Assembly (NCBI GenBank): GCA_040954595.2
Contig: CM082588.2
Span: 9,098,844-9,162,843 of the forward strand
Direction of reading: 5' to 3'
Source: Balanoglossus misakiensis
Lineage: Eukaryota > Animalia > Hemichordata
Length of the DNA: 64,000 nt
Part shown: piece after piece, positions 1 to 64,000 of the stretch
Layout of the letters: every line of letters begins with the position of its first letter
Numbering within the stretch: position 1 is the stretch's first letter
Program-made: the position numbers and the translations under genes
Notes under the pieces: model-generated
Told to the model about the DNA's origin: nothing
Databases searched by the model: none
The model's input: only the letters and a program-made list of their open reading frames with translations

Positions 1-563
1 TGATGCCCATAGGCCAATACAGGCCACGATGCCTCCAGAATGATGATGGCAATGATGGTGATGATGATGATTGTGGTGGTGGTGGTGGTGGTGGTTGAGC
101 TTTAATTTCCCTTTCTTCCTGTCTAACCACTTCCTCTCTCACCTTCACTTATTCGGTCTCTCCCCTCCCCTTCTGTCAAAGTCCTCCCCTCATCCCCTTT
201 CTATCCTGACATTCTCATTTCCGCCCTCTTGCTTTTCTTCTCTCCTTTCTCACATTCCTTCTCTCACCTCCTCTCCCCCTCCGTAACATGTTATGACAAT
301 ATAAAGTAAAAAAGGGTCCAAAGTATGTTATCACATATGACATTTGGAATGTATTATTGTACTATCTGGTTTAATTTCAAACATAGTGGAGTTATTTATT
401 GGCCAGTATTTAAGCATGTTTAAAGAAGTCAAACAGCATAATAGGCACATTTCATATGAAACAAAATTGACCAAATAAGCTCAAAAGAGGATTTGAACAA
501 TTTGTCCCTTTAAGTAATGTTCAATATTGGATTTACACTTGTGATTGTATGTCATCTCCCTTT

Positions 564-1190
564 AGTGGAGCGGCCAAACCCCAATTTTCATAGCGATTGT
601 GCATTTTGTGATAAAAGCACCAAACTTGGCTCAGATGTGTGTTACTGTGTACTAAGCAAATTCAGATAGCGAGCCACTTAATATCTGTTAACGGGTAGCC
701 ATGGCAACCATTTTTCAAAATGGCCGCCACTACATTAATCTTTCCCACAAAATAACGACTAAAGAACACCAAGGTAATTTCAGATTATGATATTTGAAAC
801 CAGAAACTATAGAAAGGGTGATTTGCAAAGTATTTGTGGTCACCGAAATAGTTATAGATACAGAATAAAGGATAAAACACAGTTTAATGTCTACAGTGGA
901 GCGGCATAACAGACCGATTGTGCATTTTGTGATAAAAGCACCAAACTTGGCTCAGATGTGCGTTAATGTGTACTAAACAAATTCAGATAGCAAGCCACAA
1001 TATCTGTTGATGAGTTTCCATGGCAACAATTTTTTCATTTTTTCAAAATGGCCGCCAATACAGATAATCTTACCCACAAAATAACAATTATAAAACACCA
1101 AAATAAATTCATATTACAATATTTGAAACAAGAAACTGCTCAAAGAGTAATTTTCAAAATATTTATCATCACTAAACTAGTTATAGGGGT
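564..1190. repeat. Diverged direct duplication (~330-bp period) of a transposon-like segment
   Basis: AGTGGAGCGGC...GATTGTGCATTTTGTGATAAAAGCACCAAACTTGG...CAAAATGGCCGCC occurs at about 564 and again at about 895. Confidence 0.8.
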
Positions 1191-1685
1191 AAATACAGGA
1201 TCGAGATTCAGTCGCTAAAGAAATTTAAGTTTGGTAATAACCCTGGTTACAACAAACTTAGTTAAAACACTGTATAACCATAGATATATTATAATAGTGG
1301 CCTAGCATAAACAAAATTTTCATAACATTTGGGCATTTAGTGATAAAAGTTTAACAAGTAAAGTTGATTCGTTATTTTCCCCATAAAAATATCTTTGATG
1401 AACAAAATTCCAAATTTAGTCAACCCAGGAAAAAACGGCATCTTGTTTCTCAACCTTATAAATTGATCTGACCAGTTTGAATCAGTGCAGAATCTAGATT
1501 TTCTATTTTATCTTCATCAAATAATTCATGAAAATAAAGAATCACAAAATGGTGGCAGAAAGCCAGTATCATGACAGTCGATTGGTTTGTTAAAGTTACT
1601 ATAGAAACTAACTATGTCTAGGTTGCATGTATATAGATAGATGTTAGGAATCAAAATCTGTTTCAAACTTTTGCCAGTCAATGTT

Positions 1686-2185
1686 AGCATCGGTGGGAAA
1701 GTGCTACGCCTTGGTACACTAGATGTGGTGAAGAATGAAGGGGGTGGGTGTGGAGGGGGTATCTCCCTCCCACCTAAGAAAATTTTGTAAAATATTGGGC
1801 TGAAAGTTGCATTTTAATGAACTCAAAAGCAAATTAACTCAATATTGGGGAGGACCAATTTTACTTTTGCCACTCAACTCAAAGTACGCATCGGGTGGTA
1901 AGTAGTCGGCCCTCGTACACTAGACAAACCAGCCAATAAATGTAATGTGGCGAAGAATGGAGGGGGTGGGTGTGAAAATGAGAAAATTTTGTAAAATAAA
2001 GGGCGCGAAACTGCAATTGTGTGGACTCAAAAGCAAAAGTTCCGTGTCAAAAGTATGTGACCCCCCCCTAAACGTTTAAAGAAAACAGATGACCCCCCCC
2101 CCCTTTTGGACTTCAAAATTTAAGTGACCCCCCCCCCCCCCCTGGATTTTGCCGACCCCCCGGCCGGAAAAAACTGAACGGTCCC
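1686..2185. mobile_element. Right end of a probable PIF/Harbinger-like element with an internal direct duplication
   Basis: Ends AAAAACTGAACGGTCCC|TAA at the minisatellite; 1686-1830 resembles 1888-2040; partner end not seen. Confidence 0.45.
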
Positions 2186-3250
2186 TAAGTCTGCTCTGCT
2201 GAGTTATTCTGCTATGCTGTCGACCTGCTCTGCTATGCTAAGTCTGCTCTCCTGAGTTAATCTGCTCTGCTATGCCAAGTCTGCTCTGCTGAGTTAATCT
2301 GCTCTGCTGTCGACCTGCTCTGCTATGATAAGTCTGCTCTGCTGAGTTAATCTGCTCTTCTGTCGACCTGCTCTGCTATGCTAAGTCTGCTCTGCTGAGT
2401 TAATCTGCTCTTCTGTCGACCTACTCTGCTTTGCTAAGTGTTCTCTGCTGAGTTAATCTGCTCTTCTGTCGACCTGCTCTGCTATGCTAAGTCTGCTCTG
2501 CTGAGTTAATCTGCTCTGCTGTCGACCTGCTCTGCTATGCTAAGTCTGCTCTGCTGAGTTAATCTGCTCTTCTGTCGACCTGCTCTGCTATGCTAAGTCT
2601 GCTCTGCTGAGTTAATCTGCTCTTCTGTCGACCTGCTCTGCTATGCTAAGTCTGCTCTGCTGAGTTAATCTGCTCTTCTGTCGACCTACTCTGCTTTGCT
2701 AAGTGTTCTCTGCTGAGTTAATCTGCTCTTCTGTCGACCTGCTCTGCTATGCTAAGTCTGCTCTGCTGAGTTAATCTGCTCTGCTGTCGACCTGCTCTGC
2801 TATGCTAAGTCTGCTCTGCTGAGTTAATCTGCTCTTCTGTCGACCTGCTCTGCTATGATAAGTCTGCTCTGCTGAGTTAATCTGCTCTTCTGTCGACCTG
2901 CTCTGCTATGCTAAGTCTGCTCTGCTGAGTTAATCTGCTCTTCTGTCGACCTACTCTGCTTTGCTAAGTGTTCTCTGCTGAGTTAATCTGCTCTTCTGTC
3001 GACCTGCTCTGCTATGCTAAGTCTGCTCTGCTGAGTTAATCTGCTCTGCTGTCGACCTGCTCTGCTATGCTAAGTCTGCTCTGCTGAGTTAATCTGCTCT
3101 GCTGTCGACCTGCTCTGCTATGCTAAGTCTGCTCTGCTGAGTTAATCTGCTCTGCTGTCGACCTGCTCTGCTATGCTAAGTCTGCTCTGCTGAGTTAATC
3201 TGCTCTTCTGTCGACCTGCTCTGCTATGCTAAGTCTGCTCTCCTGAGTTA
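2186..3250 (+). repeat. 53-bp minisatellite, about 20 copies
   Basis: Unit CTGCTCTGCTGAGTTAAT-CTGCTCTTCTGTCGAC-CTGCTCTGCTATGCTAAGT. Confidence 0.97.
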
Positions 3251-3853
3251 ACCGGAAATTTTTACGAACAAACATACGCTCGTCTCACGGACTTGCTGAA
3301 GTTGTTATATACTTTGACACTGATTTGGACGGCCGGAGAACGGAGAAAGCGGTAAGTGATAATAGAAATAACATCTGAATATCTTATCCATAAAATTTGT
3401 TTCGAAGATACGGATTTTGTAGGCGGCGACAACGTCTGCAATTAGAGGCGATCGTTTCCCCAGTTTTCCAATCCTTGAAATCAAGACTTCATTTGCGGTC
3501 CTACTAATTACTGCCTGTCGCTGCCCATCATTTTCTGTGGAAATTGGCTGATCAGTTTAGCCCAATATGATGAAATTGATATTCGCGTAACAGTGGCCTC
3601 TCTCGATATTGCGAAAATTTCAACTCGCGAAAATAACATGTTTTACAGTATTAGAGTTTACCGTCTTTGGTGGAGAAGTCTATTTGTTTTGACATATTTA
3701 ATTTTGGTTGGCTGAGTTGAAGTTGCAAATTTATAGAGTTAACTATGTTCACAATTTTTCCTTATTATGGTATGTGTTCCTCATGGCTTAAGTAAATCGT
3801 TGTTTAATGAATGCTTCCTGTGTGTCTTATACGAGAGCCACTTTCCTTGTACA

Positions 3854-4054
3854 GGTGGTGTTGATTGTCTACAACCAATACAATGTAACATTGAAGATCT
3901 GGACGTACACATATGTTCACCTAATTATGTGGGCGACTGTCAGCTAGATGAATATCTACATCACATTATGATGGACGAATTGCTATTGCCAGCCAGGAAC
4001 CCATCAGATGCTGAAGCTGTCTACCTGACACTTTTGGAAAGATTAACAGACTGA
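3854..4054 (+). pseudogene. Remnant last exon of an integrase-core/IS3EU-type transposase
   Basis: Acceptor ccttgtacag|; GGVDCLQPI...C......DC......IM.E..L.P.NPSDAEAVYLTL resembles, from memory, the C-terminus of eukaryotic rve-type transposases; no upstream coding exons found. Confidence 0.5.
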
Positions 4055-4101
4055 ATCACAGTACTAGAAATATCCCATGATTCATTCCGATTTGTACCAT
4101 C

Positions 4102-4923
4102 CATGGTTACTAGAAGAAGACGGTTAGGAAACTCTATTGTTCGGAAGGTGTGAACGAGGTGTTAGCTAGGAGAGTCCATGTCCGAACCGCTATGTGGGGT
4201 TGTATTGGGGAACGTAGCTAATTTTTGAACCCCTTCATCTGCCCTTTTTCGTCAGAGTACAGCGCCACTTTTTTTTGTACGAGTTCCATATAGGCTTATG
4301 GAGTGCACGGTCATAGTCTGTTGGGCTTGCGACACTCTACCATTGTTTCTTGGGTGGTTAACTTAAAATCCAGATTCAAATAGCGTCGAATTTTGAACCC
4401 CTAGAATTCAACCCTGATGGTCGCATTTCTGTTTTTTTTTAATATATTTAGATATTTTACACCTTTTTGTATTGCATGGGCTATTTCGTTTATTCCAATT
4501 GGAATATTTCGTTGAGATTGCATACCCATTTCGATACAGTCGTTAACATTATCGATATAGCCTTTGGCGGCCATCTTGTTTGTTTTGGTTCGCATCGAAT
4601 CTCTAGGGCACAGTCAAGACAAAGAATGTATGGCTTCATCATGTCCTTGAAAGTTCAAAATTGTCATAAATGTGCTGTGACTTTATAAATTATCCACTCT
4701 CTGTTCTGTTTTCCTCAAATCTGGTGGTATACGTACTGTGCGTGCAAGCAATTCCGTAAACACGAGTATGGTTTGCTTTGGATTGTGGGGGAATGACGTC
4801 ATTATTCGTATGGCCAGGCTCGTTAGCACCTGATATCTTTCGTTTACACTAAGTGTTTACCGAGGCGAGCATCTAACAATGGAGAAAAAATAGTTTCCTA
4901 ACCGTCTTCTTCTAGTAACCGTG
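4102..4923. mobile_element. Non-autonomous TIR element (P-like: CA..TG ends, 7-bp TSD) nested in the foldback element
   Basis: ~32-bp TIR CAYGGTTACTAGAAGAAGACGGTTAGGAAACT; TSD TACCATC at 4095-4101 and 4924-4930. Confidence 0.85.
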
Positions 4924-6734
4924 TACCATCAGAGATTCCTCAGTCAAACCAATTGTGTATTTTGTGAATAGTGACTATAGTTTTTGTTGTTGTTCAAATG
5001 GTTAATTATATGCAAGTAATAATGATTATTAGGCAAGTTTTAAAGTAAAAGTAAAATTTCATCACAATTGCATGTGACCTCACCGTGAGGTTACACACTG
5101 TGGAGGTCAACTTGTCTTCTCAAGGCGGAACAAGTTGTGTTTATTTTGCGTGCTGCCATTACCCATGGTCCTAAAAATATAGCGAGTATCCAGTTATTTA
5201 GATTCAATAGTAATCTTTCAGCCACCAAGTCGTCATTTCTGTATCTACTTTGGTTTTGGAGTAATTCCACATTGAACCGAGTCTCAAACCAGTCATCAGT
5301 AACTCAACATGTTTCGTTTACCTTAACATAGAATAAAATGACAAGCTCATGTAAACCAAAAACTGAAGTGTCTATGTGTGTTTTTTTTTTACTTTTACAA
5401 CTTATAACCTAGAACCTGTGAAAAGTACGGTGTTCAGTGCTGTGTATCTCCTCATTCAAAATTAACAGATGCAGCTCAGTTAATTGACTGTATGCAAATT
5501 AGGCTTGGTTGCTCAACTGTACAGAAAAGTTTGAAGTGAAACAGGGACACCTTAGTCAAACAAAAAGATACTGATATTTACTGTTGAGAGAACAAAAGAA
5601 ATTTAAATGTTAACTTTCAACAGAGACTGGCCACCTCAGTCATTTGCTTGTTTCCTCCAAAGTGCGACATTTGCAGTACACAAATACTTTGATTTCTAAG
5701 GCTTTTAAATTTTGATACTGCATTTGGAATTTCCCCTCTAATTCCTCAACTTATCATTGTTACTATGTTAAACAGAAAAAGATATTAAGATGGCAACCTT
5801 TGATGATACAAATCATGGCGAATGGTGGGTAGAATGTTGTACTCTGTGAATGACACACTTCACATGAAATATTTAAGTTTTCACCAAGTTTATTTTACCA
5901 TGGTTGCCAATAAAGTAGACTCCTTGGAACAATGTCAACTGTTTTACATATTTTATGCATGGTGGATCTTGGTCCATTGGCCACTCGCCGAGCTGTGAGT
6001 TACTCATACCTGTATGTAAATAAAATAAAAGACCGAGAATTTATTATATTACCAATTCTGGCAACAATTCTTTGAAAATAGATATTCACATTTTTAACAC
6101 ACATGGTCCTTGAATTCAACTAAAAACACCAAACAAATTCCAAAGCACATATGCCTAAAAACAAAACAAAAAATTAATCACCTTGATTTCTAGTTTGGAA
6201 TAGGTGTTACTATGGTAACAAATTGTTTTCATCTTTCAAAACCAAAGATGAAATAATAGCCAATGGTGATTATCTGAGATATCTGCGCATTTGACTGACA
6301 TGCAAGCTTTTCAAACATAACAATGCACATTCAGACCATGACTTTACTGAAGTAGAGTGGAGCTATCAAAATGTACATAATCAAAAGGTAAATAAAACTT
6401 AGTGTTTGTTCGTCAGTTGACTTGTTTAGCACTGGTTAATGCTAACAACACACAGGTGGTATTGGGTGAAACGAAGTTTGGATTTCAAGGATTGGAACGT
6501 GGGGAAACGATCGCACCATTTATAACCTCTAATTGCAGACGTTGTCGCCGCCTACAAAATCCGTATCTTCGAAACAAATTTTATGGATAAGATATTCAGA
6601 TGTTATTTCTATTATCACTTACCGCTTTCTCCGTTCTCCGGCCGTCCAAATCAGTGTCCGAGTATATAACAACTTCAGCAAGTCCGTGAGATGAGCGTAT
6701 GTTTGTTCGTAAAAATGTACTCCAGTACTTCCAG

Positions 6735-9080
6735 TTAACTCAGGAGAGCAGACTTAGCATAGCAGAGCAGGTCGACAGCAGAGCAGATTAACTCAGCAGA
6801 TTAGACTTATCATAGCAGAGCAGGTCGACAGCAGAGCAGATTAACTCAGCAGAGCAGACTTGGCATAGCAGAGCAGGTCGACAGCAGAGCAGATTAACTC
6901 AGCAGAGCAGACTTGGCATAGCAGAGCAGATTAACTCAGGAGAGCAGACTTAGCATAGCAGAGCAGGTCGACAGAAAAGCAGATTAACTCAGCAGAGCAG
7001 ACTTAGCATAGCAGAGCAGGTCGACAGCAGAGCAGATTAACTCAGCAGAGCAGACTTGGCATAGCAGAGCAGATTAACTCAGGAGAGCAGACTTAGCATA
7101 GCAGAGCAGGTCGACAGCAGAGCAGATTAACTCAGCAGAGCAGACTTAGCATAGCAGAGCAGGTCGACAGAAGAGCAGATTAACTCAGCAGAGCAGACTT
7201 AGCATAGCAGAGCAGGTCGACAGCAGAGCAGATTAACTCAGCAGAGCAGACTTAGCATAGCAGAGCAGGTCGACAGAAGAGCAGATTAACTCAGGAGAGC
7301 AGACTTAGCATAGCAGAGCAGGTCGACAGCAGAGCAGATTAACTCAGCAGAGCAGACTTAGCATAGCAGAGCAGGTCGACAGAAGAGCAGATTAACTCAG
7401 CAGAGCAGACTCAGCATAGCAGAGCAGGTCGACAGCAGAGCAGATTAACTCAGGAGAGCAGACTTAGCATAGCAGAGCAGGTCGACAGCAGAGCAGATTA
7501 ACTCAGGCGAGCAGACTTAGCATAGCAGAGCAGGTCGACAGCAGAGCAGATTAACTCAGCAGAGCAGACTTAGCATAGCAGAGCAGGTCGACAGAAGAGC
7601 AGATTAACTCAGGAGAGCAGACTTAGCATAGCAGAGCAGGTCGACAGCAGAGCAGATTAACTCAGGCGAGCAGACTTAGCATAGCAGAGCAGGTCGACAG
7701 CAGAGCAGATTAACTCAGCAGAGCAGACTTAGCATAGCAGAGCAGGTCGACAGAAGAGCAGATTAACTCAGCAGAGCAGACTTAGCATAGCAGAGCAGGT
7801 CGACAGCAGAGCACATTAACTCAGCAGAGCAGACTTAGCATAGCAGAGCAGGTCGACAGAAGAGCAGATTAACTCAGGCGAGCAGACTTAGCATAGCAGA
7901 GCAGGTCGACAGCAGAGCAGATTAACTCAGCAGAGCAGACTTAGCATAGCAGAGCAGGTCGACAGAAGAGCAGATTAACTCAGCAGAGCAGACTCAGCAT
8001 AGCAGAGCAGGTCGACAGCAGAGCAGATTAACTCAGGCGAGCAGACTTAGCATAGCAGAGCAGGTCGACAGCAGAGCAGATTAACTCAGCAGAGCAGACT
8101 TAGCATAGCAGAGCAGGTCGACAGAAGAGCAGATTAACTCAGGAGAGCAGACTTAGCATAGCAGAGCAGGTCGACAGCAGAGCAGATTAACTCAGGCGAG
8201 CAGACTTAGCATAGCAGAGCAGGTCGACAGCAGAGCAGATTAACTCAGCAGAGCAGACTTAGCATAGCAGAGCAGGTCGACAGAAGAGCAGATTAACTCA
8301 GCAGAGCAGACTTAGCATAGCAGAGCAGGTCGACAGCAGAGCAGATTAACTCAGCAGAGCAGACTTAGCATAGCAGAGCAGGTCGACAGAAGAGCAGATT
8401 AACTCAGCAGAGCAGACTTAGCATAGCAGAGCAGGTCGACAGCAGAGCAGATTAACTCAGCAGAGCAGACTTAGCATAGCAGAGCAGGTCGACAGCAGAG
8501 CAGATTAACTCAGCAGAGCAGACTTAGCATAGCAGAGCAGGTCGACAGCAGAGCAGATTAACTCAGCAGAGCAGACTTAGCATAGCAGAGCAGGTCGACA
8601 GCAGAGCAGATTAACTCAGCAGAGCAGACTTAGTATAGCAGAGCAGGTCGACAGAAGAGCAGATTAACTCAGCAGAGCAGACTTAGCATAGCAGAGCAGG
8701 TCGACAGCAGAGCAGATTAACTCAGCAGAGCAGACTTAGCATAGCAGAGCAGGTCGACAGAAGAGCAGATTAACTCAGCAGAGCAGACTTAGCATAGCAG
8801 AGCAGGTCGACAGCAGAGCAGATTAACTCAGCAGAGCAGACTTAGCATAGCAGAGCAGGTCGACAGAAGAGCAGATTAACTCAGCAGAGCAGACTTAGCA
8901 TAGCAGAGCAGGTCGACAGCAGAGCAGATTAACTCAGCAGAGCAGACTTAGCATAGCAGAGCAGGTCGACAGCAGAGCAGATTAACTCAGCAGAGCAGAC
9001 TTAGCATAGCAGAGCAGGTCGACAGAAGAGCAGATTAACTCAGCAGAGCAGACTTAGCATAGCAGAGCAGGTCGACAGCA
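6735..9080 (-). repeat. Same 53-bp minisatellite, inverted, about 44 copies
   Basis: Reverse complement of the 2186-3250 unit. Confidence 0.97.
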
Positions 9081-9142
9081 AAACAGGTATAGTGAGCAGA
9101 GCAGATTAAGTTAGCAGAGGAGTGTCGGTATCGCCCACAGTA

Positions 9143-9336
9143 CATTTCCCATTAATCACCTGCTAACGAATTAATCTGTGTGCCCCATCCACGGATTAAG
9201 TTGATCAAGTAAACATCGGTCAGCGAGTACTGGGTATTCTTTTACCGAGTGAGAACTGACCGATGTTTACTTAATCCACTAAATCCGTGGATGGGGCACA
9301 CAGATTAAGTCGTTAGCAGGTGCTTAATGGGAAATG
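9143..9336. mobile_element. Palindromic MITE-like element
   Basis: ~80-bp inverted arms CATTTCCCATTAA...TTAATGGGAAATG. Confidence 0.75.
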
Positions 9337-11132
9337 CAATAGTTTTTATTCTGGATTAGCAACTGATAAGACAGGTGGAGGTAAGACAGAAAAATAAACA
9401 AGCACAATGACTGTTCATCAAGTAATGTTTATTGGGGGGAAATGCAGGAACTCTGCCATTTATAACTTTCATGTTTGCAGCCCCCTGTGCTAGTACTACC
9501 ACTTAGCAGTGGTTCAAGATGATTCTGTTGAAATTGTAAGTTTTTCTCTTATCTTTTTTTTGAACCTGGATCTGGTAATTAGCTTAGCTTGAGTGATATT
9601 GATTATTGGACCTGGTTTGATGTCTTATTATAACTACTACAGAAGAATCTCTGGACACATTGAAATACACTCCAGGGTTATGGTAATGACTGACAAATTG
9701 TCAGTTTAAAAAAGTAGACAAAGAACTCAATTAAATATTATAATAAAAATATGCTTTTAATATAAGGAAAAGGTACAATTGATATACTTGTAATTAAAAC
9801 ATAAATATAATGATGAAATTCTTCAACTGTTCTGTAGTTGCACCAGTATTGGTATAAGCTAAAAATGTTGACTTCTGGCAGGACAACTCAAAGAGATATT
9901 AAACTTATTATAGTACTTCCACATCATGACTTTGTTCAAAAATTTCCCAAACTTATTTCATTGTTGACGAGTTGTCACCTCCGAACAACACAAAAAGGAG
10001 CAGTTTGTATAAAAAAGTAATTTTGCATGAATCTTAAACATACATGCACAAGTTAAGTGAATAACACAATATAATCATATTCTACAATGAATTACTATAT
10101 CAAGATTAAGGGTTTCACATATGACAATACATTTCTACATTTTATATACATGAATTTAATTTGAAAAATTTCCATTGATCTATAACACCATGAATAATAT
10201 AAAAATATGCGAATAAATACTTTGAATTATTATATATACATGTCAGGTCTCAAAGTAAGTAACTATATTTTCATTCACCTATGAACTGGTTATTAACCAA
10301 ATGAAATGATAGGATCTTTTATTTTGAGGATCTTATAATTGTGATCATACACATCCATATTCCAAAATTCACATGCCAACAAAATATCAGATTTATACGG
10401 CCAGTTGTAAATACAGTACAAGGGGCAACAAAAATTGATAATAGTTAATCATCATCTCCCTTCTTTTACAGTCTGGGAGAATGGTGACGGTTGAAGTCAA
10501 ATTAAAGAAAAATATCAAGAAAAATATCAGAATTTGAAGCACTAATTCAGGAGGATATATATCATCAGGAGGTAGTCACTGAATATATTGAGAGAAATAA
10601 TACATAATCTATGCATTTGGATGAAAAGACCTTCTATCTGATCAAGTTAAGGATAAATGCTGCCTCGTATAAATACAGAAGCAAGTCAGCATGCAAAGGG
10701 AGAGCTGAATTGATACGTACACTGTTAAATTTGTCCTCCAAATTCAACACAAATATGTTGTTGTTTAGGAATTCTCGTATTATCATATCTTTCTCATTCC
10801 ACAATACCTTATAATAAGTCGTAACAAATTTTTAAGAAAAATTCTTTAAAATATGTCAAATTTATAGCCTTATAACCGACATACTTTAAAGATGATTATT
10901 TATGATCATTTCATTCAGATGTTGCTAAGAGTGTAATAATAAAGATCTGTTTCACTCCAACCAATTTAATGTGCGCTTATCACAGTACTGTCGTCTGACA
11001 AAGCATAACTATTATTGTTATCATTTATGGGATTATACCAAGCTTATCACAGTACTGTGTCAACTCACAAAATGAAAACCATTCTAGTTCTCATTTGAAT
11101 TATACCATACATGTACACACAGAGATGGCATA

Positions 11133-14100
11133 TTAGAAGTATCTGTCTCCGTGACTTTCATGAAATAGTTCATTTCTACTCTTAAGAGACCTTGGTCTCC
11201 ATTCCTCACTTCCACTGGCACTGCCACTGTCACCACTATACATTGGATTGTAGTGATAGATTTCTCTGAAGGCTTCCTCATCTTCCACACTTTCCCCTGC
11301 CTTGCTATCAACATCATCTGTATCATCAAACCAATGGATATCCATAGTTGCCTCTTGTTCTTCCCAGCCTGGATGTTTCTTTCCTCCAAGAGCACACCTG
11401 GACGGAAAATAGTTGAACATCATCAATGTGGGATATATTGTGATATCAAAGAATCTGGAAAAAACTTCCCATGAAGGAGTTGCAATCAAACACACTAGTT
11501 GGCACATGACCAGTAATTCAATAAAGTAGCTGTGTCGGGCATATTATTTACATGCATGGACCCTTCGAATTAATTATTCCACAATACAGATGAGATTATT
11601 TTTCACATTGCCACATGCATGTATGGAAAGATACAGGTTAGTTCCCAATTTTCTGATGGGCAATATTTCTACAGCTGTGATTCTACTATGGTAGTTCTAA
11701 ACTAAATAAATAATAACTTACCGTTGGTACATAAGTAACATTATTACACCAAGCACTAACACAGCCGCTAAACCTCCCGCAACACCACCAATGATGACAG
11801 CTGTGTCAACGGAGGAATCTGTAAGAGTTTAAATATTTCTATTTGTCACGGGGGCAATATGCTATGATAAAAGCAAGAAAACCATTCATTCTGATGCTTA
11901 GCTATTGTAAAATGGTTAGTTGACCACACAACTAGTGATATCGCAGATGTTGCGGTTTCACCATTTTCACAAATTTTTTTGAGACGATGTAAATTGTAAT
12001 CATGTAGATAAAATGTGTCAACTTTCGTGAATATTTTTTTTTAATCTTGTGTTATAAAAAGAGACAAAGAAATGTATACACACCTTTGACTTGCATTGGT
12101 ATTCTCTGGCGGCAAGTTTCACCTTGATATTCATCAGTACATTCACAAACAGGATTGCCATCACTGTCCTTGATGCAAACAGCATTGTTTGAGCAGAACC
12201 CTTCACATTTGTCTAGACACAAAAACAAAATCACATTACATTATGCTACCTGGTGCACCATTGGAATTGGACAAGAACTTAACCCAGTGATGTAAAATAC
12301 TTGACGCACCGCTGCTAAAATGGGCCTGCAAGTAATAATCAGGACTAATGTGGAAACAAATAAAGGGGAGGGCATTTTCAGCAGGAACATGTTTCGATAC
12401 TTTTTTCAGCAAAACATGTCAAATTTATGAAAGTTTTACCTAACAACCACCCTATTGGAATATGTGTGGTGATTGTAGTGTATATTGCAGTAACAACTTA
12501 CAAGTCAAACTTTCTTGAGAATAAATGTTTTTTTTTTTTTCTGAAGGAAAATAGCTTAATTGCATGATTGTGTGATTTTCCCCTCGGAAAAGAAAAACTG
12601 AACATGGTTGCCAATGAATAACGTTCTCAGAAGTCAGTCAATCTGCAGCCATTAATGCAGGATCTAGTCAATTTCCATACAAGTAAGGATGAAGTATTCA
12701 CTTCACAAACACTCACGCTCAATTAAAGGGACAAAGTCTCTCTCTCGCTGCACCTTTTCCATTAATTATGTTTGATACAAGACACCGTTTATGTTATTCT
12801 ACAGTGTGGATATATAGTGAATCAACGTTCGACAACACACAACTTCCATCCCACTTGTACACATGAGAGTGAAAAAATTGCCAAAGTGAATGATCGGTCT
12901 CTAACGTTATTCATTTTTGTGAGATCTTTAGTCTCACATCCTACAAACAGAATGGAAGTTGTGTGTGGTTGAACGTTGATTCACTAGATATCCACATGTA
13001 CCAGGTGAGTCACATAAATGGTGTCTAGTATCAAACATAATTAATGGGAAAAGGGCAGCAAGAGAGAGAGACTTTGTCCCTTTAAAAGTATAAAATTAAC
13101 AGTAGTGTCTACTTCTTAGCTGTACATATTTCCGTTGACATTTTAGTTGTAGATTATAAGTTACGTACCTGTACAAGTTATTCCATCACCAGTGAAACCA
13201 GTTTTGCAAGTGCATTCATATCCTGGTACAAGATTCCTGCAAGTGGCATTTGGGTGACAGTCATCCAGACCGAGACGACATTCATGTGCATCTAGAAAAC
13301 AAAAATTCTTGCAATGTCATTAACTGACCACCAAATAAAATTATTACACGTCACTCTGTATTCCGTACTATTGATTGGCTGAGACCATACCACGTGACAT
13401 AGAAAAGAACGTGATATTACATGGTTGACAGAGTATATGGCCCGTAGGTAGGGGCTACGGGCCGGGGATACGCGCGCGCTGAGAGAATATTGCAGGCTGA
13501 GAACAGGTTTTAGGTTCTGCGCATCTTTTCTGCGCACAACAAACTGTCGTTCAATGGCTTCCTTCACGATCAGTCAACTCCCGCATATATGGCTTCAAAG
13601 CGACACACAGGATAAACAGCTGTTCAACTGGACGATATTTTACCGCAAACGGACAGTAAATACACCAAAGTCGCAACCAACAGCGCGGTTTCCTCAAGAT
13701 TATCTGAGTTCGAAGTAGATACGGCGAGATATTTTAGTTCGCTGCAACCTGCAATGTACGACATGGACGCAACCCTCTATGCTGTATGTATGATCAAATG
13801 TTCGGTATAATAAAATTAATAACACATGTCATGCTCGGGCAATATCATGATCTTTGGCCTTCCCTCGGAAGGCATCATCAATATTATGGTCAGAGATCAC
13901 CATCCCTCGTGCAGGCCAAAGATCATGATATTGCCCTCGCTAACATGTGTTATTATTTAACTATGGGATCTTCATACATTTCACCAGTTAAAGGTATACA
14001 GTCACCTATGGAAATTAGCTATAGTTACCATGGCAAAAGGAGATCTAGCCAATCACAGATTTTCAGTGGGTGGCACACGCGAAAAAGAGTGCCACCATAT

Positions 14101-15765
14101 GTTCTTTAGAACTCTCATATACTCCATTTCAGCCATATATGGGCGTGTGTAAATTGGAGGTGACTGTATACCTTTAAGGTAGATGACTACCCACATGCAG
14201 TGCATGGTTATCACTTTCCATAATTTTCATGTAGAATTTTGAGAAAACAGTTGTACAATATTGTCATTTCCGTGAAATTTTCAGAAAAGGTGTTAAAAGA
14301 GGAGCATTATTAAATGATATAAAAATATTGGATCACACAACATAGTAAATGATACTCTAAATAAAGAAGAAAATTTCTTATAATGAAGTGTTTGTGTCAG
14401 ATTGAACAGTTAAGGTTGATCTCCACAAGCACTCCATGCATGTTATCAGTTCTATGATTATGAAAAATGATTCCTACCAACACATTCTGTTTCATATAGG
14501 GCACCCTCTCTGCCTGTAGTGTAGCCAGTTGGGCATGGTTGACAAGCATCCTGGTTGAATTCAAAGTTATATGTTCCAACAGGGCATTTCTCACATCTAT
14601 AGGACTCCTGATTCAAGTACCAACCAACATTGCAGTAAGCTGTTGATGGAATGGAAAAAGAGCATATAATAAAATTGGAGGATTATCATTATTCTGAACA
14701 ACTGAGGCACATACAACCTTCAGTTCAGTTCTGTACAGTTGAGATACAACATGAAAATGTGTATACTTACGAACGTTACAATCTTCACTTGAGGTTGAAC
14801 CGACTGTTCTTGTGGTGAAGCCAAATGGGCACGGCATACAAGATGGCTGAAGTTCGGCATTTGATCGATAGGTTCCAATGGGACACAATTCACAAGACCC
14901 ATTGACACTAAGTTGGACTCCCACTGATTTACATACCTCTGTAATTGAGAAGATTAATTTTTTGATATTCACGATTATCTGCTTTTCACTCACGTGAATT
15001 TGTTAAACTGTTGAATATGTTACATATCTGGCGGTTCTAAAGTAAAAACCTACTCGGAAAAAAGTTTACTGGATGCCGAAATATTGCTTGTCTGTCACTT
15101 ACAAATGATAACGCCATGGGTACGTCACATGGCCAGATCATGTGATTGATAGTCAAGAATAGCAAATAACACAAGTACCTACCCTGACATTGTGATTCAT
15201 CAGTAGCTCCTTCAACTAATGTAAGCATTCCCTTAGGGCAAGTATTACACACAAACTTTCCTTCTTCTGATTGCCAGAATCCAATGGGGCAGCTTTGGCA
15301 CTGAGAAGTCCCGTTGTCAAAGTAGTGACCAACATCGCACCTCTCTGCAATAGACATCATTATTGAAAGTTATTTTTTCAACCAAAGAGATGAACATTCC
15401 AATTGTCATTCTTTCCATATTGGATCACACCACAATAATTTGATATATACGTCACAATTCCCGGCAAGGGGTATGGGGTTTTATCGGGCCAGTGGCATGA
15501 GTGAGGATAGATGCTAGTTTTGGAAGCAAAGCGGACAAAATACAGCTAGATACTAGGCTATGGCTGTGGACGAGGAGGAGATATTGCCTTCTGTTGTACA
15601 TACCAAAACACTGCAAGATGGATAATGATCTCTTTCCCCTGGTGACTCCATTATTTGGACAGGCATTGCATGCTGTTTGTCCTTCAAGGGGTTGATAATA
15701 TCCAATTGCACAAGGATGGCACTGACTCAGCTCAGTGTCATGGTACGACCCTTCAGGACACAATA
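11133..15765 (-). CDS. Four GCC repeats (15604-15765, 15183-15344, 14771-14938, 14478-14639), 2 EGF (13169-13291, 12084-12212), TM exon (11722-11818), cytoplasmic last exon (11133-11397)
   Basis: [27 protein letters not shown]; acidic tail with YNPMY; stop codon at 11133. Confidence 0.9.
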
Positions 15766-18700
15766 CTGTGGAAATACAAAATGTTGAAGGCAGATGTATA
15801 CATTGTTCATGTACTGATCATTATGCATTAATGGTTTAAAACACAACTACAATTGTAACACACAGCATTCATTTTGGCCAGTTTTTCACTCTTGTGTCTA
15901 CAAGTCGGATGGAAGTTGTGTGTGGTTGAATGTTGATTCACTATATATCCACATGTAGAATAACATTAGCTGTGTCTTCTATCAAACATAATTAATGGAA
16001 AAAGGGCAGCGAGAAAGAGACTTTGTCCCTCCTTGGTATGAGCATATCAAATCAATTATTTCCTTATATCACCTCTTGGTTGGGTTGTATTTACCACTCA
16101 CACTTGTCTTTGATTTGTACAGTGTGACTCACAACCACACTCGCAGTAATACGACCCACCTAACAGGTCATATCAGGCGATATAAACATATTAACATCTA
16201 CACCTTTTTATAATATTAATTTTAGACACAGTTTTAATCCTTTCACCACCATCGTTCAGTCCAAACCCATTGTTTTCTATGGTAAGGTTTGAACTCTACA
16301 GAGGAAACTGGGAGTGAAAGGGTTCAAGTACATAATAACTGAGGAGTATAGGCACTCACCACATTCTTCTCCAACAAGAACACTACCATTGGAACAGAAT
16401 ATTGTACTTTCAACTTGTAATGTCTCAGCGTCGACTGAATATTCAGCTGTATCAAAAGTACCATTCTTGACTGCATCTTCAATAACAACAGCTGCAGCAT
16501 CAGCAGAGCTAATGGATAAAACAACAGACAGAAAATACTTACATATGCCACAATACAATACCAACCAGAAGTGAGTACTGTAAACCGGGTTATTTTTACG
16601 ACAGGAAATTTTCGTGATATCAAAAGAGGCAACTGTTAGATGAGGATTAATTTTCGAGTTCTCATATTTCACTAACTGCATCGTTTTACGGTATATTTCG
16701 ACTGCACTACTCTTTAGAATACAGGATGCCACAACATGAAGGAAGGTGGGCAGAAATAATGGGGTAGACAAAATTGTGAAAATGTTTGAGTATTAAGACA
16801 CAAAATTGTTTTCACTTGCATGAATGGAATATTTTGCAATAATGCAAACACTATCTGTACAGGGAATACAGAGCTGGTCCTCACACAGCCTCGTATCTGC
16901 ACCCTACATGTCACCAAAGTCATTTCAATAGAACAGAAGAGGAAAAAATACTCGAAAAATGACTATTACTACTCACGCATTGGTGGCGAAACTGAACTGA
17001 ACCACAAGCTGAGTATCAGCCTGTCTCTTTCTTCGGTTTGAGGCACCGCAGGTTATTTCAAGGTCATCAAAGTTGCATTCACCGCCACAAATACCAAACA
17101 AATCATTCAGATAGTTGATAGTGTTCATAAAACTGATCCTCAATTGCTGGATGACACCATTGTTACATGTACCAGCCTGTGAATTGTATGACACGCCACA
17201 ATTCACTCCACGTTGAGTCTTCCCAGGAGCTGCAGTAGAACAATACAAACAAACAAATTTTGTTAAAAGATGCAATTTTCAATCGCTCGAACCATGTATT
17301 GACTGAGACTGCAAAACCGCTTAGCCAATCGGCAAAGTTGCAGCTGCTTACCCAGAACAAAATACTGAGAAAATATCCCAAATGTACTGGAGCTTTACAT
17401 TGGGGTAAGCAGATATGATGTTAAAAATTTATCGACCTGAATACACAACCTTGACATACTGTATAGCAAGCATTTTCATAACTCATATTTCTCTTTTCAT
17501 TTATAACTAAAAGCAAATTGTCTCAATACTGGAATCCTCCCTCTCACAACTCTCTCTCTTTGGAGAATTTTTTTGAATGTGCATGTGCAATCTAATGAAT
17601 TTCTTTACTGATATCAAATCATTTTTTGTCTCACCAGAACATCCAGGGAAGGTGAATTCCTCGTCTGGATTCTCAGGATTAAAAGATCCTTCACTATGGC
17701 AGAGATAGTAAGGTGCTGGCAGGCTTGCAAACTTGTATCCTGGTAAACAATCCACCTGACAGAACACACCCGACTCAAACTCATTACAGATGGAAATACC
17801 TTTAACTGGTGGTGCTGGCTTTTCACAATCAAACGCTGCAAAAGGAAGGAGAACACTGTTTATTTGTCTCTCTCTCTCTATATATATTTCTTTATTTCAT
17901 CTATCATCCAACAGGAAAATACTACCCAAATGCCCATATCTCAGAGGTCGCGTTTACGCAATAAGTACCGGTATGCGTATTTGACGCCAAAAATACTCAT
18001 TTGAAAATCTTATTTGCACATTTTTGCACAATGGTCAACGTAAACCATAGGCATACTGCTGACTATCCCCTGGGATCAAAATAATCACTTGTGCACGCAA
18101 AGTTTGTAAAATGTAACAACTACTAGTGCGCCCAACTTTTGTACTCAAAACGTAGCTAATTTTGTTTTATGAATATTGAACTAGACATGTGTACGACGAA
18201 GGCTTAAAGCAGTTTGACGCATTCTTTTTGATGAATGTGTTAAAAAAATGTTACATCGACGTCTGATGTCTAGGTAACGAACCCACAACCCTCTTACTGT
18301 GAGTCTGATACCCTAGCCACTAGGCCACAATGCCTCTTTATTACACAGTCAAATCTGTTTAAACAGAACACCAACACGTTAACATATGTTCTATATAAAA
18401 GGGACTAGAAAAACTTTTGGTTGAAGACAGGTTTCCCAATCAGACAGGGCTTGGTTTAGACGGGTTTGAGTGTCCTTGTATGTTATAATTTTTGATAGTT
18501 ACATGGGACAAAAGTGGTGATAATGATGCAATCATATTACTGTAAAACGTGAAATTTTCGCTAACAATAACTTCGAGAGAGCAAAAAAAATGAAAACAAA
18601 CAGTCACATAAAATGTTTTTCAGAGATAACGATGCAGTTAGTGAAATACTGTAAAACGGAAAATTAATTCTTGCATAACAGTTGCCTCTTGATATCGCGA

Positions 18701-19719
18701 AAATTTCCCATTTTACAGTATGTGACAAGACATTACATGGGACAGGGATGGCAATCAGTCCAGATAATAATTAATTTGTATATGAATAATAAAAAAATTC
18801 ACTCACGCAGTACATAGAGTAAAAAGTTGCACTGTGCATTGTTGCCAGCTGTATCTGAAGCAACATAGCTGATCTGGTAGGTTCCCCAGGAAAAGGTGTC
18901 ACCTGTAAGAACAAAATTATGCCCATCAAAATGTACACCTATTACAGCCATGGGTGTTAAAGCCATTTTTACTTTCAAACTTAGAATGGTCCACATAGGA
19001 TGTGCTGGCCATATATAATAGTAATAATAGTATCTACAAGTTACGGCCACAAGAATAAACTGTACCAGTATGCTTCATACTGACCATAATCTTAGGAAAG
19101 TTATCTCAGCTTGTTGGTTTCAACACTTTTTTTTCTGTTCAGATCAACCCCCACCCCCACCCCAAAAAACAAAAACAAAATTTTATTAGTGTGAATGTTA
19201 TATATTATCTATATTCAGAAATGATGTTTTATAGGAATCTTACCCATTGTATAGGTTTGTGTCACATTGGCAATGGCGACATCATCTGTAAATATAGGCT
19301 CCTGCCATACTCCTGTTGTCAAGCTATTAGGACTAATTATACGGGTCGTATTGGGACAGTAAATGACTTCAGGAGCGTGTTTATCTGAAGAAAAAAGTGA
19401 AAGAATAGTAAATGTGTGTAAATGAAACCACTGGTCCACACCCCCTATGCATATACTGGTACATTTAGGTACATGCACTACTAGATGTTAATATCTGCAA
19501 CTACACTGTCACATATTCATGAGAAATCCAGATATTGTTAAGTGCCTGTTTTCTGATACATGCCAGTGAATAGACTAGATCACTGTCAAGAGACACTAAA
19601 AGATAGGAAAGGAGTCATGAGATGCTATCCATGGGCTTGACTGATATGATCAATTGCACTCATGATACGCCTAACTGTTGGAACAGCAGAAACTGATGAT
19701 GATGATGATGATGATGACA

Positions 19720-19752
<33 letters not shown>

Positions 19753-22700
19753 GTGGTGGTGATGATGATGGTGATGGTGATGATAGGGATGATGATGATG
19801 ATGATGATGATGATGGTGGTGATGAAGATGATGATGATGGTGGTGGTGGTGAATAGTATCAGTACATTCAGTGTTAAATACATGTAGCAACAAAAAGAGT
19901 GAGCGACACAGGCATGGGCAGATGATGATTCTCTATACTTCCTAAAGTAGGGAGATTGCAGGCTATGTGATTGGAGTACAACACACAGCAGCTAGGGGCT
20001 GGTGAATGTACACAGGAAAAACTACTCAAAATTTCACACAGTTTTCCCTGGACAGAAACAATGTTACAAGGAGAACATTGTTAAAGTAAGGATTTAGAAA
20101 TTATCAACTCCATGAATCTGATCCAATTTCTCCTCGTCAGATTATGCATAATATTTTTTATAGTAATGAATAAGTCTATTTACCAACAGGTGTGCATGGG
20201 GAACCAGAGTAACCAATTGGGCACCCGGTACTTCCACAAGCTGATGGCTGGATTTTGATTACACTACCCAATAACTCTTGATCCATTTCGACCCACATGA
20301 CATGGTTGCCAAGTGGACTATGTGAACAGTTCAAAGCCAGACTCTGGATTTCAACAGAAGTCAATGTATAATCGTATACATTCATCTGTGTAACATCACC
20401 ATGGAAGCTAAAATAGTTGTCAAGGAGTCCATTTTCGTCATAGCTTTGACCAAGAATTACCATACAGCTGTTGAAAAACAAGAGAATAATGAATTCATTA
20501 AAAGTGCTGGTAAGAAGTTGTCAAAAATAAACTGTGAAAATCAGTATCGTTCTGCATATGTTCGATTTTGAAAGTGCCACAAACAAAGATAGCTTTGTTG
20601 ATGTCCATAGTTTGCTCCCTTGATTTGTTTTTGCCAGTTTTGTTGTGAGTCGCAACATGTGATGATGACATTGTATTGTCTTGTCTTGTAGGAGTAAGAC
20701 AAGCTACCTAGCAAGTAAGTTAAAAAAAGATAACTGATTCAAAAATAAATGGTTCACTTCTCTTGAGGCTTGGGAAAACTTGACAGTATAGGAAAATATA
20801 GAATTTTAACATGTGATGATGACAATTTTCTATGGCTTTGTAGGAGTAAAATATGTTCTGAGTTCCACAAGCAACTTACTTTTCTGAGTCAGCGATACCT
20901 GTCCAGGATGGAAGGGGTGATGTTACTGCAACACCATTCAAGTAAACTGACACAATACCTTCTTCAATTACCATGACAACATTATGCCAAGAGTTGTCAT
21001 CAACTGATACGGTTACACCATTTGTAATGACAGATAGACTTCTGTCCAGGACAAGAAGGGTACTATCAACTTGGGTTAAGCTGCCAAGAAATTCAAAACA
21101 GAGATTAGACATAAATCGGTGCATCAGCTGTTACTTTTGGGAAATTATACAGAAGTATGCACTGAACTATGTACAAGTATTATGAACCCTAAGTATGAGT
21201 GCATATGCAAGTTTAAACCAGACAATTAATAAATCTTCGCCGCAAAGGAATATGGCTGCCACTGTGAGAAAATGCAAAATACAATGAAAATGTTGTATTT
21301 CCCACTTTGAAATTTCTAAACAAAGTATTATCTCATCCACTAGAACACATTGATGTCAATGTACTCCCGAGACAGTACATTTCATTTATCATTGTAATAT
21401 TTATTTTTTTTACTGCAGGAACTTTCAACTGTACTGATTGGCCTGGCTGCAACGGGAGGTTGAACGGGAGCTTCTGATTTTAATCAGATTGGTTGCAGAC
21501 TAGAAAGAATAACATATAGAGTACCTTGATCCTTGCAATGCTATGGTAAGATAGACACCTGGTGTTGATTTATCAGTGGTGCTATATCTGACCCACAGTG
21601 ATACACTGAAGTCTTGACTGCAATTAAATGTTGGTGAGACAACCATTGAGTCAGCTCCATCAAAGAAGAGATCATAATTGGATGACTTTTCTGTTTAAAA
21701 TAGAAAAGCAAACATAAAACCAGAACATTAGACTAAGCTTTAAAACAAAAACATGTGCAGCTTATTATAACATTTTTGTGCTGGAATGTTATTTACTACC
21801 GGTATAAATACTTTCAACTATTGAATATTATCAGTTCTATAATATTGTACTTGAAGTTAAAATGAAAAACTAACAAATGAGTTTGATTGCTGGATGGCTG
21901 GCTAGCTAATTGGTGTAGTGTTTGATTGATATTAACATTCGCTATTTCTTTGCTGTCTTATTCTCAGATATTCACCTCATATGCACATAGAAGAACTTGT
22001 GCTTTCTCAAGCCAATCTGAGCACTTGTTATAGAAGACATTATGCACCTGTCAGAACGCATACCAAAAAGCATCGAGTTAGGTGCTTTCAGATTGGTTAC
22101 TTTTGAAAAAACACAAACATTTTCAATGGAGTAGATTCAGATGTAGTGAGGCGCACATCCGAGAACAGAACAGCAAAGAACCAGCAAATGTAATGAATGA
22201 GCCAAGCCTCTATACATCTGATTGTGCAGCTAGCCTGCTTGCTTATTTATACAATATATTCACTGATTGTTAAATAGATTGACAGATTTCAGAGAAAGAA
22301 GAATACATGTAAATGAAATTCAGGCTATAATAAGTAATATGCATGGTACAGCATGGAAATAAATACTGTAAAACGGGAAATTTTCGCAACAGGATATTTT
22401 TGCAATATCAAAAGTGGCAACGGTTATGTGATGATTAAGTTTTTTTGTGTTCTTGTATTTCACTGCATCGTTATCTCTTTAAAAACTTTTAGACGACTTT
22501 TTATTTTTGCTTTATTTTGGCTCTTGCGTAGTTTGCGAAAAATTTAAAGCTCGGGAAAATTTCCCGTTTTACAGTAAACATTACTGAAGAAACCAAGAAT
22601 AGGATCATAAATGGTCAACACACAGTTACCTTTATCACAAAGTGTCCCTTCGAACCTCGGAGGGCATTCACATGTGAATTCCATTATTCCATCAAGACAA

Positions 22701-25700
22701 GTGGCACCATTTTGACACGTCACGTTACCATGGCAGTCATCAATGTTGGTCCCACAGTGGCTGCCTTCAAATCCATTAGCGCACAAACAATAATAACTGC
22801 CTAAAGTGTCGTAACATGTTGAATTATTCTCACAGGGGTACTCATCACATTCATTGATATTATGTTCACAGAAGTCTCCTTCAAACCCTGTTAATGTGAA
22901 GAAAAAAAGGATTATGCCAAACAAATTTATGAAAAAGGGAAACAGCAGCAAACATTTCTGGGCTTGATTCGTGATGCAATCTAAATAGAATGATTATGAT
23001 ATAAAAGCATCCACCACAAAATTACAATATTCTCAGCCCTCTCCTGGTTCTTATGATAGACATACAACATACGACATACAGCCTTTGGTTGACACAACAC
23101 GTCCTGGGTCCATTCTAAATTTATACCTCTACAGCTGCCAATTTTTGAGCATTACACAGTATAAATGATTGTAGTGTGCTATCCGATCAGGTTCCACTAT
23201 ATCTTGTTTTTAAGAAAATGCACACTTTTGGGGGTTTATGACTTCGATATTGGATAAAAAATATAATTCCCGGAAGGGTCTGTTTGTATGGTACATCAGT
23301 AATCTTCAAATTTAATCTCCAAAATCTGTTAGTTACCTGGTTGACAATTACAAGTGTACGTGTTCAGTCCATCAATACATTCGGCTTCATTCTGGCACGG
23401 GTCACCAATGCAGTCATCAATATCCTCATCACAGTTCTTACCACCATACCCAACTACACATCTGTAGGAAAGGAATATTTCACATTAACTTGTCTGCCAA
23501 TTATGTGCAACCAAACTGATTTTTCATAATCCAATAAACATACAAAATTTGATGTGGTACGTAATTAAGCCTCGTTGAATCTTGTTTCAGGTATTTAGTG
23601 GTAGGATCGAGTTAAACGTTTAGGGTCACCTCCAATTTACATACGCCCATATATGGCAGAAATGGCGTATTTGAGCATTCCAAAGAACATACTGGCGCTC
23701 TATTTTTTCGCGTGTGCCACACATTGAAAATCTGTGATTGGCTAGATCTCAATTTACCATGGTAACTTAAGCTAAATTTGCATATGTGACCATATACCTT
23801 AACTGACTACATGTAATTAGATAGTTCAGCTTCCTGACTCATATGATTGGAAAATTTCAAGCATGACATGCAAAAAGGATCAGTCATGTCTATACTCATC
23901 AACTGATTTTACCCTTTCACCCCCAGTTCCTTCAAGGTCCAACCTTACCATAGATGACAATGAATTTGGACTGGACCATTGTGGTGCAAGGGCTAAGATA
24001 GATGTGACGTGGGATCAACTTCTTTGTGTTGGGCGCACCTGTGCTTCTGCACAAAATTTGGCAAAACAAGTTTTCAAACTAATTAATGAAATCAATATGT
24101 GCCGATTTAAAAAAAAATGCATACTTACTGGCAAATGTAATCATTGATGAGGTCAGTGCAGTTGCCACCATTCTGACATGGATCAGGATCACATTCATTG
24201 ATGTTTTGCTCGCAGCGAAGACCGGTAAAACCGTCAACACAACTGCATTCATAGGCATTCACTAAATCATTACAAGTACCACCATTGACACAAGGATTGG
24301 ACTCGCATTCGTTGATTTCATCCTGAAAATTTATGTATCAGTATAAATTTATAAAATTTTATGTTTACTACTAATCAGGTTTTAGTAACAAGGTTATGAG
24401 ATGACCATTGTTAGGTCTAATAGTATTTTGTATCAGTGTTGTCATGGTAATGGATAGTACCCGACAGCTCTTAAAAGTTCGAGAGAAACTACTGGGTTTG
24501 TTGCAATTTAGCAGTTGCAGTTAAGCATCTCTGGGTCTGGTCTGCAAAGGAAAATTCACTTTTCTATAATAATTAGACTTATTGCTTAATCACAACATGT
24601 GGATATGTTAAGTTAAAAGACCAACCTGACAGTTTTGCCCAGTATATCCTGGCAAACAATGACACATGTATGCTTCAGTTTCAACAAGGACTTCACACAC
24701 GCCTTCGTTAAGGCATGGGTTTGGCACGCACGGTTCTGTCTGGTTTTGACAAAGGTAGCCTATAAAAATAATAATGCTAGGAATTAAATTTTGTTTTAGC
24801 GGTATGGACCAGTCAATGTAAAATTCAGGACATAAAATGCCAGATGACATTACTATTGAAAAACCTTATTGTGTAAGAGAATTGTGATCAAGTAATTATC
24901 ATAGACTGCAGGGATTTAAAATATATATAAATCTAAATACTGTAAAATGGGTTATTTTCGCAACAGGAAATTTTCGCGATATCAAAAGAAGCAACTGTTA
25001 CGCAAGGATTAATTTTTCGTGGTCTCGTATTTCACTTCATCATTATCTCCGGAAAAAAAATTACGCGACTTTTTTTTCCAGGTTTTTTTGGCTCTTGCAT
25101 ATTTTACGAAAAATGTATTGCTCACAAAAATAACCCGTTTTACAGTATATAAATGTTCTGCCAATGCTAATTGCACATCACTTTCTATTAATTTTAAAGC
25201 TCCATTAGCTGTAACTTTTTGGTATGTTTTCAATATTTTTGTTTTGTGTGTTTACTGCAGGTTTTTGTTTGAATACTTAACACATAAGGAAATGCCTAGC
25301 ATCTAGTTTATCACCACAACACATATGTGCATATAAGTCACCATTATTACTGTGCAAAATTTGAATTTAAGTCTTGACTAGCATTCATTTGTCAAGAATA
25401 AACAATGACTGTTCTGCACATACATCAGTGTTCGCGCTAGCGCTCGCCAAATTCGCTATAGCGAAATGAAATTCAATTTGGCGAATTTATTTTGCACCCA
25501 ATTCGTCACTTTGGCGAAGTCTGAATTTGATCCCGGCAGCTTCGATCGTGATCGTAACTCAGGCATTCTCACGGCATCCATTTTGTTTGGCGTTGTTCTG
25601 TTAATGATCATCACCCCCTGTATCTTGAACATCGTAAGGCAATGCATTGAATTCAGCTCTTCCAGTTAGTGACCGCACTCGCTTGATTTCCTGTATGTGT

Positions 25701-28700
25701 CTCTGGGGACGCAAAGAATGCATATGCGTCTTTTCCTAATTTGCATGTTTTGAATGGGTTATGCTTACAAATTGATACATTTAGGTCTGCCTTGACTTGA
25801 ATGCGTCAAGTATACAGGTTGTTATGGAAGTTTCTTTTTGATAAGGCGATTGTAAAGCCAAAGTAGTTTCAGAAAAGATAAATTCCCATGCTCTTATTTA
25901 GTGTTTTGGCATCTGTACTGTGAGTACTTTTGGGTCTACCTACAGACTGACTGTAGGTAGACCCAAAAGTACTCACCGAAATTATCCAACCACAAGAGTA
26001 AAACGAACAGCAACTTCTCTGCCAAAGTCTCACCTGGCTTTGCTAGTTTGGCTTCAATTCTAGTGTTCTTTTTATATTTTGCATCTTTTTTAAGACTAAT
26101 TAAATTATGTGCCTTGCTTGAGTTTGGTTTAAAATTTAGTACCTCCTTTGACAATTGTACATGTGGCCTCATTTCCAGCATGCCATATGCATACCTCTCA
26201 ATACATCCCTTTCCAGATTCCCTTTGCTACGAAAAATGTGAAAATCATGAGACTTGTTGACGTGACTAGCAAATATTTCACAGGACCACTGAATTATACA
26301 TTTTACTGGTCCTGCGGGAAAGTGAACATTTTATAGCAGTGTCGAACCCTGCACTTAGGTCGCTATCACAGACCTCGTTCTCAGTATATTGCTGGATGTG
26401 TTTAGTCTGTGTTTCGAGTCAATGGCAAGTAGGCAGTTGCGTGATTTTTAGGCGGCAGACAATTGCTCAAAAAGCTCAGTCAAGAGAAAACACTGTAGAT
26501 GTATCATCCTTTTATTGCATATCATTGTGTGAAAATAAGTGTTGTGTAAAAATGTGATGGTACAAACATTTGTGTACCATACAAGTATTGTTGTTATAAA
26601 CAAAAGCAATCCAGAAAATGTCATTTGTGTTGTATTTATTTTAAGTAGAAGTAAACATTCGTGTCTACAAATTTATTTGTCAAGCAGGATAAAATTGCGA
26701 AAAAAATGGCTAATCAATTTCTAATTTGGCTAATTGAATTTAGGTGTCATTAGCCAAAATGGCTAATGCTTTTGAAATCCTACCGCTAACACTGTACATA
26801 GTATGGTGACAAGTAGAGTACTTGGTATATATAGCATGCTGTTTTGTTCAGTGTACAAAATTACATTACATTTGGTACACAGAACAAAAATACTGGAAAT
26901 AAAGCCAAAAGTTACAGCTAAAGTCCCTTTAAATTGAAACATGTACTTTCGTACGACAACAAACATTAAACAGACTCACCAGTCCAGCCATAAACACATG
27001 CACATGTGAATCCATTGACCTCATCTTGGCACATTCCACCATTTTGGCAGAGAACGTCCTGGCAATCATCTATGTTATGTTGACACATCGATCCTCGGAA
27101 TCCTTCCACACATTCACATCTCCAGGAGTTCACACGATCTAGACACGTTGCACCATTGTGACAAGGATTTGGTTGACAGTCATCTGTGATACAAATTAAA
27201 ATTTTAGATTTTATGAAATTATGAAGAAAGATTTAAGAATAAGGTGGATAATACCAGTTGTTTATTCTGTGTACTAAGTTCTATTTGTCAGATAAAATTA
27301 CGTACATGACATTTTTGGAGAAGACTAAAAGATTTTCTATTCCAGGGTATTTAACATTCCCATTTTCCAAAGCCTGGGACTTTCCAGAATTTCAACACTT
27401 GATTCAAACAAAAGTCTGAGAAGAATTACCTATATTGTCTTCACACAGCTCTCCTGTATATCCGGCTTTACACTGGCAAGCAAAGTCATTGATCAAATTC
27501 TGACATTGCATGGTTCCAACCAAGTCACAAGGGTCATCTGCACATTCATTGACATCCAATGAGCAGTCTCCTCCTTCATATCCAGGTGCACATGTACAGT
27601 TATAATCAGCAATGAGGTCAATACAGGTGGCTCCATTTTGGCACGGATCAGAAGCACACTCATCCACATCAATCTGGCAAAGATCACCTGAGTATCCATC
27701 TAGACACAGACAGCTGTAGGTTGCATACTGTATGTCTGTTGTGTTGAATTCTTCACACAAGCCACCATTCTGACATGGCTCACTGCTGCACAGTGCAGGG
27801 ATTTCACAATGATTTCTATATAAGAAAACAAAGAGTTTCCATAAAATATGCACAAAGTACAACAATTCCAAAATGCCTGCCTTCACTATTTCAGAACTAC
27901 AGATTAAAGGTATACGGTCACCAATGCAAATATAGCTACTGTTACCATGGTAAACTGAGATTTAACCAATCACACATTTTCAGTGGGTGGCACACGCTAA
28001 AAAAAAGCACCACCATACATGTATGTTCTTTAGAACACTCAAATATGTCATTTCTGATATATATGGGCGTATTTTGGAGGTGACCGTATACCTTTAATAT
28101 ACAACACTGCAACTTGCAAGTCTTACTCCTGCAAAATGGATTAGAACTGAAGTTTTAGAACGGCCCAATGTGTGTTAACTTCAATTAAACTGATTCTCAA
28201 TCAAAACATACTGGTAGATGTGACCATGCTTCAAGAGTTGTGTTTGTACGATTACTAGTAGTGACTCAATGAAAGTGGTCCTTACTCTGTACAAGGTACA
28301 TGTACCTTTCCATGTGTTATCGTAAACATTTAGTCTTGAAGGTAGTAATACAAATAACGTGTGAAGCCAAACTACCTTTGAAATGTATAATTGTGAGACA
28401 CTGGCATCTAATTTCACTTTTGGCCTTGAAATCAAGTTATGATCAGATGCATCTCTGTGATGTCGATAGCAAATGACTATGTCTATTCAATTTGGGATAT
28501 ATGTTTTCAATTCCTTTGATTTTGAGAATACTCCCCATAAGCTGTTACAAACCTTTATGAATCTTTCAGTTTTGTTATAATGCATATATATTAGGTACAT
28601 CTGTACAATGTATGTGCACACTTGAACAAAACAAACACTTTAACATAACAAGAGAACATATTCGACTGCTTACCCAATATAATGTGCTGAGCATTGACAG

Positions 28701-31700
28701 CTATAACCATCTGCAGTGTTGGTACAGGTACCACCATTCAAACAAGGCGACATGTACTCGCATATATCAATAACTGAAATAAACGATGTAAACATAAAAC
28801 TATAATGATCAAATTTTGTCAATATGTTTTTTTTGTAAGAAACTCAACAAATAGGAAAAGAATCTGTAATCAATATATAAGTAAACCCTTCAATTTTTAT
28901 GCCAAATGTACCTACCTATACAGTCATCCAAACTATTGGCACCTTCATGCGTTGTACGCAGTCCTGTTGGACACGGGTTGCATTCTCTGGAACCACTCTC
29001 ATTCTGGTAATAGTGACGGGGACAAAGTACACATGGCTCAAGACCAGTGTTGGAATATGAGCCAACTGTGCATTTTTCTGGAAGTTAAATACAAATTGAA
29101 ATTTTAATATGATGTTGTATCCTGGAAATGATGAAATGAGGCCAAAATAAAAAATATGTGCTTTCCGATTACCCGACCTACCCTAATTATAACCTGCTGA
29201 CCCTAAACTTGTTAGAGCTTCGTAAACCCGGAAGTAAACACAACGATGTTGTCAATCATACAAAATTTATGAAAATAGTGGGAATCACGCAAGAAATATG
29301 ATGTCATTCTTCTACATTATGGTTTTTCTGATGTAAAATGCATAGTGAGAGATAAAAAAATAGCAAAATAAAAAAAATCCCCACCTACCTACCTACCCCA
29401 TTTCTGAAAACCATGTAATCGGAACAGCAAATACTACTTTTTTGGCCTAATAAAGAACTTGGCATTGTAAAATAATCTTCCTACCTTTGCAACTCTCTAC
29501 TGCAACTGCTACCCCGTGTGTTGATGTGTCATTTGGGCACAGATGACAATCACTAGAACCATAATCTGGTTGATAAGATCCTTGCAGACATTGCGTACAT
29601 GGAGCTTTACCATCATCTGAGTAATAGCCTGGTTTACACAACTCTAAAAGTTAAAAAAAAGTTCACAATTTGACCTTAAACACTATATATTCATAAACTG
29701 CATGTACTATTTAGTTTTGAATCATCACGTCATAAAATGTGCGATCTGTTAAATTTAAAGTATTGTCATTTCATGTAATCGCTGGTTTTTTGTTCAAATC
29801 TATTTTGTACGTGTTATCAATACTGTATGTGGAATAAAATATATGAGTCTGTCAGTCACTGTGCTAGCTCATGACGTACATTGTGAATTTAATCAGAGAT
29901 GATGTGGTGTTGTAATAGACTACTTCTCTTACCAATACAGTCATCTTGACTCTTGCTGTGTTTATCGTGTGTACTATAACCTGGTGGACAGGTAATGCAT
30001 GATGTTTGACCAGTGGCATCTTGATAAGATCCAACAGGACAGCTAGCACATCCATCTCCTGTTTCATAGGTTCCAGCTGTACATGTCACTATGATGTAAC
30101 AGTTAAAAAGACGAAGATGTTAAAGTGGAGCGGTCGTCGCGCCACATTTGTTTGTTTATAAACATTTCAATTCATCCACAAATCCCTGAATTGAGATAAT
30201 TCTTAGAATGAACGAAGCAGCCAACCGTAGCGGTGACTGGGCATGACAGCAACTGAAGATCCTAGTAGGTCGTGGCGACTGCAGTGAGGTTTGTGCTGGT
30301 ATGGGAGGACATATTCTCATCAAGGGGGACACCCAAGCGGCGAGGTATATTGGATAGATGAATACTTACAACAATAACAGTCACTAAGAATCTTTCCAGA
30401 TGGACAGCAACATCCTGAGAACTCATTAGTTGGGGCTCCTGACAGATTCAATTCTGGACAAGCACCATTTGCCTCGATTTTGATGAGACTGTTGAATTGA
30501 CTGAACTGAGTTGTAATTGCACTCATTATACTATCACCACAGGTTTGGAGATCTAAACTTGTTATGTTGTCTGTCTTTGCAAGTAATTTCATGGCAACTG
30601 TTGCATTCACCTGCCAGGATGAAAAACACCAAATAGAAAGTTAGGTTTAATGGCTTAAAAGGACACAATAGCTGTAACTTTTGGTTTTATTTTTGCACAA
30701 TGCTGACCATTCACTTATATGTTGTGTTGATAAGCCAAATGCTCAACTTTTCATGATTCTTCAGGTATTTGAACAAGAAACTGCAGTAGATACACAAAAC
30801 AAACATACTGAAAACATAGCAAAAAGATACAGCAAATGTAGCTTTTAAAGGGATCATGTAAAACTGTAAAATTTTCCAGCAGGACAGAATAATACCTGAT
30901 TGGCGTCTACTATGGCCATTGTTGTATAGTCACTTTGAACTTCAACACTGTCTTCAATCGAGTTACACAGGACCGACAACAGTGGTTCAACAGACTGCAC
31001 AATTCCAAGCAGACTCGACTCGTAATATGAGATACATTGGTTGGTATCACTTGGAATGGTTATCACAGAGTTGTATACACCTCCCACAGTCAAGCAATAA
31101 TCTGGAACTTCCTTCTCTGTGGAAAGATCAATATGGAAGAGAATTTAACTTCAGGCCAACTAGTTGAATTGTCAATCGTCAATCCAGTTTTCGCTTTACT
31201 AAGCTGGTGAAAAAATCCTATTTTTGCTAATCCACTCAAATCTGGACTAGCGCCATCTTCCATGCGGTAATGTAGGTATTGACGGATTATAAAAATGTAG
31301 GTATTGACTGATTATAAAATGATCAGCTTATATAAGGGCACACATAGCAAACTGGAAAACACAAATTCCCTCGCATATCAGCAATATACAAAGAAAATTT
31401 GAACCAACAGTAACACTGAATTAGTTGGTTATTTTGGTTCTTCAAGTTTATTATCTGCATCAGCATTCACATATTATTATGGGGCCTAATGAATATTGAT
31501 ATGATAACAGTTGAATTTCAATTACGCAGAAATAGATCAGTAGAAGCCCATACACACCAACACAGTCGGGTACGTAATTATGCGGTAGCCATGTTCCACC
31601 AATTATGCAGGTGTACATTCCTCCAGGTGAATCAATTTCTTGAATGAAATCATAACCAGCTTGACAGGACAATGCACATGAGAATCCTGAACCCAGTGGT

Positions 31701-34700
31701 CCTCCAATGACACGGGTGCAAGTCTTCTGTCCACCTTCTGGTGTAGGTAGTGACCACTCTGGACATGTATCAGCTGAATAACAAATGAGATGTTAAAAGG
31801 TGAAATGTCTAATGTCTCAAAACAATGCCATATTAACTTCTAAATGTTTAAAGTCTCTAGAGCTGCCACCACTTTTTGCATTATTTTCGAAACTCAACTC
31901 AGTACCAGAAAAACGCTCAAAGCAGCATGCACACAAAAAGTATTATAAAGACAAAAAATCACCACAAACACACAAAAGTATTGAGATTCAAAATTCACCA
32001 AGCGACTAGTGGGCTAGTCTAGCTGAACACTTACGTTGAACAGAAACATCAAATTGACACTGAGCCTGGTTGCCACTGTAATCGGTTGCGGTAACAGTCA
32101 CTGTGATGTAGTTCCTGGTTTCAACTGCAGTTCCATTTGGTGGTTCATATATGACATCACTGATTCCGTGGTTGTCTACAACAGAGACTGCTGGATATGA
32201 CACATTGTGTTCCACTTCATCAACAAGAATTACGTACGTGTCTGGACAGTCTAAAGTTGGTGGCATGGTATCTGCAAGCCAAAAAATATTTCATAAGATA
32301 TGAGACTGTAATCTGCTTAGTTTGTAACGAACAAAAATTAATTGTTGCGTAACAGTTGCCTCCTTTGATATCACAAAAATTTCCTGTCGCAAAAATTTCC
32401 TGTTTTACAGTATGACGAGCTAAAGGCTTGTAAAACATACACACTTCTTACAGAGAGCCCACATCATAAGGCCATATTTTGTGAATACCTCTACAGAATA
32501 CCATCACCTGTGAATGCTGTGGTAATCTACATACGAAGCAGCACAAGTTGATTCAGTGATGTCAACATCCACACAATTGATTTACCAAGCTTTGTAGTTG
32601 CCACAAATGAAAGCAGGGAGACAATGCATGAAATCAAATCAAATCAGAATGAAACACAAACAAACATTAAAAATTCAATTCCAACATTGGTTAATTCTTT
32701 CAAGAACTCAATCTGGTGGATCAATTGTTAATGAACATACCGATACAAACAGGTGCAGTCCCATTCCATTTAGCATTAGTGAGAAATAATGACTGTTCAG
32801 ATACATCCCTTCTTTTCCTCACAACTTCCACGGCAGCTGCTGTTGAAATAAGAAGAATTTTTCTGTAAGTAATACTTCATTCATGCTTGTAACACACCAC
32901 TCATAGCAGGCATTCACCTGATGAGCAATTTCATGGCAACAAAAAAACATATTTCATAGGGTAGAGAGCAGCAAGTAAGCTTACATGCTCTGTATCATTG
33001 TAATCTCTGACTGCGAAATTCAAAGTCAGTATAGATTCCTCTGTACATATTGCATCTGCATGTACTATCTAGAAACAAATATTTAAAACATACACACATA
33101 CATACATACGTACATACATACATACATACATCCATACACACATACATGCAGATGCAACCGATCCCATGAGGTCCCATGGTATATATACATTTAAACCAAA
33201 TAGGACCTAAAAAGGGAGAGAGATATTAGTGCCACTTTAGTGTGAATTAGAATAATGATTTTATACATACTGCATCTGATGTTCTGGAAGAGTTCATATC
33301 CTTCAGGACAACAGAATGTTGCATCATCTTCTTGAATTGGGTTTGCAGAAGATGATAGTTGTGGACAATTGTCTGAACTGTCAATGGCAACCAAAACTGG
33401 AAATACACTTGGATGGTTGGTCAGATAAAAGATTAGTTGAAGACCACATCCCGACAATTCTGCATTGTTGTATCCAGGGCTCGATGGGTCTATGGGTTCA
33501 ATCAGTAAGTTCAGCCCCACATCCATTAAAAGCTGCAGGTAAGATGAAAATAGTCATAAGCATTTCTTCTAAAATATGTTATGCTTAATATGTTATATTA
33601 TTATACATCTGGTACTGAGAACAATAGAATTTAGCATGCACTAAAAAAGCCGTACAGAACGGTACGCATGGAACGTGTGTTAAATACGCCTTCAGTTTCA
33701 AGGCGCCCCAACTCACCATGTGCAGGTATGCACTGTTATGCGGACGGTTTCAATACTTCGTGGTATTTTCGTAATAACCTCATAGTATAAACTACTAGTT
33801 ATTTGCATGAAAATATTTTCGCAAGATCTTTTTTCTTTGCATTTGCAATCTGAAGAGCATGTGAGATAAAATGTTATGAACTGAACAATTTGTTGAGTGT
33901 AATGTTCTAGACTCCAGAAAGAGACTACAAGATTTTCTGCAAGACTGAAAGAGACAGTTAGAGTACCCACCGAATTATCCGATAGCGAGGTGAGACTTAT
34001 GGATAATGCGATATTGATTGTAACCAGACCAGCAAGAGGAACACATGCTCCTGATGGATCTTGAGATAGGAGTTGAGTTAAACCATTAACAAGTTGTGTT
34101 GTTATTTCTGTACCATAGTAGTTGCCACAGGATTGCTGGTCTGTGATTTCGCCACTACCATTATATGACACACTAAGCTGTGCACAGTAGTCAGGAACGT
34201 CACGGTCTGCAAAGTAATTATCGAATAATTATAAATACAGTCCCATACAACTCCAATTCTCTTCAGGCCAATTTGTTCAAAGCATAAATGGGTTCAATTC
34301 TTTGTGCTTTATTCAGATTTCAAATTTAACCGTATTATTACTTCATGGTGTGTATTAAAGATACAAGAAAAAAATCACTTTTTGAAATAAACATTTCTCT
34401 GTTAATTATCAAGTTCTGTTAATTATCGAGAATCCCCTAAAAGTATATATTTTCTGAAAACAAATATAGGAGAACATTTTGGTTACTTCAGTGTGACCAT
34501 TGTTTACACAACTATCATGTGACAAGCAATTTAAATTAACTCCCAAACACAAGTTTTCTGGATATTTTGTGTTAAAGCTTTGAGACATCACTCGGATACG
34601 ACGCGTTATCAACCAAACTAAGTATAATAGCCCCAAAGTAACTCTTACCTGGTAGTTGAGTTGGAGTTGGTAGGGTCGTAGGACCAACTGTTGTGGCTTT

Positions 34701-37700
34701 CGGAGTTGTTGCTGGTTTTGTAGTTGGTTTTGTACTGACATCATGATATACTGTATGAATGAATGAGTACTATATATTACAGACTGAACATGAGTGCCTA
34801 TTTGATAAGAGTGGAAAAGTTATTTGACCAACTATATACAGATCAATTGCACTGAGCATTGTTATTGCCTCATTTGTGACAGATTCTGATTCAAACGATG
34901 ACGATGGTAACTAACAATGTATATACTGTTTAACTGTTTACATTGCAGGGATTATGAAAGCTTTTTTTCAATTGAAATTTTCACTGTACCCGTACATGAA
35001 GTTTCTATCAATAAAGCCAAATTTTCAATGTTTTATTATTCATAGTAACTGTTTACTTTATCATTATAGGAAATAAACCAATATTTCTTTGAAAAAAAAG
35101 TGACGAGTGAATGTGTTTTCTCCTTTCTCCCACCCCTCACCCCCTAAAAATAATGGTGTCATCCAGGAGCTAAAGTCGCGTCGACTACATAAACAAGATC
35201 CATCCTTACTTTGGAGCTCATAATGCTGAAAAGTGTAGAAATTGGTATACATTCACCTTTTGATGTTAACAGATCTGTCGGTGCCTCAGTTGTATGTTTT
35301 CTTGTTATTCTTTGGGAAGTGGCTATATCATCAGTTATCATTTGTGTTTGCCATTCTGTGGTGCCTTCCACCGTTTGCCAATATTCTGTGGTGCCGTCCA
35401 TTTTATTTGTTGTCAAAAGTGTCTCTGGTGTGGTGGCGTCCATTTTGTTTGTTGTCAACAATTTCTCTGGTGTGGTCCATGACTCTGTTGGCATCACATC
35501 ACTTGCATCGTCATACTCTGAAGTCTGGTCTGCAGGAGTAATATCCACAGATTCTGCTGTTGACATCATTTCTGTTTTTGAGATCGGAGCAGATGTTGTC
35601 TTGTATGTACCCTCACTTTCTGTGCTTGACTGCTGATCAGGCTTTTCAGAACTTGCCTCTACTGTTGTCACGACAACAGGCATGGTTACTGTAACCATAG
35701 TAACTGTTGTGGTTGACTTGCTTTTTCCAGTTGTCACAGCCGGTATATTGTCTGTGTCCAACACAATTGTCATTCTGGGCGAAGTTATGGCATATCCATC
35801 AGTTGAGATGCTTTTTTCTGTGCCTTCGGTGTAGGGACTAGTTAAATATTCCAGCGTTGTTTCATCTGTTGATAAAAATGAACATTACAATTTGAATAAT
35901 CTAGAACAAGGAAATCTAATGTTATATGTTCTCCACTAACATGAACAGTATTGAATCAATTTTCCTGGCAGGAGACAATTTCAAGGTATTCTCATCCCGG
36001 TGTGTGATTCAAATGATATTGTGTTATTATTCTATTGCTTTCTTTAATGCAATTGTTTATGAGGATGTTGAGATTTCTTATTCAAAATACAGTAAAATAG
36101 GAAGTGTTCGCGAACGATAAATTTACTGGTGAAAAAAAAGTTGCTTATGGTTTTCAGAGATAACGATGCATTGAAATACCAGAACGAGAAAATTAATCGC
36201 CACGTAACAGTTGCCACATTTGATATCATGAACATTTCCTCTTGCGAAAATTTTGCATAAGAGTGTACCAGATATTGGTGTGCAAAACACAATATCAGAT
36301 ATCACAACTAATTTAACAAATTCAGCTATACTCCATTGAAATCATCAGCAACATTGACCTATGTTATACAGTAAACTAATTACATATTGTATAAAATGAA
36401 ACCATCTTACCTTCAAGCGTACTCTCAATTGTTGTAACTATTCCAAAGTCTGGAAGTGTAGTAACTTCAAGCTCATCATCCTCACAATGTCGAAATTGCT
36501 TGGAGGTGTCAATAATCTCATCAAAATCAAACTCTGTAACCCTGTAGTTAATTTTACCAGACACCGAATAGACCTTGACATTGAGAGGGGCTTGTATATC
36601 ACCAGAACCAATGGGTGGTTCAAATAAGTTATCACTGAGTCTGTCTAGAGTAATCCAGGGACCAGTTGTGTGGACTTCCACAGTGGTGACAGGGTAACGA
36701 TGATCTAATATTAATAAGCTGAATGATGCAGAAATGCTCTCTGCAAACTAAATAAACAAATCAATCAATCAATATGCAGTACACTAAAAAGATGAACGAC
36801 ACAGTCCCTAGTTGGTCCTAATACTTTGAAATTTAGAGCAAGACTTACTGTAAAATGGGTTATTTTCGCGAGCATAAATTTTCGCAAAATACGCAAGATC
36901 CAAAAAAGACGTGAAAATAAATGTCGTGTGAAATGTTTTTCAGATTTAACGATGCAGTTAGTGAAATACAAGAACGCCAAAATTAATCCTCGCGTAACAG
37001 TTGCCTCTTTTGATATTGCGAAAAATTTCCTGGCGTGAAAATTTCCCAGTATTTGCAACAAATCTTTGTCAATGACCTAGTCCCCACTGGATCTTCCCTT
37101 GTCCAAATCAGTTGAGACTGGTTTGATTTCCAGGAGATCTAAACTTCCAGTAAAGAAACAGATGAACACTGTTGACAATTTAAACTTCAATCTTACAAAT
37201 ACTTAAAAAAAATGGCTAGGGAGGTTTCAAACAAGTTTGCCAAGATGTGACAATTAAAGACAAGGGTATATAAATTAGTTAATAATTGTTTTGTTTCACA
37301 AACCTTGAACTTGATGGACACATCTTCAGGACAGGCAACAACTGAGTAGGATACAAGAAGAGATGAAGGACTTTCACCATCTGACAAGATGTTGTAAGCA
37401 TCCTCACTTAGAACCAGACCATCTTCATCAATCATGCAGTATGGGTACATGCACATGTCTGTTACCCGGACAACTACAGATGCATCATTTGAACCAATCA
37501 CGTTCAGGCATTGCCCACAAACCTGCAATCACACATGAAGGTATCAAAATGCATGCATTTCAACAAATCAACAAACTCCTTCTTTAGACAACACTGAAGG
37601 TTTTTGTTTTTTAATACAAGGTGCTATTATGAGTTTTAGCTGAGGAAAATAAAAAAACAGTGCAACACACAAAGACAACAAGAGGAAATAAAATTATTCA

Positions 37701-40700
37701 TAACAAAAATTGTTACAAATCATTATGAGAAATAAGAGACCATCTGGACAGTATTAACATTGGAGCCAATGATGTATACAGACTTTCAGAACTAATGTTA
37801 TCTACACTTACATGTGAATCTTGAAAATTGGCCATACCAGCAACCATACTTGTGTAGAATGTTCCAAATGAACAGGTACCATCAGTTGGTGTCTCACTGT
37901 ACTTCTCACAAGTTGCATTTACAAAAGTCTCAAAGGTACCACAATCTCTACTGACTGCAACAACAACATATGTTAACATATATTCAATCAATATGTAATC
38001 TTGGTTTCAATCAGAATCACACAACCATAAAAAATAATTTATGCACAAAATTGAGGGTGTAATGTTATGTGTCATAAACGATACTGATTTTTGAAAAACA
38101 GGCGTATTTTTCTTCGCCTCCAAGGCTCCATGACTTGTACACTTCTGCTGAATTTCAGCCAAATAGTGTGCATTTGGACAGTTGCTGGCAATTGCAAACA
38201 ATGTACAGGACTTTTTTTAAACGGTCCATATTTGTATCTTTTAGCTATTTTTATTCTGAGTGGCAACCAATAGCTGCCCAAGACGAGTTTACATGCGTAG
38301 TCTTTATACGTAGTATAATTACCTGTTGTTACATCATGAGAAGGTGTCACTGGTTTTGTTGTTGATATTTTAGTTGAAAGTGGTTCCGAAGATTTCGATT
38401 GAAATTCAGTGCGTTCGGTGGTCAGTTCTTGGACACTAGTTGTAGGCAGGGATGTACTTGTATCTACATCTGTTACTATTCTTGTTTTGGATTCTGTTGA
38501 CCTGATTTCATATTCTGTTGTCAAAGACTTTTGTGTGACTGGCTCAGCTGTTGTTGGGTTAGGCTTGATATCAGTAGTTGCTCTTTGAGCACTTGTTACA
38601 TCTGTTGCAGTTGGGCCTATATCAGTTCTTGTTGCTGATTCTGTGGTGTCTTCTTCATCTTCCATCGTTGAAAGTATTGTAGGATTGACGCTTGTTGTTA
38701 ACAGAGTTGCAGTTGTGAAAGTCTCGGATATTGCTGAGCTGACTTCATCCTGATCTGTGACTATAACATGGGTGGTCGAGTGGAGACCAGTTGTGACCTC
38801 TTCAGATGAAACTGTTGTACCACTTGTCACTTCAGTTCTTGTAGACCGACTGGTGAAGGAATCAGTCTCAGGCCCCCGGGTTGTAATGTACCCAGGCAAT
38901 GTTGTTGGACCCTCCTGAGTAGATTGCATCTCGTCTGTTTTGGCAGGAAGGAAACGTGAAGAATGAACGCTTCTGATTTCTCACAAACCATAGAATGTCC
39001 ACTACTTGCATTTAATATACATTCATACCTACATTCATACATACATACATACATACATACATACATGCATGCATGCATGCATCCATCCATCCATACATAC
39101 ATACATACATACATACATACATACATACATACAAACATACTGTAAAACGGGTTATTTTCGCGAGCATTAAATTTTTTGCGAAATATGGGATAGCCAAAAT
39201 ACATGAAAATAATAAGTCACATAAAATATTTTTCAGAAATAACTATCCAGTAAAAATAAGAGATCATGAAAATTAATCCTCGCGTAACATTTGCCTCCAT
39301 TGATATCATGAAAAATTTTGTCACAAAAATAACCCGTTTAACAGTACATACATACAGATAGACAGACAGACTACCTTGATCCCATAAGGTCCCATGGTAT
39401 AGTATATATGTATACTGGTATATACCAAATTGGACCTAAACTATGAAACTGAAACACAATCTTACCTTCAAGCGTACTCTCGATTGTTGTAACTATTCCA
39501 AAGTCTGGAAGTGTAGTAACTTCAAGGTCATCATCCTCACAATGTCGAAATTGCTTGGAGGTGTCAATAATCTCACCAAACTGAAACTCTCTAACCCTGT
39601 AGTTAGTTTTACCAGACACCGAATAGACCTTGACATTGAGAGGGGCATGTATATCACCAGAACCAGTGGGTGGTTCAAATAAATTATCACTGAGTCTGTC
39701 TAGAGTAATCCAGGGACCAGTTGTGTGGACTTCCACAGTGGTGACAGGGTAACGATGATCCAATATTAATAAGCTGAATGATGCAGAAATGCTCTCTGCA
39801 AACTAAATAAACAAATCCATCAATCAATATGTGATACACTCACAAAATGAATGACACATACCAGGTTCACACAGGGAAAAATGTGAGACACTATTCGCCT
39901 ATGATAAACTCAGAGCATTGTGTCCACACACAGAAAGTTTGTGTATATGCGTTGAGGCTCGGCCCCATAGACAATCATGAGTTAAAAATACTGATAACAG
40001 GACGGCTTGTGAGGTTTCAAACAATTTTGCAGTGATGTGACAACTACAAGTGAATATTTACTTTTAAGTAGCAATTTAAGACAAGGGTATCTAAATTGGT
40101 TAATAATTGTGTTGTTTCACAAACCTTGAACTTGATAGAGACATCCTCAGGACAGGCAACAACTGAGTAGGATACAAGAAGAGATGAAGGACTTTCACCA
40201 TCTGACAAGATGTTGTAAGCATCCTCACTTAGAACCAGACCATCTTCATCAATCATGCAGTATGGGTACATGCACATGTCTGTTACCCGGACAACTACAG
40301 ATGCATCATTTGAACCAATCACGTTCAGGCATTGCCCACAAACCTGCAATCACACATGAAGGTATCAAAATGCATGCATTTCAACAAATCAACAAACTCC
40401 TTCTTTAGACAACACTGAAGGTTTTTGTTTTTTAATACAAGGTGCTATTATGAGTTTTAGCTGAGGAAAATAAAAAAACAGTGCAACACACAAAGACAAC
40501 AAGAGGAAATAAAATTATTCATAACAAAAATTGTTACAAATCATTATGAGAAATAAGAGACCATCTGGACAGTATTAACATTGGAGCCAATGATGTATAC
40601 AGACTTTCAGAACTAATGTTATCTACACTTACATCTGAATCTTGAAAATTGGCCATACCAGCAACCATACTTGTGTAAAATGTTCCAAATGAACAGGTAC

Positions 40701-43700
40701 CATCAGTTGGTGTCTCACGGTACTTCTCACAAGTTGCGTTTGCAAAAGTCTCAAAGGTATCACAATCTTTACTGACTGCAAAAACAACAACACCAGTATT
40801 AAGATAAATTTAAGCAATAACCCCCACCGCAGGCGGGTATACACGAGATTTGGGTACAATTCGAGACATATAGCACGAGCCGTCAGGCGAGTGCTATATG
40901 GAGCGAATTGTACCCAAATCGAGTGTATACCCGACTGAGGCGGGGGTTATTGCTATTATATTATATCAACAACTGTTTTTGTGGCATATCAGTGTCATTT
41001 TCTTACCGAAACGGTGTCAGAAAGAGAAATTACGATCGTGAACCAAAATGGCGACGACGAATGTAAACACGCGCGGCCGGGATCGAGCATTAAACATGCA
41101 GCAGACGACAAAAAGTGACAAGACGGGCATCGCGCGTGGCAAAGCGACAAATATATCCACAGAGCAGTTCCAAAATAAAACGTCCGTTAATTCAACAGTA
41201 TTTTTGTTTTATTTATTTGGTTTAAACACGCGCGACTGTGGTTTAACCGCACATTTTTGCTGCCGAATGCTAGTTCAGGGGCCCGTTTTACCACTGCTAG
41301 CCATGGTAAAACAGTATTTTACCATCGCTGGATTCAGCTCTCGTCCAATCAGAATCACGGACGGTAGCATGATATAATATAATATTTATTATATTATACC
41401 AGTATATTGATGGTGTAAATCACGCTATTTGATTGGTCGAGACACGACACGTGACCGTGATATATTAGCCATATACCACAGTAATATATCATGGTCAAAG
41501 AAAATGCCTTTTTAAAATGTTTTATGCAAAGTTTCAATATACTGGCATAATATAATAGCAATAAAACACCCCAGCCATGGTATACCACTCGATTTTGACC
41601 AGTTCAACTCCATATACACACTCGCTATCGCTCGTGCGTATATGTCGTGAACTGGTCAAAATCTCGTGGTATACCATGGCTGGGGGTGTTTTATTGCTTA
41701 AATATTCAATCAATATGTAATCTTGGGTTCAATCAAAATCACACAACCATAAAACTTAATTTATGCACAAAAATTGATGGTTTCATGTTATATGTCATAA
41801 ACGATAATGATTTTTGAAAAACAGGTGTATTTTTCTTCACCGCCATGACTTGTATACTTCTGCTGAATTTCAGCCAAATAGTGTGCATTTGGACAGTTGC
41901 TGGCAATTGCAACCAACGTGTACAAGACCTTTTTCTTTGTGGCAACCATTAGCTGCCCAAGATGAGTTTACATGCGTAGTTTTTACAAGTAGTATAATTA
42001 CCTGTTGTTACATCATGAGAAGGTGTCACTGGTTTTGTTGTTGATATTTTAGTTGTTGAAAGTGGTTCTGAAGATTTTGATTGAAATTCAGTGCGTTCGG
42101 TGGTCAGTTCTTTGACACTAGTTGTAAGCAGGGATGTACTTGTTTTGGATTCTGTTGACCTGATTTCATATTCTGTTCTCAAAGACTTTGTAACATCAGG
42201 TGTGATTGGCTCAGCTGTTGTAGGGTTAGGCTTGATGTCAGTTGTTCCTCTTTGAGCACTTGTTACATCTGTTGCAGTTGGGCCTATATCAGTTCTTGTT
42301 GCTGTTTCTGTGGTTGTGTCTTCTTCATCTTCAACTGTTGAAAGTATGGTTGGATTGACGCTTGTTGTTGACAGAGTTGACGTTGTGAAAGTCTCGGATA
42401 TTGCTGAGCTGACTTCATCCTGATCTGTGACTATAACATGGGTGGTCGAGTGGAGACCAGTTGTGACCTCTTCAGATGAAACTGTTGTACCACTTGTCAC
42501 TTCAGTTCTTGTAGACCGACTGGTGAAGGAATCAGTCTCGGGCCCCCGAGTTGTAATGTACCCAGGCAATGTTGTTGGACCCTCCTGAGTAGATTGCATC
42601 TCATCTGTTTTGGCAGAAAGGAAACACGAAGAAAATAAGCAAATGTGAAAATTAATCCTCGCATAATAACAGTTGCCTCCATTGATATCGCAAAAAAATT
42701 TCCCATCACGAAAATAACCCGTTTTACAGTACATACATACAGACAGACTAAACTGAACCTATAAGGTCCCATGGTATAATGTATACCGGTATACAGTACA
42801 TACATACAGACAGACTAAACTGATCCTATAAGGTCCCATGGTATAATGTATACCGGTATACAGTACATACATACAGACAGACTAAACTGATCCTATAAGG
42901 TCCCATGGTATAATGTATACCGGTATACAGTACATACATACAGACAGACTAAACTGATCCCATAAGGTCCCATGGTATAGTATATATGTATACTGGTATA
43001 TACCAAACAGGACCTAAACTATGAAACTGAAACACAATCTTACCTTCAAGCGTACTCTCGATTGTTGTAACTATTCCAAAGTCTGGAAGTGTAGTAACTT
43101 CAAGCTCATCATCCTCACAATGTTGAAATTGCTTGGAGGTGTCAATAATCCCACCAAACTGAAACTCTCTAACCCTGTAGTTAATTTTACCAGACACCGA
43201 ATAGACCTTGACATTGAGAGGGGCTTGTATATCACCAGAACCAATGGGTGGTTCAAATAAGTTATCACTGAGTCTGTCTAGAGCAATCCAGGGACCAGTT
43301 GTGTGGACTTCCACAGTGGTGACAGGGTAACGATGATCCAATATTAATAAGCTGAATGATGCAGAAATGCTCTCTGCAAACTAAATAAACAAATCAATCA
43401 ATCAAAATATGGTACACTCAAAAAATGAATGACAGTCCCTAGTCGGTCATAATATTTTGAAATTAGAGCAACAAATTATTGTCAATGTCCTAGTCCCCAC
43501 TGGATCTGCCCTAGTCCAAATCAGTTGAGACTGGTTTGATTTCCAAGAGATCTAAACTTCCAGTAAAGAAACAGATGGACCACTCCTGACAATTTTAACT
43601 TCAATCTTACAAATACTATTTAAAATGTGGCTAGTGAGGTTTCAAACAATTTTGCAGTGATGTGACAACTACAGGAAATATTTACTTTTAAGTAGCAATT

Positions 43701-46700
43701 AAAGAAAAGGGGATCTAAATTAGTGAATAATTGTGTTGTTTCACAAACCTTGAACTTGATAGAGACATCCTCAGGACAGGCAACAACTGAGTAGGATACA
43801 AGAAGAGATGAAGGACTTTCACCATCTGACAAGATGTTGTAAGCATCCTGACTTAGAACCAGACCATCTTCATCACTCATGCAGTACGGGTACATGCACA
43901 TGTCTGTTACCCGGACAACTACAGATACATCATTTGAACCAATCACGTTCAGGCATTGCCCGCAAACCTGCAATTACACAAACCAAAAAACTCCTTTAGA
44001 CAACACTGGAAATACTACAGTATGCAGTTTTTTTCAAGTACATTTAGTGATTATATCAATCTTGGGTGAGAAATTTAAAAAAATACAGTGCAACACACAA
44101 AACAAGACAAAATAAAATCATTCATAACAATGTTACAAATCACAATGAGAAATTGGAGACAATCTGGTCAGTATTGACACTGGAGCAAAACATTTACCGG
44201 TACATAGACTTTCAAGAACCTAACTTTATACTTACATGTGAATCTTGAAAATTGGTCATACCAGCAACCATACTTGTGTAGAATGTTCCAAATGAACAGG
44301 TACCATCAGTTGGTGTCTCACTGTACTTCTCACAAGTTGCGTTTACAAAAGTCTCAAAGGTTCCACAATCTCTACTGACTGTAAAATCAACAACACAAGC
44401 AAGATATTCTTTGCTGCAAGAAGAGTTAATATCCTAAAATGGGTTTGTGTGGTACATTTTCTAATCTGGTGAAATGTGTTTGAGTGTAAGCTTTTATCAT
44501 TTATTTACAGGTATGGGACCTTGTACAGTGGTGATATATCATCTACAATGAAGACCAATTGATGATGTACATGTACAGCAGAGAAATTTCCTGATTTGTG
44601 CTGCTTTCTGATACTGAAACACATATCGACTAGCCATGTTCGGATAACAGCATACGTTTGTGTCCCCTCGGGAATGCAAATTACCCCCAAAACAATCTGT
44701 TTCCATCGGCCTTCAGCCTCTAAAAACAGACTGTTCTGGGTTGACTCACAGTCCCTTAGGGAAACAAATGTATGCTGTTGCCCTCACTGCCAGTCAATAT
44801 GCACAGTTTATCGGTACACACACACATTCAGCAGAAGCCATAATATTGTTCAGTAATTGCAATGTATATTACTATATATGTGATAATGGGGCAAGACTTG
44901 ACTAGCGCTATGCTATGTTTCTTACTCCATATTGCCAATGTAAAAAAATAGATATACTGGTATACGGTATTAAGTATTTACCATATCTCTGCCACAAAAT
45001 ATATTCCTTTCTTAAATTGTGGCAATAAAAGGACAAATACTGATATGAATACGAATTATACGAATACACAGTATAATTACCTGTTGATACATCATGAGAA
45101 GGTGTCACTGGTTTTGTTGTTGATATTTTAGTTGAAAGTGGTGCACTAGTAGTTTCAGATGTTGTAAATTCTTTATCTGAATCTGTCGTTGGTTTTCTTT
45201 CAGTCACAGTGATTGCCTGCGTTGATGGCGCCTCATAACCTGCATATGGAAATCAAGTCATTCTGCATTAAAATATGTGAGATTCCATAGATCTCACTAA
45301 TGATTATTTAATATCAATTATTTAATATAACTATATGATAAATAACTTGACTGGAATGGAATTTGGATGTTATTGCTACATTTTGCTACACAACCTATTA
45401 CTGATGTACACACAGAACGTAAACTTGTAAACTGCGCAAATTCGTGCACATTTGTCTCTTCGCATGGGATTAGATTGATATAAACTCACTACTATTGTCA
45501 TTTTCATGACAATTTAGCTCAGTTAAATGAAAATAAATTCATTGGTCAAATAAAATTGTATGGTCACCACAGTCTATTCAGAGATAAATATCGTTAAATG
45601 TTTTTGGGTAAAGAAATGCTGACTCAGCTGTTTGTTTGTTTTTCAACTACACAAGGCCATGACTAAATTCAAGCATGGTGACTCCTGTATTATACAGCTT
45701 TTCATTATGCTAACAAATGAGAAACCAAAAATCCACAATTAAAAGAAATGAGATACTATCACTTCCACTGAGAGGACATCTGTAAAGTAAACTTGTCATA
45801 TTGTTTTCAGATATTCAGTTGATGTTTGTACTTGACGTACCTGTTGCATCTCTTGTTTGAGCATCAGTGTGTACTCTTGCCGTCGTGGTTACCAAATCAT
45901 CTGTGTGTACTTTTGTCGCCGTGGTTGCCACATCATCTGTGTGTACTTTTGCCGTTGTGGTTACCATGCCATCTGTCTGTGCTCTCTTGGTGGTTCTCAT
46001 AACATCTGTGTCTGCAGCTGCTGTGGAGATTTTCATCCGCAATGTGGTCACTTCTTCCTCTTCTGTTGCAGCTCTGTCAGTTCCATCCATTTCTGTCGTC
46101 CCAAGCTCTGCAGTTGACATGTCTGTGACCGTTTCCGTTTCTATGACAATGGAGGCAATAGAGGTTATGCTGATTGAATTCTGTTTGTCAAGTTTCACTT
46201 CAACATTCAAATAGCTTTTAAAGCCTCTCTGTTGTTTTGGAAGCGGGCATTCTGAACCATTTCTCCATATATCACACTACATGAACATAGAAGTTATCAC
46301 GGTACTGTTTCAGCACACCACGATGTTTATAAGAGCAGTATATACACACCAGTAGTTGTAGTAGAAGGTGTTGTTGGCAACACAGTCACAACATCTCCTT
46401 CACACATCAAAGGGTTTGGATGGCTTGGTGTGAATCCATAGTCACAACTGAATGACACTATAGAACCAATGTCGAAATCATTGCCATGTCTCTGACCGTT
46501 GACTGGTGTACCAGGATCTTGACATTCTCCTGAGGTCAAGAAGCAAAGTATCTTATCAATATTAAATCATCAACTCAGACAGAAGTCATTCCTTACAAAA
46601 ACATTCTATATACATCATTCTACAGAATTCATTAGCCTTTTGAATTTCTATATAAGTTTAAATTATTTCTATGGACATCTATATATTTGTATGTAGTTTT

Positions 46701-49700
46701 CGAAGTTGCTTAAAATGTTTTTCGGAAATAACGATGCAGTGAAATACAAGAAAGTGAAAAAGTAGTAGTCGCAGTGTAACAGTCGCCTTTTTTGATATTG
46801 CGAAAATTTCTGGCCCAAAAATTCCCCATTTTACACTGTATTCAAACAACACATTGTGTGTGAATGTCATGAATTTCATCAGAGTATAACTATTTTTCAA
46901 ACAGAAGTGGTTGCTTCTCTGAAAGAAATATTCTTTTCTATGTTACCCTGGGCAACACATCTTGGTCTGGTGCCATTCCATGTTCCATCTTCAGTGCAAT
47001 ATCTCCTGGTGTTACCAAGTGCTTCATATGCCATGTTACACTGGAGTGTAGCAACACTATCATACCAAGTGCCATCACTATATTCCCATGAGCCATCTTC
47101 AATCACAGTCAACAAACCACAGTCAACACCTAGAAATAATAATAGTGAGTTCTTATATAGCGCACATATTTTCTTTGAAGTATTGAAGTCTGTTTCTATT
47201 GAATTCTATAGAAATGATAGAATCTATAGAATGACAATTCAGAGTTTTGCCGTGGTGATCTTCGGTACAATATGCATTAAAGTTATGTAGCACTCTTTGA
47301 TCAACAGTTGAAATTACAGCATGAGCTTGAAATCTTCCACGAGTGCATCTGAAGAAGGGGACTACATGTTCCCGAAAGCTCATGCTGTAGTTTCAACTGT
47401 TGATCAAAGAGTGCTCCATAACTTTAATGCGTATTGCAATCTATAGAATGCAAAAGAATTCTGAGGAATATAAGGTATAGCATTATTCATTCCTGTTACT
47501 CACGTTGACAGACAGGAGGAGAGGAATTCCATCGGTAATCACCATCTTGACTGCTGTAGGTACACACTCTGACATGGCTACCATATAAGTTGTATCCAAT
47601 GTCACAACTATAGGTCACTTCACTCTGATAGTTGTAGTTGGGGTCATTGACCTCGTAGCTGCCATGATCAATACTCTCTGGTTCACTGCAGACAGCAGCT
47701 GTAGAAAATACACGTAGAGTTGAGTTGAAGGAAGAGCCTGGGATAAATCTGTAATCACTTTTTAAGGGACAAAGTCTCTCTCTCGCTGCCCTTTTTCCAT
47801 TAATTATATTTAATACAAGACACCGTTTGTGTTATTCTACATGTGGATATGTAGTGAATCAACGTTCAACCACACACAACTTCCATACGCCAAATTCTAT
47901 TGTTCTCGATGCCAGATGTATAATAATATCAAGGTTTTCTGATTAAAAAAAAAAATATTGACTTACGTGTGCAAGTTGGAAAGTCCGCATCATACTGGCC
48001 TTCCACTGTACACAACAGAGTGGACTGTCCATTCAGTTGAAAACCCTCCAAACAATAGAATGTAATGGTGCTATTGAACTCCACCAGAATATCACCAGTT
48101 TCCTCTATGTTCCAGACTAGGGATCCTTCACGTGGATTTGGAATAGGGATTGGGTTGGAAATGTTGGGTACAATACACGTCACGGCTGTACAAGATTAGG
48201 AATAAGAAGAGAATATTGGTGAAGTACACACAAATTAATATATGTTTTTATAGAATGACAAACTATAGCCATTACATAGAACACTAAATGTCAATCTTTG
48301 TACTATTCGTACATGAAACTTTTCTTTCAAATACAACTTACAGACCAACATAGACAGTCATGCTTATATAAGTATGACTATCTATTAAAGTAACATTCAT
48401 ATCATGATTGTTGTTTTACACTGTGTTTTCAAAGTAATAATTGTTGCAGTAAACCAATTGCCTTGCTTGGAAATATTAAAAGGGAAGTCCAGTCCAGCTG
48501 ATTTATGCATAATTTCTACACAATGTTTTTTTCTGAAAGAATAACCTCAAAGCTACCAAATTATGTAGCTGAACCGGACTTCCCCTTTAAATGCTACCAG
48601 TGAGCTTGTTTGTCTTTGTAAATACACGACAAGTATTAATCCCCTTTTCCTCAGAATTCAATGCATGTTCATGCCATAAGGTGAGAGCACACTTTTGTTA
48701 GCAGGAGGGAAACAAATCCAAAATGAATAATAACGGTGCAAAGTTGGTCTGCTGAGTTTCTCCACATTTCATAACTGAATTACGGCAAAATTATGAAATC
48801 CAATTATGAAATTCAGCCATTTGTCCAATTTTTGTCGCTGCAAATTCATTGCGGTATAAAGGTCAATAATATGACAAATATTGGTTAAAGGTATACAGTC
48901 ACCTCCAATTTATATATGCCCATATATGGCTGAAATGGCGTATTAGAGCCTTCTAAAGAACATATCGTGGCGCTCTTTTTTCACGTGTACCTCCCACTGA
49001 AAGTCTGTGATTGGCTAGATTTCAATTTTCCATGGTTACTATTATAGCTAATTTTCCATGGGTGATCATATACCTTTAACTCTATAGTTTAACATGATAC
49101 TTACGAACACATGATTGGTTAAAAGTGTAGACATCATACATTGAGAGACCAGTTTCTCCAGGTGGCAGATAGAATCCACCTGTGCCGTTATTTGCATATA
49201 AGAGATAGCCTTCTTCACAGGAACATTGAAAACCACCTGCAGTGTTTTCACAAAGTTGATCACAAGAATGTGAAGCACATTCATTTATATCTACAAAGTA
49301 GTAAAGAAGGAACATGGGTTGGATTAAAAAATTGCATTAAGGATGTACGTTCAGTAATTTGTGCCACACCTTTCCAAAAGTGTCTGATCAGTGTAAAATT
49401 CAGCTGAATTTAGTGGGGGGGGGGGATATCAGTGAAAAATTCAGCAATTTTTGGGAGAAAAAAAGTCTGTGAAATAATTAGTTGAACATTTCCTTCTACA
49501 AAACAGTTCAGCTGATATTTTAGAGAAAACAGATGAACATTTCCAGGAAATGACTGTTTTTAGGTTGTGAATGAACTTAAAAGATAAATTACGATAAAGT
49601 TGTGTCAAGGTGATGGCAAAACTTTAATATGTCTGTTGAAGAAAATTTAAAATTACAAGGAAATTCTGAAAATTTATCCAGATAGTTTGGAATGTGTTAA

Positions 49701-52700
49701 ATGTGAATAGTGACTTGAAGTTACGTTGTATGTGACTGGTTATGTCTCACCTTTGCATGCTGTTCCATTCACATCCGGTTCAAATCCCACCAGACATGCA
49801 CATTGATAGTCACCATCTCTATTTTCACAGACTTGATTGATTCCACATGGTGCCACCAATGTACTACATTCATTGATATCTGAAATGTTATTCATCACGA
49901 TATGATCAAAATCCCAGAGGTCCAAGGCGAAAATTCGGACCAACAAGTTTAGCTGGGTATTAGACCAACGGGAAATTTTCGCAAAACAGTAAATTTTTAC
50001 GCTAGAGAGCCAAAAAAGACGTAGTGAAAATAAAAATTCGCTTAAAAATGTTTTTCAGTGATGACAATGCAGTGAAATACGAGAACATGAAACTTAATCG
50101 TCTCGTAACAGTTTCTGCTTTTTATATTGCGAAAATTTCCGGTCGCAAAAATTTCCTGTAGCGATAAAGGGCACTTATATGAGGATATTAAAACTCAGGG
50201 GGTGGGGGTGAGGGGTGGGGGAATTATGCAGTCACGTACTGGCCGAACAATTGGAGGTTGTAGAATATAAGGTTATTCACAAAATACCGGGATTTATGTC
50301 CGAGTACATCGTGCAGCGCAGGTATTGTCCGAGACGCGCAGCGTCGAGGACAATACCGAAGCGTACGATGTACGAGGACATAAATCCCGGTATTTTGTGA
50401 ATAACCTTATTATTATACACCTTTTCCGAACGTTCTTCATGAACGATAAAGAATAAATAGGCCGCTATCGGACTTTCTAGTTTTCAGACGCCGCCATGAA
50501 ATAATTTGCATATCGAACGCGCCTTGACCTCGTGCATCAGGTGATGCTAGTGTCGAGCTGCCGATGTCTCGCGCGCGACGTTCTACGCTGCTTGCGCTGA
50601 ACGCGCTCGCCTGTTCGTTCACAGATTGCTTCGACTGAAATTTCAGCGTGGATTTTGACTTATTTCGCATCTTGGGTCACCAATAATTTTGTTTAATAAC
50701 GGCTGTGTACTTTTTATATAAATTTTTGTCAGAGTAGGGTTAATATCATTGTTTACATTGATCACCGGTCCTGTGAGGTCAAAGTCACAATGCGTCCAAT
50801 AACCCTGTGGGTTATGGGACTCCGCGTCCTCATTTGAATAATTATTGTACAGTGATACCGCGAATTATTGTATCATGGAACTCCATAGGTTACAGCAGTA
50901 GGTGTATAATAATAATTAATTATCCAAAGATTAGTGGGTGGTCAAACTAATGGAGCAGTCGAATTACTGGAGTGATTACAATAACTCAGGCCAAAAAATG
51001 AAATGTTTCTGGTCAGCGCGTGGGTCACTTGAATAACAGCACGTCACACCCATTTTTTTCCTGGTTTGTGGTGGCGGCCACGGCAAACTCAAACTGCTTC
51101 AACTAGATATAAATCACTGGACATTTTGGGGCGTGTAATCAGTGATGGCATGAACAACTTGTACATAGAACTATATTGATACAACTATAAAACTGACCGT
51201 CCTTCTTCCCTGGAGAGAAATTTTTATTTTTTAAATTTGCGTCCCCCCACCAGTTTTTAAAGAAGGGTCTGACCAGAAACATGTCCTCTTTTTGGCCTAA
51301 TAAGCAGACAATCACATGAAGACCAATCATGATGTGAACTTACCAATGCATGATGGTATTGCATCATTCCACTGTAAATCTGATTGACAAGTCAGATAAT
51401 CAGCACCATTTAATTCATAGCCAGCATCGCAATAGAATGTGATGTTGCTGCCCATATAATATGGTCCACTATCTGGGACAGCTTGTAAATGTTGGTCTGT
51501 TATGAGTATATCACTGCAGTTTAATCCTGCAAGTAAAAATAAAATAAAACATCTCAATGGATTATGTGGATGCAGACTTAATTGTGGTACATGTATCAGG
51601 TACCTATATGCTGTAACAACATTTTCACCCCAAGTTCCCTCTATAAAGGTCCAGATTTACCATAGAAATCAATGGATTTTCCGATTACATGGTATTCAAA
51701 AATAGGGTAGGTAGGCAGAAGTATTCATAAACGTTATACCTTGGTATGGTACTGTATTTTTCAGTGTGAATAAGATAAAAACGCAAATTTTCTTAAATTA
51801 CCGCGGAGCTCTTTCTTTATGTCACTCATTCCTAACAATGAACGGATTAAGATATGGGGCCTGTTTATAGTATAGTTAGGCCTTTAAATGACTTACGTTG
51901 ACAGTATCCCGGATCTCCAATCCAAGATCCATCTTCACCACATGTAGAGACAGTGTAGCCAGTCAGACTGTAGCCAGATGGACATGAGTAGGCAATGGTT
52001 GTTCCAAAAACCAATGAATCACCATTAACAATTTCATATGATAAGTAGTTGTCTACATTCGGTGGTGGACACTCACGAGCTGTTTGGTTAAGATTAACAG
52101 ATAACATCACAAGTAAGTTACTACTAGGAAAATTGTTTAAAGGGACATTACATGTAGCAGTAACTCTCACAATCTTGCATATTTTCAAGCTACCAGTGTC
52201 TGGTTTAACATTCAGAGTGTAATGTCCCAATTAGACACCCATGTGGAATGTAGCAACCAGCACAAAGTGCCCCATCATAACGCTATGGAGAGAATTTCAA
52301 CTTGAGTCAGTGATTTTTATGAAAACATGACAGCTAGTGAACACCCTGTGTTATACTTTGTTTTCAAAACGACTCCTCACACACTTTAAAGCCTCTAGAG
52401 CTGCCAAATTTCACAATTTTTTTCTTTTCCACAGTAAAACCCTTCAAATCTATGGTGATGCATACCACGATAGCTAGCTGCATACTGTTTGTATGGAGGC
52501 TGATTTTAATAAAATGGGTACGGCACCTGTTTAATACATTGCGCGTTTAAATTGCAACATGCAGCCACAATCAGGCATTGATAACCTGTTCCTGTATACC
52601 TATCAGTAAGCTTAATTATTTCAATGTACCAATCTACGTCGGAAAATAAAATCTGAAAATAAATGCAAAAAGTGGCAGCTCTAGAGGCTTTAGGTGTGCA

Positions 52701-55700
52701 CTACAATGACAGTTTAATTGTTTTCAAAAATATCAACTTACGCTCGCATTGGGGCACAAGCGGACCCCAGACACCATCTGCTTGGCATTCCAATGAAGTC
52801 ACATTATTTATAAACTGATGGCCCTCAATGCATTGATAATAAGCAATTCCACCATACACTGTACTGGTAACATTGGTAAGAATTCCATTGCTGCACTCAG
52901 GGGGTCCACCACATGTTATTCCTAAAAAATAAACAACAAATTAGTGTCATTCAAGTTGTTGCTAACAATAGCTTCAAGAGACAAATTAAGTCTCTCTTAT
53001 CACTGCACTTTTTTCATTAATTATCTTGGATACAAGACACCAGGCTAGGCATATTGCATAGCTGGTACGACTTATACACGGCGAAAATGTTTTTTTTTTC
53101 TGAAAGAGTGACCTCAAAGCTACAAAATTATGTAGATATCAGCTAGACCGGACATCCCCTTTAACTACTGGATTCGGTCCTACCAATTCTTAACTATCAA
53201 TCACGTGATCTGGCCATGTGACCCACGGCGTTGTCATTTCCAGGTGACGGGCAAACAATATTTCGGCATCCAGTAAAACTTTTTCCGAGTATGTTTATAC
53301 TTTTGAACCGCCAGACACGTAACATGTATCAGGTATGGTGCCTCATCAGCCTCATGGCGTTTCATCTGCACTGTCTTTGTCTGCACCACGTTGTTGATGT
53401 TGCCCGTCATCTGGAAATTTGAATGCCAACGGAACTACGTCTGACGTCATTTGATATCAAAGAATAGTGCACTATTGCCTTACTTTGACATGCTGGTAAC
53501 TTGAGAGGATCTTCTTCATTCCAGTTTCCACCAAAGAGACAAGTGAGAGAAGAGACAGTACCAGACACTTTCTGATAACCATCCAAGCATTGGAATGAGA
53601 CAGTGACATCATAGCTTCTATCATCTGTACTGGTCACCACGCCCTCACCGATCACAATATCGGGACAGTCTGGCAGACGAAACATAATGATTAGAATGCA
53701 CGCAGACAAATACTTTGACTCATAAATGTGAGTTGTTTTAAAGTAAAGGGGTCGTCGCACCACAATTTTTCCTCAAGTCCCTGAAATTAGATCATTCTTA
53801 GAACATTTTGAACAAAGCATATTCAAAAATCTTTGCACCTTTCACTTAATGACTCTAAATCACAAGGAATAATGGGAGTGTGTGTTTCTAAGAATTCTGT
53901 AACATCTTTTTCTGAAATGTTAGTAAGTTATGTATACCTGGTGAAAATGACGCCCTGAATCCTTTAGCTGGTCGTGTTCTACTACTCCTGAACACAACCG
54001 ACAAGTGTCCAATGTCTGTACGGCAATTGGGTGGTGGCAATGTGCCATCAATGACTTCATCAGAATTGCCACTCCATGGACCAATAATGACATCATCATC
54101 ACTCTCAGTACCATTGTATACCTTCAGAAACAAAGACAAATTAAGCATGCATTGTAGATACCGTAAAACGGGAAATGTTCCCAACAGGAAATTTTCCCGA
54201 TATAAAAAGCGGCTATTGTTACACAACAATTAATTTTCACATTGTCATATTTTACTGCATTGTTATCTCTGAAAAAAAGCATTTTAAGCGACTTTTTATT
54301 TTCATATTTTTTGGTTCTCACATAGTTTGCGAAAAAATTTATCGTTCACAAAATTTTTATAGTATTCAATCCTTGTTGCATTTCCTGCTGTAATAGCTAC
54401 TCAATATACTGTAAACTGGGAAATTTTCGCAAACAATAAATTTTCGCGATCTACGTGAGAGCCATCAAAACATGAAAATAAAAAGTTGCGTAAAAATGTT
54501 TTTCGGGGATAATGATGCAGTGAAATACAAGAACGTGAAAATTTATTGTTGCATAACGCTTGCCTCTTTTGATATTGCGAAAATTTCATGTTGCAAAAGT
54601 TTCCCGTTTTACAGTATATATGTGATTAATTAAATTTCCAAATTGTGTTCCAAAGTTGTATAGTTTGAAGTAATGTCTGACAAAATTGTCAAACTAAAAT
54701 CACTGCAAAATAATATGACAAACTTTTTAATATGACAAGTATTTTTAACATGGCTGACTCATGATCATATCTGATACTCACAATGATGTAATCAACATCT
54801 GTGTTCCTCTCTAATCCAAAGTTCTCATCAAAGATAAGAGTTAATGGTCTTCCAGTTGGTTCCTTGATTACCCAGCTACACATAACATCATCAGGGTAAG
54901 TGCTAACATCATAGCCTGGTGACTGAATCGTACCAAAACTACGCAGAATATCAATTCCCTGGCAACCTTTGAAGAAAAAAATACCAAACAAGAAATAATG
55001 AATTCAATCCACAGGTTTGTATCGTAGCCCCTACACGACAATTTCAATTTATTATTTTGAAAGTTAAACTTTAATTTTAGATAGACAATATCTTTTCCCA
55101 AAAAGTAAACTTTAATTTTGGTGGCGGCAACTAATTTTGATTGACAAAACTTTTTGATTTTGACAGTAAAACTTTAATTTTACTTATCACAAATTTTATT
55201 TTAGAGAACCAAATTTATTTTTCGAAAGTAAATGTTATTTTTTCAAAGAATAATATTTTAATAAAGATTTATTTTGTCCAAAATAAACAGTAACAACTTG
55301 AGATAAATTTATTCATACTACGTGGATTTTTTTTTCAAAAAGAAATGTTTTACTTTTTAAAGAAAAAGTTTATTTTGTAAAATTGCAAATTATTTTTCCC
55401 AGGTGAAAATATTTTACGGAGTTAAATTTTAATTTACATTTAAATAACCTTTAAACACTCGAGATAAAATTATCTGTACTCGATGGAATTATTTTACTTT
55501 TTAAAACAAAATGTTTTTATTGCTTAAGAAAAAAAAATATTTTCTAAAGTAACAAATCATTTTTCCCGGGTGAAAATTTTATTTTACAGGGGTAAATATA
55601 ATATGATTTCTAGTAACACAACTTATGGGGGCGCTCTTTCTATATCTAATGCTACTGACAAACTTTTGTTATGAGGGCGCAATTCAGGTTTCGGCGTGCG

Positions 55701-58700
55701 AATTTCTTTTACATGCATGACAAAATATATTTTCAGAAAGCAAAATATTTTTTTCTTCGCGGCGGAAATGAAGCTATCCCACAATTCCCGTACATGAGAA
55801 CGTTACAGGAGTACATAAATCCAACAAACAGATGAGATGGCTATCTATCCACAGTGCAATGTTTACGGATTGTATCTACTACGGCCGGGGCAGACAAATC
55901 CGGACAATTTCGCCGACGTATCGTAGACCTTTGAATGACGCTGTCGATCAAATTGAATACAAGATCTAGGGGAGTCGGTCCGTGGGAGAAATCGGCCAGG
56001 TGCGAACTTGGCTCGTAGGATCGTTTAAATTAAAGTCCCTTAAATTATGTTTCGTGTATGCTTCACATTTTACGTGTACAGTAAACCACAGTGCTGCTCT
56101 GTCCCTGTCCCTAGGCAGTTTGTGGAATGACCGTGGTACAGTCGCCGCCGTTTAATCAGGACACCATGGGCGCAGACAAAACATTCCCATTAACCGGCTG
56201 TTCCGTTTAGGGTAAAATGGTCGATCCCACCCACACATGTTCACCTTACACGCTATTGTTTACTTGGACATCGACGGCAAACAATTTCCATATGATGGTC
56301 GACTTTCGCGCTGATTATCGAACCCACCGCGGCCGACTGGCCACGCTGAGTTATAGATAGCCGCTCTAGAAAACATGACCTCAGACATGGTCCCTCGGGA
56401 CCGTGCCTCGAATTCAACGATCACGTAGATGGACGCGCTGCCGCTTATGAGGTCACCGGGGAGTTTTCCAAAGTGGTCGCGTGGAGCTGCTTCAGTCCGT
56501 CCTCGACGTGAAACACCCGAAATTGGAAGGGACAGCCGGTTAATCGAAACATAATTTAAAGAACTTTAATTTCAATGATTTTACGAGCCGAGTTCGCACC
56601 TGGCCGATTTCTCCCACGGACCGACTCCCCTACATCTTGTATTCGATTTGATCGACAGCGTCATTTAAAGGTCTACGATGGCGGCGAGATTGTCCGGATT
56701 TGTCTGCCCGGCCGTAGTAGATACAATCTGTAAACATTGCACTGTGGATAGATAGCCATCTCATCTGTTTGTTGGATTTATGTACTCCTGTAACGTTCTC
56801 ATGTACGGGAATTGTGGGATAGCTTCATTTCCGCTGCGAAGAAAAAAATATTTTGCTTTCTGAAAATATATTTTGTCATGCATGTAAAAGAAATTCGCAC
56901 GCCGAAACCTGAATAGCGCCCCCATGAAAAAGTTTGTCAGTAGCAATAGATAGAGCGCCCCCATAAGTTGTGTAACTAGAAATTAGATAAAAATATATTT
57001 ACATCTGTAAAATAAAATTTTCACCCGCGAAAAGTAATGTTACTTAAAAAAAAGTTTTACAAAATTAAATATTTCTTTCCGAAAATAAAATAATTCTATG
57101 TATTATCACATACATAGCTCCGCATATACCATAGTATGACGTCAGACGTAGGTAAATTTGCACCAAGCGTTATTGTAATACCCATCCCTCTGACGTCACC
57201 AAACGGAACTATTTTAAACTTGTAAACAAAGTCCTCTTAGGACGGCAAAATTCAGTGCAATTGTTGGTTTATTTCGATATAAAAACATAAGCAAAGATAT
57301 TAAAATGTTTCGTATGTGTAAATATGGACGATCGACGATTAGTTTTACCTGTGTACATTTTTATCGCACCAACCGGCACCAAAACTGTCGCGAGGTCAGC
57401 AGTGCTGAGCCAATGTCGTCGTGTTGTTGAACGAGCAACAGGTACAAATTTGAGTATTCGCAAAAAATTTTGATGCGACGATTAGAGCAAAACGGTCTAG
57501 TCATAAAGCAAAAGGCATAAGAAAGGTTTCCTGCTCCAGTGAAACCTTAACGGACGCTGAAATCCAGCTGACGCACGACAGACCTGTCATCGCCAAAACC
57601 AGAATCGTCCAGGTCGTGACCTGAGTCACCTGATAGATAGACCTCATAACATCGATCTTCAATTTTGCACAAAATAGTTCCAAATTTTATCACAACCACA
57701 AAGAGATTTATTTGAAAATCAAAATTAGCGGATCTATGTATGTGATAAACATATAATTCCCCCGTATTCCTCACTCGTGTACCTGCGTCGCGAACTCGTG
57801 ATTCCCCGTATAGCTGTATCCCTCCTCGCCTGCGGCTCGGAGGGATACGGCCGCTATACGGGGAATCACTCGTCCGCGACGCAGGCACACTCGTTCGAAA
57901 TACGGGGGAATTATATATAAGTATAGATAATATTTTATCCAAAGTGTTAGAAGTTTATTTTGGAAAACAATCTTAAAATTTTACTCTCGGAAAAAATAAA
58001 ATTGGCTTTCGGAAATTAAACTTTTGTTCTCTAAAATAAGAGTTGTGTAAAGTAAAATTAAAGTTTTACTGTCAAAATTAAAAAGTTTACTCCACTGAAA
58101 TTGAAATTGTGTGCGTCAAAATTATAGTTGCCTTCACCAAAACTTAAGTTTACTTTTGCGAGAAGATATTGTCTATAATTTTGAAAGTTTAACTTTCAAA
58201 ATAATATTTTAGGCCTGACATGAGGGGGCCACCGTAGGTTTGGTGTAATCCTGGCTGCCTTTTATTTTGTGCTAGGGGATCAAATCACATAATAATTGCC
58301 TTCTGGATAAAAAGTCGTAAGCGATAGAAGAAATGACTGTTAACTGTATTTTATGACTTCCTTAGGTCAAACATTTCTGTCATTGTAGTTAGCAAATTAA
58401 ACTCATTTAACTTTTTTCACATTTTGTTATTTTTTCTGTTAAAAAGTTCCATAATGACCCAGTATCAGATTAGCTTATAAACCTCCAGAAAGAATGGCAA
58501 AGGAAGATATATTTGTGATCCTCACAATTCTTACTGGGTTGAAATTCTTTGGGAAGGATTTTAAGTGAATTAAAGGGACAAAGTCTCTCTCTCGCTGCCC
58601 TTTTTCCATTAACTATGTTTGATACAAGACACTGTTTATGTTATTCTACATGTGGATATATAGTGAATGAACATTCAACCACGCACAACTTCCATCGTGT

Positions 58701-61700
58701 TGTAGGATATGAGAGTAAAAATCTTGCCAAAATGAATAAACGGTAGAGACCGATTTTTCATTTTGGCGAGTTTTTTCACTCTTATGTCTACAAGTGGGAT
58801 GGAAGTTGTGTGTGGTCAAACGTTGATTCAATATATATCCACATGTAGAATAACATAAACGCTGTATTGTATCATCATAATTCCTGGAAAAAGGGTAGCG
58901 AGAGAGAGACTTTGTCCATTTAAAACATTGTTCTCTTGTATCGTGAATCCTTGATTGCCTCTTCATTCAAACAACATCTTGATCAATTTGAATATGTTAC
59001 CTACCTGCCCAGTAATGTGCATGAAAACCTCTCATTGTAACTGCATCATCACTCTTAAAGTCAACTCTCATCATACTTTTGGAAGATATGATGACATTGG
59101 GTAACTCCATCCCAGAAAATAAAGCAAGTCTGAGGGCAGGATTCAGTTCAGCGCCATCGTATACAGACACTTGATCAGCCCCATCTTCTGTTGCAAAGGA
59201 GATAAACTGAAAAGATATAAAAAATAGCATCAAAGACACTGTGCTCCCATTTGATATGTACATTTTAATGTGACATACCGTACAATCATAGTGATCACAA
59301 TTTCCTACACAAAACCATTAAGGGGCAAAGTCTCTCTCTCGCTGCCCCTTTTCCATTATTATCGTTTGATTATCGTTTATGTTATTCTACATGTGGATAT
59401 ATAGTGAATCAACATTCCATCCCGCTTCATTTTGGGCGAGATTTTTACTCTCATATCCTTAAAATGGGATGGAAGGTGTGTGTGGTCGAATGTTGATTCA
59501 CTTTATATCCACATGTAGAATAACATAAACGGTGTCTTGTATCAAACATAATTAATGGGAAAAGGGCAGCGAGAGAGAGAGAGAGACTTTGTCCCTATAA
59601 GGGCACCTTTAGCATTGATGAGGTAATATAAGAATAAATCTGATGAAGAATATTTTCACATCCCAATAAACCAAAATCCAAAACAACTGGAAGAGCAGTT
59701 TCTGACATAAGTGGACTTTTGGACCAAAAATGTCTAAAACTACCCACCCCCCTCCTCCCCAGTATTGATATTTGACACATGTTTATGTACACCATAATAA
59801 AAATACTTGGTCCTTGTAAACCAAATTTTAAGAAATCAGAAAAGTGGCTACTGAGAATTGACCAGAAATGACAAAAATAAAATGTATTTTTAAAAATACA
59901 ATTACTAATTTTTGTCATGCAATAAAAAACTCACACAATTAATTGCATCTGACTACACTTATTCCATGAAATGAGTTGTGAAAGAGTAAAAATAATACTC
60001 TAAAACGGGAAGTTTTTTCACGATATCAAAAGTGGCAACTGTTATGCGACTATTAATATTTGCGTTCTCTTATTTCACTGCATCATTATCTCAGAAAAAA
60101 ATTGTTATGCAACTTTTTTTTTATTTTCGCGTTTTTGGCTCTTGCATAGTTTGTGAAAATTTATCGTTTGCGAAAATTTCCCGTTTTACAGTAGTTCATC
60201 TACATGTAGTCTCCCATTTACCTGTAAAGTGACAACAAATTCTGTTGTGAATGATGCCAGCTGCCAGTTACAATCTTCATTGTTGAGATAATTCTTGCCT
60301 TCAAAATATTCTGTACTGCTGAGATTCTGTTTATATGACTGTGCTATGAAATTCCCACCACACAAAGAATATACTGAAAGAAAGACGAAGTCATCTTAAC
60401 ACACACACTTCACAAACAGGACATCAGCTAGATCACAGTCAAGGTAGAGCTAATATTGCCTACACGTGCAATCTATAATGTTATACCAGGTTCACACAGG
60501 GTAAAATTTGAAACGTTTCAGAGACACTATTTGCCATTTTACAGTATGTACAAAACTTAGTATTACCTGCTTGCCAAGATGCTTCAAAGCCAGTAGCAGT
60601 ATGCGAACTGTCTGAGAGAAATTTCACCAACATTGCATTACCACTGCTGATAACTTCATCAGGCTGGTCTGGTCCACTATATGTTGCAAGAACTTTGGAT
60701 TGGTCAAACACAGACCCATCAACAATGACAACAGTATCATGATAAAGTTCAGTGTCAAAATGCAGAAACTGAAAAGAATAAAAAAAATGTCACAACACAC
60801 ATCATAAATAGTGAGCTGTCTCAAGCCAATATACATGTACATGAAAATAAACACAGTTTCATGACTTAAGCCCCATTAGCTGTAACTTTTTGCATTTTCA
60901 GTATTTCTATTCTGTGTATCAACCACAGTTTCTTGTTCAGCTCTCCAGGGCAGAGTTAAATCCAAAGTCTTAATCTTCTTAACAAAACCCATGAGTGCAC
61001 AATCGGCATTGTTGTTGTTTGAAAACATTCGTAAATAATAACAATGGTCAGTACATACACATGACTTGTTGACAAGCAGAGAGCTGCAGGGGTGTGATGG
61101 GTTACTCATGAGGAGAGGAACAAGAAAATGGGTTTCATACACAAAACAAAAATACAGTCGAACCTGTCTATAGTGGACAGTCAACTGGCCTTTATAGACA
61201 GGTGGCCTTTATATAGCAGTTAAATAACACACATCTGAATTGCACAGGGACTGTAACAAAGTGGCCACTATATAGAGGTGACCACCAACAGAGGTTGGAC
61301 TGTACTGATAAACCAGCCGGAAGTTATAGATAGTGGCCCTTCAACTCAAAAGTTTACCAAAAATCAAGTTTGTTATAAGGAAGAAAAAATCAAATAAATT
61401 CAAACCTAATACAGGTGTCTGGTTTATTTCATAGAGGTTCTTTTAAAATGTGTTTGTATGTCGAATGGACGGGAAAAGGTGTTCTGTATAGGCAGGTTTC
61501 CAGATTAGACAGAGTTCATGGTTTATATCAGTTTTACTGTACCTCAATTTTTATTCTGGATGTTGCAGGTCCCTGGATTGTCCAAATACATTCTTGTAGA
61601 ATGTAATAATTATCATCTGGGTATCCAGTGCTGTGAAAGGTCCCCGAGTCACCAGTTTCCAAACCACCACATGTTCCTGAATATCATCAAAATTAAAAGA

Positions 61701-63570
61701 AAGGGTATGTTTGTGTGAAGAATGGTCATAAAGCTTCAAGTTAAAGAAATTTCATTAAAGATAAAATTACTTCACCAACAGTGAGTATTAAAATGTATAA
61801 AACAAATTTTGTATAAGACAAATGTAATTTCGAAACGACATGTATCAAACCCGAAAATTCCAAGAATAGCATATTATGATTCTCTAAGCTCAAACTATCA
61901 GTGTGACAGACGCCAGATTCTTAAAATACTTGGCCCAGTTTTGTTTCTGATTTATATTTATGACATACTGTAAAACAGGAAATTTTTCACGAATTTCCTG
62001 TTTACCATACCAAATTCTTTGAGGATCAGACTTTCTGCTGACAGTTAAAACTAGTCTGTGGTTGCAAAGAAAATGATCATACAATTTATTGCGGTCTAGT
62101 AGTTTGAGGTTGGCACATATCAGTTGTCACGCATATTTACAAGATTCTTTTGTATAATGACTTCAGGCCAAAAGTACACTATACCACACAGTTAGGAAAC
62201 TTGGTCTCTTCACCTGGGCCCACTGTATGTATAATGATGTTGAGGTGAGTGTAGAGATGATATTGTTTCAGGACACTAGCCAAAACATACCTGCACATCC
62301 AATTTCATCAGAGAAATCACCATCACCACAGTCAACTGTACCATCACAAACCCAGTCAGGATTTATACAATTACCATTGGAGCATCGAAAGTCACCTGAA
62401 CAAAAATAATTTAAAAAATAATGATAACATTTACATTGATGGATATTTTTTTAACTTTTGTCATAATACTGATATCTCTTATTAATTTTCTGTATGTAGG
62501 AAAGGACATGAAAGTTTTTGTATCAAACCCATAAGCTTTTAAGTTTATGAACAATATCACACGATCAATATTGTATCTCTGCCAAAAGTAAAACTGCTTT
62601 AACAAAAAAGCATGAAAACCTGTTTCACATAAATAGTCTAAAAGTATAATTTAAAGATAACAATTCAATTAATGAGTGGAATTATCTAGCGACAAAATTA
62701 CTGGCCAGAATGAAGTAACTCTCCTCCGTTTTGAATTTCAAATATAACACCATTCTGCACCGCAGGAGACATGATCTCATCTGATCCCCTTTGTTTAACA
62801 TTTACTAGTTTTAGTGGTGAGCTCTTCCAAGTCTAGATGTTTAAAGTTTAATATCCTATCACATGTATATCTTGTATGGCTTAGGGGACTCTCTCACTCT
62901 CTCCCTCCCCCCTCCCTCTCAAGCGCTCTCTCCCTCCCCCTCTCCCTCCCTCCCACCTCGATCCCCCACCCCTCTCTCTATCCCCTCCCTCCCTCCCTCT
63001 CTCTCCCCTCCCTCCCTCCCTCTCTCTCCCATCCTCCCTCCCTCCCCTCTCTCTCCCCCTCCCTCTCTCTCCCTCCCTCTCCCTTTCTCTTACCCTCCCT
63101 CCCTCCCCCTTTCTCTCCCCTCCCTCCCTTTCTCCCACCCACCCTCCCCTCGATCTCCCCCTCCCCTCGATCTCCCACTCCCCTCGATCCCCCTCCCCTC
63201 TCACTCTTCCCCTCCCACCCTCTCCCTCCCTCCCTTTTGCTCTCTCTCTCTCTCTCTCTCTCTCTTAGTGTAGGGAAGTGACCACAGCAGTGTGAGAAAA
63301 GTAAAGACCTGATGCGAGTAAGGGCAGATTCTAGTTGATTTGAATCAGACTTACCCTCAGCACAACCTGCTACTTCACACATTGACGGACTGACATCATC
63401 ACATCTTGCATGATACCATGGGTAATTATTTTCAAAGAGGTTTAACCTCACACATTGCCCAGTGGAGGCATCAGGTTCTGTGTCTGCCCATCGACCATCA
63501 AAGACACTACCTTTTCTGCCATCTGAATAATCATATTCCACACTGCCATCTGGATTGGGTCCACTAAATC
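11133..63570 (-). CDS. uif: Uninflatable (Uif)-like giant type-I transmembrane protein; 65 exons in window, 5'-incomplete; carries an extra mucin/expansin-like cassette
   Basis: Hand-spliced GT-AG exons with matching phases sum to 13,736 nt (2 nt + 4,578 codons) ending at the stop at 11133. Domain order CTL-LDLa-CUBx3-CCP-EGF-CCP-HYR-GCC-EGF-LamG-HYR-GCC-EGF-TM matches Uif as I recall it, including the EGF insert [21 protein letters not shown]...YTFNQSCV and KSSNYDLFF before the LamG domain. Orthology not tested by search. Confidence 0.88.
12727..13081. mobile_element. TTAA-flanked MITE family 1 (Kolobok-like), representative copy
   Basis: TTAA|AGGGACAAAGTCTCTCTC...GAGAGACTTTGTCCCT|TTAA; also 58574-58919 and 59322-59596; partial copies near 15900 and 47800. 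Confidence 0.85.
13340..13958. mobile_element. Hairpin-terminated non-autonomous element
   Basis: GC-richer body followed by a hairpin at about 13817-13955 (TAATAACACATG...CATGTGTTATTA). Confidence 0.6.
13992..14173. mobile_element. TTAA-flanked MITE family 2 (Kolobok-like), representative copy
   Basis: TTAA|AGGTATACAGTCACC...GGTGACTGTATACCT|TTAA; also 27908-28093, 48889-49075 and a diverged copy at about 23612-23802. Confidence 0.85.
16360..21690 (-). CDS. Pentraxin/LamG domain (21525-21690, 20880-21080, 20184-20467), HYR (19244-19384, 18807-18902), Sushi-like (17635-17835), SEA-like with RRKR (16977-17229, 16360-16508)
   Basis: [38 protein letters not shown]; [15 protein letters not shown]. 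Confidence 0.88.
19693..19851. repeat. (GAT/GGT)n microsatellite, intronic
   Basis: Direct reading. Confidence 0.97.
22366..22574. mobile_element. TA-flanked ~200-bp MITE (Tc1/mariner-like), representative copy
   Basis: TA|CTGTAAAACGGG...CCCGTTTTACAG|TA; other copies at 18540-18718, 24940-25145, 39140-39344, 54409-54614; partial copies near 3600, 16580, 32350, 36100, 36850, 42700, 46750, 50050, 54170, 60100. Confidence 0.85.
22630..30088 (-). CDS. Three GCC2/GCC3 (ephrin-receptor-like) Cys repeats (29933-30088, 29485-29643, 28916-29077) and an EGF array (28674-28773, 27430-27815, 26980-27183, 24626-24759, 24129-24322, 23337-23461, 22630-22887)
   Basis: [13 protein letters not shown] motifs; Notch-type DxDEC.S.PC.NG.C.D....Y.C.C..G.G..C repeats; phases join consistently. 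Confidence 0.92.
25426..26794. mobile_element. Non-autonomous TIR element (CAGTG ends, 5-bp TSD), nested in a TTAA MITE
   Basis: TIR CAGTGTT(C/A)GCG(C/G)TAG; TSD TACAT on both sides; host MITE arms at about 25194 and 26931. Confidence 0.75.
29140..29447. mobile_element. GGCC-ended MITE
   Basis: GGCCAAAA...TTTTGGCC with subterminal IR; a related element lies at 50989-51297. Confidence 0.65.
30370..34206 (-). CDS. SEA-like domain (33971-34206, 33271-33532), HYR (32035-32271), Sushi-like (31558-31773), second SEA-like domain (30896-31116, 30370-30610)
   Basis: Two homologous VPDYC...C..YY...L units; PPTLDCP...[16 protein letters not shown] is a HYR signature. The SEA-like label is inference. 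Confidence 0.8.
34649..35865 (-). CDS. Thr-rich mucin-like exons (35257-35865, 34649-34750)
   Basis: Open T/S/E/P-rich frames, phase 1-1 borders, internal TTPE..LTTNKMD repeat. Confidence 0.8.
36411..37954 (-). CDS. Expansin-like module copy C (exons 37812-37954, 37304-37522, 36411-36747)
   Basis: Same motifs and exon sizes; intact splice sites; no stops. Confidence 0.8.
38323..38934 (-). CDS. Thr/Ser-rich mucin-like spacer exon (duplicated)
   Basis: 612-nt phase 1-1 exon, paralogue of 42002-42604. Confidence 0.85.
39036..39133. repeat. (CATA)n compound microsatellite
   Basis: Direct reading; a similar tract lies at about 33090-33150. Confidence 0.95.
39466..40775 (-). CDS. Expansin-like module copy B (exons 40633-40775, 40125-40343, 39466-39802)
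   Basis: Same motifs and same exon sizes (143/219/337 nt) as copies A and C. Confidence 0.8.
40810..41701. mobile_element. Double-hairpin element inserted only in expansin repeat copy B
   Basis: Ends TTAAGCAATAA...TTATTGCTTAA; hairpins at about 40813-40954 and 41557-41698; absent from the paralogous intron near 37980. Confidence 0.8.
42002..42604 (-). CDS. Thr/Ser-rich mucin-like spacer exon (duplicated)
   Basis: 603-nt phase 1-1 exon, near-identical to 38323-38934. Confidence 0.85.
42729..42995. repeat. 67-bp tandem repeat, about 4 copies
   Basis: Unit starts at 42729, 42796, 42863, 42930. Confidence 0.92.
43044..44378 (-). CDS. Expansin-like module copy A (exons 44236-44378, 43749-43967 = DPBB; 43044-43380 = CBM63-like)
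   Basis: [75 protein letters not shown]. Confidence 0.8.
45081..46140 (-). CDS. Thr-rich mucin-like stalk exons (45841-46140, 45081-45239)
   Basis: Open T/S/E-rich frames with short TTAKVHTDD repeats; the 46140 acceptor was chosen on its polypyrimidine tract and phase. Confidence 0.75.
46350..53669 (-). CDS. Exons for 4 Sushi (53484-53669, 52742-52921, 51897-52079, 51344-51526), 2 EGF-Ca (49751-49879, 49105-49290), 3 Sushi (47967-48185, 47504-47698, 46947-47129) and a truncated Sushi (46350-46529)
   Basis: CxxP..NG...Y/FxCxxGY.L.G....C...G.W....P.C patterns and DINEC EGF starts; all exons are phase 1-1. Confidence 0.9.
47234..47437 (+). mobile_element. Penelope-like palindromic fragment with 13-bp TSD
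   Basis: TSD AATCTATAGAATG (47221-47233, 47438-47450); ~60-bp inverted arms; hammerhead core inside. Confidence 0.7.
47345..47385 (+). ncRNA. Minimal type I hammerhead ribozyme motif
   Basis: GCAT-CTGAAGA-A-GGGGAC tacat GTTCCC-GAA-AGCT-C-ATGC: helix I, conserved core, helix II, palindromic helix III. Confidence 0.6.
50267..50912. mobile_element. Hairpin-terminated non-autonomous element
   Basis: Hairpin about 50267-50410, then a body bounded by ATTATACACC / GGTGTATAAT. Confidence 0.7.
52388..52691. mobile_element. MITE
   Basis: AAAGCCTCTAGAGCTGCCA...TGGCAGCTCTAGAGGCTTT; a fragment occurs near 31850. Confidence 0.7.
53938..61676 (-). CDS. Exons for three CUB domains (61543-61676, 60567-60768; 60222-60373, 59005-59206; 54782-54966, 53938-54121)
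   Basis: CGG...SPGY..YP....CxWxI first halves and FxSD......GFxA second halves; each CUB is split by a phase-0 intron. Confidence 0.9.
55020..58236. mobile_element. IS3EU-like non-autonomous foldback element in a CUB2-CUB3 intron
   Basis: Ends TAT...GTA, 6-bp TSD GGTTTG (55014-55019, 58237-58242), ~1-kb inverted arms with a near-perfect inner part (about 55612-56053 vs 56545-56980). Confidence 0.8.
57100..57920. mobile_element. Hairpin-terminated non-autonomous element nested in the right arm of the foldback
   Basis: IR TTATCACATACATAG at about 57103 vs 57735-57749, then a hairpin at 57752-57917. Confidence 0.7.
62291..63570 (-). CDS. Exons: C-type lectin C-terminal half (63355-63570) and LDL-receptor class A repeat (62291-62395)
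   Basis: WADTEPD..GQCVRL...WYHARCD...SMCE; [34 protein letters not shown]; phase-1 GT-AG borders. Confidence 0.9.
62889..63265. repeat. Polypyrimidine (C/T) low-complexity tract ending in (CT)n
   Basis: Direct reading. Confidence 0.95.
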
Positions 63571-64000
63571 CTACAAAATGGAAGTAAAGAAAGAAGATGC
63601 ATACAGCAGTGTTTCATCCAGGATGGGGGGGGGGGATATGTCCCCCTTTGCATGAATAGTTGCACTCTTGCAAGGAGGGGAATGAGTGACATCGCTGAGT
63701 CTGTAACGGGCACCATTTCCCCCTTGACAAATTTCTAGGGGGTGCCAACATGCTGACAGTGGGCGAATACCCTCATCCCTCCATCTGGATGAAAAACTGC
63801 ATACAGAGTCACCTGGCAAGATTTTGTGAGGTGATTGAGATGTAAAAAATAGGCTTTTCAATTACCATCTTGAGACAATTATCATTCAAGTGTTACTATG
63901 CAGTGCTCACTTGTAAACTGTCAAATTCCAAAACCAGTTATTTTTTACACTTGATACACCCACACATTATTTGGGAACACTGAGAAACACTGTTAAAAGA

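What the first reader, a model, noticed from the sequence alone, without database searches (positions are those of the whole stretch)
36411..44378. Three complete expansin-like (DPBB + CBM63) modules spliced into an animal Uif-like cell-surface receptor
Seen: three exons join to give ...[69 protein letters not shown]...[66 protein letters not shown]...[11 protein letters not shown]...IIDTSKQF. This occurs three times, in frame with the receptor. Known: the motif order (GACGFG, CGxCxxV, VxVTDxC, xDLSxxAF, xYxxVxC, NHxYPVxxVE, WxxLxR..xNxF, PLxVR, terminal QF) is that of two-domain expansins/EXLX, which bind or loosen polysaccharides in plants, bacteria, fungi and amoebozoa. Inference: to my knowledge these are not a described module of animal EGF/Sushi/CUB receptors. 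This may be a domesticated, possibly horizontally acquired, glycan-binding module displayed on mucin stalks at an apical surface.
Basis: partly seen in the sequence, partly recalled or inferred. Interest (0 to 1): 0.95.

Follow-up and report, generated by a model that had tools for sequence, protein, structure and literature searches.

The report
Disarmed expansins in acorn-worm surface receptor
An acorn-worm gene for a giant cell-surface receptor contains three copies of the two-part expansin module known from plant and microbial wall-loosening proteins; they lack the residues expansins use on cellulose, so they likely serve as binding knobs on a predicted sugar-coated side arm of the receptor.

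Summary
Three 3-exon modules (minus strand, phases 1-0-0-1, 232 codons) splice in frame between mucin exons of a lectin-LDLa-CUB-Sushi-EGF-HYR single-pass receptor. Homology to two-domain expansins is clear from profiles and folds. RefSeq models of Saccoglossus (3 modules) and Ptychodera (2) show the same fusion, unnamed, so it likely predates their split more than 370 My ago. The host is probably an acorn worm. Two corrections. First, 0 of 8 receptor modules keep EXLX1 Asp82 or any of the W125/W126/Y157 aromatics, against 12 of 12 bacterial expansins, so wall loosening and cellulose binding are unlikely. Second, horizontal acquisition is unsupported: acorn worms have free expansin genes, and other animals have annotated ones. 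New: the whole mucin-expansin block sits inside one split Sushi domain, just before a furin-type site, which suggests a disulfide-tethered side arm. No RNA test was possible. Ten paper searches found no description, and the scan had not noted this architecture before.

The parts
44236..44378 (-). Module 1 exon A (N-terminal part of DPBB domain 1), phase 1 to 0
   Evidence: (62% to Ptychodera 1615-1664)
43749..43967 (-). Module 1 exon B (DPBB core CGQC...VRVTD.C and linker); Val at the Asp82 position
43044..43380 (-). Module 1 exon C (CBM63-like domain 2 plus short Thr tail), phase 0 to 1; aromatic triad absent
42002..42604 (-). Mucin-like spacer exon, 200 aa, 48% Ser/Thr/Pro, phase 1-1
40633..40775 (-). 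Module 2 exon A
40125..40343 (-). Module 2 exon B
39466..39802 (-). Module 2 exon C
38323..38934 (-). Mucin-like spacer exon, 203 aa, 96% identical to the previous spacer
37812..37954 (-). Module 3 exon A
37304..37522 (-). Module 3 exon B
36411..36747 (-). Module 3 exon C
46350..46529 (-). N-terminal part of a split Sushi domain (3 of 4 Cys; Pfam positions 1-46 of 56), followed by the start of the Thr-rich stalk
45081..46140 (-). Two mucin-like exons (46140-45841, 45239-45081) before module 1
34649..35865 (-). Two mucin-like exons (35865-35257, 34750-34649) after module 3
33271..34206 (-). Two exons (34206-33971, 33532-33271) of an 8-Cys domain with no Pfam match; SEA-like by recall only
32741..32836 (-). 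Small exon with a furin-type RKRR site followed by the WNGTAPVC end of the split Sushi domain
46947..63577 (-). Upstream receptor exons: C-type lectin (part), LDLa, 3 CUB, Sushi repeats, 2 EGF; the first exons appear to lie beyond the window end
11136..32271 (-). Downstream receptor exons: HYR, Sushi-like, ephrin-receptor-like repeats, EGF array, pentraxin/LamG, HYR, more repeats, EGF, transmembrane exon (about 11818-11722), cytoplasmic tail

Best explanation
Three expansin-fold modules lacking the cellulose-binding and loosening residues are encoded in frame within an acorn-worm Uif-like receptor, and they likely act as non-catalytic binding knobs that tether the animal's own mucus or surface matrix to the cell. 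Shown: the modules are two-domain expansin homologues; the fusion is shared by three acorn worms; Asp82 and W125/W126/Y157 are absent; the modules are acidic; the mucin-expansin block of 1,500-1,800 aa interrupts one Sushi domain just ahead of a furin-type site. Inferred steps: (1) an existing acorn-worm expansin gene was shuffled in as a symmetric phase-1 module before the Saccoglossus-Ptychodera split; (2) the two Sushi halves would pair through their second and fourth cysteines, closing the insert into a loop; (3) furin would open the loop at RKRR, leaving the stalk as a side arm held to the membrane-anchored half by a disulfide; (4) O-glycosylated spacers of about 200 aa would hold the knobs apart above an epithelial surface; (5) copy number changes by tandem duplication and homogenisation within each lineage. 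The ligand is unidentified; a host mucus glycoprotein or matrix protein is the most likely class.
For: Homology: NCBIfam EXLX1 matches colinear on exons B and C; E 5e-66 for P0001 (3 stretches) and 2.5e-38 for P0009 (2 stretches). A profile of receptor modules alone finds six expansin sequences first in the PDB, best E 1.3e-15. The model of the Ptychodera module (61% identical to the window's) matches only expansins at E<=0.001 (12 of 12; TM 0.66-0.74), with Z 15-18 over 181-191 residues. Folded without any canonical expansin rows, domain 2 still ranks five expansins and Phl p 2 first (Z 8.2-11.9). Fusion conserved: the window gene is colinear with Saccoglossus XP_077862127 and Ptychodera XP_070567428. 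Constraint: module exons are 62% identical to Ptychodera against 66% for 51 other exon hits. Residue loss: 0 of 8 receptor modules versus 12 of 12 bacterial rows; the roles of these residues are from PMC5072189. Net charge is -15 to -19 per window module. Split Sushi: a WNGTAP-containing 9-mer ranks first among 1699, 1818 and 1505 candidates in the three species, and cysteine counts pair up only if the terminal Cys joins the 3-Cys half. Receptor modules form one side of the tree (98/93), and copies group by species for the window and Saccoglossus.
Against: No binding, localisation or expression data exist. An older Saccoglossus model (P0010, 3097 aa) skips the whole block, and symmetric phases would allow skipping. 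Domain 1 folded poorly without expansin rows in the alignment (pLDDT under 50 for residues 1-114), so its fold rests on sequence profiles and on a model informed by expansins. An AU test did not reject grouping the receptor modules with bacteria rather than with free acorn-worm expansins (p 0.079). In a first, cruder Sushi control the Ptychodera join (29.2 bits) scored below the best of 300 random joins (31.1). Some orthologous modules carry one aromatic residue elsewhere in the same loop, and acidic expansins can still bind cellulose (PcExl1, abstract start). Differences among the window's copies give no clear selection signal (pN 0.020-0.031, pS 0.026-0.058). Orthology to fly Uif was not tested.
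Confidence: 0.5

Rival explanations
1. The modules still bind foreign polysaccharide (algal or bacterial walls, chitin) through a changed surface, so the arm captures food particles or senses microbes during mucociliary feeding.
For: The fold is intact, with Asp71 and the HRYP and R.S.N.F motifs kept. The receptor also has a C-type lectin domain. Hemichordates feed by mucociliary capture (PMC4729200). An anemone expansin is fused to a chitin-binding domain.
Against: All three stacking aromatics and Asp82 are gone in 8 of 8 modules. The surface is strongly acidic, whereas BsEXLX1's wall binding has an electrostatic, lysine-dependent part. Some free acorn-worm expansins keep the canonical site and could do this job (P0002 second module, P0007).
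Confidence: 0.22
2. The modules are structural beads: disulfide-rich, protease-resistant spacers that stiffen or lengthen a mucin stalk and have no specific ligand.
For: Copy number varies (3, 2, 3) and copies are homogenised together with their mucin spacers. The known functional surface is lost.
Against: Conservation matches that of the receptor's CUB, Sushi and EGF domains (62% vs 66%). Several positions are invariant in all 8 receptor modules but rare in other expansins (for example Q51 0 of 19, D81 1 of 19, Y106 1 of 19).
Confidence: 0.18
3. The module exons are usually skipped, or belong to a minor isoform or a mis-joined gene model, so the common receptor lacks them.
For: Saccoglossus model P0010 omits them; the block is phase-symmetric; no RNA reads were available.
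Against: Current RefSeq models in two species include them (Ptychodera isoforms X1-X3 are 4527-4528 aa). The block has no start, signal peptide or stop of its own. One DNA contig covers 35009-36457, linking module 3 to the next stalk exon.
Confidence: 0.07
4. The module was acquired directly from a bacterium by horizontal transfer into the receptor gene.
For: The AU test does not reject a receptor-plus-bacteria grouping (p 0.079); expansins move between lineages often (10.1101/637728).
Against: The closest relatives among 1.84 billion representatives are acorn-worm proteins (4 of 5 hits). All 14 hemichordate modules fall on one side against 12 bacterial rows (99/98). The module has two introns, and annotated expansins occur in several animal phyla.
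Confidence: 0.05

Closest known systems
Microbial two-domain expansins (EXLX): B. subtilis EXLX1/YoaJ 2bh0 and 3d30, Talaromyces 7wvr, Clavibacter 4jcw; NCBIfam NF041144
   Same: DPBB domain 1, linker and CBM63-like domain 2 in the same order and length; Asp71 and the domain-1 cysteines kept; TM about 0.7.
   Different: Asp82 is Val or Ala; W125, W126 and Y157 are non-aromatic; strongly acidic; split by two introns; embedded in a 4,500-4,800 aa membrane receptor. The fusions listed in the passages read are to GH5, CBM1, CBM2, CBM32/discoidin, chitin-binding or dockerin modules.
Drosophila Uninflatable (Uif)
   Same: Large single-pass protein with a C-type lectin, three CUB, Sushi/CCP, HYR and EGF repeats (PMC3340373).
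   Different: Fly Uif has two FA58C putative carbohydrate-binding domains and no reported expansin or mucin block. No FA58C is listed for either acorn-worm orthologue. Sequence orthology was not tested.
Free acorn-worm expansin-like proteins (Saccoglossus APU50764 'expansin-yoaj protein-like protein 170', XP_006812521; Ptychodera XP_070533744)
   Same: Nearest relatives of the module (25-33% identity); tandem two-module layout; XP_006812521 also has a Thr-rich stalk and a hydrophobic, probably membrane-spanning segment and also lacks the key residues.
   Different: Short proteins without CUB, Sushi or EGF domains; some modules keep Asp82 and the aromatic triad.
Saccoglossus XP_077862127 and Ptychodera XP_070567427-9 (RefSeq 'uncharacterized protein')
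   Same: Orthologues with the same order of domains, expansin modules, split Sushi and furin-type site.
   Different: Three and two modules; the window's three are 93-96% identical to each other and derive from one module closest to Ptychodera module 1 (61%).

Membership tests
Two-domain expansin (EXLX) | N-terminal double-psi beta-barrel domain | tested here: met
   NCBIfam positions 39-109, E 3e-7; Pfam DPBB_1 below cut-off on exon B alone; fold match with an expansin-informed model; not confidently folded without expansin rows
Two-domain expansin (EXLX) | C-terminal CBM63/Expansin_C beta-sandwich | tested here: met
   NCBIfam positions 119-193; independent model gives Z 10-11.9 to five expansins; Pfam Expansin_C itself not hit by exon C
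Two-domain expansin (EXLX) | Domain 1 and domain 2 contiguous in about 200 aa | tested here: met
   One continuous match over profile positions 11-209 of 210
Two-domain expansin (EXLX) | Asp82 required for wall loosening | tested here: not met
   Val in 7 and Ala in 1 of 8 receptor modules; Asp in 12 of 12 bacterial rows; role from PMC5072189
Two-domain expansin (EXLX) | Aromatic triad W125/W126/Y157 for cellulose binding | tested here: not met
   No aromatic at these columns in 8 of 8 receptor modules; aromatic at all three in 12 of 12 bacterial rows
Two-domain expansin (EXLX) | NF041144 curated cut-off of 100 bits | tested here: inconclusive
   Orthologues pass only as sums over repeats (221.7 bits over 3, 131.3 over 2); the window's spliced module was not scanned against the library
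Two-domain expansin (EXLX) | Non-lytic wall loosening or cellulose binding activity | not testable with these tools
   Needs recombinant protein
Uninflatable-type receptor | C-type lectin, three CUB, Sushi, HYR and EGF array, single membrane span | tested here: met
   the lectin match is weak on a partial exon (E 0.068)
Uninflatable-type receptor | Two FA58C domains | tested here: not met
   No such Pfam family listed for P0001 or P0009; fly inventory from PMC3340373
Uninflatable-type receptor | Sequence orthology to fly Uif | not tested
   No fly sequence was returned by any search
Uninflatable-type receptor | Apical surface localisation | not testable with these tools
   Known for fly Uif from a reference title only

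The most novel reading that the evidence does not exclude
Acorn worms carry a branched receptor. A plant/microbe-type expansin was domesticated, stripped of its cellulose site and repurposed as a new animal extracellular binding module. It is displayed on a mucin arm inserted inside a single Sushi domain, which folds from halves 1,500-1,800 residues apart and keeps the furin-cut arm tethered by one disulfide.
Probability: 0.45. Interest if true: 0.85.

Novelty: new variant of a known kind. Interest (0 to 1): 0.72.

Why it matters
A survey of expansins across life left open whether the few animal expansin annotations are real genes or contamination (10.1101/637728). Intron-split modules inside a conserved animal receptor of three acorn worms settle that for this lineage. 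The finding adds the expansin fold to the set of modules that animals shuffle into surface proteins. It also gives a natural 'disarmed' expansin, conserved for more than 370 My, for testing what the fold does without Asp82 and the aromatic face. If the split-Sushi reading holds, it describes a way to graft a very large, cleavable side arm onto a receptor, which may bear on mucus tethering in filter-feeding deuterostomes.

Tried and rejected
Word-based homologue searches with exon B or exon C found nothing among proteins up to 2000 aa (71 and 166 candidates); the orthologues are longer. RNA: no RNA holder was listed. Five RNA runs added by species label gave 1, 0, 0, 0 and 0 reads, which is no test. 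The two holders gave intron-containing contigs, i.e. DNA, one sample, possibly the assembly's source. No whole genome is held for this window. ESM Atlas hits (Expansin_C 0.86, Barwin/DPBB 0.86) are under 0.9 and count as leads only. A plasmid search with exon C gave one chance hit. A metagenome scan with free acorn-worm expansins confirmed none of 594 candidates, and a scan with receptor modules could not be set up. P0005 (32-aa match to a repeat protein) and P0011 (Acanthaster HYR-repeat protein, no expansin match) were rejected as relatives. The complex prediction for the two Sushi halves was not available, so that fold test is missing. An assembly-echo explanation was rejected because the introns differ between copies. 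The first tree missed one free Ptychodera module and was redone with it; near-duplicate rows P0003, P0007 and P0008 were left out of the trees, and no non-hemichordate eukaryote was available. Absence in other deuterostomes was not shown: only 1305 long candidates were scored, and the representative library hides relatives within 50% clusters. Paper searches found no description of this fusion. The supplementary PDF of PMC4729200 was too large to read and could mention acorn-worm expansins; PMC2790384 was not held.
Full report
Observation. The window holds most of one large minus-strand gene, from about 63,600 down to 11,136. Between 44,378 and 36,411 lie three copies of a three-exon unit. Every exon has AG/GT ends and an open frame; the phases run 1-0-0-1 and join phase-1 mucin-like exons (22 of 22 exons tested pass). 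A 20-exon chain from the last Sushi exon to the first HYR exon gives 1830 codons without a stop. The three modules are 93-96% identical in protein. Their introns are 69-93% identical in 11 of 12 comparisons and 100% in one, so they are recent tandem duplicates with some homogenisation rather than an assembly echo. A six-frame scan found no further module pieces beyond these nine exons, apart from one weak hit at E 0.56.

Expansin homology. Exon B alone hits Pfam DPBB_1 and Barwin below cut-off, and its only PDB hit is a fungal EXLX1 (E 0.53). Exon C's three PDB hits are all expansins (best E 0.0037). Against NCBIfam expansin_EXLX1, exon B covers positions 39-109 (E 3e-7) and exon C covers 119-193 (E 1.1e-5). 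The joined modules score 70-72 bits against a profile of 12 bacterial expansins, versus at most 5.3 for 500 shuffles. A profile of receptor modules only finds six expansin sequences first in the PDB (best E 1.3e-15). I folded the orthologous Ptychodera module, 61% identical to the window's. With expansin rows in the alignment, pLDDT was 77; all 12 Foldseek matches at E<=0.001 were expansins, and VIA-align gave Z 15.4-17.8 over 181-191 residues. Without such rows, domain 1 was poorly modelled, but domain 2 still ranked five expansins and Phl p 2 first.

The host gene. Pfam scans of the exons give LDLa, three CUB, Sushi repeats, two EGF, more Sushi, then the mucin-expansin block, HYR, ephrin-receptor-like repeats, an EGF array, pentraxin, HYR, more repeats and EGF. 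A transmembrane exon and a short tail follow. This resembles the domain list of fly Uninflatable, except that fly Uif has two FA58C domains (PMC3340373, passages read). A search of 1.84 billion representatives with exon C gave 5 hits, 4 of them from acorn worms. The best, Saccoglossus XP_077862127 (4825 aa), is the same receptor with three modules on mucin stalks, colinear with the window along its length. Ptychodera XP_070567428 has two modules. The window is closer to Ptychodera (66% over 51 non-module exon hits, 1 order inversion in 50), so the host is probably an acorn worm. The two lineages split more than 370 My ago (PMC4729200, passages). An older Saccoglossus model lacks the whole block, which may reflect an assembly gap or a skipped isoform. 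No RNA test was possible.

Loss of the working surface. In B. subtilis EXLX1, Asp82 is required for loosening and W125, W126 and Y157 contact cellulose (PMC5072189, passages). I mapped these positions through the PDB alignments. Asp82 is Val or Ala in 8 of 8 receptor modules, and none has an aromatic residue at the three columns. All 12 bacterial rows keep Asp82 and all three aromatics, as do the second module of free Ptychodera P0002 and Saccoglossus P0007. The Phe that follows in the window's loop is not a substitute, because free acorn-worm expansins carry it in addition to WW. Several other free or membrane-anchored acorn-worm modules have also lost some or all of these residues. Window modules carry a net charge of -15 to -19. 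Yet the modules are about as conserved as the receptor's other domains (62% vs 66%), so they are maintained for something other than classical expansin work.

A split Sushi domain. The exon before the stalk matches only positions 1-46 of the 56-position Sushi model and has three cysteines. A small exon at 32836-32741 carries RKRR followed by WNGTAPVC, the usual Sushi ending; both orthologues have the same arrangement. When every 9-mer of the insert is appended to the half domain and scored with a profile of 12 intact Sushi domains, a WNGTAP-containing segment ranks first of 1699, 1818 and 1505 in the three species. An earlier control with 300 random joins was passed by the Saccoglossus join but not by the Ptychodera join. 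Cysteine counts in Ptychodera (3 + 8 + 8 + 8 + 1) pair up only if the last one joins the half domain. By established Sushi disulfide pairing (first with third, second with fourth; recalled), the insert would be a loop. Furin cleavage (motif recalled) would convert it into a tethered side arm. This is inference; a co-folding test could not be run.

Origin. In a 26-row tree the 8 receptor modules form one side (98/93), next to a Saccoglossus membrane-anchored expansin (96/92). All hemichordate rows separate from 12 bacterial rows (99/98), and window and Saccoglossus copies group by species. An AU test does not reject a receptor-plus-bacteria grouping (p 0.079), and no other eukaryotes were sampled, so the deep origin is open. 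Expansin-like genes are annotated in bivalves and Oikopleura, flagged as possibly contaminant (10.1101/637728, passages), in Spongilla mesocytes (PMC10176882, passages) and in an Exaiptasia pedal-disc table (PMC6626399, one passage). Recruitment from the animal's own expansin gene by shuffling of a symmetric phase-1 module is the simplest reading.

Novelty. Ten searches of the paper library found no description of expansin modules in an animal receptor. The hemichordate genome paper has no mention of expansin in its main text or two readable supplements; its supplementary PDF and one table could not be read. PMC12867482 and 10.1101/229468 were seen as passages only and added nothing. Subscription papers were not searched. 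The scan's earlier notes held nothing on this locus or sequence. Verdict: a real, conserved and apparently undescribed fusion, best filed as a new variant of two known kinds: an expansin-fold module that fails the functional-residue tests, inside a Uif-like receptor.

Noticed in passing
window 2262-9127: Foldback-like element downstream of the receptor: 53-bp satellite arrays in opposite orientations (2262-3251, 18.7 copies; 6735-9127, about 45 copies) with unique inverted arms just inside. A 103-aa plus-strand frame at 3743-4051 recalls a transposase tail but has no Pfam match.
   Followed up: partly
window 36846-42731 (introns): Several copies of a short element with inverted ends starting TACTGTAAAA, plus hairpins at 40813-40954, 41569-41685 and 44646-44779; probably miniature inverted-repeat transposons.
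   Followed up: no
P0004 (Saccoglossus XP_006812521): A second membrane-anchored design: two degenerate expansin modules, a Thr-rich stalk and a hydrophobic segment. It also lacks Asp82 and the triad and is the nearest neighbour of the receptor modules in the tree.
   Followed up: partly
window 33271-34206, 30371-31116, 16360-17229: Three related-looking cysteine-framed domains of about 150 aa with no Pfam match in the four exons scanned at a loose threshold; two are associated with RxxR sites. SEA-like by recall only.
   Followed up: no
window 37523-37811 and 40344-40632: The A-B intron is 100% identical between copies 2 and 3 (289 of 289) while the flanking exons differ, which suggests a recent gene-conversion tract.
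   Followed up: no
window 11136-11397; P0001 and P0009 tails: The short cytoplasmic tail keeps HPGWE.QE and YHYNPMY motifs and ends in RYF or AYF in all three species; the NPxY-like motif may bind adaptors (recalled).
   Followed up: no
L001:456-1712; L004: Uncultured Bacteroidota-group genomes carry canonical expansins (7 of 401 genomes above cut-off, one with three copies); the L001 protein has a C-terminal extension resembling a type IX secretion tail (by eye).
   Followed up: no
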